25,224 nt of DNA from a virus (lineage: Duplodnaviria; Heunggongvirae; Uroviricota; Caudoviricetes), in IMG/VR virus record IMGVR_UViG_3300002835_005179, positions 64,001-89,224 of that record; one strand, given 5' to 3'. The translations under genes and the position numbers were made by a program. Below are positions 1 through 25,224 of the stretch, piece after piece (the stretch's first letter is position 1; the number at the start of each line of letters is the position of its first letter). A model generated the notes under the pieces. The model was given only the letters and a program-made list of their open reading frames with translations. It was not told the origin of the DNA and ran no database searches.

Positions 1-381
1 ACCACACGCAAATGTTTTGGCCATCGGGATCATCCAATATAAATTAGTTAACAAAGGCAATTCTTCCATATCATCTATATGAATCACAACAATCTGTTCT
101 TCAGTCATAGTGTCGGTCGCATAAGGATCGCCAATAACATAAAAGAAATGAACAACAAAATCATCTCCATTCAAAGTTATAAATTTTTTCCAGTTCTCAA
201 CATCTAATCCAGCTTCTTCATTAAACTCACGACGCATCGCTTGTTCTGGTGATTCATTCTCTTCGATCTTGCCACCAATACCATTAATCTTTCCTCTTTG
301 CCAATCAGGCTTTTCTTTACGGATTAGAGCAATTTGATCTAAAGATTCATTAAATAGAAATCCTACTACATACTCAATCAT
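1..381 (-). CDS. NUDIX hydrolase (3' end runs off the window; not in ORF track)
   Basis: Manual translation from ATG at 381: MIEYVVGFLFNESLDQIALIRKEKPDWQRGKINGIGGKIEENESPEQAMRREFNEEAGLDV, which contains the NUDIX box Gx5Ex7REUxEExGU. SD GGAGG at 386-390. Confidence 0.9.
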   Translation of the reverse strand, partial: MIEYVVGFLFNESLDQIALIRKEKPDWQRGKINGIGGKIEENESPEQAMRREFNEEAGLDVENWKKFITLNGDDFVVHFFYVIGDPYATDTMTEEQIVVIHIDDMEELPLLTNLYWMIPMAKTFACG

Positions 382-390
382 ATATCCTCC

Positions 391-426
391 AAAATGAAAT
401 CCCTCCAGATTTGATCTAGAGGGAGT
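391..426 (-). terminator. Rho-independent terminator after gp32
   Basis: Inverted repeat ccctccagat (401-410) / atctagaggg (414-423), followed by a U-rich tract on the minus strand. Confidence 0.75.
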
Positions 427-444
427 TTCTATTTTTATTAATTA

Positions 445-1356
445 TTACTCTTCTGCTAACTTACGGAAGAAATCTAAAGAATCATCTTCTTCATCAGTTT
501 CTTCTGACTTCCAAGGAACTTCATCCTCATCTTCAGTAACTGATGCTTTCTTGCTCTCCATCTTAGGAGCAGGCTTAGAAGGCATAGAATCTTCAGACTT
601 CTTCGGTGCCGAAGCCTTATTACCCAACACCTTATCAAGACGTGCCTTCAATTCTTCATAAGACTTGAAGTTCTTCGGATCAGTAAACTCATTAAGAGCG
701 TATAGAGAATTCCAAACCTTCTCTAGCTTCTCATCGTCACCATCAAGAAAAGGAGCCTGAGCCTCGAACGATGAATTATCGTAGTTTGGATATCCATCAA
801 CTTTCTTGATCTTCAGACGGAAGTTAGAGCCCTGCCAAAAATCAAATGGATCAACTGCCTTTTCGCCTTCAAATACTGGCTTCATGGCTTCTTGAATCTT
901 CTCAAAGATCTTCTTACCAAATTTCCACAATACCACCTTACCTTCATTCTGTGGATTCTTAGGATCAGAAATCACATAGATGTTAGAGATATATTGCTGC
1001 TTGCGCTTACGCTTACGAACGATTTCCTTATTGGCTTCAATACCAGTTGCCCAAAGTTCAGTATTTTTTTCTCCAATTGGATCCTGTTGTCCAATTGTAG
1101 TTAGTGAATTCTCAATATACCAACCACCAGGTCCCTGGAACGAATGCGAAAAAACTGTTACCCAAGGTAACTTATCGTTCTTTCCTGCTGGAAGGAACCG
1201 AATTAGAGCTGTGCCGTTTCCAGTCTTCTCGTCCATAGGAACCGACCAAAAACGATCATCTTGGTACTTGTTACCGCCAGATGACATCTTTTCTAATTCT
1301 GCTACTAAATTGTCTAGATTAGACTTTGACTTCTTCTTTAGATCTGCGAAATTCAT
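445..1356 (-). CDS. 32: T4-like single-stranded DNA-binding protein gp32
   Basis: Motifs DDRFW, IRFLP, HSFQGPGGWYIENSLTT, FDFWQGSNFRLKIKKVDGYPNYD and an acidic C-terminal tail. Confidence 0.96.
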   Translation of the reverse strand: MNFADLKKKSKSNLDNLVAELEKMSSGGNKYQDDRFWSVPMDEKTGNGTALIRFLPAGKNDKLPWVTVFSHSFQGPGGWYIENSLTTIGQQDPIGEKNTELWATGIEANKEIVRKRKRKQQYISNIYVISDPKNPQNEGKVVLWKFGKKIFEKIQEAMKPVFEGEKAVDPFDFWQGSNFRLKIKKVDGYPNYDNSSFEAQAPFLDGDDEKLEKVWNSLYALNEFTDPKNFKSYEELKARLDKVLGNKASAPKKSEDSMPSKPAPKMESKKASVTEDEDEVPWKSEETDEEDDSLDFFRKLAEE

Positions 1357-1665
1357 TTAGTTATCCTCTTTCTTTTTCTTGCTTTTACTTGCTAATTGTT
1401 GATAAAGTTTTTTAATCTCTTCACGATACTTCTCATTCTCAACTTCTAAGTTATTTAGGCGTTCTGTATATTCTGTTTCCATCTTATTGTAAGAATAATA
1501 CATACTCAAAATAATATTTTCTAAGGTATCTAGTGATTCATACACTTCATCAATTAATGAAGAAATAGTTTCTTCATTAAGTCCATCGATCTCAAATATA
1601 TTATCCGATTCTTCCGAATCGGTCAAATCATCTTCATCATCAAACCGTATCAAATCATCTTTCAT
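1357..1665 (-). CDS. Hypothetical acidic/coiled-coil protein
   Basis: 102-aa ORF with SD GAGGT, abutting the gp32 start. Confidence 0.7.
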   Translation of the reverse strand: MKDDLIRFDDEDDLTDSEESDNIFEIDGLNEETISSLIDEVYESLDTLENIILSMYYSYNKMETEYTERLNNLEVENEKYREEIKKLYQQLASKSKKKKEDN

Positions 1666-1712
1666 GTCATATGAACCTCATATCAATATCATAACTTATA
1701 TCAGTTCAACTA

Positions 1713-2339
1713 TCAACTAAAAACTTCTAAGAATATTTTTTTTAAGATTTCTCTTTCTGGCAAAAACTTTTGTATGAATGGCACATAACATTGCATCAGA
1801 AGAAATGAATCCGACCAAATTGGATCACGTGGTCTTTCGGGAGAATTCATCTTATCTGAAATCTTAATAAGATTATCTACACAAATAAATGTTTCTAAAC
1901 GAATATCTTTTCTTAGGTACATCTTAAAAATAAGAGGATGTGTTACTCCTTTCGTTTTAAAGAGTTCATTATATTCAATTTCATTCAGAAGACAATATTC
2001 TTTAATCTTTCCAAGATCAGATTTGAAAGCATATGGGAATGCTTCTACATATCCTCTCCAAACTAGATGCCTTGCTTTATTATCTGCAGTTAGAACATCT
2101 TTAATCCAAAAGTTTTGGTTCTCTAGATATTCTACTAACATTCTTTCAATAAAGGATTCTTTAGAAATTCTAGCTGATATCTTTTCGAAATGATATCTAT
2201 CCTTCCTATTTTCATAGGATTTTGGATTGGATTTTGTTTTCCCGTTATATGTAAAAAAATTATAAGTTGTACTAGAGAAGTGTAGCTTAAATGCAAGATA
2301 AGTTATATATGCATCGTACCCAGAAAACATATCACTCAT
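1713..2339 (-). CDS. 59: Helicase loader gp59
   Basis: N-terminal AYITYLAFKLHF..YNFFTYNGK..YENRKDRYHFEK pattern; T4 33-59-32 synteny. Confidence 0.88.
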   Translation of the reverse strand: MSDMFSGYDAYITYLAFKLHFSSTTYNFFTYNGKTKSNPKSYENRKDRYHFEKISARISKESFIERMLVEYLENQNFWIKDVLTADNKARHLVWRGYVEAFPYAFKSDLGKIKEYCLLNEIEYNELFKTKGVTHPLIFKMYLRKDIRLETFICVDNLIKISDKMNSPERPRDPIWSDSFLLMQCYVPFIQKFLPEREILKKIFLEVFS

Positions 2340-2611
2340 AGTGGTAATGTGTTTGAATTGTTATATTTCTTTTTTAATAATTTCAAGTCTTTAGCAGATT
2401 GTTCGATAAGAGCTCTGAGTGATTGAGGGATAATCTTAGATATGGATGTTGTATCATAATTATTTTTCTCGCAAAAATAAGCTGTTGCTTCAAGATAATT
2501 CATCTTATATTGTTGAACTATCTCTGTTACTTCTCTAAGAATATCTTCTGGCTTAATGATTATGTCTTCTATATTTGGTAGTTCGTTAGTCATTGTTTGG
2601 TTTAATATCAT
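2336..2611 (-). CDS. 33: Late transcription coactivator gp33
   Basis: EIVQQYKMNYLEATAYFCEKNN..ISKII..L..LIE pattern; lies directly upstream of gp59. Confidence 0.85.
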   Translation of the reverse strand: MILNQTMTNELPNIEDIIIKPEDILREVTEIVQQYKMNYLEATAYFCEKNNYDTTSISKIIPQSLRALIEQSAKDLKLLKKKYNNSNTLPL

Positions 2612-2617
2612 ACTACC

Positions 2618-2646
2618 ATTATATAAAATACATACAAAGAAAGCAA
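2618..2646 (-). promoter_or_regulatory. Sigma70-like promoter for 33-59-32, probably giving a leaderless transcript
   Basis: TTGCTT-N17-TATAAT-N6-ATG on the minus strand. Confidence 0.75.
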
Positions 2647-2668
2647 TATCTTTTTTATAACTCAGATA

Positions 2669-2697
2669 TTGACTAACTTGACTTTCTACGCTATACT
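2669..2697 (+). promoter_or_regulatory. Sigma70-like promoter pointing antisense into the late genes
   Basis: TTGACT-N17-TATACT followed by aagtATGTAG. Confidence 0.5.
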
Positions 2698-2737
2698 AAG
2701 TATGTAGTGGTTTTAAGTTATAGAAATTAAATATACA

Positions 2738-3373
2738 TTAACCGTACACTAAACTGTCAATTCTCTTGTAACTAACATTAAATGCATTCATTAGTAATTC
2801 TACTTCTCGTAAACATTCATTTCGTCCACCGCCCATTATGTAAGCACCTTGAAAGCGTTTGAGCTGCGCAACACTTGTCCAATTTATAATAATGGGATCA
2901 TCTGCCATCCAGTCCTGCCATTCTGCGCCCACTAACTGCTTTAACTGTTCTAATTCTAAATCTCTGCTCTCATTGGCTTTGGCTTGATACAGGGCACGGA
3001 TCACTCGGATGATTACAGCTTCACTAACACCCTGATCCATCCAAGTTCTAAAATATCCATACCCTTTGTCGACGATCGTTACTCGATTCCAATTGTCAGG
3101 GTCAAACCCATAGTCTTCCCAAAAATTAATCACGCTTGCTTTGGTATCGTTTGATACTCCAGTTTCCTCAGCATTAATAAACATCAGCACAGGTCCAGTT
3201 TGTTGATTTACAAAATTGATAACTTTTTGACTGATTTTATATGCTTTTGGCATCGAACCCTCAGGTTCATCTCTCTGCTGATAATATGCATAAGCCGGTT
3301 GCACATCCACTACAATACATGGTCTACTTTTGGTTTCATTTATATATTGTTGTTTAAATGATAATATTTTCAT
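2738..3373 (-). CDS. Cysteine-hydrolase (isochorismatase/nicotinamidase)-like protein with a putative capsid-targeting leader
   Basis: IVVDVQ, VDKGYGYF and MGGGRNECL match the spacing of the D-K-C triad. N-terminus MKILSFKQQYINE; late promoter 7 nt upstream. Confidence 0.55.
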   Translation of the reverse strand: MKILSFKQQYINETKSRPCIVVDVQPAYAYYQQRDEPEGSMPKAYKISQKVINFVNQQTGPVLMFINAEETGVSNDTKASVINFWEDYGFDPDNWNRVTIVDKGYGYFRTWMDQGVSEAVIIRVIRALYQAKANESRDLELEQLKQLVGAEWQDWMADDPIIINWTSVAQLKRFQGAYIMGGGRNECLREVELLMNAFNVSYKRIDSLVYG

Positions 3374-3380
3374 ATTTTTA

Positions 3381-3388
3381 TATTTATA
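3381..3388 (-). promoter_or_regulatory. T4 late (gp55) promoter TATAAATA
   Basis: Exact consensus immediately upstream of ATG 3373. Confidence 0.75.
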
Positions 3389-3593
3389 ATATATGAATAG
3401 TTGATCTATTCTCTAATCCCTTTACAAAGTCTTCTAGTAACTCACGGAATATTAATCTTGCATTAACTTTACCGAAATTTGTTTGACCTGTAATCATGAT
3501 CCTTCTATCGATCTCTTCCATTGCTTCATCAATGGTTGCGGGAATTCTACGTTCGTATGACATAGAAGGAATTTTAATAATTTGATCTTCCAT
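3384..3593 (-). CDS. Hypothetical protein downstream of uvsW
   Basis: 69-aa ORF with SD GGAG inside the end of uvsW. Confidence 0.65.
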   Translation of the reverse strand: MEDQIIKIPSMSYERRIPATIDEAMEEIDRRIMITGQTNFGKVNARLIFRELLEDFVKGLENRSTIHIL

Positions 3594-3596
3594 AAT

Positions 3597-5069
3597 TTAC
3601 TCCAATCGTATATCTATTATCTGGTAATCGAAATCTTCAGATGCGTAAACTTTAACTCTTTCAGAGAAATGTTTATATGCAAAATTCTTATGATTATTTA
3701 TACACATATCATCTACAATATCATAAAGAACTGAAGGACCTTCTTTATTCTTAGATAATCTCAGAACTCTTCCGATAGATTGTAATGTTCGAACACGTGA
3801 CTTAGATGGGTGTGTGAATATGATGTTCTGAAGAGATGGTATGTTGATACCAGTTGAGAATATCTGAGATGATGCGACAATAATTCCATTATTGGCATTC
3901 TCGATCGACTTACGAATATCTTCTCGTATTTGTGTTTCTGTTCCACCATATACAAAGTGGACTGGTTTATCAGTCATCTTTTTGATTTGTTCGAATAATG
4001 GTTTACCGTGTGCATCTACTCTTGAGAATAATACAAGAGTGTTTCCCTTCAAAGAAGTTGCTAACTTCGAGATAAATTTGTTGCGTTTCTCGTGCGCTAA
4101 CAAGAAAGATACTTCACCTTCCCAATCAAATCCTTTTGCAACTTTTCTGGTTTCTGGAGAATATCCAAGTAACAAAGCATTTATGTTGAAAGAAGATAAC
4201 TGTTTCTTTGAAATTAGTTGAGAAGTTGTTGTAATCTGGAATGCTTTACCAAACAGCCCTTCAAGTTGAAGTTGATGCAATTTTTCGCCAGAAAGTGTTC
4301 CTGTAAAACCATAACGATGCGATGCATTTACACACTTTTCAAATAACTTTGAAATTTCTTTTGCTGAATATAAATGTGTTTCGTCCCCGATAACTACTTC
4401 AAAGTCTTCGAAATATGATTGTGGGTTGTCATATATTGATTGCCATGTAGATATAACAATCTTACGATCAAATCTTTCTGTTCCTGAGTATATCTTAGTG
4501 ATCTTCTTTTCAGATTCCCAATCAGGAAAATATTCTTTGATGTCGGATGACATCTGCTCAACTAATGATGTTGTTGGACAAATCAGCAATATCTTCCCAT
4601 CTATTTTCTCATAATAGAATTTGATAATAGATGCAATGATCAAGGATTTACCTGATCCTGTTGGCGATAATGCAATAAAACGCTTGGATGTAATGGCACG
4701 CTTAATTGCATCCAATTGGTAATCACGAATTTCTAATGGTTCGTTTCCCGAATAACATTTCAAATTAGAAACAAATTCATCTGCAACAGACTGTTCGTAT
4801 GCAACATTACTGTAATTCTTCAGGATCTTATATTGATTCTCTTCTGTGTATGATTCAATGTAATGTGTGAGACCTTTATGAATTATGTTCTTTCTCTTAT
4901 CATATAGGTGTATCTTGCCGTCCCACATTCTTCTTTTAAATGCAGGCATGTACTTGGCACCAGGAACATCAAATGACAATCTATCATACAATTCCTGTGC
5001 TATACCAGGTTCGGTGTCAACATGAACCCATGTTGCATTCAAAGATGTGAGTGTAAGTTTCATAGCCAA
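3597..5069 (-). CDS. uvsW: UvsW SF2 DNA helicase (ATG start probably at 5063)
   Basis: Walker A SPTGSGKS, IGDETH, GFTGT, STGINIP, QSIGRVLR, and the N-terminal YMPAFKRRMWDGKIHLY. Confidence 0.96.
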   Translation of the reverse strand: MAMKLTLTSLNATWVHVDTEPGIAQELYDRLSFDVPGAKYMPAFKRRMWDGKIHLYDKRKNIIHKGLTHYIESYTEENQYKILKNYSNVAYEQSVADEFVSNLKCYSGNEPLEIRDYQLDAIKRAITSKRFIALSPTGSGKSLIIASIIKFYYEKIDGKILLICPTTSLVEQMSSDIKEYFPDWESEKKITKIYSGTERFDRKIVISTWQSIYDNPQSYFEDFEVVIGDETHLYSAKEISKLFEKCVNASHRYGFTGTLSGEKLHQLQLEGLFGKAFQITTTSQLISKKQLSSFNINALLLGYSPETRKVAKGFDWEGEVSFLLAHEKRNKFISKLATSLKGNTLVLFSRVDAHGKPLFEQIKKMTDKPVHFVYGGTETQIREDIRKSIENANNGIIVASSQIFSTGINIPSLQNIIFTHPSKSRVRTLQSIGRVLRLSKNKEGPSVLYDIVDDMCINNHKNFAYKHFSERVKVYASEDFDYQIIDIRLE

Positions 5070-5078
5070 TCGCTATGA

Positions 5079-5086
5079 TATTTATA
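5079..5086 (-). promoter_or_regulatory. T4 late promoter TATAAATA for uvsW
   Basis: Exact consensus upstream of uvsW. Confidence 0.7.
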
Positions 5087-5088
5087 TA

Positions 5089-5274
5089 CTACTTTTTGTA
5101 TCCAGAAGAATCGCCAAAAACTCTTACATACAAATAGACAAGCTTCTTGACAAGATATGATACACCTAGCACACCCATTGCTTCGTAAAAGATAGCATCG
5201 ACTTCTCTCTTAGAGAATACAGTATCTTTTCCAGAAACCTTCAAACCAAGTTTCTGTGCTCGTCTTAGTTCGTT
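5089..5274 (-). pseudogene. Orphan C-terminal module (DUF1353-like C-terminus) lacking its own convincing start
   Basis: SKREVDAIFYEAMGVLGVSYLVKKLVYLYVRVFG resembles DUF1353 C-termini but the HDxLY core is absent. It begins with NELRRAQK, duplicated from the 429-aa gene. The track's ATG at 5331 overlaps the upstream gene. Confidence 0.5.
5255..5274. repeat. 20-bp direct repeat, copy 1
   Basis: tgtgctcgtcttagttcgtt, identical to 6519-6538. Confidence 0.95.
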
Positions 5275-5275
5275 T

Positions 5276-6565
5276 TTAGTTTTCTGCTTGTTGATTGAAT
5301 TTCTGTTTGAATTTTTCGTATTCTTTGGCATAATACGAGCTTTTCTTGATTACATTTTCTGCCTCAGGCCAAGGCCTTTTTAATACGTCAAACGCATACA
5401 AAGCAGCATAATCTGCTTTTTGTAATATATATTTTTCTGCCTGTTCAAATCTACCTTTCAATATTTCTGTGGCATAATCATACGCCAATTCAGGATCTTG
5501 TGCAATTGCGTCTTCTCCTTTCGGAAAACGACCTTTTAATACATATCTTGAATATCTATATGCAAGTAGAGAATCTTTTGCGATTCCATCTTCACCTTTT
5601 GGAAATGGACCATTCAATGAATATCTTGCATAATTGTAAGACGTTTCAGGATCTTTTGCAATAGACTCTTCGCCTTTTGGAAACGGTCCGTTCAAGATGT
5701 ATCTTGAATACTCGTACGCTATTACTGGATCTTTTGCAATAGACTCTTCGCCTTTTGGAAACGGTCCGTTCAAGATGTATTTTGAATACTCGTACGCTAT
5801 TACTGGATCTGTTGCTAATATGTCTTCTCCAAATTTCGGTACTTTTCTTGTTTGTTTGTATTTGTTTACAACAAACTGCCACACAGAATCTATATTATTT
5901 TTATCGACATCTATATATTGTTTGTTTTCAAATCGTCTCACAACTTTTGCTACAGTTGAATCAAGTATAACACCTTGTGTTGGTTCGTTGACGTGAATGA
6001 TACCGTCGCCTGCATTATCAATAACAACTTTCACACCCAAAGTGTTTCTCAATACACTTGTCCATCTTCTTGGATTATCGTCTGCTGCAAAAAATGATAG
6101 AAACCACCATATACCGCCGGATGTCTGAACTCTTGCATCGTCTTTTGCGTCTCTCAAAATACTTTTGTAATTGTCTTTAAACAGAATCTTTGCGGCGGCT
6201 TCTACGACATCATTTGTAACATTATCCAAAAATACAATATGTTCTTCTTTAGTATCTATTCTTATGATGTTGATAAATGGAGCTTCGTGTTGAAAAGGAA
6301 GTGTTACAGTATTCAAGTAATACTTTGCCGGATAAAAATACACACCAATTGGTGTGTTGTAGTATTCAGATCTTGGATTGATTCCAACCTTAGGGATCTT
6401 GGTCATTGTTACACCATAAAGATCAAGATCTACTCCTTGATCTTCTAAGTTGTGTAAATAAGTTCTGGCTGCAGAATGTCCAAACTCTGCAGCCTTATTT
6501 ACAGCCAGTCCAACTTTTTGTGCTCGTCTTAGTTCGTTGATGAAAGATTTGAAGTGTTTTTGCAT
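5276..6565 (-). CDS. Putative virion-internal protein: capsid-targeting-like leader, possible ART-like domain and C-terminal 26-aa helical repeats
   Basis: Leader MQKHFKSFINE; motifs TPIGVYFYP and IHVNEPTQGVIL; about 6 repeats of type FPKGEESIAKDPVIAYEYSRYILNGP. Confidence 0.6.
   Translation of the reverse strand: MQKHFKSFINELRRAQKVGLAVNKAAEFGHSAARTYLHNLEDQGVDLDLYGVTMTKIPKVGINPRSEYYNTPIGVYFYPAKYYLNTVTLPFQHEAPFINIIRIDTKEEHIVFLDNVTNDVVEAAAKILFKDNYKSILRDAKDDARVQTSGGIWWFLSFFAADDNPRRWTSVLRNTLGVKVVIDNAGDGIIHVNEPTQGVILDSTVAKVVRRFENKQYIDVDKNNIDSVWQFVVNKYKQTRKVPKFGEDILATDPVIAYEYSKYILNGPFPKGEESIAKDPVIAYEYSRYILNGPFPKGEESIAKDPETSYNYARYSLNGPFPKGEDGIAKDSLLAYRYSRYVLKGRFPKGEDAIAQDPELAYDYATEILKGRFEQAEKYILQKADYAALYAFDVLKRPWPEAENVIKKSSYYAKEYEKFKQKFNQQAEN
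5649..5804. repeat. Near-perfect 78-bp tandem duplication
   Basis: 5649-5726 versus 5727-5804, with one mismatch. Confidence 0.95.
6519..6538. repeat. 20-bp direct repeat, copy 2
   Basis: Identical to 5255-5274; encodes NELRRAQ just after the leader. Confidence 0.95.
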
Positions 6566-6577
6566 ATAATTATAAAG

Positions 6578-6585
6578 TATTTATT
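6578..6585 (-). promoter_or_regulatory. Late promoter variant AATAAATA
   Basis: Overlaps the uvsY stop, 12 nt upstream of ATG 6565. Confidence 0.6.
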
Positions 6586-7012
6586 AGAATTCACCTGCAT
6601 CAAACTTCAACATTTGGATAGCATTCTTGATTGAAAACTCACGTTGTTCTATGCCACGCAAGATTTTTTCTAAACAAAATATCTTTTCTTTTTGTGATTG
6701 TATATTGTAATTCAAATCAGACAATTCTTGATCTGCGTCTAGATACATATCAATATCTTGTCTCAAAACTTTAATATCGAAAGGTTTTTCATTATACACC
6801 TCTTCAGGTGCTTTACCAGAATAATATTCCCACTTATCCCTTTTCAATTCAGCAAATTTCTTATTCATTTTATGAAGAAGAACCTTTTCAGAACGATAGA
6901 TATCCAAGAATCTCATGAGAATGTTTGGAGTTCTAGTCGCTTCTTCACCAAGCTTAAATCTATCAATCTTTAATTCTTGTTCGGCTAAGTCTTGTATTTC
7001 TTTATATTTCAT
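6584..7012 (-). CDS. uvsY: Recombination mediator UvsY
   Basis: KWEYYSGKA, PFDIKVLRQDIDMYLDAD and IKNAI motifs; about 140 aa. Confidence 0.92.
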   Translation of the reverse strand: MKYKEIQDLAEQELKIDRFKLGEEATRTPNILMRFLDIYRSEKVLLHKMNKKFAELKRDKWEYYSGKAPEEVYNEKPFDIKVLRQDIDMYLDADQELSDLNYNIQSQKEKIFCLEKILRGIEQREFSIKNAIQMLKFDAGEF

Positions 7013-7673
7013 ATTTCAAATTTCCAAGATATTTGTCCATAATGTCTTTCAATGCTGTGTAATAATTAGATCTATTCACTTTAAAAATAATTGGTTGCGA
7101 ATCATATGTACACATAAGGATTACAATTTGTTTTATTTTTATACCAGTCATTTCTTCAAACATCAAAGAATACGCTGTTCCTTGTACGAAATAATTTGTA
7201 ATCCATTCTTCTTTCTTTTCTTTTCTGGAAGTTTTAAAGTCTATGATAGAAGGAATACCATCAAACTCCGCAATACAATCAGTTCTCCCGGCTAAACCAA
7301 GTGTATCCGAATACAATGAAGCTTCTTGTGTGTATATGTTATCTATTCTATCAAGAGTGTCCTGCATAGAAGAGAACATATATTTAGAATGTATTGTTGT
7401 TTTTTCTAAGAAATTTGGATCATTATCTAAATATTTTTCAATAACATAATGTAGATTTTCGCCCAATGCACAGGCGTATTCTGAGATTTGTTTTGCATTT
7501 TCTTCTCCAATAGATTTCTTCCAAGATTCTATAGATTCTTTAGAAGTTTGACCCAAGAGAGTCGTGATAGAAGGCATCAGTTTACCTGATGGTGTAACAT
7601 AATACCTTCGATTATTAATCTCTTGGGTCAATAGATTTGGTAGATTTATTTTATTGTGTTTGAATGACTTCAC
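7002..7673 (-). CDS. PD-(D/E)XK exonuclease (cyanophage exonuclease A-like); GTG start
   Basis: RYY..PSG..MPSITT, AGRTDCIAEFDG..SIIDFKTS and YFVQGTAY. Confidence 0.88.
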   Translation of the reverse strand: MKSFKHNKINLPNLLTQEINNRRYYVTPSGKLMPSITTLLGQTSKESIESWKKSIGEENAKQISEYACALGENLHYVIEKYLDNDPNFLEKTTIHSKYMFSSMQDTLDRIDNIYTQEASLYSDTLGLAGRTDCIAEFDGIPSIIDFKTSRKEKKEEWITNYFVQGTAYSLMFEEMTGIKIKQIVILMCTYDSQPIIFKVNRSNYYTALKDIMDKYLGNLKYEI

Positions 7674-7679
7674 TTATAT

Positions 7680-7708
7680 ATTATAATATATTATTTTGTA
7701 TAATACAA
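7680..7708 (-). promoter_or_regulatory. Sigma70-like promoter, probably leaderless
   Basis: TTGTAT-N17-TATAAT-N6-GTG. Confidence 0.6.
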
Positions 7709-7710
7709 AT

Positions 7711-8146
7711 TTATTTTGATTTTTCTATACTTCTCACATAGGTGTCTACTTGTTTTAGAATATCTTCTAATTTAGATAGATCTTTGCCGGATCCAGTCGT
7801 ATTTTCTAATTCTAAGTCTTTTTGACGACCAGATTCCCAATCTCCTGAATATTTCTTTACATACACTCTATGAGAAGTTGCATATAGTGGATCATCAGGA
7901 ACACTCCAAACTTTATCGAATGATAAATATGATGTATTTTTTTGACCAAATGATTTATATCCATATTTCTTAAGAAGAGAATATATTTTCTTAGCTTCAG
8001 GTGAAGTTGTTCCTTCATCATCTAGATAAGCTTCTTCTAATACTTCCTCTACAATAGCTTTGATGTAATCCTTCAGATCGTTATCTTGTTCTTTTGATTC
8101 TGAAATTACTTTCAAATACGATTCTTTAAATTTTTTTTATGTCCAT
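7711..8146 (-). CDS. Hypothetical putative internal head protein, frameshifted in an A8 run near its start
   Basis: SD AAGGAG then ATG at 8146. Removing one A from the run at 8131-8138 gives MDIKKFKESYLKVISESK, in frame with ORF 7711-8115. Confidence 0.65.
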
Positions 8147-8151
8147 TCAAA

Positions 8152-8862
8152 TTACTCCTTAGAATTATTTATTAATTTATTAAATTCTGTTAACAATTTA
8201 TCAACGGAACTATTTTTCTTAGTTGCAATCAATCTTAAATTTTTATTATTATATAGCTTGTCTATTTCTGTATCAAAGTTCTTTAATTGAAATGCATTTC
8301 TTGCTTCTAGAGTTGAACTAGATTCATACAACCAAACAGATATATTCGGATCAGAATTTAAATTAGACCAAAGTTTTCGTGCACCTTTACTATGATCATC
8401 AGACATCACGGTCCAATCTTCAATTTCTATTAAACCTTTATATAGAGCATAGCCTATTCCTTGACCTTGATATTTTGGTTGAACTATAGCAATTTTAATT
8501 TTATTAATTAATTTGATATTTTTACCAATTTTGATATTAGTACCATATACACTCAACATAGCTATAGGTTCATCAAGATCTGGATTATTATCTGTTCTCT
8601 TAACAACAAATACATTTATATCGCTTTTATTTGTAGAAAGATGTGAATATTTTACCGGAAACAATCCAATATCTGATTCAATCCTATCTAATCTTTTAAA
8701 TTTGAAAAATTTTAATGAATTAGACCAAATATTTTTAAGTTCTGATGACAAGAATCTAGATTTAGATTTATATTCATTTTTGGTCAACTCTTTGATTTGA
8801 TAATAATCTTTTGATTCAGAAACAATTTTTAAATATAATTCTTTGAAACTCTTTAAATTCAT
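8152..8862 (-). CDS. GNAT-family acetyltransferase with a capsid-targeting-like leader
   Basis: Acetyl-CoA motif A IVQPKYQGQGIGYALY and SKGARKLW; leader MNLKSFKELYLKIVSE. Confidence 0.75.
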   Translation of the reverse strand: MNLKSFKELYLKIVSESKDYYQIKELTKNEYKSKSRFLSSELKNIWSNSLKFFKFKRLDRIESDIGLFPVKYSHLSTNKSDINVFVVKRTDNNPDLDEPIAMLSVYGTNIKIGKNIKLINKIKIAIVQPKYQGQGIGYALYKGLIEIEDWTVMSDDHSKGARKLWSNLNSDPNISVWLYESSSTLEARNAFQLKNFDTEIDKLYNNKNLRLIATKKNSSVDKLLTEFNKLINNSKE

Positions 8863-8863
8863 T

Positions 8864-9613
8864 TTAGTCCTTAGACTTATTTATTAATAATTCATCTTCA
8901 ACTTGAGATTTTGCGATGATAAATGATTTAACTATTCCTGAACGGACTATATCTTCTATACCAAATTCAATTATATCAAATTCCGGCATCTTCTCAATAA
9001 TCTTCATAAAATGTGGTAGTCCAGAAACGTCCCACTTAGATTTAATTAGATCGTTTTGTAACCAATCTCCACAAAAGAAAATCTTAGTATTCTTACCAAC
9101 ACGTGTTATAACTGTTTCCAGCTCCTGCTCACTACAGTTCTGGAACTCGTCAAGAATAATAAATGTATCATTTATGGTTGTTCCACGTAAGAAAGAAGTA
9201 GAACAAAATTCAACAATTCCTTTTGTTTTTAAGATTTCAAATGCATCTCCTCTACCAAATAATTCTGCGAAGATACCACGATAAGGATCTTCATATACAG
9301 CCATCTTTTCTTTCAGAGTTCCTGGCAAAAATCCAACGTCTCTTGATGAAACAGTTGATCGAATAATCATTATTTTTGTTGGATGTTCGTTAGCAGTTCT
9401 ATCTCTCTTTATTAATTCTGAGAGAGCCAAATACAATGATATATAAGTTTTACCAGTTCCCGCCGAACCACAAAGAACAAGATTATAACCTTCTCCAAAA
9501 GCATCAAAGACATCTTGCTGAGCTTCTGTAATAGGTTGTATCTTTTTCAAAGAAAATGAATTATCTATTGTTGGTTCCAAATTATTTTTGGAGTTTCTTG
9601 GTTTTCTTGACAT
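8864..9613 (-). CDS. phoH: PhoH-family ATPase
   Basis: GSAGTGKT, GFLPGTLKEK, FLRGTT, LDEFQN, GDWLQND and DIVRSGIV. Confidence 0.95.
   Translation of the reverse strand: MSRKPRNSKNNLEPTIDNSFSLKKIQPITEAQQDVFDAFGEGYNLVLCGSAGTGKTYISLYLALSELIKRDRTANEHPTKIMIIRSTVSSRDVGFLPGTLKEKMAVYEDPYRGIFAELFGRGDAFEILKTKGIVEFCSTSFLRGTTINDTFIILDEFQNCSEQELETVITRVGKNTKIFFCGDWLQNDLIKSKWDVSGLPHFMKIIEKMPEFDIIEFGIEDIVRSGIVKSFIIAKSQVEDELLINKSKD
8878..8885 (-). promoter_or_regulatory. Late promoter variant AATAAATA inside the phoH 3' end
   Basis: Followed by SD AAGGA and ATG 8862. Confidence 0.6.
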
Positions 9614-9656
9614 TTGTATCCTTTCATCATAACCAAGATATCACAAGTTAAACAAG

Positions 9657-9932
9657 TTAAACTTCTCGTACAATTGATCTGGATCTCTCTACATTGCCTC
9701 TTGGGTGTGCTTCTTTAATTCTACCCAATACATATTTCTGAAAATCTGCAGGTGCTTTTGTGACTCCTAATCTTACAGGATCACCTATACCTGGAGCCGT
9801 AACAGATTTCTTAACAGATAAGGATAGACATGAAGGACATGGTTGAGTTGTTGGTAGATCACAATCATCCATTTTAACATTCTTCTCGAAAGAGCATTTA
9901 CACTCATCACAATGATAATCATACATTGGCAT
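9657..9932 (-). CDS. FmdB-family zinc-ribbon protein
   Basis: MPMYDYHCDEC...PCPSC pattern; SD GAGGT. Confidence 0.85.
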   Translation of the reverse strand: MPMYDYHCDECKCSFEKNVKMDDCDLPTTQPCPSCLSLSVKKSVTAPGIGDPVRLGVTKAPADFQKYVLGRIKEAHPRGNVERSRSIVREV

Positions 9933-9952
9933 ATAATCAATAACCTCATGTG

Positions 9953-9960
9953 TATTTATA
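9953..9960 (-). promoter_or_regulatory. T4 late promoter TATAAATA
   Basis: Exact consensus directly after the cobS terminator. Confidence 0.7.
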
Positions 9961-9987
9961 AAAATTGGAGGTCCTAGTAGGACCTCC
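9961..9987 (-). terminator. Terminator after cobS
   Basis: ggaggtcc-tagta-ggacctcc stem followed by a U tract on the minus strand. Confidence 0.85.
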
Positions 9988-10010
9988 TAATTGTTTAAGA
10001 ATTTATATTT

Positions 10011-11183
10011 TTAAAATAGAATATCCTCATCATCTAAGTTTGATGCTTTATTTGAATTTTGTGTTTCAGCTTCGATAGTAATAGATTCATCGATTTTTTG
10101 ATATAATGAATAGAAAGATTTTTTAGTATCAGAATCAAATCTTGAAGTACAATACTTAATAGATTTCATTCTAGTTCCACCTACGATAGCAAAGAATCTG
10201 ATAATATGAATCAATCTTCTAGTTGTAATAATATCATCAATTCCTCCGACATCAAATGTATCACGAATAGTTTTTGCCCATTCAACCAATTTATTCGCAA
10301 ACTCAACACTGTCATTCGTTTTACAATTCAACGAATCAAGAATATTAGTTAGAATCTTGATTTCGATTTCTTTTGATGGATATTCATGTTCTACGTTCAT
10401 AGCAAATCTATCGAGCAGAGCTTCGTTCAAAGTATTTGATCCGATATAACGTCCATCATCAGATGCCTTTCCTTTTGTATTTGCTGTTGCAATAATATTG
10501 AAACCTTGAACTGGATGAATAATAGTATTGGTCTTCTTTATATAAATTGGATTACCTTCAAGAATAGGTTGAAGACACATAATTTTATGCGTCCCCAAAT
10601 TAATTTCATCTAATAAAAGAATAGCGCCATGATTCATTGCTTCTACAACAGGACCATCTTGCCACACAGTTTCTCCATTAACTAGACGATAACCTCCAAT
10701 CAGATCATCTTCATCAGTAGATTCTGTAATATTAACACGAAATAATGGTTTTTTAGTTTGAGCACAAACTTCATATACCATCTTAGTCTTACCATTACCA
10801 GATTCTCCAGAAATATAAATTGGAAAGAATGCTTTAGAAGAAACAATTTTTTTAACTAGAGAAAAATCACCGAATGCTACGAACTCAGGATCTTTAATTG
10901 GAATTAAATTGATGTCATGGATGTGTTCTACCTTTTTTTCTGATACGAGCGGTTTCTGTTTATCAGGAGAAGGTGGTCTCTTTAATTCAATGACACCAGA
11001 AGAATCGGATTGTACATTCGAATCAATTTTATATACTCCTCGCCTAATCTTATTAGAATCGGTAGTCATGAATTCTGTAAATTGTTTTTTTAAAGAATAC
11101 TTATCTGCTACGATAGTTAATTCCGGTCTAGTGAATGTAGTTTGTCCTGGATACTCATTTCTAATAGCTTCAATAAAGTTCAT
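10011..11183 (-). CDS. cobS: CobS/MoxR-type AAA+ ATPase with N-terminal wHTH-like domain (true start probably 11183, not 11264)
   Basis: GESGNGKT, LLLDEIN, IATANT and NEALLDRF. SD AAGGAG and a promoter lie upstream of ATG 11183. Confidence 0.88.
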   Translation of the reverse strand: MNFIEAIRNEYPGQTTFTRPELTIVADKYSLKKQFTEFMTTDSNKIRRGVYKIDSNVQSDSSGVIELKRPPSPDKQKPLVSEKKVEHIHDINLIPIKDPEFVAFGDFSLVKKIVSSKAFFPIYISGESGNGKTKMVYEVCAQTKKPLFRVNITESTDEDDLIGGYRLVNGETVWQDGPVVEAMNHGAILLLDEINLGTHKIMCLQPILEGNPIYIKKTNTIIHPVQGFNIIATANTKGKASDDGRYIGSNTLNEALLDRFAMNVEHEYPSKEIEIKILTNILDSLNCKTNDSVEFANKLVEWAKTIRDTFDVGGIDDIITTRRLIHIIRFFAIVGGTRMKSIKYCTSRFDSDTKKSFYSLYQKIDESITIEAETQNSNKASNLDDEDILF

Positions 11184-11210
11184 ATATCTCCTTAAAATCC
11201 GTACATACTC

Positions 11211-11239
11211 ATTATAGCGTTTCCATTCGAATAAAGCAA
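11211..11239 (-). promoter_or_regulatory. Sigma70-like promoter for cobS
   Basis: TTGCTT-N17-TATAAT. Confidence 0.75.
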
Positions 11240-11257
11240 CTCTTTTATATTTCCTAT

Positions 11258-11285
11258 TTGACATTCATCATGAATAAGGTATAAT
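11258..11285 (+). promoter_or_regulatory. Sigma70-like promoter for the peptidase-vWA gene
   Basis: TTGACA-N16-TATAAT-N7-ATG. Confidence 0.75.
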
Positions 11286-11292
11286 ATTAAAT

Positions 11293-13581
11293 ATGATTAC
11301 AACTGTACAAGACAATGTAGCAAAATTAATGTCTATGGAAGATATAACAGTTATCCAGAAATCTGTGTCTACTGCATACTTCGATACTAAAAAAAGAATA
11401 TTGGTTATTCCAACATGGAAGAACCTAACAAATATTGTTATAGAATCTCTTATTGGACATGAGATTGGTCATGCTCTATACACCGATTCAGATGCATATG
11501 TTAATGCTTGTAAACTTCGAGAACCTAATGAAGTGTTTCGTGATTATCTCAATATTATTGAAGATGCAAGAATTGAATCATTAGTTAAACAAAAATATCC
11601 TGGTATGAAAAAGATCTTCTATTATGGATATAAACATATTATCGACAATAAGATTATTGAGATCGACGATGTAGAGGATCTTCCGATCATCGATCGATTG
11701 AATGTGTATTTTAAATTTAATGGAATTATCCCATTAACGCTGTCAAAACGAGAAAATCTTTTCATTGAAAAGATTCAAGCAATTGATAACTTTAAACAAG
11801 TTATAGATATTGCAATTGAATTATTTGATTCGGAAAAACATGAATCATTTGATGAACAACCATCTACTCGTCAGATCTTCTTCGAAAACGAATCAGATAC
11901 AAACGATACTAAGGAAAACCCAGAGAAGATTAACATAGAAACTGATTTCGATGGAATTCATAATAACTCAGAAAAACCAGAAAAACCAGAAAAACCTGAT
12001 AACGGTGATTCCGGAAATAATGAAGAACAAGAATCAGTAAAAAAAGAGGAATCAGAATCCGATTCCAAAACGAAAAAAGAAACTAGTAATAAAATTGGTG
12101 GTTCGACTGGTTCTAAATCACAAGACGATAATGAACCGTCTAGATCTAAGACAAATAGAGATTTGGCTGAATCACTATCAAAATTAGTTGATACCAGTTC
12201 AATGTTACAGTATGTTGACATACCATCTCCAAATTTAAATAATATCATTTATCCATTTGAATCAATTAAAGTGGATTTTGAAAAATTTAATTTGCCGGAT
12301 CTTTCAGCGGAAGATGATGATTTTGATTTAGATCGAAATAATCCGATCAAGAATTTTAATAAGAATCATAAAGCAAATATCTCATTACATAAACAATTAT
12401 TTGAAATGAGAAAAAAAGCTTTTCAATACAATAAGACTTTAACATTTAAGACTGGAAAATTAGATACAAACAAATTATATTCATACAAATATAATAATGA
12501 GATTTTTAAGACTTCAGAAATCAAACCAAATGGAAAGAATAATGGATTAATTTTTATTATGGATCTATCTGGTTCTATGTATTCATATCTTTCAGGAGCT
12601 AAAGAAAAGGCTTTTGAATTAATATTATTCTGTAAACAATCAAATATTCCATTTGTTTTATATGGATTTGTTGATACATTCAGAAATTCCGAAAATCCTA
12701 AATATGGACATAATAAACCCGCTCTTTTCGATCATTATGTTGGAAAAAATGAACATAGTTTAGGAATACATCCTAATTTTAAGTTGTATGAATTGTTAAG
12801 TTCTAGAATGAATTCATCAGATTTTAAAAAGATGTCTTCAATCTTTCTTAATTATATAGGGAAGTTGTCTGGACAACTTTCAATTGATCCAGCATCAATT
12901 TCTGGTAAAACAATCACAAATATTGGAAATTATTCTTTAGGAGGAACACCATTAACAGAAACCCATTTATGTTTAGATTCACTGGTAAATAAATTTAGGA
13001 ATGACACTCGCACACAAATTGTAAATGTGGTATATTTTACGGATGGCCAAGGAACAGAAACAAACTACATTAACAAAAATGGATCTTATAATAGTTTCAA
13101 TTACTACAGTAGACCGAAAATCGTAATCCATGATCCAAAGACGAAGAAGAATTATGATTCTTCTCAAGAATCGATTCGCAATAGTCCATCTACTATTCTT
13201 AAGATAATTAAGCAGAGGATGACTGATGTTAATGTCATTAATTTTTTGATAACGAGTGATATTCTATGTGGTGTTTCAGCTGATTATTTTGATAAATTAA
13301 TGACAGATAATGGATATACTGAAAAATATATAAACATGACTCGGGAAAAGAAGCAGGAAGCGGAGATGGTTTTGAGATCTAAATATATTGTTATAGAAGA
13401 TTCTAAAAGAGATTCATTTGATAATACATTCTTGTGTTCTGTTAATATGTTTAGAAAAAAGAAACAGCCTAAAATGGTAGATAAATCTATACAAGAAACT
13501 ATCGATACCTTCGTATTTTCTTCTAACTCTAAAAAGCAAATTAATACGATGATCTCAAAATTTATTGATTTAATTGTTTAA
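11293..13581 (+). CDS. CobT-like protein: zincin HExxH domain, acidic linker and vWA (MIDAS) domain
   Basis: GHEIGHALYT, NIIEDARIE, MDLSGS, GGTPL and FTDG. Confidence 0.85.
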   Translation: MITTVQDNVAKLMSMEDITVIQKSVSTAYFDTKKRILVIPTWKNLTNIVIESLIGHEIGHALYTDSDAYVNACKLREPNEVFRDYLNIIEDARIESLVKQKYPGMKKIFYYGYKHIIDNKIIEIDDVEDLPIIDRLNVYFKFNGIIPLTLSKRENLFIEKIQAIDNFKQVIDIAIELFDSEKHESFDEQPSTRQIFFENESDTNDTKENPEKINIETDFDGIHNNSEKPEKPEKPDNGDSGNNEEQESVKKEESESDSKTKKETSNKIGGSTGSKSQDDNEPSRSKTNRDLAESLSKLVDTSSMLQYVDIPSPNLNNIIYPFESIKVDFEKFNLPDLSAEDDDFDLDRNNPIKNFNKNHKANISLHKQLFEMRKKAFQYNKTLTFKTGKLDTNKLYSYKYNNEIFKTSEIKPNGKNNGLIFIMDLSGSMYSYLSGAKEKAFELILFCKQSNIPFVLYGFVDTFRNSENPKYGHNKPALFDHYVGKNEHSLGIHPNFKLYELLSSRMNSSDFKKMSSIFLNYIGKLSGQLSIDPASISGKTITNIGNYSLGGTPLTETHLCLDSLVNKFRNDTRTQIVNVVYFTDGQGTETNYINKNGSYNSFNYYSRPKIVIHDPKTKKNYDSSQESIRNSPSTILKIIKQRMTDVNVINFLITSDILCGVSADYFDKLMTDNGYTEKYINMTREKKQEAEMVLRSKYIVIEDSKRDSFDNTFLCSVNMFRKKKQPKMVDKSIQETIDTFVFSSNSKKQINTMISKFIDLIV

Positions 13582-13599
13582 GGAAGATCTAAAATTTCG

Positions 13600-13697
13600 A
13601 ACTTCATTATGAAGTTGAAGGAGTTCCGTTCGGTGTGTAAAAGTTTTTTTCTAAAAATGCTTGACATCAACCTCCATTAAAGGTATAATTGAAGTAT
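13600..13697 (+). repeat. 98-bp direct repeat with early promoter, copy 1
   Basis: Matches 14842-14939 with 2 mismatches; contains TTGACA-N17-TATAAT. Confidence 0.95.
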
Positions 13698-14400
13698 GGT
13701 TACAATATTAAAGGGACTTGTGGGGTCGCATGCTTATGGACATGCGACTCCAGAATCAGATAAAGATTGGATGACGGTATATGTCGGAGGAATAGATTCA
13801 TACTTTGGTCTGAAAAGAGCAGATACTTCGCATTCAGTATCAGAAGATGTAGATGTAACTGATTACGAATTTAAGAAATTCGTTTCTCTTTGTTGTAATT
13901 TTAATCCGAATGTGATTCCTCTGCTTTTCTTAAAGAAAGAATCTTATGATTCAATCACTAACGAATTTGGCTTGAGATTAGTGCAAGCTAAAAATCTCTT
14001 CTTAACAAAAAGATGCTATAACTCATTAAGAGGATACGCAACTTCTCAAGAAAAGAAAGCGAGACTCGGATTAACAGAAAAATTGGGTCAGAAGAGGAAG
14101 GTCCTTGTAGATAAATATGGTTATGATGTAAAGGCTGCTGCACACACTGTCAGATTATTACGTCTAGCAAAACATATATTTTTGTACAATGAAGTTAATC
14201 TTGAAGAAGCAGCAGAAGAGTGTATGAAATATCGTTCCGGTTTCTTTTCAAAAGAAGAATTCCAGAATAGGTTCGATGAATTGATACTTCAAGTTGATGA
14301 TTCATTCTCTTCTTGTATTCTTCCAGAAGATGTTGATGCGACTACAGTAAATGCATTTTGTGTTAATTTTTTGAAAGATTGGTTTGAGGAACATGAATAA
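13696..14400 (+). CDS. Pol-beta superfamily nucleotidyltransferase (RlaP/YcgL/NrdC.11-like)
   Basis: GLVGSHAYGHATPESDKDW (GS..D.D), NPNVI and YDVKAAAHTVRL. Confidence 0.85.
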   Translation: MVTILKGLVGSHAYGHATPESDKDWMTVYVGGIDSYFGLKRADTSHSVSEDVDVTDYEFKKFVSLCCNFNPNVIPLLFLKKESYDSITNEFGLRLVQAKNLFLTKRCYNSLRGYATSQEKKARLGLTEKLGQKRKVLVDKYGYDVKAAAHTVRLLRLAKHIFLYNEVNLEEAAEECMKYRSGFFSKEEFQNRFDELILQVDDSFSSCILPEDVDATTVNAFCVNFLKDWFEEHE

Positions 14401-14581
14401 TTATATTTTCTTATTAGAAAAAGATTTAACTTATGTTAAATCTTATGCAGAACAGAATGGTTTGAAGACGAGGATTGTCAATAGAGATAATGTCCCGGTG
14501 TTATTGACATGCGAATATGACGGATCAAGGTTGAATCTGACTGTTATAGATGGAATCGTAAAGGAAATTGGTATTGGATAA
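14384..14581 (+). CDS. Small protein resembling peptidase inhibitor I78/potato-I family
   Basis: C-terminal LTCEYDGSRLNLTVIDGIVKEIGIG resembles TxD(Y/F)xxxRLNxxVxxGxVxxxxxG. Confidence 0.5.
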   Translation: MRNMNNYIFLLEKDLTYVKSYAEQNGLKTRIVNRDNVPVLLTCEYDGSRLNLTVIDGIVKEIGIG

Positions 14582-14582
14582 A

Positions 14583-14687
14583 CGAAAGAATATCTCCTTT
14601 GTTTTCAATAACTTGTGGCAAGTCATTGATTCAAAAGAGAATATTCTTTCGAAAAAATTTGCTTCGGTTGAATGGATAAGGTATACT
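14583..14687 (+). promoter_or_regulatory. Long hairpin plus early promoter module, copy A
   Basis: Arms cgaaagaatat/atattctttcg around TCAAT-n-ACTTG-nnn-CAAGT-n-ATTGA, then TTGCTT-N17-TATACT-N6-ATG. Confidence 0.8.
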
Positions 14688-14693
14688 TAAAGT

Positions 14694-14882
14694 ATGAAAA
14701 CTGTATGGGTTGTTTACGAGTATTGGTATTCCAGTGTACACTCCACCTATTTGAAGACGGTTATTCGGGTCTTCGCCTCAAAAGAAGAGGCTGATGAATT
14801 TGCGAAAACTGAACAGATCTACTCGGATAGAATGAAGTTCAAACTTCATTATGAAGTTGTAGAAGTTCCGTTCGGTGTGTAA
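14694..14882 (+). CDS. Hypothetical protein
   Basis: 62-aa ORF starting 6 nt after the -10 box. Confidence 0.7.
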   Translation: MKTVWVVYEYWYSSVHSTYLKTVIRVFASKEEADEFAKTEQIYSDRMKFKLHYEVVEVPFGV

Positions 14883-14939
14883 AAGTTTTTTTCTAAAAAT
14901 GCTTGACATCAACCTCCATTAAAGGTATAATTGAAGTAT
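14842..14939 (+). repeat. 98-bp direct repeat with early promoter, copy 2
   Basis: Matches 13600-13697. Confidence 0.95.
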
Positions 14940-14997
14940 AGTAGAAAACTATTCTGATCAAAGTAGTGTGAAAGAACTAGTGTGCAAGGAAATTAAC

Positions 14998-15738
14998 ATG
15001 CATAAAATTATAATTCCCGATATCCACCAAAATATAGATCGTTTGAATTCTATTCTTCAAACTCCTGAATGCCAGGAAGCACAAGAAATTATTTTTCTTG
15101 GCGACTACTTTGATTCTTTTGATTATGATTTTTACACACCAGAAATGTGTAAGTTTCTAAACAATAACATTAATAATGAACGATATACCTTTCTTATCGG
15201 AAATCACGATATTCATTATATTAGTTCGAATACGAATTACAGATGTTCTGGTTGGTCTTTCCAAAAGCAATCTATTGTTGATAAATTTTTAGATAAACAA
15301 GTAATTCGAAAACTTCGTCCGTTCAAATATGAGATGATTCAAGATAAACATTTTTTATTCTCTCATGCTGGTTTGCATCCTTCATTTGTCCCATTTAATT
15401 TTTCTGATATATTAAAAGACAATAATGTTTCTGACTGGTTCAATAATCTAGAACAGAGTACTATGGCTAAACTTATCAGTGGAATTAATGATCCATTATT
15501 TGGTGCTGGAAAGGATCGTGGTGGTTTTCAGAAAATCGGTGGTATCACTTGGTTGGATTGGAGAAATTTCGAATTAATCGAGAACTTAAATCAAGTAGTC
15601 GGACACTCTTACAGAATAATGCCTGATATGATTAATAGTTTTGATGAATCATCAATAAATATTAATATCGATACGAATTTGAGAAATTATTTGAGGTTGA
15701 ATTTGTATGATACAGTTCATTACGAATTTCTTTCGTGA
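14998..15738 (+). CDS. Calcineurin-like metallophosphoesterase
   Basis: DIH, GDYFD, GNHD, HAG and GHS motifs; SD AAGGA before ATG 14998. Confidence 0.9.
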   Translation: MHKIIIPDIHQNIDRLNSILQTPECQEAQEIIFLGDYFDSFDYDFYTPEMCKFLNNNINNERYTFLIGNHDIHYISSNTNYRCSGWSFQKQSIVDKFLDKQVIRKLRPFKYEMIQDKHFLFSHAGLHPSFVPFNFSDILKDNNVSDWFNNLEQSTMAKLISGINDPLFGAGKDRGGFQKIGGITWLDWRNFELIENLNQVVGHSYRIMPDMINSFDESSININIDTNLRNYLRLNLYDTVHYEFLS

Positions 15739-15925
15739 TATTGATTTAGAAATGATGGAATCCTTTAAGAAAGGAGAAGGCCCAATGATATGGGTCACAC
15801 ATGAAGGAAGAACCTATTTCAATATTAATAAATTCATGAAATCTGAAAAAGGAAAACAAGTTATCTACGATCTTAAACTCTTTTCAGAAAGACATAATTT
15901 GAGACCTTGGAGCGGAATAGATTAG
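15707..15925 (+). CDS. Hypothetical protein
   Basis: 72-aa ORF overlapping the previous stop. Confidence 0.55.
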   Translation: MIQFITNFFRDIDLEMMESFKKGEGPMIWVTHEGRTYFNINKFMKSEKGKQVIYDLKLFSERHNLRPWSGID

Positions 15926-16012
15926 GAGGATGCTGGGGTTGGCTCCCCACACAGTCTAGAAAACTGTAGTATCTCTAACGGGATAATAGTTCGATGCTAT
16001 CATCCTCCTCCA
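15925..16012 (+). tRNA. tRNA-Ser(AGA) with non-canonical 8/4 acceptor/T-stem and long variable arm
   Basis: Acceptor ggaggatg/catcctcc (8 bp), D stem gggg/cccc, anticodon stem acagt/actgt with loop CT-AGA-AA, V stem tatctc/gggata, T stem atag/ctat with TTCGATG loop, then T-CCA. Confidence 0.88.
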
Positions 16013-16016
16013 CAAA

Positions 16017-16209
16017 TAACCAGAAGGTGGGATTAATGGCGTCCATCCTTTAAAGAGTGAATCGTAGTTCCGGCCAATATGGTTGAAAGATTACCATGGG
16101 TATCAGTAAATCTTTGTAGAATATTAATGTCTAATACTTGGCCGCATAAAGTCTAGAAATAGATTGGTAATTCTACTATGGATTCTTTGGCGTAATAGCA
16201 CACTGGTTA
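16017..16209 (+). ncRNA. Putative structured ncRNA of unknown family
   Basis: Noncoding gap with nested helices: taaccag/ctggtta, cggccaa/ttggccg, aaagatt/aatcttt, agtcta-GAAA-tagatt and gaatc/gattc. Confidence 0.55.
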
Positions 16210-16222
16210 ACTTTAAAATAAT

Positions 16223-16564
16223 ATGTTTATCTCAAAACGCACTGAAAAATTTATTAGTAAGTTGAGTCCCAACGAAGACTTCAAAATCGGTCCACAACTC
16301 ACTAGATTGTATGAATTTGGAGACGGCAATGTAATTGATGTTATTTGTGATATAGTTTGTTATACGCCAGATTCAATTGATATTAAAACAGAATATGGAT
16401 CTATGTTGAAAGATTTGAATCTTACTGGATTGATTAATGAATTGGTAGATTATCTATTCGATTATCCAGGAGATTATGATTCTGAAGTTATATCTTATGG
16501 TAATTGGTTAATAGGTTTAACTATACGCAATGATCGATTTTGGGAAGAATATAATCGAAAATAA
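16223..16564 (+). CDS. Hypothetical protein
   Basis: 113-aa ORF with phage-like composition. Confidence 0.7.
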   Translation: MFISKRTEKFISKLSPNEDFKIGPQLTRLYEFGDGNVIDVICDIVCYTPDSIDIKTEYGSMLKDLNLTGLINELVDYLFDYPGDYDSEVISYGNWLIGLTIRNDRFWEEYNRK

Positions 16565-16572
16565 TTAAAGAC

Positions 16573-16662
16573 GGAAAATTGGCAGAGTGGTATTGCACCT
16601 GATTGCTAATCAGTGGTCGTCCTGAAAGGGATGCACAAGTTCGAATCTTGTATTTTCCGCCA
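16573..16662 (+). tRNA. tRNA-Ser(GCT)
   Basis: Canonical 7/5 cloverleaf, long V arm, loop TT-GCT-AA, G73, CCA encoded. Confidence 0.93.
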
Positions 16663-16691
16663 TTGCTTTTTTGTTGTAAATATACTATAAT
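16663..16691 (+). promoter_or_regulatory. Sigma70-like promoter for tRNA-Ile/AAA ATPase
   Basis: TTGCTT-N17-TATAAT. Confidence 0.7.
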
Positions 16692-16702
16692 AGTATTGTA
16701 GT

Positions 16703-16777
16703 GGACGAGTAGCTTAGAGGTAAAGCGTTCGACTGATAATCGAAAGACCGACGGTTCGATCCCTTCCTCGTCCACCA
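16703..16777 (+). tRNA. tRNA-Ile(GAT)
   Basis: ggacgag/ctcgtcc acceptor, loop CT-GAT-AA, A-CCA. Confidence 0.93.
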
Positions 16778-16806
16778 AATTGAATAATAAGTAAAGGATA
16801 ATAATC

Positions 16807-17868
16807 ATGAGTCTATTTGTTAAGAATGGGAGTAATTATCGAGTTACATCGAATGAGAATTTAGATGTGCGAACGATGTTACCAGCAGGAACTTATAATG
16901 TTAATTATGATACTATGAAGAATGAGTTTTCTTTGAATCATATTGAATCTTTTGACATTCCTAATAAATTGTATGGCGATCTAACAAAGAATCGTGATCG
17001 AATTCTGAATACATTCAACGATCGAGAATCTTCAACTGGTGTTATTTTGTGTGGTGAAAAGGGTTCGGGAAAATCTCTTCTAGCAAAAGCTATCTGTATT
17101 TCTGCAGCCGAACAAGGAATTCCGACTATCATCATTAGTCAACCATGGTTTGGCGACACGTTTAACACTTTCGTTCAATCAATTAAACAATCTGCAATTA
17201 TTTTCTTCGACGAATTCGAGAAAGTTTATTCGGGGAAAGAGGCTCAAGAAGCTATTCTAACGCTTTTCGATGGTGTTTATCCAACCAAGAAAATGTTTAT
17301 TTGTACTTGTAATGATAAATTCAAGATTGATTATAATATGAAAAATCGACCAGGAAGAATCTATTACATGCTAGATTTTACTGGACTAGAAGTATCATTC
17401 GTTCGTGATTATTGTGAAGAAAATCTAATCAACAAGTCTAATATCAATTCAGTTTGTAATCTATCAATGGCATTCAATAACTTCAATTTCGATATGTTGA
17501 AAGCTATTGTTGAAGAAATGAATCGATATGACGAAACAGCAAATGAAGTAATTAAGGTTATTAACACCAAAATGGAATTCGTTTCTCCTTCTAAATATAA
17601 GATCGAGTTCACACCAAACCGTGAGTTGAATATCCAAGAAGGTAGCGTTGAGAAAATATATACTGGAAATCCTATTACTAATAATGTGCTACTAAATTAT
17701 TATATTGTTGAGGGTGATGGTGAGATGTATGGTCAAACCACTTTCTCGCCAAATGAAATTGTTGTGTTAGATCCTTCTGGAAAAGTCGTCTATGTTAATT
17801 CTGCTGGCGATAAGTTGGTCTTGATCAAAGAAGAAACGAAATTAGTTATGCGAAATTTCGCATTCTAA
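16807..17868 (+). CDS. AAA+ ATPase
   Basis: Walker A GEKGSGKS, Walker B IFFDEFEK and NRPGRI. Confidence 0.9.
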   Translation: MSLFVKNGSNYRVTSNENLDVRTMLPAGTYNVNYDTMKNEFSLNHIESFDIPNKLYGDLTKNRDRILNTFNDRESSTGVILCGEKGSGKSLLAKAICISAAEQGIPTIIISQPWFGDTFNTFVQSIKQSAIIFFDEFEKVYSGKEAQEAILTLFDGVYPTKKMFICTCNDKFKIDYNMKNRPGRIYYMLDFTGLEVSFVRDYCEENLINKSNINSVCNLSMAFNNFNFDMLKAIVEEMNRYDETANEVIKVINTKMEFVSPSKYKIEFTPNRELNIQEGSVEKIYTGNPITNNVLLNYYIVEGDGEMYGQTTFSPNEIVVLDPSGKVVYVNSAGDKLVLIKEETKLVMRNFAF

Positions 17869-17874
17869 TAAATA
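17867..17874 (+). promoter_or_regulatory. Possible late promoter AATAAATA for tRNA-Thr/Gln
   Basis: Ends 6 nt before the tRNA-Thr 5' end. Confidence 0.45.
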
Positions 17875-17880
17875 GAGGGT

Positions 17881-17955
17881 GCTGCGATAGCTCAATGGTA
17901 CAGCAGCAGTTTAGTAAACTGCAGATTGACGGTTCGATCCCGTCTCGCAGCTCCA
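17881..17955 (+). tRNA. tRNA-Thr(AGT)
   Basis: gctgcga/tcgcagc acceptor, gcagt/actgc stem, loop TT-AGT-AA, T-CCA. Confidence 0.92.
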
Positions 17956-17962
17956 ACTTTGA

Positions 17963-18036
17963 TGGGGTGTAGCTTAATGGTAAAGCATCCGACTTTGACT
18001 CGGAGTATGGGAGTTCGATTCTCTCCACCCTAACCA
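17963..18036 (+). tRNA. tRNA-Gln(TTG)
   Basis: T1-A72 acceptor, loop CT-TTG-AC, CCA encoded. Confidence 0.92.
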
Positions 18037-18054
18037 CTTAATATAGAGAATAAT

Positions 18055-18624
18055 ATGAAATATCTTTTTTGTGATACAGAAACAAGCGGAATCGATCCAT
18101 CTAAGCATGGAATTATCCAAATTGCTGGTTTAATTGACATTGATGGGGAAATCAAAGAATCTTTTGATATTAAGATACAACCCTTTCCAAATCAATTGAT
18201 CTCAAAAGAATCTATGAAGATCAATGGACTTACTGTAGAGGATCTTAAGACATTTCATAAACCACAAGAAGGTTACGCCTTATTGACTGAAATATTTTCG
18301 AAGTATATTTCTAAGTTTGATAAAACAGATAAGTTCTTTTTCGTTGGGTATAATTCAAATTTCGATGATTCATTTCTAAGACAATTCTTTATTAATTCTG
18401 GAGATGAATATTATGGTTCTTGGATTTGGTGGCCGACAATTGATGTATCATCATTTGCTATGGAATTTTTGAAGGAAGAAAGATCTAAGTTTCCAAATTT
18501 CAAATTGGCAACTGTTGCAAAGGCTTTTGGTATCTCAGTTGATGAATCTAGATTACATGAAGCAGTATATGATTCAATTTTAACTCGCTCCATATATCGA
18601 AAGATGATTCTTGGGATTGACTAA
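18055..18624 (+). CDS. DEDDh 3'-5' exonuclease (Pol III epsilon-like)
   Basis: CDTETSG, GYNSNFD and HEAVYD. Confidence 0.9.
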   Translation: MKYLFCDTETSGIDPSKHGIIQIAGLIDIDGEIKESFDIKIQPFPNQLISKESMKINGLTVEDLKTFHKPQEGYALLTEIFSKYISKFDKTDKFFFVGYNSNFDDSFLRQFFINSGDEYYGSWIWWPTIDVSSFAMEFLKEERSKFPNFKLATVAKAFGISVDESRLHEAVYDSILTRSIYRKMILGID

Positions 18625-18662
18625 ATTGTATTTTTAAGTTAAAATAAATATGGGAGAATACT

Positions 18663-18953
18663 ATGATTAAAGTGAATGTATATGGAAAGAATTATGTTCT
18701 TGATTTCGCTTACTCTATGGATGAGCGTGCAGAAATGAATTCAGGTAGGATTACAAAAGCAATGTTATTTGAAGATCTTGGAAATAAGAAAGATCAAAAT
18801 TATTCCAAACCTGATTATATCGGTGTAGCAATGAAACATCCTAAGGATCGAGATGTTAAGGAAAATGCGAGAAAGGCTGCAATTCGGAAGCTAGTCTCTC
18901 GGTTTGATTATGAAACTCGTTCATCTGTGTGGGCAGCTTATTTTGCACGATGA
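18663..18953 (+). CDS. Hypothetical protein
   Basis: 96-aa ORF with SD GGAG. Confidence 0.7.
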   Translation: MIKVNVYGKNYVLDFAYSMDERAEMNSGRITKAMLFEDLGNKKDQNYSKPDYIGVAMKHPKDRDVKENARKAAIRKLVSRFDYETRSSVWAAYFAR

Positions 18954-18982
18954 TAAATATTAAATAATTTATGGAGAGATAG

Positions 18983-19486
18983 ATGACTGTTCTTGTTTTA
19001 AATTCACAATATTTGCCCATACAAACAACTTCGGTAAAGAAAGCTGTAAAATTGATTTATCGTGGTGTTGCTGTGGCAGAGAAGTACACAGAACAAGTAT
19101 GGAAATCTATCTCTTCAGAAATGATTCTTCCGGCTGTTATTCGTCTAATCAATTTTCATAGATTACCGAATAGATCTTATAAGTTATCTAAGAAGAATAT
19201 TCTCATCAGAGATAGATATACTTGCCAATATTGTCAGGGAATCTTCTCTGAAAGAACTCTGACATTAGATCATGTTATTCCAAAATCAAAGGGTGGATCT
19301 TCTCGTTGGGAAAATTTAGTTGCCGCTTGTAGAAAGTGTAATTCTAAGAAAGCCGATAAGACACCCGAAGAAGCGTGCATGAGATTGTTGTCGAAACCAA
19401 TGAAATTGACAGTCCACACTCACACAACAATATTGAGAAATAAAGGAGAATCAAGACCAGAGTGGTCTGAGTTCTTATTCAATTAA
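18983..19486 (+). CDS. HNH endonuclease
   Basis: RDRYTCQYC, DHVIPKSKGG and WENLVAACRKCNSKK. Confidence 0.93.
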   Translation: MTVLVLNSQYLPIQTTSVKKAVKLIYRGVAVAEKYTEQVWKSISSEMILPAVIRLINFHRLPNRSYKLSKKNILIRDRYTCQYCQGIFSERTLTLDHVIPKSKGGSSRWENLVAACRKCNSKKADKTPEEACMRLLSKPMKLTVHTHTTILRNKGESRPEWSEFLFN

Positions 19487-19497
19487 GGAATATATGT

Positions 19498-19791
19498 ATG
19501 AATAATTTTATAGATGATCTTGATATTTTTTGGAATATATTGAGATATATTGTAACGATTGGTGTAATAGCCTTATTTACTGTAAGTTTCTTGTATTCAG
19601 GAAAACAGGAATCATATTATATCTCTCAAGAATCTAATAGCAAAACGCAATTTTATTGTGTGTATGCGGATATTAATTGGAGGCCAGATCAACTAATTTA
19701 TTGCTCAGGGAATATTGTTAATGTCTTGATGATTAAGAATGCAGTGTCTTCACAGACACAGAATGATTCTTTAGAAAAGAAAGTCGATTAA
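19498..19791 (+). CDS. Hypothetical membrane protein
   Basis: One hydrophobic segment ILRYIVTIGVIALFTVSFLY; SD AAGGA. Confidence 0.7.
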   Translation: MNNFIDDLDIFWNILRYIVTIGVIALFTVSFLYSGKQESYYISQESNSKTQFYCVYADINWRPDQLIYCSGNIVNVLMIKNAVSSQTQNDSLEKKVD

Positions 19792-19795
19792 CAAT

Positions 19796-19871
19796 AGTTC
19801 CATAACTCAATGGTTAGAGTGCTTACCTTATAAGCAAGTGGTTCTCGGTTCGAATCCGAGTGTGACTACCA
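19796..19871 (+). tRNA. tRNA-Ile(TAT), with two stem mismatches
   Basis: Loop CT-TAT-AA, T arm ctcgg-TTCGAAT-ccgag, A-CCA; C:T mismatch in acceptor and A:C mismatch in anticodon stem. Confidence 0.82.
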
Positions 19872-19874
19872 AAT

Positions 19875-19949
19875 GCCCCTATAGTTCAACGGAAAGAACA
19901 CTAGTCTACGAAACTAAAGATCCAAGTTCAAGTCTTGGTAGGGGTTCCA
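19875..19949 (+). tRNA. tRNA-Arg(ACG)
   Basis: gccccta/taggggt acceptor, loop CT-ACG-AA, CCA encoded. Confidence 0.9.
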
Positions 19950-19956
19950 AAATTAT

Positions 19957-20082
19957 ATGTTAAATGATTTATACGAATTCTTATTTTGTCCAATACATGG
20001 AATACTTTCACCAAGAAATTGGTCAATGATTATTCCAAGTATGATGATGTGTGTATATTATCTTAAACGGAAAATGTTGTAG
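19957..20082 (+). CDS. 41-aa hydrophobic peptide (not in ORF track)
   Basis: MLNDLYEFLFCPIHGILSPRNWSMIIPSMMMCVYYLKRKML, lying between tRNA-Arg and a terminator. Confidence 0.5.
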   Translation: MLNDLYEFLFCPIHGILSPRNWSMIIPSMMMCVYYLKRKML

Positions 20083-20083
20083 G

Positions 20084-20104
20084 GAGCCGAAAGGCTCATT
20101 TTTT
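20084..20104 (+). terminator. Rho-independent terminator
   Basis: gagcc-GAAA-ggctc followed by a T tract. Confidence 0.8.
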
Positions 20105-20115
20105 GCATTTAAACT

Positions 20116-20213
20116 ATATTCTCTTTAGAATCAATGACTTGCGCCAAGTGATTGACAACAAAGAGAATATTCTTTCGAAAAAACTTTGTCCTGTGATCCG
20201 TTCGAGGTATAAT
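20116..20213 (+). promoter_or_regulatory. Long hairpin plus early promoter module, copy B
   Basis: Arms atattctcttt/aaagagaatat around the same core palindrome, then TTTGTC-N17-TATAAT-N6-ATG. Confidence 0.8.
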
Positions 20214-20219
20214 GGTTCT

Positions 20220-20669
20220 ATGGAATTTGAACAACTGAAATCTATCTTTCCTGACGCAACGCTCGAGACCTGGCATCAGCATCCGAACGGAGGAGGCTGG
20301 GTCGAGAATACAGCGACAGTAGAGGAGACAGCGTTCGTTGGACCGAACGCTGTCGTCTCTGGGTTCGCTTCGGTCTCTGGGGACGCTCGGGTCTCTGGGA
20401 ACGCTCGGGTCTTTGGGGACGCTTGGGTCTTTGGGAACGCTCGAGTCTCTGAGACCGCTTCGGTCTCTGGGAAAGCTTTGGTCTCTGGGGACGCTTCGGT
20501 CTTTGGGGACGCTTGGGTCTCTGGGACCGCTTGGGTCTCTGGGACCGCTTCGGTCTCTGGGTTCGCTTCGGTCTCTGAGGAAGCTTGGGTCTCTGGGGAA
20601 GCTTCGGTCTCTGGGAACGCTTCGGTCTCTGGGAACGCTTCGGTCTCTGGATCTACAGTCTTGAAATAA
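20220..20669 (+). CDS. Left-handed beta-helix (hexapeptide repeat) protein; true start 20220
   Basis: About 17 AxV(S/F)Gx repeats after HPNGGGWV; ATG 6 nt after the -10 box. Confidence 0.85.
   Translation: MEFEQLKSIFPDATLETWHQHPNGGGWVENTATVEETAFVGPNAVVSGFASVSGDARVSGNARVFGDAWVFGNARVSETASVSGKALVSGDASVFGDAWVSGTAWVSGTASVSGFASVSEEAWVSGEASVSGNASVSGNASVSGSTVLK
20345..20650 (+). repeat. 18-bp tandem repeat array (core gtctctggg)
   Basis: Imperfect gcttcggtctctgggaac units encoding the hexapeptide. Confidence 0.9.
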
Positions 20670-20674
20670 ATTTC

Positions 20675-20742
20675 AAGTCACTCATTCTAAACCAGATATT
20701 CTTTCGAAAAAACTTGCTTCGATTCTTTGAGTACGCTATAAT
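20675..20742 (+). promoter_or_regulatory. Degenerate hairpin/promoter module, copy C
   Basis: caagtca-N15-atattctttcgaaaaaa-c-TTGCTT-N17-TATAAT aligns without gaps to copy A. Confidence 0.75.
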
Positions 20743-20761
20743 GGTTCTATAAGGAAATCTG

Positions 20762-20899
20762 ATGATCACTGAAAAACAGTACCTCGAACAGATTGCTAAG
20801 GAAAACACCGAAGCTCTATCGAAGTATCTTGCGAATGGTGGTGGAGTCACTCAATGCAAGCCTGGGACTCCGAAGTCGATCAAGAAGTGGAAAACGTAG
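20762..20899 (+). CDS. 45-aa protein (not in ORF track)
   Basis: MITEKQYLEQIAKENTEALSKYLANGGGVTQCKPGTPKSIKKWKT; SD AAGGA. Confidence 0.7.
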   Translation: MITEKQYLEQIAKENTEALSKYLANGGGVTQCKPGTPKSIKKWKT

Positions 20900-21002
20900 T
20901 TGGGATGCGAATATTTCTGACCGGAATCGTCTTTCGAAAGGTTTGAGTCTGAACGATCTCCATGCGAAATTGCCTCGTCCTGATTCTTTTGTGTAAAATT
21001 TT

Positions 21003-21042
21003 TCGGTGATTCCTTGACAATCACCGACGCCTCTAGTATAAT
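21003..21042 (+). promoter_or_regulatory. Consensus early promoter with a palindrome straddling the -35 box
   Basis: TTGACA-N17-TATAAT; tcggtgatt (21003-21011) / aatcaccga (21019-21027). Confidence 0.85.
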
Positions 21043-21081
21043 AGTTGAGTAGGGAAAATTCCCAGAAAAGGAAAATTAATT

Positions 21082-21573
21082 ATGGCTCGTGTTAAGGTTT
21101 CTCGTGAATTGGCTTTGAAGGCTTTTGTGGATTCTCTGATGGAGACTTTCGTGGACACAAAGACGTTTAGTCGTGCGAACGTCGAACAGATTGGTAAGAC
21201 TAATCCTATCGGTCAAACGATGTTCGCTTCCCAGGGTCAGGGTTATGGTAAGATGACTCGTATTGGTCAGGGACAGTACATGATTCCGGATGCTTGGATG
21301 ACTGGTAAGTCGCCGTGGGAAGGTGTTGTTGAAATCGTCCCGGTTGCAACCACGAAAGCTCCAAAGGCTCCGAAGTCGACTGATTCTGCGCCAAAGACCA
21401 AGAAGGCGAAGACGCCGAAAATCGAGGAAGTTGAAGTTGCCGAACGAATTACTTCTTCCGTGAAGAAGAATATCCAGAAGGCGGCTTCAAAGAAAGAGTT
21501 GTTTGAGAAGGCGAAGGATCTTCTTGCGAAGAAGAAGCAGAAAACTTCTGTGGCGACTACTGAAACCGAATAA
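21082..21573 (+). CDS. Putative DNA-binding protein: wHTH-like domain plus Lys/Ala/Pro-rich tail
   Basis: N-domain resembles the CobS N-terminus; histone-like tail PKAPKSTDSAPKTKKAKTPK; SD AAGGA. Confidence 0.65.
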   Translation: MARVKVSRELALKAFVDSLMETFVDTKTFSRANVEQIGKTNPIGQTMFASQGQGYGKMTRIGQGQYMIPDAWMTGKSPWEGVVEIVPVATTKAPKAPKSTDSAPKTKKAKTPKIEEVEVAERITSSVKKNIQKAASKKELFEKAKDLLAKKKQKTSVATTETE

Positions 21574-21587
21574 GTTTGTGTCTCATA

Positions 21588-21613
21588 AATGGGGTGGAAA
21601 CACCCCATTTTTC
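21588..21613 (+). terminator. Rho-independent terminator
   Basis: aaatggggtg-GAAA-caccccattt followed by T residues. Confidence 0.9.
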
Positions 21614-21635
21614 ATTGTATAAGTAAAAGGTAACC

Positions 21636-22490
21636 ATGATTCTACTAGACTTAAATCAAATTGTTGTATCAAATATAATGCAACAAATTAATATAACTAA
21701 GAACGATGAGATTGAAGAAGATTTCCTTCGACACATGATCCTCAATTCTATCCGGTCAGTTAAGTCTAAGTTTGGCGATGATTACGGTGAACTCATTCTA
21801 TGTTCCGATTCTTTCAATTATTGGAGGAAAGATATCTTTCCTCAGTATAAAGCGAATAGAAAGAAATCACGTGATTCTTCCATCTTTGATTGGAACGTTA
21901 TCTTCAAAACAATTAATAAGATCAAAACAGAGATTCGTGAAAACTTCCCATACCATTATCTCGAGATTCCTACATGTGAAGCAGATGATGTAATTGCGAC
22001 TCTGACTGAAAAATTTTCTTCTTCCGAGAAGATTCTAATTGTATCTGGAGATAAAGACTTCGTTCAATTACAAAAGTATCCTAATGTTTCGCAGTATTCA
22101 ACTATCATGAAATCATGGATTAAAGAACAGAATCCTAAGAGATATCTTCTTGAAAAGGTTTTGAATGGTGATTCTGGAGACGGTGTTCCTAATTTCTTAT
22201 CTGATGATGATACTTTTGTGACAGAAGGTAAGAGACAGAGAAGATTAACCAAGAAGAAGATCGAACAAATTCTCTCTTGCGCAAAACCTGAGTCTATCAT
22301 GACTTCTTCAGAACTAGCTGGTTATATGCGTAATAAATATTTGATAGATTTTGATTGTATTCCAGAAGATCTGAAAGAAGAGATATTGGGCGAATACAGT
22401 AAACCGATCGAACCAACTTCCACACAAATATATAGATATTTGATGTCACATAAATTGTCGAATCTATTGAATAAAATTGGAGATTTTTAA
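21636..22490 (+). CDS. rnh: T4-type RNase H / 5'-3' exonuclease
   Basis: LLDLNQI, YWRK..FPQYKANRKK, EADDVIA, SGDKDFVQL and GDSGDGVPN. Confidence 0.95.
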   Translation: MILLDLNQIVVSNIMQQINITKNDEIEEDFLRHMILNSIRSVKSKFGDDYGELILCSDSFNYWRKDIFPQYKANRKKSRDSSIFDWNVIFKTINKIKTEIRENFPYHYLEIPTCEADDVIATLTEKFSSSEKILIVSGDKDFVQLQKYPNVSQYSTIMKSWIKEQNPKRYLLEKVLNGDSGDGVPNFLSDDDTFVTEGKRQRRLTKKKIEQILSCAKPESIMTSSELAGYMRNKYLIDFDCIPEDLKEEILGEYSKPIEPTSTQIYRYLMSHKLSNLLNKIGDF

Positions 22491-22491
22491 G

Positions 22492-22926
22492 ATGTATCAG
22501 AAAGCAATTCCTGAAGTGCTAAGATTAGCAAATGATATTGAAGATCAAGAAGAGCGTGCTAAGTTCCTGAAGATTCATATGCGAGAATCGTTATACAAGG
22601 TTCTCGCATGTTTTCATAATGAGAATATTGAATTTGATAAATTTAAAGATATCAAATACACAACCAAACATAATAAAGCAGGTATCTCTGATTCAACTCT
22701 AGATCATGAGATGAAACGATTATATATCTTTACGAAAGATAATCCACTTCCACTAGAACGTAAACGACAGAAGCTGGCACAGATTCTAGAGAGTATGTAT
22801 GCGGAAGAATCCGATTTGGTCTACAATAACATTATCCAAAAGAAGAATCCTTATAAGAATCTGAATAAGAACTTCATTAAGAAATACTTTCCACAAGTTC
22901 TAAACTACACGATAGTTAGAAAATAA
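22492..22926 (+). CDS. Hypothetical protein following rnh (ATG 22492)
   Basis: Pattern IPEVLRLA..LKIH..STLDHEMKRLYIF..KLAQILES, which I recall from T4-like phage hypotheticals. Confidence 0.7.
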   Translation: MYQKAIPEVLRLANDIEDQEERAKFLKIHMRESLYKVLACFHNENIEFDKFKDIKYTTKHNKAGISDSTLDHEMKRLYIFTKDNPLPLERKRQKLAQILESMYAEESDLVYNNIIQKKNPYKNLNKNFIKKYFPQVLNYTIVRK

Positions 22927-22928
22927 AC

Positions 22929-22957
22929 TTGATTACAAGTAGATAATATAGTATAAT
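22929..22957 (+). promoter_or_regulatory. Sigma70-like promoter for gp45
   Basis: TTGATT-N17-TATAAT. Confidence 0.6.
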
Positions 22958-22975
22958 ATATAAAGGTGATTTAAT

Positions 22976-23665
22976 ATGAATACAAAAACAAAAACACAAT
23001 TGACTCTTGATCCATTTACAGTCAAAGTCCTTACTAATTTTGCCAGCATCAATAATGGACTTGTAGTGAAGTCTGGTAACGAGATTCGAACTATGACAGA
23101 AGGAAAGACTGTCTTGGCAGAAGCAACTCTTCCGGATACATTTCCTGTAGATTTTGCGATCTACGATCTTCGACAAATGTTGAATTTCGTTTCAACTCTG
23201 TTCGATAAACCAACAATGGAATTCACTGGTGTCTCTGTAGAGATCACTAATGATAATGATAAGACTAAGATTTTCTATTGTAATCCAGATCTGATCTCAT
23301 CACCATCAAAGCGTATCACTATGCCATCTGAAGATATTACACTTCAGATGTCAGAAGAAACTCTCAAGAAGATCACCAAGTCTGCATCGATTCTAGGTGT
23401 CGATGATCTTAAGATTTCCTCTGTAGATGATATGATCGAACTTGAAGTTCTTGATAAGACGAATTCTTCTACAAATACCTGGTCTACAAAAACTTCAGGA
23501 ATCAATAATTCTGAGTTTACTGTTTATTTGAAAATTTCTAATTTGAAGTTACTTGAAGGTGATTATCAAATTACAATTTCTAATAAGGGAATTACTCGAT
23601 TCAAGCATATGAATAATGATGTTCGTTATTACATTGCAGCAGAAGCTGATTCAAAGTTCAACTAA
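22976..23665 (+). CDS. 45: Sliding clamp gp45
   Basis: VLTNFASINNGLV, FAIYDLRQML and 45-44-62-regA synteny. Confidence 0.93.
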   Translation: MNTKTKTQLTLDPFTVKVLTNFASINNGLVVKSGNEIRTMTEGKTVLAEATLPDTFPVDFAIYDLRQMLNFVSTLFDKPTMEFTGVSVEITNDNDKTKIFYCNPDLISSPSKRITMPSEDITLQMSEETLKKITKSASILGVDDLKISSVDDMIELEVLDKTNSSTNTWSTKTSGINNSEFTVYLKISNLKLLEGDYQITISNKGITRFKHMNNDVRYYIAAEADSKFN

Positions 23666-23732
23666 ACATTTACTTTCTTGAGTTTGCGGCGGTATAATAA
23701 AATATACCGTCATTCATTTTTATGAGGATTAT

Positions 23733-24677
23733 ATGATTGAAAATACACTATGGGTAGAACGCTACAGACCACAGGTAATCGATGATTGTGTTCTTACAGA
23801 AGATATTAAGAATTCATTCAAGAACTTTGTTAAGAATAAAGATATCCCCAACATGCTTCTTACTGGTAAACCTGGTATGGGGAAGACAACTATTGCTAAG
23901 GCAGCTTGTAATGAACTTGATTGTGATATCATGGTTATTAATGCATCTGCAGACGGAAACATAGATACACTAAGGAATAAGATTCAAGTCTTCGCTTCTG
24001 CGATTTCTCTTTCTGGTGGCCAGAAGATTGTTATTCTAGATGAAGCCGATTATATGTCGTCCGCAGTTCAGCCTGCACTGAGAAACTTCATGGAAGAGTT
24101 CTCTAAGAACTGTCGATTTATTCTTACTTGTAATTATAAGAAGAAGATTATTGAACCACTTATCTCAAGATTGACTGTTTTTGAATTCACTATTCCATCT
24201 TCTCAAAAATCTAAATTAGCAGCTCAAATGATGAAGAGAATTCAAGGTATTCTTGAAACTGAATCTGTTGAATTCGATAAGAAAGTTCTGGCTGAAATTA
24301 TCATGAAGTTCTTTCCAGATTTCAGAAAAACAATCTCTGAGATCCAACGATATGTTATTGCAAATGGAAAGATTGATGTTGGCGCTCTTTCATCTATTCA
24401 AGATGTTTCAATTCGTGATCTAGTCAATTCACTTCGTATGAAAGATTTTACTGGTATGAGGAAGTGGGTTAATGAGAATCTAGATTCTGAACCTAATGTG
24501 ATTGTTCGGTTGGTCTTTGATAATCTTGAAGCTTATCTTGAGCCGTCATCAATTCCTACAGCTATTGTAATTCTTGCAGATTACTCTTATAAGTCTGCGT
24601 TCGTTGCCGATCAAGAAATTAACCTTACTGCGATGTTCATTAATATTATGTCAGAATGTTTATTCAAGAAGGTATAA
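23733..24677 (+). CDS. 44: Clamp loader ATPase gp44
   Basis: LWVERYRP, GKPGMGKTT, ILDEAD and SRL. Confidence 0.96.
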   Translation: MIENTLWVERYRPQVIDDCVLTEDIKNSFKNFVKNKDIPNMLLTGKPGMGKTTIAKAACNELDCDIMVINASADGNIDTLRNKIQVFASAISLSGGQKIVILDEADYMSSAVQPALRNFMEEFSKNCRFILTCNYKKKIIEPLISRLTVFEFTIPSSQKSKLAAQMMKRIQGILETESVEFDKKVLAEIIMKFFPDFRKTISEIQRYVIANGKIDVGALSSIQDVSIRDLVNSLRMKDFTGMRKWVNENLDSEPNVIVRLVFDNLEAYLEPSSIPTAIVILADYSYKSAFVADQEINLTAMFINIMSECLFKKV

Positions 24678-24678
24678 G

Positions 24679-25092
24679 ATGCCAAAGCTTGGTGATATTC
24701 TTAATTCTATTAATGTAACAAAAGATACAGATCTTCTTGATGAATACAATAAAACTGATTATGTTCCATTTCTGATTAATAGAGGAATGTCTTTCTATCC
24801 AGAAACCATTCTTCATGCAAACTTTCTTAATTCTAATTCACACTTAGACCGAATTCTACAATATAAATACTTTCTGTATAGCGTCAAAAAGAAGAAGAGA
24901 TTTTCTAAGTGGTTAAGTAATTCAAAACCACCAGAAAATATTCAGATTATATCTAAGTTTTATGGTATTTCTATAAACAAATCTAAAGAGATTGCTGATA
25001 TGATTACTTCTGAAGATCTAGACAATATGAAAAAATATTTAGATACTGGTGGTACAAAGAGATCATCAAGAAAAGGCGAAAGTGATGAATGA
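24679..25092 (+). CDS. 62: Clamp loader subunit gp62 (ATG 24679)
   Basis: YVPFLINRGMS, QYKYFLYSVKKKKRFSKW and YYG-like FYG motif; synteny. Confidence 0.9.
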   Translation: MPKLGDILNSINVTKDTDLLDEYNKTDYVPFLINRGMSFYPETILHANFLNSNSHLDRILQYKYFLYSVKKKKRFSKWLSNSKPPENIQIISKFYGISINKSKEIADMITSEDLDNMKKYLDTGGTKRSSRKGESDE

Positions 25093-25224
25093 CAGAAACA
25101 ATAATTGGGTTGAGACGTTTATAGAAGTTGAATTAGATAATCAAGAAGCATTTCTTCTTTGTAAAGAAACACTAACAAGAGTAGGTATCTCTTCGAATAA
25201 AGATAAGAAACTATATCAATCTTG
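25085..25224 (+). CDS. regA: Translational repressor RegA (5' part, truncated by window end)
   Basis: FIEVELDNQEAFLLCKETLTRVGISSNKDKKLYQS matches RegA ETLTRxG...LYQSC. Confidence 0.93.
   Translation, partial: MNDRNNNWVETFIEVELDNQEAFLLCKETLTRVGISSNKDKKLYQS

Follow-up and report, generated by a model that had tools for sequence, protein, structure and literature searches.

The window, a 25,224-nt stretch of an 89-kb contig from an uncultured freshwater T4-like phage, carries on its minus strand four gene starts encoding related leaders that end in [I/V]-x-Glu (Table 1); all four N-termini singled out as similar in a preliminary description were found at their positions. Leaders of the first class have 10 to 13 residues (MKSFKQFLIE, MQKHFKSFINE, and MKILSFKQQYINE), and those of the second have 16 residues, end in I/V-S-E-S, and are also found on the S77 protease and on small acidic proteins of the head module. 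The gene right behind the portal gene also starts with a related leader.

Table 1. Tagged genes and associated features, with positions in the window
Feature	Position	Strand	Remarks
Protein 1, 211 aa	2738..3373	-	13-residue leader MKILSFKQQYINE (3335-3373), then isochorismatase-like (cysteine hydrolase) domain
TATAAATA, late-promoter-like motif	3381..3388	-	7 nt before protein 1 ATG; read from sequence, putative function
80-aa ORF	5089..5331	-	Second copy of NELRRAQK junction, 29 nt, 93% identical
Protein 2, 429 aa	5276..6565	-	11-residue leader MQKHFKSFINE (6533-6565), conserved LRRAQK segment
Protein 2 C-terminal helical repeat domain	about 5291-5836	-	78-nt tandem units
Protein 2 N-domain, weakly ART-like predicted fold	about 5918-6481	-	
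AATAAATA, late-promoter-like motif	6578..6585	-	12 nt before protein 2 ATG
Gene 4	7711..8146	-	Leader MDIKKFKESYLKVISE (8098-8146), broken by extra A in A8 run 8131-8138
Promoter, ribosome-site, and leader cassette	8090..8176	-	Copy one; copy two at 8807-8888
Protein 3, 236 aa	8152..8862	-	16-residue leader MNLKSFKELYLKIVSE (8815-8862), then GNAT-like domain with QGQGIG
AATAAATA motif	8166..8173	-	Within last codons of GNAT-like gene, 19 nt before ATG 8146
AATAAATA, late-promoter-like motif	8878..8885	-	Within last phoH codons, 15 nt before protein 3 ATG

Protein 1 has 767 metagenomic homologues, and D23, K103, and C187 were invariant in an alignment of 40 sequences. Its AF2 model reached a pLDDT of 90 (leader, about 49), and the top 28 VIA-align matches all belonged to the isochorismatase/nicotinamidase family (Z 7.5 to 9.1). 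The cysteine-hydrolase-like cargo proposed earlier is thus supported by an isochorismatase-like fold with an invariant D/K/C. The best Foldseek match of protein 2 (AF2 pLDDT 83) was the cyanophage A4 pre-ejectosome chain 9k3a_B (E 3.9e-4), which was also first in the VIA comparison of the N-domain (Z 6.9), followed by ART-fold proteins (Z 4 to 5.6). No ART, Alt, or other informative family was found for protein 2 in Pfam or PHROGs. The atlas indicated a HEAT/LRV-like solenoid for the C-terminal domain, and the ART-like label of the preliminary description is weakly supported by the Z scores. For protein 3, the atlas gave a feature score of 0.95 and TM values of 0.57 to 0.60 to viral N-acetyltransferase clusters, and Pfam GNAT families scored below threshold, leaving the suggested GNAT cargo at the level of a lead. 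A paralogue of protein 3 lies at genome positions 44239-45051 (E 9e-9). The close relative L007 lacks the genes for proteins 2 and 3, and the cargo genes are therefore variable insertions. The NELRRAQK junction is present at 5246-5274 and at 6510-6538, the latter behind the protein 2 leader, and the 80-aa ORF that carries the former is probably a remnant of, or a recombination joint for, an earlier cargo.

Gene 4 starts at ATG 8146 and is readable as MDIKK(A)FKESYLKVISE with one A of the A8 run removed; as written, a stop codon, TAA 8126-8128, closes the frame, and the longest uninterrupted ORF lies downstream (134 codons, start TTG 8115). The earlier reconstruction of this fourth leader is justified by an intact orthologue in L007 (3051-3497, start MNINKLKESYLEVISE; dN/dS 0.35). 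The A8 run is truly in the DNA and is no assembly slip, as it was matched with 0 mismatches and 0 gaps in contigs of four lake metagenome runs (2016, 2020, and 2024), three of which may be the source sample. The N-terminal 70 residues of gene 4 are paralogous to the post-portal protein (genome positions 7676-8068; E 1e-6), a small acidic protein, and gene 4 and other proteins with 16-residue leaders, being small and acidic too, resemble core proteins more than effectors. Given this paralogy and the frameshift, a role in the head core is more probable for the gene 4 product than one as an injected enzyme.

The motif NATAAATA was found 7 to 19 nt 5' of the ATG in all four leader genes, not in three as had been described. 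Across the contig, it occurred at most 45 nt upstream of seven of nine leader genes versus 13 of 116 others (Fisher P = 3e-5). As the 7-mer ATAAATA is not commoner in the window than expected by chance (15 seen, 14.9 expected), the evidence for promoters is positional. With the motif 7 nt from the protein 1 ATG, the corresponding mRNA would be nearly leaderless. The duplicated promoter-leader cassette flanks the body of the GNAT-like gene, with two stretches of identity (48 nt at 77% and 32 nt at 88%) spaced by 712 to 717 nt.

To extend the comparison to the whole contig, as the preliminary description had proposed, the pattern M-x(1,4)-FK-x(2,6)-[ILV]-x-E was scanned at 125 gene starts. Eight matched, five of them new and outside region 2738-8862 (Poisson P of about 3e-6), compared with a mean of 0.22 and a maximum of 3 in 2,000 composition-preserving shuffles of the N-termini, 1 of 487 internal Met positions, and 0 of 145 off-frame ORFs. 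Within the first 18 residues, a loose [IL]-x-E occurs commonly as background (e.g., in HTVC008M), and in leave-one-out analysis a leader-derived position matrix discriminated poorly. The leaders here have Lys at the place of Glu in T4 and in most metagenomic leaders, and two of them finish in V-S-E instead of I/L-x-E.

Proteins 1 and 2 had no relative among the approximately 50,700 sequenced phage records searched. Their metagenomic homologues (for protein 2, those of the N-domain) start mostly with M-[KR]-x-x-E-[FIL]-[IL]-x-E, resembling T4 MKTYQEFIAE. In 110 of 112 protein 1 homologues, [ILV]-x-E lies 6 to 7 residues ahead of the first strand (IVVDVQP), with leaders mostly 8 to 11 residues long. 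The protein 2 N-domain has 1,820 cluster representatives (E < 1e-3), most starting with M[KR]xxE[LFI][IL]xE[AL]RRNPE; most of the best 150 relatives of protein 2 have a similar leader, and a loose M...[ILV]-x-E fits 112 of them. Leader residues E11 and E13 were nearly invariant in the homologue alignments, and in the AF2 models the leaders are of low confidence and lie outside the folds. These alignments indicate that selection on the tag targets the encoded peptide. A scan for the strict motif M[KR]x(2,3)[ED][FILVMY][ILVMF]xE over 73 viral loci that surround protein 1 homologues placed it at the start of 138 of 1,583 genes, which fell into 40 unrelated sequence clusters (controls: shuffles, 0.36; internal Met positions, 4 of 7,707), indicating a tag that is portable between unrelated families. 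All five large records also encode a Peptidase_S77.

The contig itself encodes a Peptidase_S77 head protease (E 1e-32), whose own start is MKLLTEVNEFIKIVSE followed by S, as well as the T4 scaffold and gp23, in which I-I-T-E followed by S lies eleven residues ahead of the start of the Pfam domain. Protein 3 is homologous to gp042 of Campylobacter phage CP220 (E 5e-11; C-terminal half tested). The leader MKFSDFLEE is common to CP220 gp042, the adjacent gp043, and the matching IBB_35 genes 2-4 and 2-3, the last two being the only strict-motif genes in three contigs of that phage (148 ORFs, about three-quarters of the genome). Both IBB_35 proteins were found in purified virions by mass spectrometry (MS) (PMC3322345, Table S2), a result that addresses presence in the virion, with head location, cleavage, and ejection outside its scope. 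The IBB_35 virion protein 1-56 starts with MKLSELMFILE followed by GG.

The sequence comparisons thus describe a phage with a short N-terminal tag on about 10 predicted late proteins, including three putative enzymes in the window, which the virion probably contains and delivers together with the DNA. We consider it likely that these N-termini act as T4-type capsid-targeting propeptides, since the S77 protease, scaffold, and gp23 are present, the peptide is conserved, and the tag is carried by dozens of unrelated families; the position of the late-promoter motif and the virion MS of the GNAT-like cargo homologues point the same way. The tagged genes would be transcribed late, and the leader would bind the nascent protein to the gp22-like scaffolding core during assembly of the gp23 shell. 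The prohead protease would then cut after the Glu of [I/L/V]-x-E, the leader exiting the head and the folded cargo being retained among the DNA. Enzyme cargoes may leave via the tail with the genome and act as soon as the next infection begins; for injection and for enzyme action after delivery, we infer a course of this kind. With promoter, ribosome site, and leader forming one short DNA cassette, recombination within it could insert or swap cargo genes between conserved replication genes. Of the modular set of packaged enzymes first envisaged, a predicted capsid-targeting and prohead-protease signal on exchangeable cargoes is well supported by sequence, and gene 4 is the member probably better placed in the core.

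Much less probable is that the leaders are prohead-protease propeptides of core or scaffold components only, which enter the prohead, are processed there, and serve assembly or are degraded and expelled, none of them acting as a host effector. The 16-residue leader would fit, being shared by the protease and the small acidic post-portal protein, where T4 has the core proteins gp67 and gp68, likewise cut at L/I-x-E (PMC9026906); so would the gene 4 paralogy and a very acidic 85-aa protein at genome positions 13070-13327. However, the three cargoes have enzyme-like folds, compact and conserved, in which residues of catalytic type are invariant, hard to square with disposable scaffold, and their genes, unlike assembly genes, are dispensable and vary between close relatives. 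The T4 precedents for a single N-terminal cut, the internal proteins and Alt, are retained and injected (PMC8442874, PMC9026906).

It is more doubtful still that the 5' ends are alike because a mobile cassette of promoter, ribosome site, and start spreads genes by recombination, or because they form a late-gene RNA or translation-start element, with the encoded peptide playing no part in sorting. For this reading, a DNA-level duplication of promoter, ribosome site, and leader flanks the GNAT-like gene, the 29-nt junction is repeated behind protein 2, and the protein 1 gene moves between genomes, as its product is 98% identical to the L007 counterpart with a dS of about 0, compared with about 1.5 for the flanking uvsW and uvsY. 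Against this, leader nucleotides and most residues vary over hundreds of homologues, while a basic residue 2, an acidic/aromatic core, I/L/V-x-E, and a fixed distance to the fold are kept; moreover, the same pattern recurs in phages as distant as T4 and the Campylobacter phages and is nearly missing at internal Met positions. Chance likeness of a few AT-rich N-termini might be expected from a genome of approximately 33% G+C, in which Lys, Phe, Ile, Asn, and Glu are common and a loose [IL]-x-E is frequent near N-termini, but the shuffle controls in the contig and in the relatives effectively refute it.

Under the preferred capsid-targeting reading, several known systems offer comparisons. The A4 pre-ejectosome protein (PDB 9k3a chain B) is capsid internal and ejected with DNA (PMC12002296) and gave the best structural match to the N-domain of protein 2, extending over 146 residues at moderate scores and 12 to 15% identity; A4, unlike the phage here, is a podovirus, and its large core proteins are assembled at the portal, without capsid-targeting or prohead-protease logic. 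The ejection proteins of phiKZ, 201phi2-1, and SPN3US are cut at S/A-x-E by gp21-related proteases (PMC9026906, PMC5694885, PMC10052503). As predicted here, they comprise many head-packaged proteins defined by post-Glu cleavage, with a repertoire predictable from sequence, whereas their propeptides are long and diverse, lack a common short address tag, and have another cleavage motif, and these giant phages possess an inner body or bolus. The Campylobacter T4-like phages share GNAT-like cargo homologues and a CTS-like leader; their homologues, in contrast, are annotated as hypothetical, are sited after baseplate gene 6, and have a leader of the acidic T4 type. T4 Alt is a head-packaged, injected ADP-ribosyltransferase cut at both ends by gp21 (PMC9026906) and, like the tagged proteins here, for which loading and cutting are predicted, is an enzyme rather than a small inhibitor; protein 2 resembles it at most through its weakly ART-like predicted fold and has an additional helical repeat domain. 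The T4 CTS is MKTYQEFIAE (PMC8442874), in which positions 4, 7, 8, and 10 have reported roles in targeting and processing (PMC9026906), and MKSFKQFLIE likewise has aromatic residues at 4 and 7, I/L at 8, and E at 10, although the leader core, known here from sequence alone, is F-K-x-F/Y versus Y-Q-E-F. Unlike T4, the phage here has a second leader class, of 16 residues, and intersperses its tagged genes with replication genes, and its cargoes are enzyme-like proteins of 20 to 50 kDa without detectable similarity to the small basic internal proteins. Like T4, the phage combines N-terminal tags of approximately 10 residues ending in I/L-x-E with a gp21-type S77 protease, a gp22-type scaffold, and late-promoter motifs in the same genome, and places hypervariable, nonessential cargoes behind a conserved leader.

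The phage is a T4-like myophage, and the 89,224-bp virus contig of which the window comprises bases 64001-89224 originates from a lake-water metagenome; the stretch was present in 24 runs dating from 2016 to 2024. Encoded on the contig are a terminase, tail sheath and tube, a portal, a prohead protease of the gp21 type (Peptidase_S77, here S77; E 9.7e-33), a T4-type scaffold (T4_CASP, E 3e-40) and gp23 (E 8e-140), and the window encodes gp32, a gp59-like loader, UvsW, UvsY, PhoH, CobS/CobT, clamp and clamp loader. Even the closest cultured relatives are remote, with UvsW sharing 45% identity with its counterparts in Methylophilales phage Melnitz, Pelagibacter phage HTVC008M and cyanomyophages. 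Proteins 1 and 2 had no tblastn match in approximately 50,700 phage records, nor did the region have a megablast match. Using ARAGORN, six tRNA genes were identified in the window, with none at positions 15925-16012. Further downstream, an island with a G+C content of 0.47, against approximately 0.33, codes for a 188-aa protein of VSG[DN]A[RW]V-type repeats, with (RSLGTLGSLG)n in an overlapping frame; the repeat protein may be related to the Ser-Xaa repeat genes of the same genome.

The preliminary description had reported four genes beginning with related leaders, short N-terminal peptides that end in [I/L/V]-x-Glu and were likened to the capsid-targeting sequence (CTS) of T4. All four were found, on the minus strand. 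They are 11, 13, 16 and 16 residues in length and end in I-N-E, I-N-E, V-S-E and I-S-E. T4 propeptides comprise 10 to 19 residues, and gp21 bears such a site near its own N terminus (PMC9026906); each of the four leaders has the length and the L/I-x-E ending of a propeptide of this kind, V at P3 in place of L or I being a conservative departure. In the T4 CTS, MKTYQEFIAE (PMC8442874), targeting depends on residues 4 and 7, and processing on residues 8 and 10 (PMC9026906). F4 and F7 of MKSFKQFLIE, a leader found elsewhere in the genome, align exactly with CTS positions 4 and 7 as a resemblance in sequence, and the alignment of MQKHFKSFINE and MKILSFKQQYINE to these positions needs one to two additional residues. 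In T4, replacing the Glu of the cleavage site by Asp prevents processing and leaves targeting intact.

A genome-wide scan with the leader pattern M-x(1,4)-FK-x(2,6)-[ILV]-x-E, proposed earlier as a check, extended the set. Matches were found at 8 of the 125 gene starts of the contig, five of them outside the region originally described (Poisson p ~3e-6), compared with 0.22 matches for shuffled N termini (maximum of 3 in 2000 shuffles), 1 of 487 internal Met positions and 0 of 145 off-frame ORFs. The S77 protease itself (genome 8971-9612) has the N terminus MKLLTEVNEFIKIVSE/SAEG (slashes mark the end of a leader). The form used by this phage is peculiar to its lineage and has a Lys-containing core, F-K-x-F/Y-I/L-x-E; alongside it stands a second, 16-residue class of the form …F-K-E-x-Y-L-x-[IV]-[IV]-S-E-S. 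A position matrix built from the last eight leader residues was rejected as a detector, as its leave-one-out scores (-2.5 to 15.5) were too heterogeneous. The matrix also surfaced a 30-codon ORF with MKSFKSFVTE, possibly a tiny basic tagged peptide missed by gene callers.

Locations of the leader genes, candidate leaders and neighboring features
Feature	Location	Strand	Leader or N terminus	Remarks
Protein 1	window 2738-3373	-		
80-aa ORF	window 5089-5331	-		Overlaps end of protein 2; weak DUF1353 match (E 8e-4)
Protein 2	window 5276-6565	-	MQKHFKSFINE	
Gene 4	window 7711-8146	-	MDIKKFKESYLKVISE	Leader reconstructed
Cassette copy	window 8090-8176			
Protein 3	window 8152-8862	-		GNAT-like
Cassette copy	window 8807-8888			
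tRNA genes	window 16573-19949	+		Ser-GCT, Ile-GAT, Thr-AGT, Gln-TTG, Ile-TAT, Arg-ACG
G+C-rich island	window 20100-20700	+		
Post-portal protein	genome 7676-8068		MNLENFKQAYVKTISE	Pattern match; gene overlaps portal gene end
Gene after gp23	genome 13070		MNLENFKEAYLTVINE	Pattern match
330-aa protein	genome 24770-25762		MLSFKSFLILE	Pattern match
Candidate leader	genome 30000		MNSFTKAYMEVLNE	Further candidate
GH19 protein	genome 31967		MKSFKQFLIE	Pattern match; C-terminal GH19 domain
30-codon ORF	genome 33298-33390 (L002:13298-13390, a piece of the same genome)	+	MVSMKSFKSFVTE/KKFADLKPTKGK...	Directly after leader-tagged GH19 gene
Candidate leader	genome 38450		MTKNEFIAKINE	Further candidate
Protein 3 paralogue	genome 44239-45051		MLFKEFSNHIVE	Pattern match; carries the other leader class
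IBB_35 gene 1-56	L093:39251-40417 (Campylobacter phage IBB_35 contig)		MKLSELMFILE/GG	388-aa hypothetical virion protein; 17% MS coverage

A late promoter had been described upstream of three of the four genes; the late-promoter-like motif is present at those three and also at the fourth, where none had been noted, with NATAAATA preceding the ATG by 7 to 19 nt in every case. Across the contig, 20 of 125 genes have the motif in the 45 nt upstream of them, among them seven of the nine leader genes (Fisher p 3e-5), and the other two leader genes are in operons behind motif-bearing genes. Because the total count of ATAAATA was no higher than chance, motif abundance was abandoned as evidence and only its placement was considered. 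Read from the position of the motif, the leader genes would be expressed late.

The leader is conserved in the two families with many relatives. Protein 1 has 767 metagenomic homologues at 50 to 98% identity, and nearly all of the best 120 start with M-[RK]-x-x-E-[FIL]-[IL]-x-E, followed immediately by a conserved strand, IVVDVQP. I/L/V-x-E lies 6 to 7 residues ahead of this strand in 110 of 112 homologues, with I at P3 in 58, L in 47 and V in 5, and with G, N, T, S or A at P1'. For the N-terminal domain of protein 2, 1820 cluster representatives (50% identity) were identified at E<1e-3; most of the best 150 have similar starts, such as MRANEFITEARRNPEQN and MKIHEIITELRSNPEKN, and a looser pattern, M...[ILV]-x-E, describes 112 of these 150. 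In the alignments of both families the leader Glu hardly varies, and the AF2 models give the leaders a pLDDT of approximately 50 and place them outside the well-predicted domains, which points to a conserved peptide signal separate from the folds. In most protein 2 relatives a conserved [AL]-R-R-N-P-E-x-N, predicted to be disordered, stands right behind the leader Glu (residues 12-18 in the window protein; R13 nearly invariant), and this segment may serve as a further processing site or make contact with DNA or with the core.

The neighborhoods of protein 1 homologues were surveyed in 73 IMG/VR loci (1.15 Mb, 1583 genes) using a strict motif, M[KR]x(2,3)[ED][FILVMY][ILVMF]xE, at gene starts. 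It was found that 138 of the 1583 genes, in 40 sequence clusters, start with the motif: 61 are relatives of protein 1, and 77 fall into 39 other clusters. Shuffled sequences gave 0.36 matches and internal Met positions 4 of 7707. Peptidase_S77 was encoded in all five of the large records bearing a protein 1 homologue that were tested (145 to 353 kb, two with terminal repeats). As judged from these gene starts and records, the tag appears to be portable and to travel with the protease.

The cargoes behind the leaders differ. Protein 1 was modeled with AF2 at a pLDDT of 90, and the model has the three-layer alpha/beta fold of the isochorismatase-like family. In a VIA-align search of 48,161 chains, ranks 1 to 28 were all of the nicotinamidase, isochorismatase or carbamoylsarcosine amidase family (Z 7.5 to 9.1 over 122 to 140 residues), with the next falling to 6.8; Foldseek against the PDB returned nothing at E<=1e-3, and the family emerged from the exhaustive VIA search alone. 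D23, K103 and C187, invariant across 40 aligned sequences, match the Asp-Lys-Cys catalytic triad of the family in sequence order (end of strand 1, mid-chain and G-G-x-x-x-C). The earlier label of cysteine-hydrolase-like is thus in line with the family found by structure and was not borne out by the Pfam scan, which gave no Isochorismatase match and only a chance DDE_Tnp_1 (E 0.037). Protein 1 is at best a distant structural relative of the isochorismatase family and a non-member by sequence, and from its model we read it as a distant isochorismatase-like predicted amidohydrolase.

For protein 2, described as ART-like with repeats, the repeats held: the C-terminal half is built of helical repeats of 26 residues each and is solenoid-like. 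Its N-terminal domain (AF2 pLDDT 83) has the family-invariant residues T55, K59, G61, N63, T71, P72, Y78, W154, W168, D183 and E194, with H191 nearly so. The best match of this domain was 9k3a_B (Foldseek E 3.9e-4, VIA Z 6.9), which covers part of cyanopodophage A4's large outer ejection protein (PMC12002296). Behind it, proteins of ART fold, among them NatT, ParT, MbcT, diphtheria-type enzymes, PARPs and 6kyf (an anti-CRISPR entry), fill most of the top 30 VIA rows at Z 4 to 5.6, under the safe level of the tool, and at Foldseek E >=0.03; on these model comparisons, the ART-like label is a weak lead. Protein 3 may be a GNAT enzyme, as described earlier: it has Q-G-Q-G-I-G at residues 132-137, a candidate acetyl-CoA motif A (Q/R-x-x-G-x-G/A), and Atlas gave it a feature score of 0.95, all 10 of its 10 best family matches to GNAT and a TM of 0.57 to 0.60 to viral N-acetyltransferase clusters, for an Atlas model with a pLDDT of only 0.67. 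In Pfam, protein 3 stayed under the cut-offs (Acetyltransf_7, 18.3 bits against 27; Acetyltransf_10 and Acetyltransf_1 also below theirs). Pfam and PHROGs scans yielded nothing usable for proteins 1, 2 and 4, and no IP or Alt family. Membership in a T4-type capsid-targeted system does not demand homology of the cargo.

The reconstruction of the fourth leader proved sound because a close-relative contig, L007, carries an intact gene 4 orthologue, MNINKLKESYLEVISE/SKEQDNDLKNYIKGIVEE, of 148 aa immediately after phoH. In the window, the leader of gene 4, from the ATG at 8146, needs one A fewer in the A8 run at 8131-8138; as written, the frame meets a TAA stop at 8126-8128, and the remaining 134 codons are open from a TTG at 8115. 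Sequencing error was ruled out, as the identical A8 is present in contigs from four runs (three different years, 2016-2024; three of the four runs may be the source sample), which span 7600-8900 without mismatch or gap. Repair by -1 ribosomal frameshifting was likewise rejected, since the -1 frame hits TGA after six codons; the frame of the tagged product is restored only by a +1/-2 shift or by loss of one A in the RNA. Compared with its orthologue, the ORF has a dN/dS of 0.35, against 0.06 to 0.18 in neighboring core genes, which suggests a fast-changing coding gene through most of its history. Gene 4 may have become a pseudogene recently, may be controlled by slippage or may yield a leaderless product from the TTG; as a side reading, the fixed frameshift may act as a slippage switch that sets the amount of tagged protein.

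The order of genes in L007 bears on how the cargoes came to their places. There, phoH is followed directly by gene 4 and uvsY directly by uvsW, and the GNAT-like gene, protein 2 and the 80-aa ORF are lacking. In the window, the 3' end of phoH with its embedded promoter, together with the ribosome site and the leader, is present in two copies that flank the body of the GNAT-like gene, whose product ends …LINNSKE where that of phoH ends …LINKSKD. Within the 80-aa ORF, the NELRRAQK(L/V)G junction recurs as a 29-nt stretch that matches 6510-6538 at 93% identity; the ORF appears to be what is left of a former cargo gene, or else a joint formed by recombination. The gene for protein 1 and L007:7177-7812 share 98% identity with a dS of ~0, whereas uvsW and uvsY, which flank it, have a dS of ~1.5 against L007; cobS shares 99% amino acid identity (dS 0.04) and phoH 96% (dS 0.24). 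The genomes thus appear to be mosaics with recent exchange of some segments, including the protein 1 gene. Together, the L007 layout, the duplicated cassette, the NELRRAQK copy and the contrast in dS indicate that cargoes have probably been exchanged by recombination within the promoter-leader cassette. Cargo exchange by recombination at the internal-protein locus of T-even phages was reportedly described by Repoila et al. in 1994.

We consider it probable that capsid targeting and prohead-protease processing of the T4 type operate in this phage on new cargoes; that the enzyme cargoes are delivered into the host is, on the sequence evidence, an even proposition. The first 70 residues of gene 4 match the post-portal protein (E 1e-6), with no family found beyond them in Pfam or PHROGs, and the small acidic proteins with 16-residue leaders, gene 4 among them, may instead be head-core components. 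Provided that the tag functions as it does in T4, sequence would suffice to list the proteins that enter the cell with the DNA, including those of uncultured phages. Injected proteins are prime candidates for counter-defense, host take-over or wall breaching because they act before transcription; T4 IPI serves counter-defense and T4 Alt host take-over, and the GH19 enzyme elsewhere in this genome is a candidate for wall breaching. To such a list the window contributes three enzyme-type cargoes, two of them from large unannotated families whose members are nearly always tagged, and it illustrates how recombination in the promoter-leader cassette may insert a cargo gene between core genes. A broader reading, which we regard as speculative and rather unlikely, is that the cassette is a general gene-capture device able to make a first-strike effector, delivered by the virion, out of any enzyme, with the two large families tagged as a rule. 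It would be at work in T4-type phages ranging from freshwater myophages of 150 kb to jumbo phages of 350 kb, and the families would be isochorismatase/nicotinamidase-like hydrolases and RRNPE-motif ART-like enzymes with a fold akin to a podovirus ejection protein, acting on NAD-related or signaling metabolites, or on host proteins, before phage gene expression; if true, the injected repertoire of uncultured phages would be readable from sequence. No paper on tagged enzyme sets in environmental T4-like phages was found in the literature covered, which was incomplete.

Tagged proteins are also present in Campylobacter phages. Protein 3 matched CP220 gp042 in a direct test (E 5e-11, C-terminal 103 residues); the adjacent gp043 and genes 2-4 and 2-3 of IBB_35 belong to the same set, and all four start with MKFSDFLEEQAIAK. 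In purified IBB_35 virions, 38 proteins were identified by ESI-MS/MS, including 2-3 at 20.4% coverage and 2-4 at 7.7% (Carvalho et al. 2012, PMC3322345 Table S2). Both genes agree with the PMC3322345 table by exact mass and are the only strict-motif genes in three IBB_35 contigs (148 ORFs, approximately three quarters of the genome). The leader of IBB_35 1-56 resembles MLSFKSFLILE/GG of the 330-aa protein of this phage; the cargoes showed no homology, the leaders alone being alike. The IBB_35 results establish, for a distant T4-like phage, that tagged proteins are present in the virion. The complete genome of HTVC008M contains only background [IL]-x-E matches plus its protease, with no comparable leader set, and its small post-portal and post-capsid proteins have no 16-residue leader; the tag of this lineage is therefore not general among marine pelagimyophages. 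A published review of T4 head assembly considers the CTS to be possibly a general protein-loading route in T4-like phages. This kind of system is thus known and its spread was foreseen in the T4 literature, and what is new here is a member with new cargo families. As in T4, both a prohead protease of the gp21 type and a scaffolding core of the gp22 type are encoded, and the leader pattern is that of the T4 CTS, ending in the gp21 motif L/I-x-E.

Follow-up and report, generated by a model that had tools for sequence, protein, structure and literature searches.

We found that positions 15925-16012 of the window, the 25,224-nt stretch of DNA analyzed here, hold a genuine (8/4) tRNA-Ser gene with the anticodon AGA, and that its A34 is real, goes back to one U34-to-A change and has persisted. 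Our best explanation, to which we assign a probability of about 70%, is that this is a working phage 8/4 tRNA-Ser gene in which a U34-to-A change confined to one lineage probably produced a UCU specialist. The window makes up the final 25 kb of a virus record in IMG/VR that is 89 kb long, is estimated to be 49% complete and carries T4-like myovirus genes (gp32-type SSB, Dda-type helicase, clamp loader and CobS-like ATPase). For the clamp loader, identity is 54% with the protein of Pelagibacter phage HTVC008M and about 52% with cyanophage clamp loaders, and near-identical DNA is present in 18 lake-water or freshwater metagenome runs dating from 2016 to 2024.

The gene folds into a cloverleaf whose elements are collected in Table 1. 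Two linker bases lie between the 5' strand of the acceptor stem and the D stem, whose strands (15935-15938 and 15945-15948) can be extended by an optional fifth pair, U15934-A15949; the corresponding columns, 10:25, are paired in 26 of 45 relatives. The anticodon occupies 15958-15960, with A34 at 15958. Two unpaired bases separate the anticodon stem from the variable stem, which in turn abuts the T stem with no unpaired base between them. The minimum free energy (MFE) structure given by RNAfold is the 8/4 fold (-32 kcal/mol, z = -3.4), and none of 200 shuffled sequences was as stable. A preliminary description of this DNA, made from the sequence alone, had given the same 8/4 anatomy, and comparison with the sequence and the MFE fold showed it to be correct in every element (coordinates, stems, loops, U73 and CCA). 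The canonical tRNA-Ser(GCT) that it had named as an internal control was likewise borne out, with a 7/5 body and G73.

Table 1. Features of the (8/4) tRNA-Ser(AGA) gene and of its surroundings, in window coordinates.
Feature	Position	Strand	Basis or remark
(8/4) tRNA-Ser(AGA) gene, 88 nt with encoded CCA	15925..16012	+	sequence, MFE fold, relaxed ARAGORN, family model R1
Acceptor stem, 5' strand, 8 bp (partner 16001-16008)	15925..15932	+	8 pairs kept in 45/45 relatives
D arm: 4-bp stem GGGG/CCCC, 6-nt loop UUGGCU (contains GG)	15935..15948	+	fold, alignment
Anticodon arm: 5-bp stem (15951-15955/15963-15967), loop CUAGAAA	15951..15967	+	sequence, alignment
Long variable arm: 6-bp stem (15970-15975/15980-15985), 4-nt loop	15970..15985	+	outer pair kept in 45/45
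T arm: 4-bp stem AUAG/CUAU (15986-15989/15997-16000), 7-nt loop UUCGAUG	15986..16000	+	alignment
Acceptor stem, 3' strand (16001-16008), discriminator U73 (16009), CCA (16010-16012)	16001..16012	+	sequence
Putative promoter, perfect sigma-70-type match (TTGACA, 17 nt, TATAAT)	14903..14931	+	function predicted from the match
tRNA-Ser(GCU), AGY-reading, canonical 7/5, G73	16573..16662	+	ARAGORN; Rfam 57.1 bits
tRNA-Thr(AGU), second non-arginine A34 tRNA of the cluster	17881..17955	+	ARAGORN; Rfam 64.5 bits
tRNA-Arg(ACG), usual bacterial-type A34 tRNA	19875..19949	+	ARAGORN; Rfam

ARAGORN with default settings called six canonical tRNAs in the 25-kb window and none at 15925-16012. The Rfam tRNA model RF00005 gave no match at the site with the gathering score, nor in a 401-nt slice at E<=10, and the Rfam tRNA-Sec model gave none at the site. 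The preliminary description had named ARAGORN as a check on the gene; at a relaxed threshold the program called a tRNA-Ser(aga) at exactly 15925-16012. A tRNA-Sec or selC*-type identity does not agree with the anticodon, with a branch of 12 bp or with a D stem this short, and was dropped.

We collected relatives from IMG/VR by two degenerate pattern scans, one with a fixed D arm and the other with a fixed anticodon loop and T loop but with position 34 left free. The scans found relatives in about 90 uncultured viral contigs, ranging from 4 kb fragments to 543 kb, and the 8/4 genes almost always lay inside large tRNA clusters. A third scan prescribed only the D and T loops, so that the whole anticodon could vary. 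The covariation alignment comprised 45 distinct sequences. Threaded onto the 8/4 structure, 95.9% of its pair cells were standard pairs and 22 of the 28 pairs had changed on both sides; none of 500 shuffles matched either the pairing or the two-sided-change values, and pairing fell to 37-50% when the partners were slid by 1-3 columns.

The alignment also decides between the two ways of dividing the acceptor branch. The eighth acceptor pair (columns 8:82) is kept in all 45 sequences, as GC in 35, AU in nine and UA in one, and the A-U version is found on at least four different acceptor-stem backgrounds. The fifth T-stem pair of a 7/5 fold (columns 65:82) forms in 10 of the 45 only. Column 65 instead pairs with column 46 as the outermost pair of the variable stem, in 45 of 45 sequences and with three pair types. 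We reject the 7/5 fold on this covariation, which sides with the 8/4 assignment that had been preferred from the sequence. The five outer pairs of the variable stem also covary, the four T-stem pairs are 97.8% paired, and RNAalifold, from the alignment of 45 alone, also predicts an 8-bp acceptor stem. The invariance of the D, anticodon and T loops is partly by construction, as these loops were fixed in the patterns, but the stem covariation is not; because columns 8 and 82 were absent from every search pattern, their covariation is no product of the sampling. With three pair types at its eighth acceptor pair, the 8/4 cloverleaf now has covariation-grade support.

We further built a covariance model, R1, from 43 members outside the window's lineage, none of which has AGA. 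R1 matched 15925-16012 end to end with 98.3 bits (E about 7e-27), and its next best match was a canonical tRNA with 26.5 bits. In the R1 alignment all stems of the window tRNA are perfectly paired, and the only departure from the consensus at a conserved position is A34 in place of U34. R1 found one 8/4 tRNA copy in the 89-kb contig, and a script scan of the whole contig (about 49% complete) found no second 8/4 tRNA, for example a tRNA-His. A blastn search with the window tRNA and two common family members gave no match among 50,697 deposited phage genomes. Among representative bacterial genomes (one per species), the true relatives were tRNA-Ser(CGA) genes in Chthonomonadales MAGs, scoring 60-68 bits with R1, and one phage-like contig; 57 of the 67 matches in this set were rejected as chance coding sequence, mostly from one oxidoreductase-like gene. 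Together these searches describe a phage (8/4) tRNA-Ser family that is widespread in uncultured phages, all with UCN-reading anticodons. As standard finders miss many 8/4 copies, phage tRNA inventories undercount serine decoders.

The anticodon-free scan recovered 51 distinct 8/4 members, and the anticodon is NGA throughout: 43 distinct sequences (79 loci) carry UGA, four CGA, two GGA and two AGA, and none carries a non-serine anticodon. The pairs G1-C, G2-C and A3-U are nearly invariant in the family, and A36-A37-A38 is kept; we take the former to fit the acceptor-stem determinants of SerRS and the latter to fit the substrate motif of MiaA. CCA is encoded in 41 of the 51. A search of the 89-kb contig for a SerRS gene gave none, with a sub-threshold match only, and we therefore assume charging by the host SerRS. 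The discriminator is G in 32 members, U in 18 and A in one. U73 had been regarded as an oddity of this gene, a view that does not hold: 18 of the 51 family members have it, and G73 or U73 has been published for the class (PMC5389517).

The anticodon itself is another matter. Four-fold-box ANN tRNAs, bar occasional Leu-AAG and Thr-AGU, are described as absent from prokaryotes and bacteriophages (Raval et al. 2026, bioRxiv 10.64898/2026.05.15.725136), and the reviews consulted record no natural Ser(AGA) from either. The preliminary description had pointed to the A34 serine anticodon as unusual for bacteria, and this judgement stands, with AGA in two of the 51 distinct members and the whole class called absent (Raval et al. 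2026). Among the roughly 90 family contigs from IMG/VR, AGA is confined to the window's contig and to 98-99% identical contigs of other samples. Scanning 241 million JGI metagenome records for the AGA form returned the same phage lineage only, and a protein-anchored search with the upstream phosphoesterase gene returned 99%-identical contigs only. The closest U34 relatives (L007, L011 and L066) have the same acceptor stem and between them share the D arm and the variable arm, which places the AGA form one substitution away from a UGA ancestor.

A34 has also lasted. Lake runs from 2016 and from 2024 contain contigs that match the window exactly, with A at 15958, and in those same runs there is also a U34 contig of a different phage (of the L011 type, with other flanks). 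The lineage comprises two haplotypes that differ by 1-2%, by a 353-bp indel and by one base at 15980, in the loop-closing pair of the variable stem; both keep A34. The indel lies directly downstream of the tRNA, and the sister haplotype has a truncated tRNA-Ile(GAU). A sequencing error at A34 is ruled out by its presence in several independent assemblies and years. Since the A34 haplotypes are only 1-2% apart, the conservation of an 88-nt gene between them has no power to show purifying selection.

Two studies in E. coli indicate what an AGA anticodon would decode. An orthogonal AGA tRNA gave 19.7% at UCU and 1.4% at UCC, with UCA and UCG below detection and no inosine (PMC11066159), and a Ser-tRNA(AGA) engineered on the chromosome proved to be expressed and matured, to carry no modification and to function (Raval et al. 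2026, bioRxiv 10.64898/2026.05.15.725136). Because AGA anticodons are unedited in E. coli and read UCU almost exclusively, we propose a role as UCU specialist for the window tRNA. The U34-to-A change would turn a reader of UCA, UCG and UCU into one specialized for UCU, the dominant serine codon of the phage: across 84 long ORFs, serine is encoded by TCT in 48% of cases, by TCA in 28%, by TCG in 10% and by TCC in 5%. Several repeat mini-genes elsewhere on the contig add to this: in five (TCTNGG)n arrays TCT takes every second position, with about 131 further TCT codons in all.

The tRNA might also work with its A34 converted to inosine, by a relaxed host TadA or by a phage enzyme, and read UCU, UCC and UCA like eukaryotic tRNA-Ser(IGA). 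We consider this decidedly unlikely. The three codons account for 81% of the phage's serine codons, although UCC is rare among them; three A34 tRNAs lie in the cluster (Ser-AGA, Thr-AGU and Arg-ACG), and TadA has been extended to tRNA-Leu(AAG) in some Firmicutes (PMC11472039). Bacterial TadA is, however, tightly specific for the loop of tRNA-Arg(ACG), with the consensus YUACGAA, and the motif of a relaxed Streptococcus enzyme is UAMG (PMC11472039). With G35 and A36, the loop CUAGAAA fits neither, differing at positions 35 and 36, and AGA tRNAs in E. coli are unedited (PMC11066159; Raval et al. 2026). The contig does encode a 139-aa deaminase with a cytidine-deaminase (CDA) fold and HAE and PCxxC motifs, but this protein, its only CDA-fold deaminase, best fits phage dCMP deaminase families (phrog_174, E 3e-14), has weak PDB matches to the T4 and S-TIM5 dCMP deaminases and has nucleotide-metabolism genes as neighbours. 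The putative dCMP deaminase also passes the Pfam cut-off for MafB19-deam (36.5 vs 27 bits). On current knowledge, A-to-I editing of A34 appears unlikely.

The 8/4 family could be functional and A34 a neutral or mildly harmful hitch-hiker in one successful lineage, conferring no decoding benefit on a gene perhaps heading for loss, which we hold to be unlikely. Such a course would agree with the single origin of A34 in one lineage only, with a cluster in flux, as seen in the indel and in the truncated tRNA-Ile(GAU), and with the mostly neutral effect in E. coli of ANN tRNAs engineered for four-fold boxes (Raval et al. 2026). The close U34 relatives L011, L020, L031 and L023 are equally TCT-rich (43-47% of serine codons), so the TCT bias does not require A34. 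Against a mere hitch-hiker, all stems are still perfectly paired, the allele is present in the lake runs of both 2016 and 2024 and in both haplotypes, and the change creates a Watson-Crick match to the serine codon that the phage uses most. Moreover, the second ANN tRNA of the cluster, tRNA-Thr(AGU), matches ACT, which makes up 43% of the phage's threonine codons. The most economical reading would be that U34-to-A made a UCU specialist out of a general UCN reader and that tRNA-Thr(AGU) is the same kind of specialist, for ACT.

The surroundings of the gene suggest how it would be expressed. The window contains four perfect promoter matches, all on the + strand, against 0.03 expected. The putative promoter at 14903-14931 would drive the ORFs 14968-15738 and 15707-15925 and then the tRNA; no terminator-like site was seen between this promoter and the tRNA, and G1 of the tRNA falls within the stop codon of the small ORF 15707-15925. 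The gene would then belong to a tRNA cluster that an uncultured T4-like phage of fresh water transcribes early, and the tRNA would be co-transcribed with its neighbours and processed from an early polycistronic transcript. In a comparison of 15400-16700 with two lake metatranscriptome runs and two DNA runs, the assembled RNA contigs (rather than reads) span flanking ORFs and 16061-16278, with the tRNA outside them. The other six tRNAs of the cluster are all canonical by ARAGORN and Rfam. Genes of RNA-repair type lie upstream, encoding an RlaP nucleotidyltransferase (13696-14400) and a metallophosphoesterase (14968-15738).

The odd shape, as suggested in the preliminary description, or the anticodon-loop change could, in principle, let the tRNA escape host tRNA-cleaving defence nucleases and replace depleted host tRNA-Ser. 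Nuclease-resistant anticodon-loop changes have been proposed for phage tRNAs (PMC10264068), and the position of the RlaP and metallophosphoesterase genes just upstream would suit such a role. We nevertheless rate it as most unlikely, given that the remaining six tRNAs of the cluster are canonical and that VapC-type nucleases acting on serine tRNAs cut at the anticodon GA, which is intact with A34. The 8/4 shape is also found in bacterial genomes, and its presence in Chthonomonadales assemblies means that it is not a phage-only disguise.

An 8-bp acceptor stem combined with a 4-bp T stem would keep the coaxial acceptor branch at its normal 12 bp, and the host SerRS would probably charge the molecule as it does class II serine tRNAs, by recognizing its long variable arm together with the GGA/UCC end of the acceptor, which is conserved. 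The analysis establishes the gene with its fold and family, how rare and how persistent A34 is, and the codon usage; we infer the expression and serylation of tRNA-Ser(AGA), the modification state of its A34 and any benefit to phage fitness. In a bolder form of the argument, the lineage would use four-fold-box ANN tRNAs (Ser-AGA and Thr-AGU) in nature, with selection maintaining this use, and, boldest of all, would convert A34 to I by a deaminase unlike known TadA; we regard this as quite unlikely. If true, a class of tRNAs recently called absent from prokaryotes and phages though harmless in the laboratory would be in natural use, and in the boldest version I34 decoding would have expanded independently, in bacteria or viruses, on a tRNA body of the non-canonical 8/4 kind.

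The natural and persistent tRNA-Ser(AGA) is of interest because a 2026 preprint treats the absence of such tRNAs as a paradox (Raval et al.). With U34 and A34 alleles occurring naturally on one tRNA body in a single lake, a test case for A34 in vivo is at hand. 8/4 and 9/3 tRNAs serve as chassis for genetic-code engineering, and the natural variation of the 8/4 family shows which positions tolerate change, which is relevant to such chassis.

tRNAs with 8/4 and 9/3 acceptor branches were reported by Mukai et al. 2017 (NAR 45:2776, PMC5389517). (8/4) tRNA-Ser are known from bacteriophages, proteobacteria and rumen Clostridia, and allo-tRNAs with serine anticodons sit in tRNA clusters of unknown phages (PMC5389517). 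Most allo-tRNAs have G73 or U73, SerRS accepts 8/4 and even 9/3 bodies, and 8/4 allo-tRNAs insert serine in E. coli (PMC5389517). The window tRNA agrees with this class in its 8-bp acceptor stem, 4-bp T stem, long variable arm, discriminator (G73/U73 in the class) and serine anticodon, and its placement in the rare 8/4 class, already made in the preliminary description, is upheld on every testable structural criterion of Mukai et al. 2017. The phage tRNA-cluster setting is also found here, with six further tRNAs within 4 kb, T4-like replication genes and the origin in an IMG/VR record. The window tRNA thus joins the published (8/4) tRNA-Ser class, matched by described criteria rather than by sequences.

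The closest known counterparts are the phage (8/4) tRNA-Ser of that study, which share with the window tRNA the 8-bp acceptor and 4-bp T stems, the long variable arm, a serine anticodon and G73 or U73, lie in phage tRNA clusters and are likewise missed by standard finders. They differ in habitat, a marine algal surface as opposed to the freshwater lake of the window phage, and in an accompanying (8/4) tRNA-His, which the 89-kb contig (about 49% complete) is without. Their anticodons are described just as 'corresponding to serine codons', whereas that of the window tRNA is AGA.

The core allo-tRNAs of Acidobacteria, Clostridia and Proteobacteria (PMC5389517) have in common with the window tRNA the 12-bp branch split 8/4, the long variable arm and a SerRS-type identity. 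These 8/4 and 9/3 molecules combine a long D stem and tetraloop with an extended anticodon stem; most of their anticodons, which cover 35 codons, are not for serine, and toxin-antitoxin genes are often close by. The window tRNA, in contrast, has a D stem of 4-5 bp, a 6-nt loop with GG and a 5-bp anticodon stem, and its family has NGA anticodons only. Without an extended D stem and its tetraloop, and with an anticodon stem that is not lengthened, it departs from the core architecture and falls into the (8/4) tRNA-Ser subgroup. Bacterial tRNA-Sec (8/5) shares the 8-bp acceptor stem, the long variable arm and charging by SerRS, but its branch measures 13 bp, its D stem has 6 bp and closes a 4-nt loop, and its anticodon is UCA.

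The 8/4 shape, U73 and the setting in a phage tRNA cluster are thus already published, and only A34 is new. Two engineered A34 tRNAs for serine carry the same anticodon AGA, namely serX G34A of E. coli (Raval et al. 2026) and the M. jannaschii orthogonal tRNA(AGA) (Schmitt et al. 2024, PMC11066159), but these are laboratory constructs on 7/5 bodies, whereas the window tRNA is natural, phage-borne and built on an 8/4 body. Apart from those for arginine, bacterial tRNAs with a natural A34 in a four-fold box are represented by Mycoplasma tRNA-Thr(AGU) and Firmicutes tRNA-Leu(AAG), which serve other amino acids and of which Leu(AAG) is edited to inosine by an adapted TadA.

According to Raval et al. 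(2026 preprint, bioRxiv 10.64898/2026.05.15.725136), four-fold-box ANN tRNAs, that is, tRNAs with A34, are absent from bacteriophages apart from occasional Leu-AAG and Thr-AGU. Besides tRNA-Ser(AGA), the window carries a second non-arginine A34 tRNA, tRNA-Thr(AGU), whose anticodon is also present in the viral locus L051; a close UGU relative was not found among the viral loci compared. In other viral loci ARAGORN called Leu-AAG (L015, L041, and L062), Val-AAC (L030), and Ala-AGC (L060), the individual calls being predictions. Such further four-fold-box ANN tRNAs made up approximately 1% of the 955 tRNAs predicted by ARAGORN in uncultured phage tRNA clusters. As predicted from sequence, these tRNAs appear to be at odds with the stated absence from bacteriophages.

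The cluster itself differs between close relatives. Immediately 3′ of tRNA-Ser(AGA) lies a 353-bp segment (16064-16416) that is missing in the 99%-identical sister haplotype (loci L002 and L171). This segment holds the 5′ half of an ORF (16223-16564) and a tRNA-like element with an acceptor-like stem of 6-7 bp and a D-like arm of 4-5 bp, in which a clear anticodon and T arm are both missing. One metatranscriptome contig spans 16061-16278, and the whole spacer folds no better than shuffled sequence (z = -0.8). Further downstream, tRNA-Ile(GAU) has lost its 5′ part in L002, which indicates, from the comparison of this haplotype with the window, that the tRNA cluster is being remodelled inside one phage population.

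Genes for RlaP, a calcineurin-like phosphoesterase, an RNase T-like exonuclease, and an HNH endonuclease are interspersed with the tRNA genes of the window. Perfect matches to the TTGACA/TATAAT promoter consensus occur four times in the window, always on the + strand, where chance predicts 0.03. The RlaP gene and the phosphoesterase gene are each preceded by one of these matches, and the two 29-mers have the same sequence. Outside the window, small genes of the same contig contain (TCTNGG)n arrays with TCT serine at alternate codons (~131 TCT altogether), a possible source of added demand for UCU decoding.

Features of the window and, where prefixed C1 or G000:C1, of the whole 89-kb contig outside the window
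Feature	Coordinates	Strand	Remarks
Perfect TTGACA/TATAAT promoters	11258-11285, 13661-13689, 14903-14931, 21014-21042	+	consensus match
RlaP	13696-14400		RNA-repair-pathway nucleotidyltransferase
Calcineurin-like phosphoesterase	14968-15738		
tRNA-like element	16072-16143		72 nt; inside 353-bp segment
tRNA-Ile(GAU)	16703-16777		intact in window
tRNA-Thr(AGU)	17881-17955		canonical shape; Rfam 64.5 bits
RNase T-like exonuclease	18055-18624		
HNH endonuclease	18983-19486		
CDA-fold deaminase	C1:15941-16360		139 aa; beside UvdE and nucleoside deoxyribosyltransferase-like gene
(TCTNGG)n array	G000:C1:20455-21080	+	
Amber-suppressor tRNA(CUA)	G000:C1:24146-24220		
(TCTNGG)n array	G000:C1:46903-47239	-	

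The 8/4 shape also occurs on bacterial contigs: four loci from Chthonomonadales MAGs (L107, L127, L128, and L139) carry an 8/4 tRNA-Ser(CGA). These tRNAs are related to the phage family, scoring 60-68 bits with R1, a covariance model of 43 family members that excludes the window's lineage, and the MAG contigs might represent a cellular reservoir of the shape. Two family members (L061:4413-4500 and L072:1947-2034) have a T stem whose 3′ strand is longer by one base, giving an 8/4 fold plus a bulge. They recall the bulged 8/4 forms described for selC* tRNA-Cys and minor tRNA-Sec (Mukai et al., PMC5389517).

Follow-up and report, generated by a model that had tools for sequence, protein, structure and literature searches.

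The tRNA island described here belongs to an uncultured freshwater (lake) T4-like phage and lies in a 25,224-nucleotide stretch of its IMG/VR record IMGVR_UViG_3300002835_005179, referred to below as the window. It contains seven tRNA genes interleaved with small ORFs. The features, in window coordinates, are the following.

15925-16012, + strand: tRNA-Ser(AGA), non-canonical 8/4 form (MFE fold, ARAGORN -ps90, covariation, 13 IMG/VR contigs)
16223-16564, + strand: 113-aa ORF between both Ser tRNAs, without family match
16573-16662, + strand: tRNA-Ser(GCT), class II, G73-CCA (ARAGORN, Rfam)
16703-16777, + strand: tRNA-Ile(GAT) (ARAGORN, Rfam)
16807-17868, + strand: AAA+ ATPase (phrog_2376), between tRNA-Ile(GAT) and tRNA-Thr(AGT) (phrog match)
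17881-17955, + strand: tRNA-Thr(AGT), canonical cloverleaf, loop UU-AGU-AA (ARAGORN, Rfam)
17963-18036, + strand: tRNA-Gln(TTG), starting 8 nt past tRNA-Thr(AGT) (ARAGORN, Rfam)
18055-18624, + strand: DEDD (RNase T-like) exonuclease (family match)
18983-19486, + strand: HNH endonuclease, within the tRNA cluster (family match)
19796-19871, + strand: tRNA-Ile(TAT), class I, A73 (ARAGORN, Rfam)
19875-19949, + strand: tRNA-Arg(ACG), loop CU-ACG-AA, standard bacterial TadA substrate type (ARAGORN, Rfam)
20084-20103, + strand: terminator-like hairpin and T-run, about 135 nt past the last tRNA (consensus match only)

The six canonical tRNA genes were called by ARAGORN and by Rfam RF00005 with scores of 57-69 bits, all above the gathering threshold of 29 bits; each lies on the + strand and encodes its CCA. 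The wobble base is an A at 15958 in tRNA-Ser(AGA), an A at 17913 in tRNA-Thr(AGT), a T at 19829 in tRNA-Ile(TAT) and an A at 19908 in tRNA-Arg(ACG), so that the anticodons AGA, AGT, TAT and ACG stand as they had first been read, and ARAGORN, Rfam, folding and covariation together support seven real tRNA genes. The hairpin at 20084-20103 possibly ends the tRNA transcription unit. Promoter-like sites occurred at chance level (20 found for 22.9 expected), and the 210-nt spacer 3' of the 8/4 serine gene had no significant structure (z -0.8). The island is flanked by a nucleotidyltransferase of the Pfam family RlaP ('RNA repair pathway') and by a metallophosphoesterase that is similar to the phosphoesterase portion of an RNA-ligase phrog. 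Three extra ARAGORN -ps90 calls, Leu(taa) at genome position 20261, Asn(gtt) at 37808 and Glu(ttc) at 72645, were dismissed as false positives on account of their poor stems. A Megablast search with the tRNA region found no match among cultured phages, and reading TAG, TGA or TAA as sense gave no gain in coding density. The AAA+ ATPase was used as the anchor for fetching 80 related loci.

The tRNA-Ser(AGA) gene was missed by default ARAGORN and by Rfam even at E<=10, as expected given its non-canonical fold, and was detected by ARAGORN only with -ps90. By MFE folding it forms a clean cloverleaf (-32 kcal/mol, z -3.4). The acceptor stem has 8 bp and is followed by a linker of 1 nt and a D stem of 5 bp; the anticodon loop reads CU-AGA-AA, the variable arm has 6 bp, the T stem has 4 bp and a UUCGAUG loop, and the 3' end is U73-CCA. 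When five distinct variants of the gene were compared, 99.3% of alignment cells paired and double-sided compensatory changes were seen in three stems (acceptor, D and anticodon helices); slid controls gave 42-66% pairing and zero double-sided compensatory changes. The gene is therefore a real structured RNA gene. The 12-bp acceptor branch, made of the 8-bp acceptor and the 4-bp T stem, has 12/12 standard pairs in 5/5 variants, and the assignment to 8/4 rather than 7/5 rests on geometry, because the 8th pair (G8-C) and the T stem are invariant across the variants. A 7/5 reading would need G8 plus an A.C mismatch, and ARAGORN draws the 8/4 form for an orthologue.

All variants retain a variable stem of 5-6 bp with U73 and CCA after it. 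In these SerRS identity features, the long variable arm and U73, the gene conforms to the (8/4) tRNA-Ser class that Mukai et al. (NAR 2017, PMC5389517) described from bacteria and phages. The members of that class share with the phage gene the 8+4 branch of 12 bp, the long variable arm, U73 (or G73) and a serine anticodon, and they too lie in phage tRNA clusters. Judged by its acceptor branch, variable arm, discriminator and serine anticodon, tRNA-Ser(AGA) would belong to this class and would be charged by SerRS. An AGA version goes unmentioned in the available part of the main text of that paper, and the allo-tRNAs which this part also describes differ from the phage gene in having a tRNA-Sec-like long stem with a tetraloop, the phage D arm being of 5 bp with a 6-nt loop (PMC5389517). 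Phage tRNA censuses undercount 8/4 genes, since default tRNA finders miss them. The tRNA-His of the sister contig L005, looked at for a hint of the host, has the canonical 7/5 form, with C73 and with T at -1, and is not of the alpha-proteobacterial 8/4, A73 type.

The 8/4 serine gene was found in 13 IMG/VR viral contigs, with TGA in 10 of them and AGA in the clade of the window only; all relatives outside this clade carry TGA. With the variable arm left aside, the closest relative (L083-type copy) and the window copy differ at nucleotide 34 only. The A34 thus looks like a recent single-base switch from U34, for which parsimony indicates the direction UGA to AGA. We propose that tRNA-Ser(AGA) would derive from an (8/4) tRNA-Ser(UGA), a scaffold common to co-occurring lake phages, by one U34-to-A34 substitution in the immediate lineage of this phage. 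Neither the 8/4 form nor the switch had been noticed in the original prediction. The same A34 is present in two other IMG/VR assemblies from a different strain (one variable-arm difference). In two lake DNA runs, contigs of the window strain stop at 15954 and resume at 15983-15986, and position 15958 is spanned only by contigs of TGA-type relatives, whose copies are deeper (11-31x) than the window strain (7-9x). An apparent joint between 16747 and 17903 is most likely a graph link via the similar T arms of two tRNAs. As to sequencing error, which would have undermined the anticodon readings, independent lake-metagenome contigs and two further IMG/VR assemblies show the same Thr A34, Ile T34 and Arg A34, and the two assemblies mentioned above show the same Ser A34.

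A survey of ANN tRNAs in related phages, which had been suggested as a check, returned tRNA-Thr(AGT) repeatedly. The window gene is identical in two other IMG/VR assemblies (L002/L003), A34 occurs in 23 of the 83 contigs matching the Thr anticodon-arm pattern, and it sits on three unrelated tRNA-Thr bodies, being kept across diverged copies. In about 20 cyanophage-like contigs Thr(agt) is a fixed member of an array with the order His-Thr(agt)-[Cys]-Gln, which the Thr(AGT)-Gln(TTG) neighbourhood of the window resembles; about 10 of these arrays have Thr(agt) as their sole Thr tRNA, and several arrays carry both Thr(agt) and Thr(tgt). This distribution is best explained by three or more independent origins of Thr(AGU) among aquatic phages, with stable retention afterwards. 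A T-arm/acceptor pattern search for the window's Thr body with another wobble base found only the window's own clade. The Thr family of the cyanophage arrays turned up in cultured phages as TGT only (Synechococcus phage DSL-LC03); the arrays of S-PM2 and S-CREM1 read His-Gln without Thr(agt), and S-CRM01 has Thr(ggt) at that place. ARAGORN calls of 'Asn(att)' and 'His(atg)' in relatives are without U33 and were not counted as A34 tRNAs.

Most bacteria indeed avoid A34 outside tRNA-Arg as well as Ile-UAU (PMC8007984, PMC11066159), as the original prediction had it. According to reviews, the anticodons 'prohibited' in bacteria, namely ANN except for Arg, and Ile-UAU, are missing from phage tRNAs too (PMC8007984), and natural unmodified A34 tRNAs have been called extremely rare (PMC11066159). 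Counter to these reviews, Thr(AGU) is recurrent and conserved in aquatic phage arrays and appears to have several origins, and an A34 serine tRNA can apparently arise through a single base change on the rare 8/4 scaffold. A literature search on Thr-AGT in phages found nothing relevant.

The tRNA-Ile(TAT) has two stem mismatches (C5.U68 and A30.C40) and is identical in the L002/L003 assemblies; its UAU anticodon, A37, A38, A73 and class-I body are those of the minor AUA-reading tRNA-Ile. Ile(tat) is common in the sampled aquatic phage arrays (25 genes in 22 loci). Provided that it is charged by IleRS, it would read AUA with no need of lysidine. The tRNA-Arg(ACG), of the ordinary bacterial type, is presumably edited to ICG by host TadA: the U33-A34-C35-G36 loop, or at least an ANG anticodon, which marks TadA substrates, is found in Arg(ACG) and not in Ser AGA or Thr AGU.

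Codon usage was also examined, TCT, ACT and ATA having been thought frequent in this phage. TCT makes up 48% of Ser codons (38 per 1000) and is the 6th commonest codon overall, and ACT makes up 43% of Thr codons (26 per 1000) and ranks 12th, both at the top of their family; ATA is the least used Ile codon (18%), so the expectation held for two of the three codons. The AGA and AGT anticodons accordingly do pair by Watson-Crick rules with the commonest Ser and Thr codons of the phage, as proposed. The shares of TCT, ACT and ATA are flat across strand blocks, and a gene-class bias was therefore dropped. Among phages with the 8/4 Ser gene, the TCT share is highest in the window clade (0.47-0.48 versus 0.40, 0.40 and 0.18), and the ACT share is 0.52 in loci with Thr(agt) versus 0.47 in loci with Thr(tgt) only; in both cases the A34 lineages differ little from the U34 lineages, and few independent lineages underlie the comparison, two UGA clades also using TCT at 40%. 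Codon supply fails as an explanation for the whole tRNA set, since Ser(GCU) serves AGY, 9% of Ser codons, and Arg(ACG) serves the rare CGN codons. The phage also carries (TCTNGG)n serine-repeat mini-genes; a tie between these and tRNA-Ser(AGA) was dropped, the repeats being present in the TGA-type relatives G004 and G008 as well.

We give somewhat better than even odds (about 55%) to the reading that Ser(AGA) and Thr(AGU) go unedited, read U-ending codons by Watson-Crick pairing and supply the phage's top Ser and Thr codons. The encoded A34 would most likely stay unmodified in the cell and pair A:U with UCU and ACU, C-ending codons being read weakly, so that the two tRNAs, if charged by SerRS and ThrRS, would be dedicated and presumably beneficial suppliers for the most used Ser and Thr codons. 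The editing of E. coli TadA is confined to ANG anticodons (ACG, AUG and partly AAG); AGA and AGU stay unedited, in a loop CU-AGA-AA identical to that of the phage Ser tRNA (PMC11066159). Unmodified A34 reads U- over C-ending codons at about 10:1 or more (PMC11066159), and bacterial A34 tRNAs other than those for Arg and Leu are reported as unconverted to inosine (PMC8266599). The RNA-library contigs (two libraries) that cross tRNA-Thr, and none of Ser(AGA), Ile(TAT) and Arg(ACG), have A and not G at 17913, which points only weakly in the same direction, as such contigs may stem from DNA or unprocessed precursors and drop minority variants.

The original prediction had left a choice between unmodified A34 and a broadened deaminase encoded elsewhere, and the former is the better supported (PMC11066159, PMC8266599). 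The search for a TadA/ADAT-like enzyme that it called for found no TadA-like gene in the 89-kb contig (about 49% complete); a tRNA deaminase may possibly lie in the missing half. The contig holds a single deaminase of the CDA fold:

genome positions 15971-16390, - strand: 139-aa CDA-fold zinc deaminase with HAE and PCxxC motifs

This protein matched no TadA model of NCBIfam. Its profile gave human dCMP deaminase as the best full-length match (3e-6) and TadA only over the HAE motif, and Foldseek placed dCMP deaminases on top (TM 0.55-0.62), ADAT2 coming 14th and TadA 41st. From these comparisons and from its place among nucleotide-metabolism genes, the enzyme looks nucleotide-directed. It is not simply 'the' dCMP deaminase, because in the sister phage G004 it coexists with a canonical one. 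Its distribution does not follow that of the non-Arg A34 tRNAs: it is present in G004, where the 8/4 Ser is UGA and the Thr is UGU, and absent from the complete 249-kb Thr(agt) phage G001 as well as from G002, G003 and G005.

It is against this background that conversion of A34 to inosine in Ser(AGA) and Thr(AGU), by a relaxed host TadA or by the 139-aa deaminase, has to be weighed. The two tRNAs would then read U-, C- and A-ending codons with a eukaryote-like economy, IGA covering 82% of Ser codons (TCT+TCC+TCA) and IGU 92% of Thr codons (ACT+ACC+ACA), which would suit the arrays where Thr(agt) is the sole Thr tRNA. For Arg(ACG), whose loop has the same flanking bases as the Ser loop CU-AGA-AA, the phage depends on A34 editing already, and about 8 members of the deaminase family, which has both motifs and is additional to dCMP deaminase in G004, were auto-named TadA by JGI. 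The substrate range of E. coli TadA, the unmodified state reported for extra bacterial A34 tRNAs, the ranking, neighbours and distribution of the 139-aa deaminase and, weakly, the A at 17913 nevertheless make this reading unlikely, even if it survives best among the alternatives.

The second alternative concerns tRNA-Ser(AGA), which could reflect a recent point mutation of neutral or slightly harmful effect, or the early decay of a redundant tRNA, with only Thr(AGU) under selection. Its restriction to one shallow clade of near-identical contigs, the greater depth of the TGA-type copies in the lake DNA runs and the two stem mismatches of the adjacent Ile(TAT) would fit such a history. However, the stems, T loop and CCA end of tRNA-Ser(AGA) are all intact, the closest relative differs at nucleotide 34 only once the fast-evolving variable arm is set aside, the A34 is common to two strains from different metagenomes, and the U-to-A change yields an anticodon that matches the commonest Ser codon exactly by Watson-Crick pairing. 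We consider this explanation quite improbable.

Evasion of the host could also be the main role of the unusual wobble bases, codon match being secondary: they would escape anticodon nucleases that recognise modified U34/L34 loops, or a limiting supply of CmoA/B (cmo5U34) or TilS (lysidine). Ile(UAU) would remove the need for TilS (PMC3575796), recurrent independent U-to-A switches fit an arms race as well as codon supply, and the RlaP-family and RNA-ligase-phrog-like flanking genes hint that tRNA damage matters. The link to these repair genes is one of adjacency only, though, and no Ser(UGA)- or Thr(UGU)-specific nuclease was identified in this analysis. Arrays having both Thr(agt) and Thr(tgt) look like complementation rather than replacement, and UAU is no free gain, since E. 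coli-type IleRS charges it about 360-fold worse than LAU and it misreads AUG on E. coli ribosomes (PMC3575796). This reading is accordingly still more doubtful. The broader idea that aquatic phages in general use an expanded, eukaryote-like inosine decoding of Thr/Ser A34, through relaxed host TadA or a widespread zinc deaminase of about 139 aa, with a single phage tRNA reading three codons of a four-codon box, is the least probable of all.

Unedited Watson-Crick decoding by Ser(AGA) and Thr(AGU) would have natural counterparts. According to the summaries given in PMC8007984, PMC11066159 and PMC8266599, the expanded A34 sets of Leuconostocaceae and Oenococcus oeni (Rafels-Ybern et al. 2019) likewise combine Arg(ACG) with Thr(AGU) and Ser(AGA) within a translation system of bacterial type, where only Arg and Leu are edited and the other tRNAs remain A34. 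Three members of the Oenococcus-type set (Thr(AGU), Ser(AGA), Leu(AAG) and Arg(ACG)) are present here, and no Leu(AAG) was found in the ~49%-complete 89-kb contig. In contrast to Oenococcus, the phage-borne genes add to the host set instead of replacing GNN tRNAs, and the Ser gene is 8/4. Mycoplasma capricolum offers a natural unedited A34 in its tRNA-Thr(AGU), coexisting with Thr(UGU)-type decoding (Andachi 1987; Inagaki 1995, as summarized in PMC11066159); in that summary it belongs to a minimal set reading whole boxes, whereas the phage gene looks like an add-on matched to codon bias. In Mycoplasma mobile and some Firmicutes, AUA is likewise read by tRNA-Ile(UAU) and not by lysidine-CAU, with an adapted IleRS and ribosome (PMC3575796). 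The UGA and AGA versions of one tRNA body, borne by co-occurring lake phages with differing TCT usage, form a natural pair suited to asking what A34 reads in a bacterial setting and for what reason it is avoided by cells. The island as a whole recalls that of phage T4 (NC_000866), which is also a small cluster including Ser, Thr, Ile, Gln and Arg tRNAs, interrupted by ORFs and a homing endonuclease; T4 carries Ser(TGA), Thr(TGT), Ile(CAT, lysidine type) and Arg(TCT), with neither A34 nor UAU, and it is at exactly those tRNAs that the lake phage differs.

The source contig is a linear sequence of 89,224 bp with 34% GC and a CheckV completeness of about 49%, and the window forms its final 25 kb. 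It was assigned to a T4-like phage because T4-type replication genes are found within the window:

Window 21636-22490: RNase H
Window 23733-24677: gp44-like clamp loader

The tRNA region was recovered near-complete from 18 lake-water metagenome runs spanning 2016-2024, and the phage is therefore a persistent freshwater one. Six canonical tRNA genes on the plus strand, each with an encoded CCA, were called concordantly by ARAGORN and Rfam: Ser(GCT), Ile(GAT), Thr(AGT), Gln(TTG), Ile(TAT) and Arg(ACG). A seventh gene, Ser(AGA), completes the set. The anticodons of the original prediction, Ser(AGA), Thr(AGT), Ile(TAT) and Arg(ACG), had been read correctly. Two plus-strand genes immediately upstream of the island may form a tRNA repair or maintenance module: one (window 13696-14400) encodes a nucleotidyltransferase assigned to RlaP, an 'RNA repair pathway' family of Pfam, and the other (14968-15738) a calcineurin-like phosphoesterase that matches an RNA-ligase phrog in its phosphoesterase portion. 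Just 3' of the island, a GC-rich (47%) ORF (window 20103-20669, plus strand) encodes YdcK beta-solenoid/bactofilin-like repeats. Outside the window, the contig also has a tRNA of canonical form whose anticodon, CTA, is that of an amber suppressor (G000:C1:24146-24220, plus strand). No sign of TAG recoding was seen genome-wide, reading TAG as sense giving no better coding density.

The Ser(AGA) gene (15925-16012) was not called by ARAGORN with default settings, being detected solely at -ps90, and had no Rfam match even at E≤10. By minimum free energy the gene folds as a clean cloverleaf (-32 kcal/mol, z -3.4). The acceptor stem has 8 bp and is separated by one linker base from a D stem of 5 bp, the anticodon lies in the loop CU-AGA-AA, the variable arm has 6 bp, the T stem has 4 bp and the loop UUCGAUG, and the 3' end is U73-CCA. 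This 8/4 geometry (8-bp acceptor and 4-bp T stem) is shared with the serine tRNAs described from 'certain bacteria and their phages' by Mukai et al. (PMC5389517), where SerRS identity is ascribed to G73 or U73 together with the long variable arm. Homologues were sought at loci around relatives of the neighbouring AAA ATPase and by an IMG/VR scan with an anticodon-independent 22-mer of the V/T arm. The gene was found in 13 contigs as five sequence variants. Pairing was kept in 99.3% of the cells of the alignment, versus 42-66% in slid controls. The acceptor, D and anticodon helices each showed one pair changed on both sides, three in all, against none in the controls. The 8/4 Ser gene is thus real.

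Adenine at the wobble position (A34) of this tRNA, at 15958, was limited to the window and to two further contigs, both from the window clade. These two represent a second strain, since the product of their neighbouring gene is 98% identical at the protein level and their variable arm differs once. The ten remaining contigs, in three variants, carry TGA, and one of these types (L083) differs from the window copy, the variable arm aside, at nucleotide 34 alone. By parsimony, the Ser A34 is a recent, single-base U-to-A change on an 8/4 scaffold common to lake phages, which are themselves very unlike in base composition (34-44% GC). In two lake DNA runs, X6 and X10, other phages with the TGA form were deeper than the window strain. 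The 8/4 tRNA-Ser gene is all that they share with the window, their genomic contexts being different, which suggests that the gene moves between co-occurring phages.

The Thr(AGT) anticodon has a broader distribution. Scanning IMG/VR with the pattern of the Thr anticodon arm, position 34 left free, retrieved 83 contigs, 23 with A34 and 60 with T34. Most belong to large tRNA arrays with relatives in the T4-like cyanophages S-PM2, S-CREM1, S-CRM01 and DSL-LC03. Thr(agt) occupies a fixed slot in the retrieved arrays (…Met-His-Thr(agt)-[Cys]-Gln…Arg(acg)-Ile(tat)…), and the window echoes this order in having Thr next to Gln and Ile(tat) next to Arg(acg). A34 was retained across diverged array copies, and some arrays hold an additional Thr(tgt) of different body. 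Clustering of 97 Thr genes placed AGT on three unrelated bodies, namely the array family, the window clade and the distant relative L075, indicating at least three origins. Only the TGT form was found when cultured phages were searched for Thr(AGT), and a review described phages as being without such anticodons (PMC8007984). Thr(AGU) is widespread in aquatic phages, which contradicts that statement. A34 tRNAs of the same kind are known in Oenococcus and Mycoplasma. What is new beyond these and the phage 8/4 tRNA-Ser is the single A34 switch on the 8/4 scaffold and the spread of Thr(AGU) in aquatic phages. Unusual tRNA-like genes were also noticed at related loci. A 96-nt gene with a long variable arm and an ACG anticodon adjoins Thr(agt) in L075 (9789-9884, relaxed threshold only), and an 88-nt gene lies 3' of Thr(tgt) in a sister phage (L005:8866-8953 and L004:4712-4799), for which relaxed ARAGORN gives a four-base 'agct' anticodon. 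Three loci (L133, L140, L146) carry 75-77-nt tRNAs called Leu(aag), of class I with a short variable arm; their bodies resemble the neighbouring Arg(ACG) genes and are not leucine-like in structure.

In a CU-NNN-AA loop, E. coli TadA deaminates ACG, AUG and AAG (about 15%) only, leaving AGA and AGU unedited; the unedited forms prefer the U-ending over the C-ending codon by at least 10:1, A and G being below detection (PMC11066159). The Ser loop of the window is identical to the one assayed there. In bacteria, I34 is known in Arg(ACG) and, rarely, Leu(AAG), with no others known, and the remaining A34 tRNAs 'are not modified to I34' (PMC8266599). For tRNA-Thr, position 17913 was read as A in contigs from two metatranscriptome libraries, which is weak evidence given their depth of about 3 and a possible origin in DNA or precursor transcripts. 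By analogy with these systems, A34 would stay unmodified in the phage, and this is the best-supported part of the original interpretation.

Codon shares, counted in ORFs of at least 150 aa, bore out the expected abundance of TCT (48% of Ser codons, sixth commonest overall) and ACT (43% of Thr codons, twelfth) but not that of ATA (18% of Ile codons); CGT made up 22% of Arg codons. Among phages with the 8/4 gene, the TCT share was highest in the window clade (0.47-0.48, versus 0.40, 0.40 and 0.18 in the TGA clades), and the ACT share of array loci was 0.52 with Thr(agt) versus 0.47 where Thr(tgt) alone was seen. These trends fit codon matching, with small effects and few independent lineages. 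Codon supply fails to explain the whole tRNA set, because the codons read by Ser(GCT) and Arg(ACG) are rare. Ser AGY codons are strongly avoided in the contig (AGT 7%, AGC 2% of Ser) despite its own tRNA-Ser(GCT), and reach 51% of Ser in the L083 group, which has the same 8/4 body. Long (TCTNGG)n arrays, forming serine-repeat mini-genes, occur in AGA-type and TGA-type phages alike (G000:C1:20449-21080, plus strand, and 46903-47028, minus strand; G004:C1:47262-50869, minus strand, in a sister phage; and G008, another TGA-type relative), adding roughly 125 TCT codons in G000.

The other proposal, that a deaminase of broadened specificity is encoded elsewhere, directed attention to the only CDA-fold gene of the contig and its orthologue at a related locus:

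G000:C1:15971-16390, minus strand: CDA-fold deaminase, 139 aa, HAE and PCxxC motifs
L181:1468-1887, minus strand: orthologue of the 139-aa deaminase

Automated JGI names for this family, a zinc deaminase widespread in phages, are divided between TadA and dCMP deaminase; in cultured phages the relatives carry either no name or a dCMP deaminase annotation. TadA models gave no match to the protein. A 34-sequence profile best matched dCMP deaminases (3e-6), with TadA aligning over the zinc motif only, and a structure search with the AlphaFold model (pLDDT 87.7) returned dCMP deaminases first and ADAT2 and TadA further down (ranks 14 and 41), with modest TM scores (0.55-0.62) throughout. The gene neighbours are UvdE, a deoxyribosyltransferase-like gene and a PRPP-synthetase-like gene. 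The sister phage G004 encodes the protein alongside a canonical dCMP deaminase, so that dCMP is no more than a candidate substrate. The distribution of the deaminase does not track A34 tRNAs: those of G004 are Ser(UGA) and Thr(UGU), and CDA-fold genes are absent from a contig of 249 kb, 100% complete, that carries Thr(agt). The evidence, which includes a predicted structure, leans away from a tRNA deaminase, and the proposal found no support. Escape from nucleases or modification enzymes as the reason for A34 is speculative.

At Ser, Thr and Ile the tRNA set differs from that of T4, whose Ile gene is CAT, of lysidine type, and whose tRNAs include none with A34. Ile(tat) was frequent in the sampled aquatic arrays (25 genes at 22 loci); the window copy has two stem mismatches yet is conserved within the clade. 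Use of Ile(UAU) depends on host features, because UAU is charged about 360-fold worse than LAU by IleRS of the E. coli type and can misread AUG (PMC3575796). UAU anticodons were also found on long-variable-arm tRNAs (88-93 nt, A73) in sister phages and cyanophage-like arrays (L005:3970-4062, the same in L089 and L091; also L101, L102, L118, L135 and L148). Since the anticodon is that of isoleucine and the body is class II, one may ask which amino acid these tRNAs carry; UAU is a predominant anticodon of allo-tRNAs according to Mukai et al. (PMC5389517).
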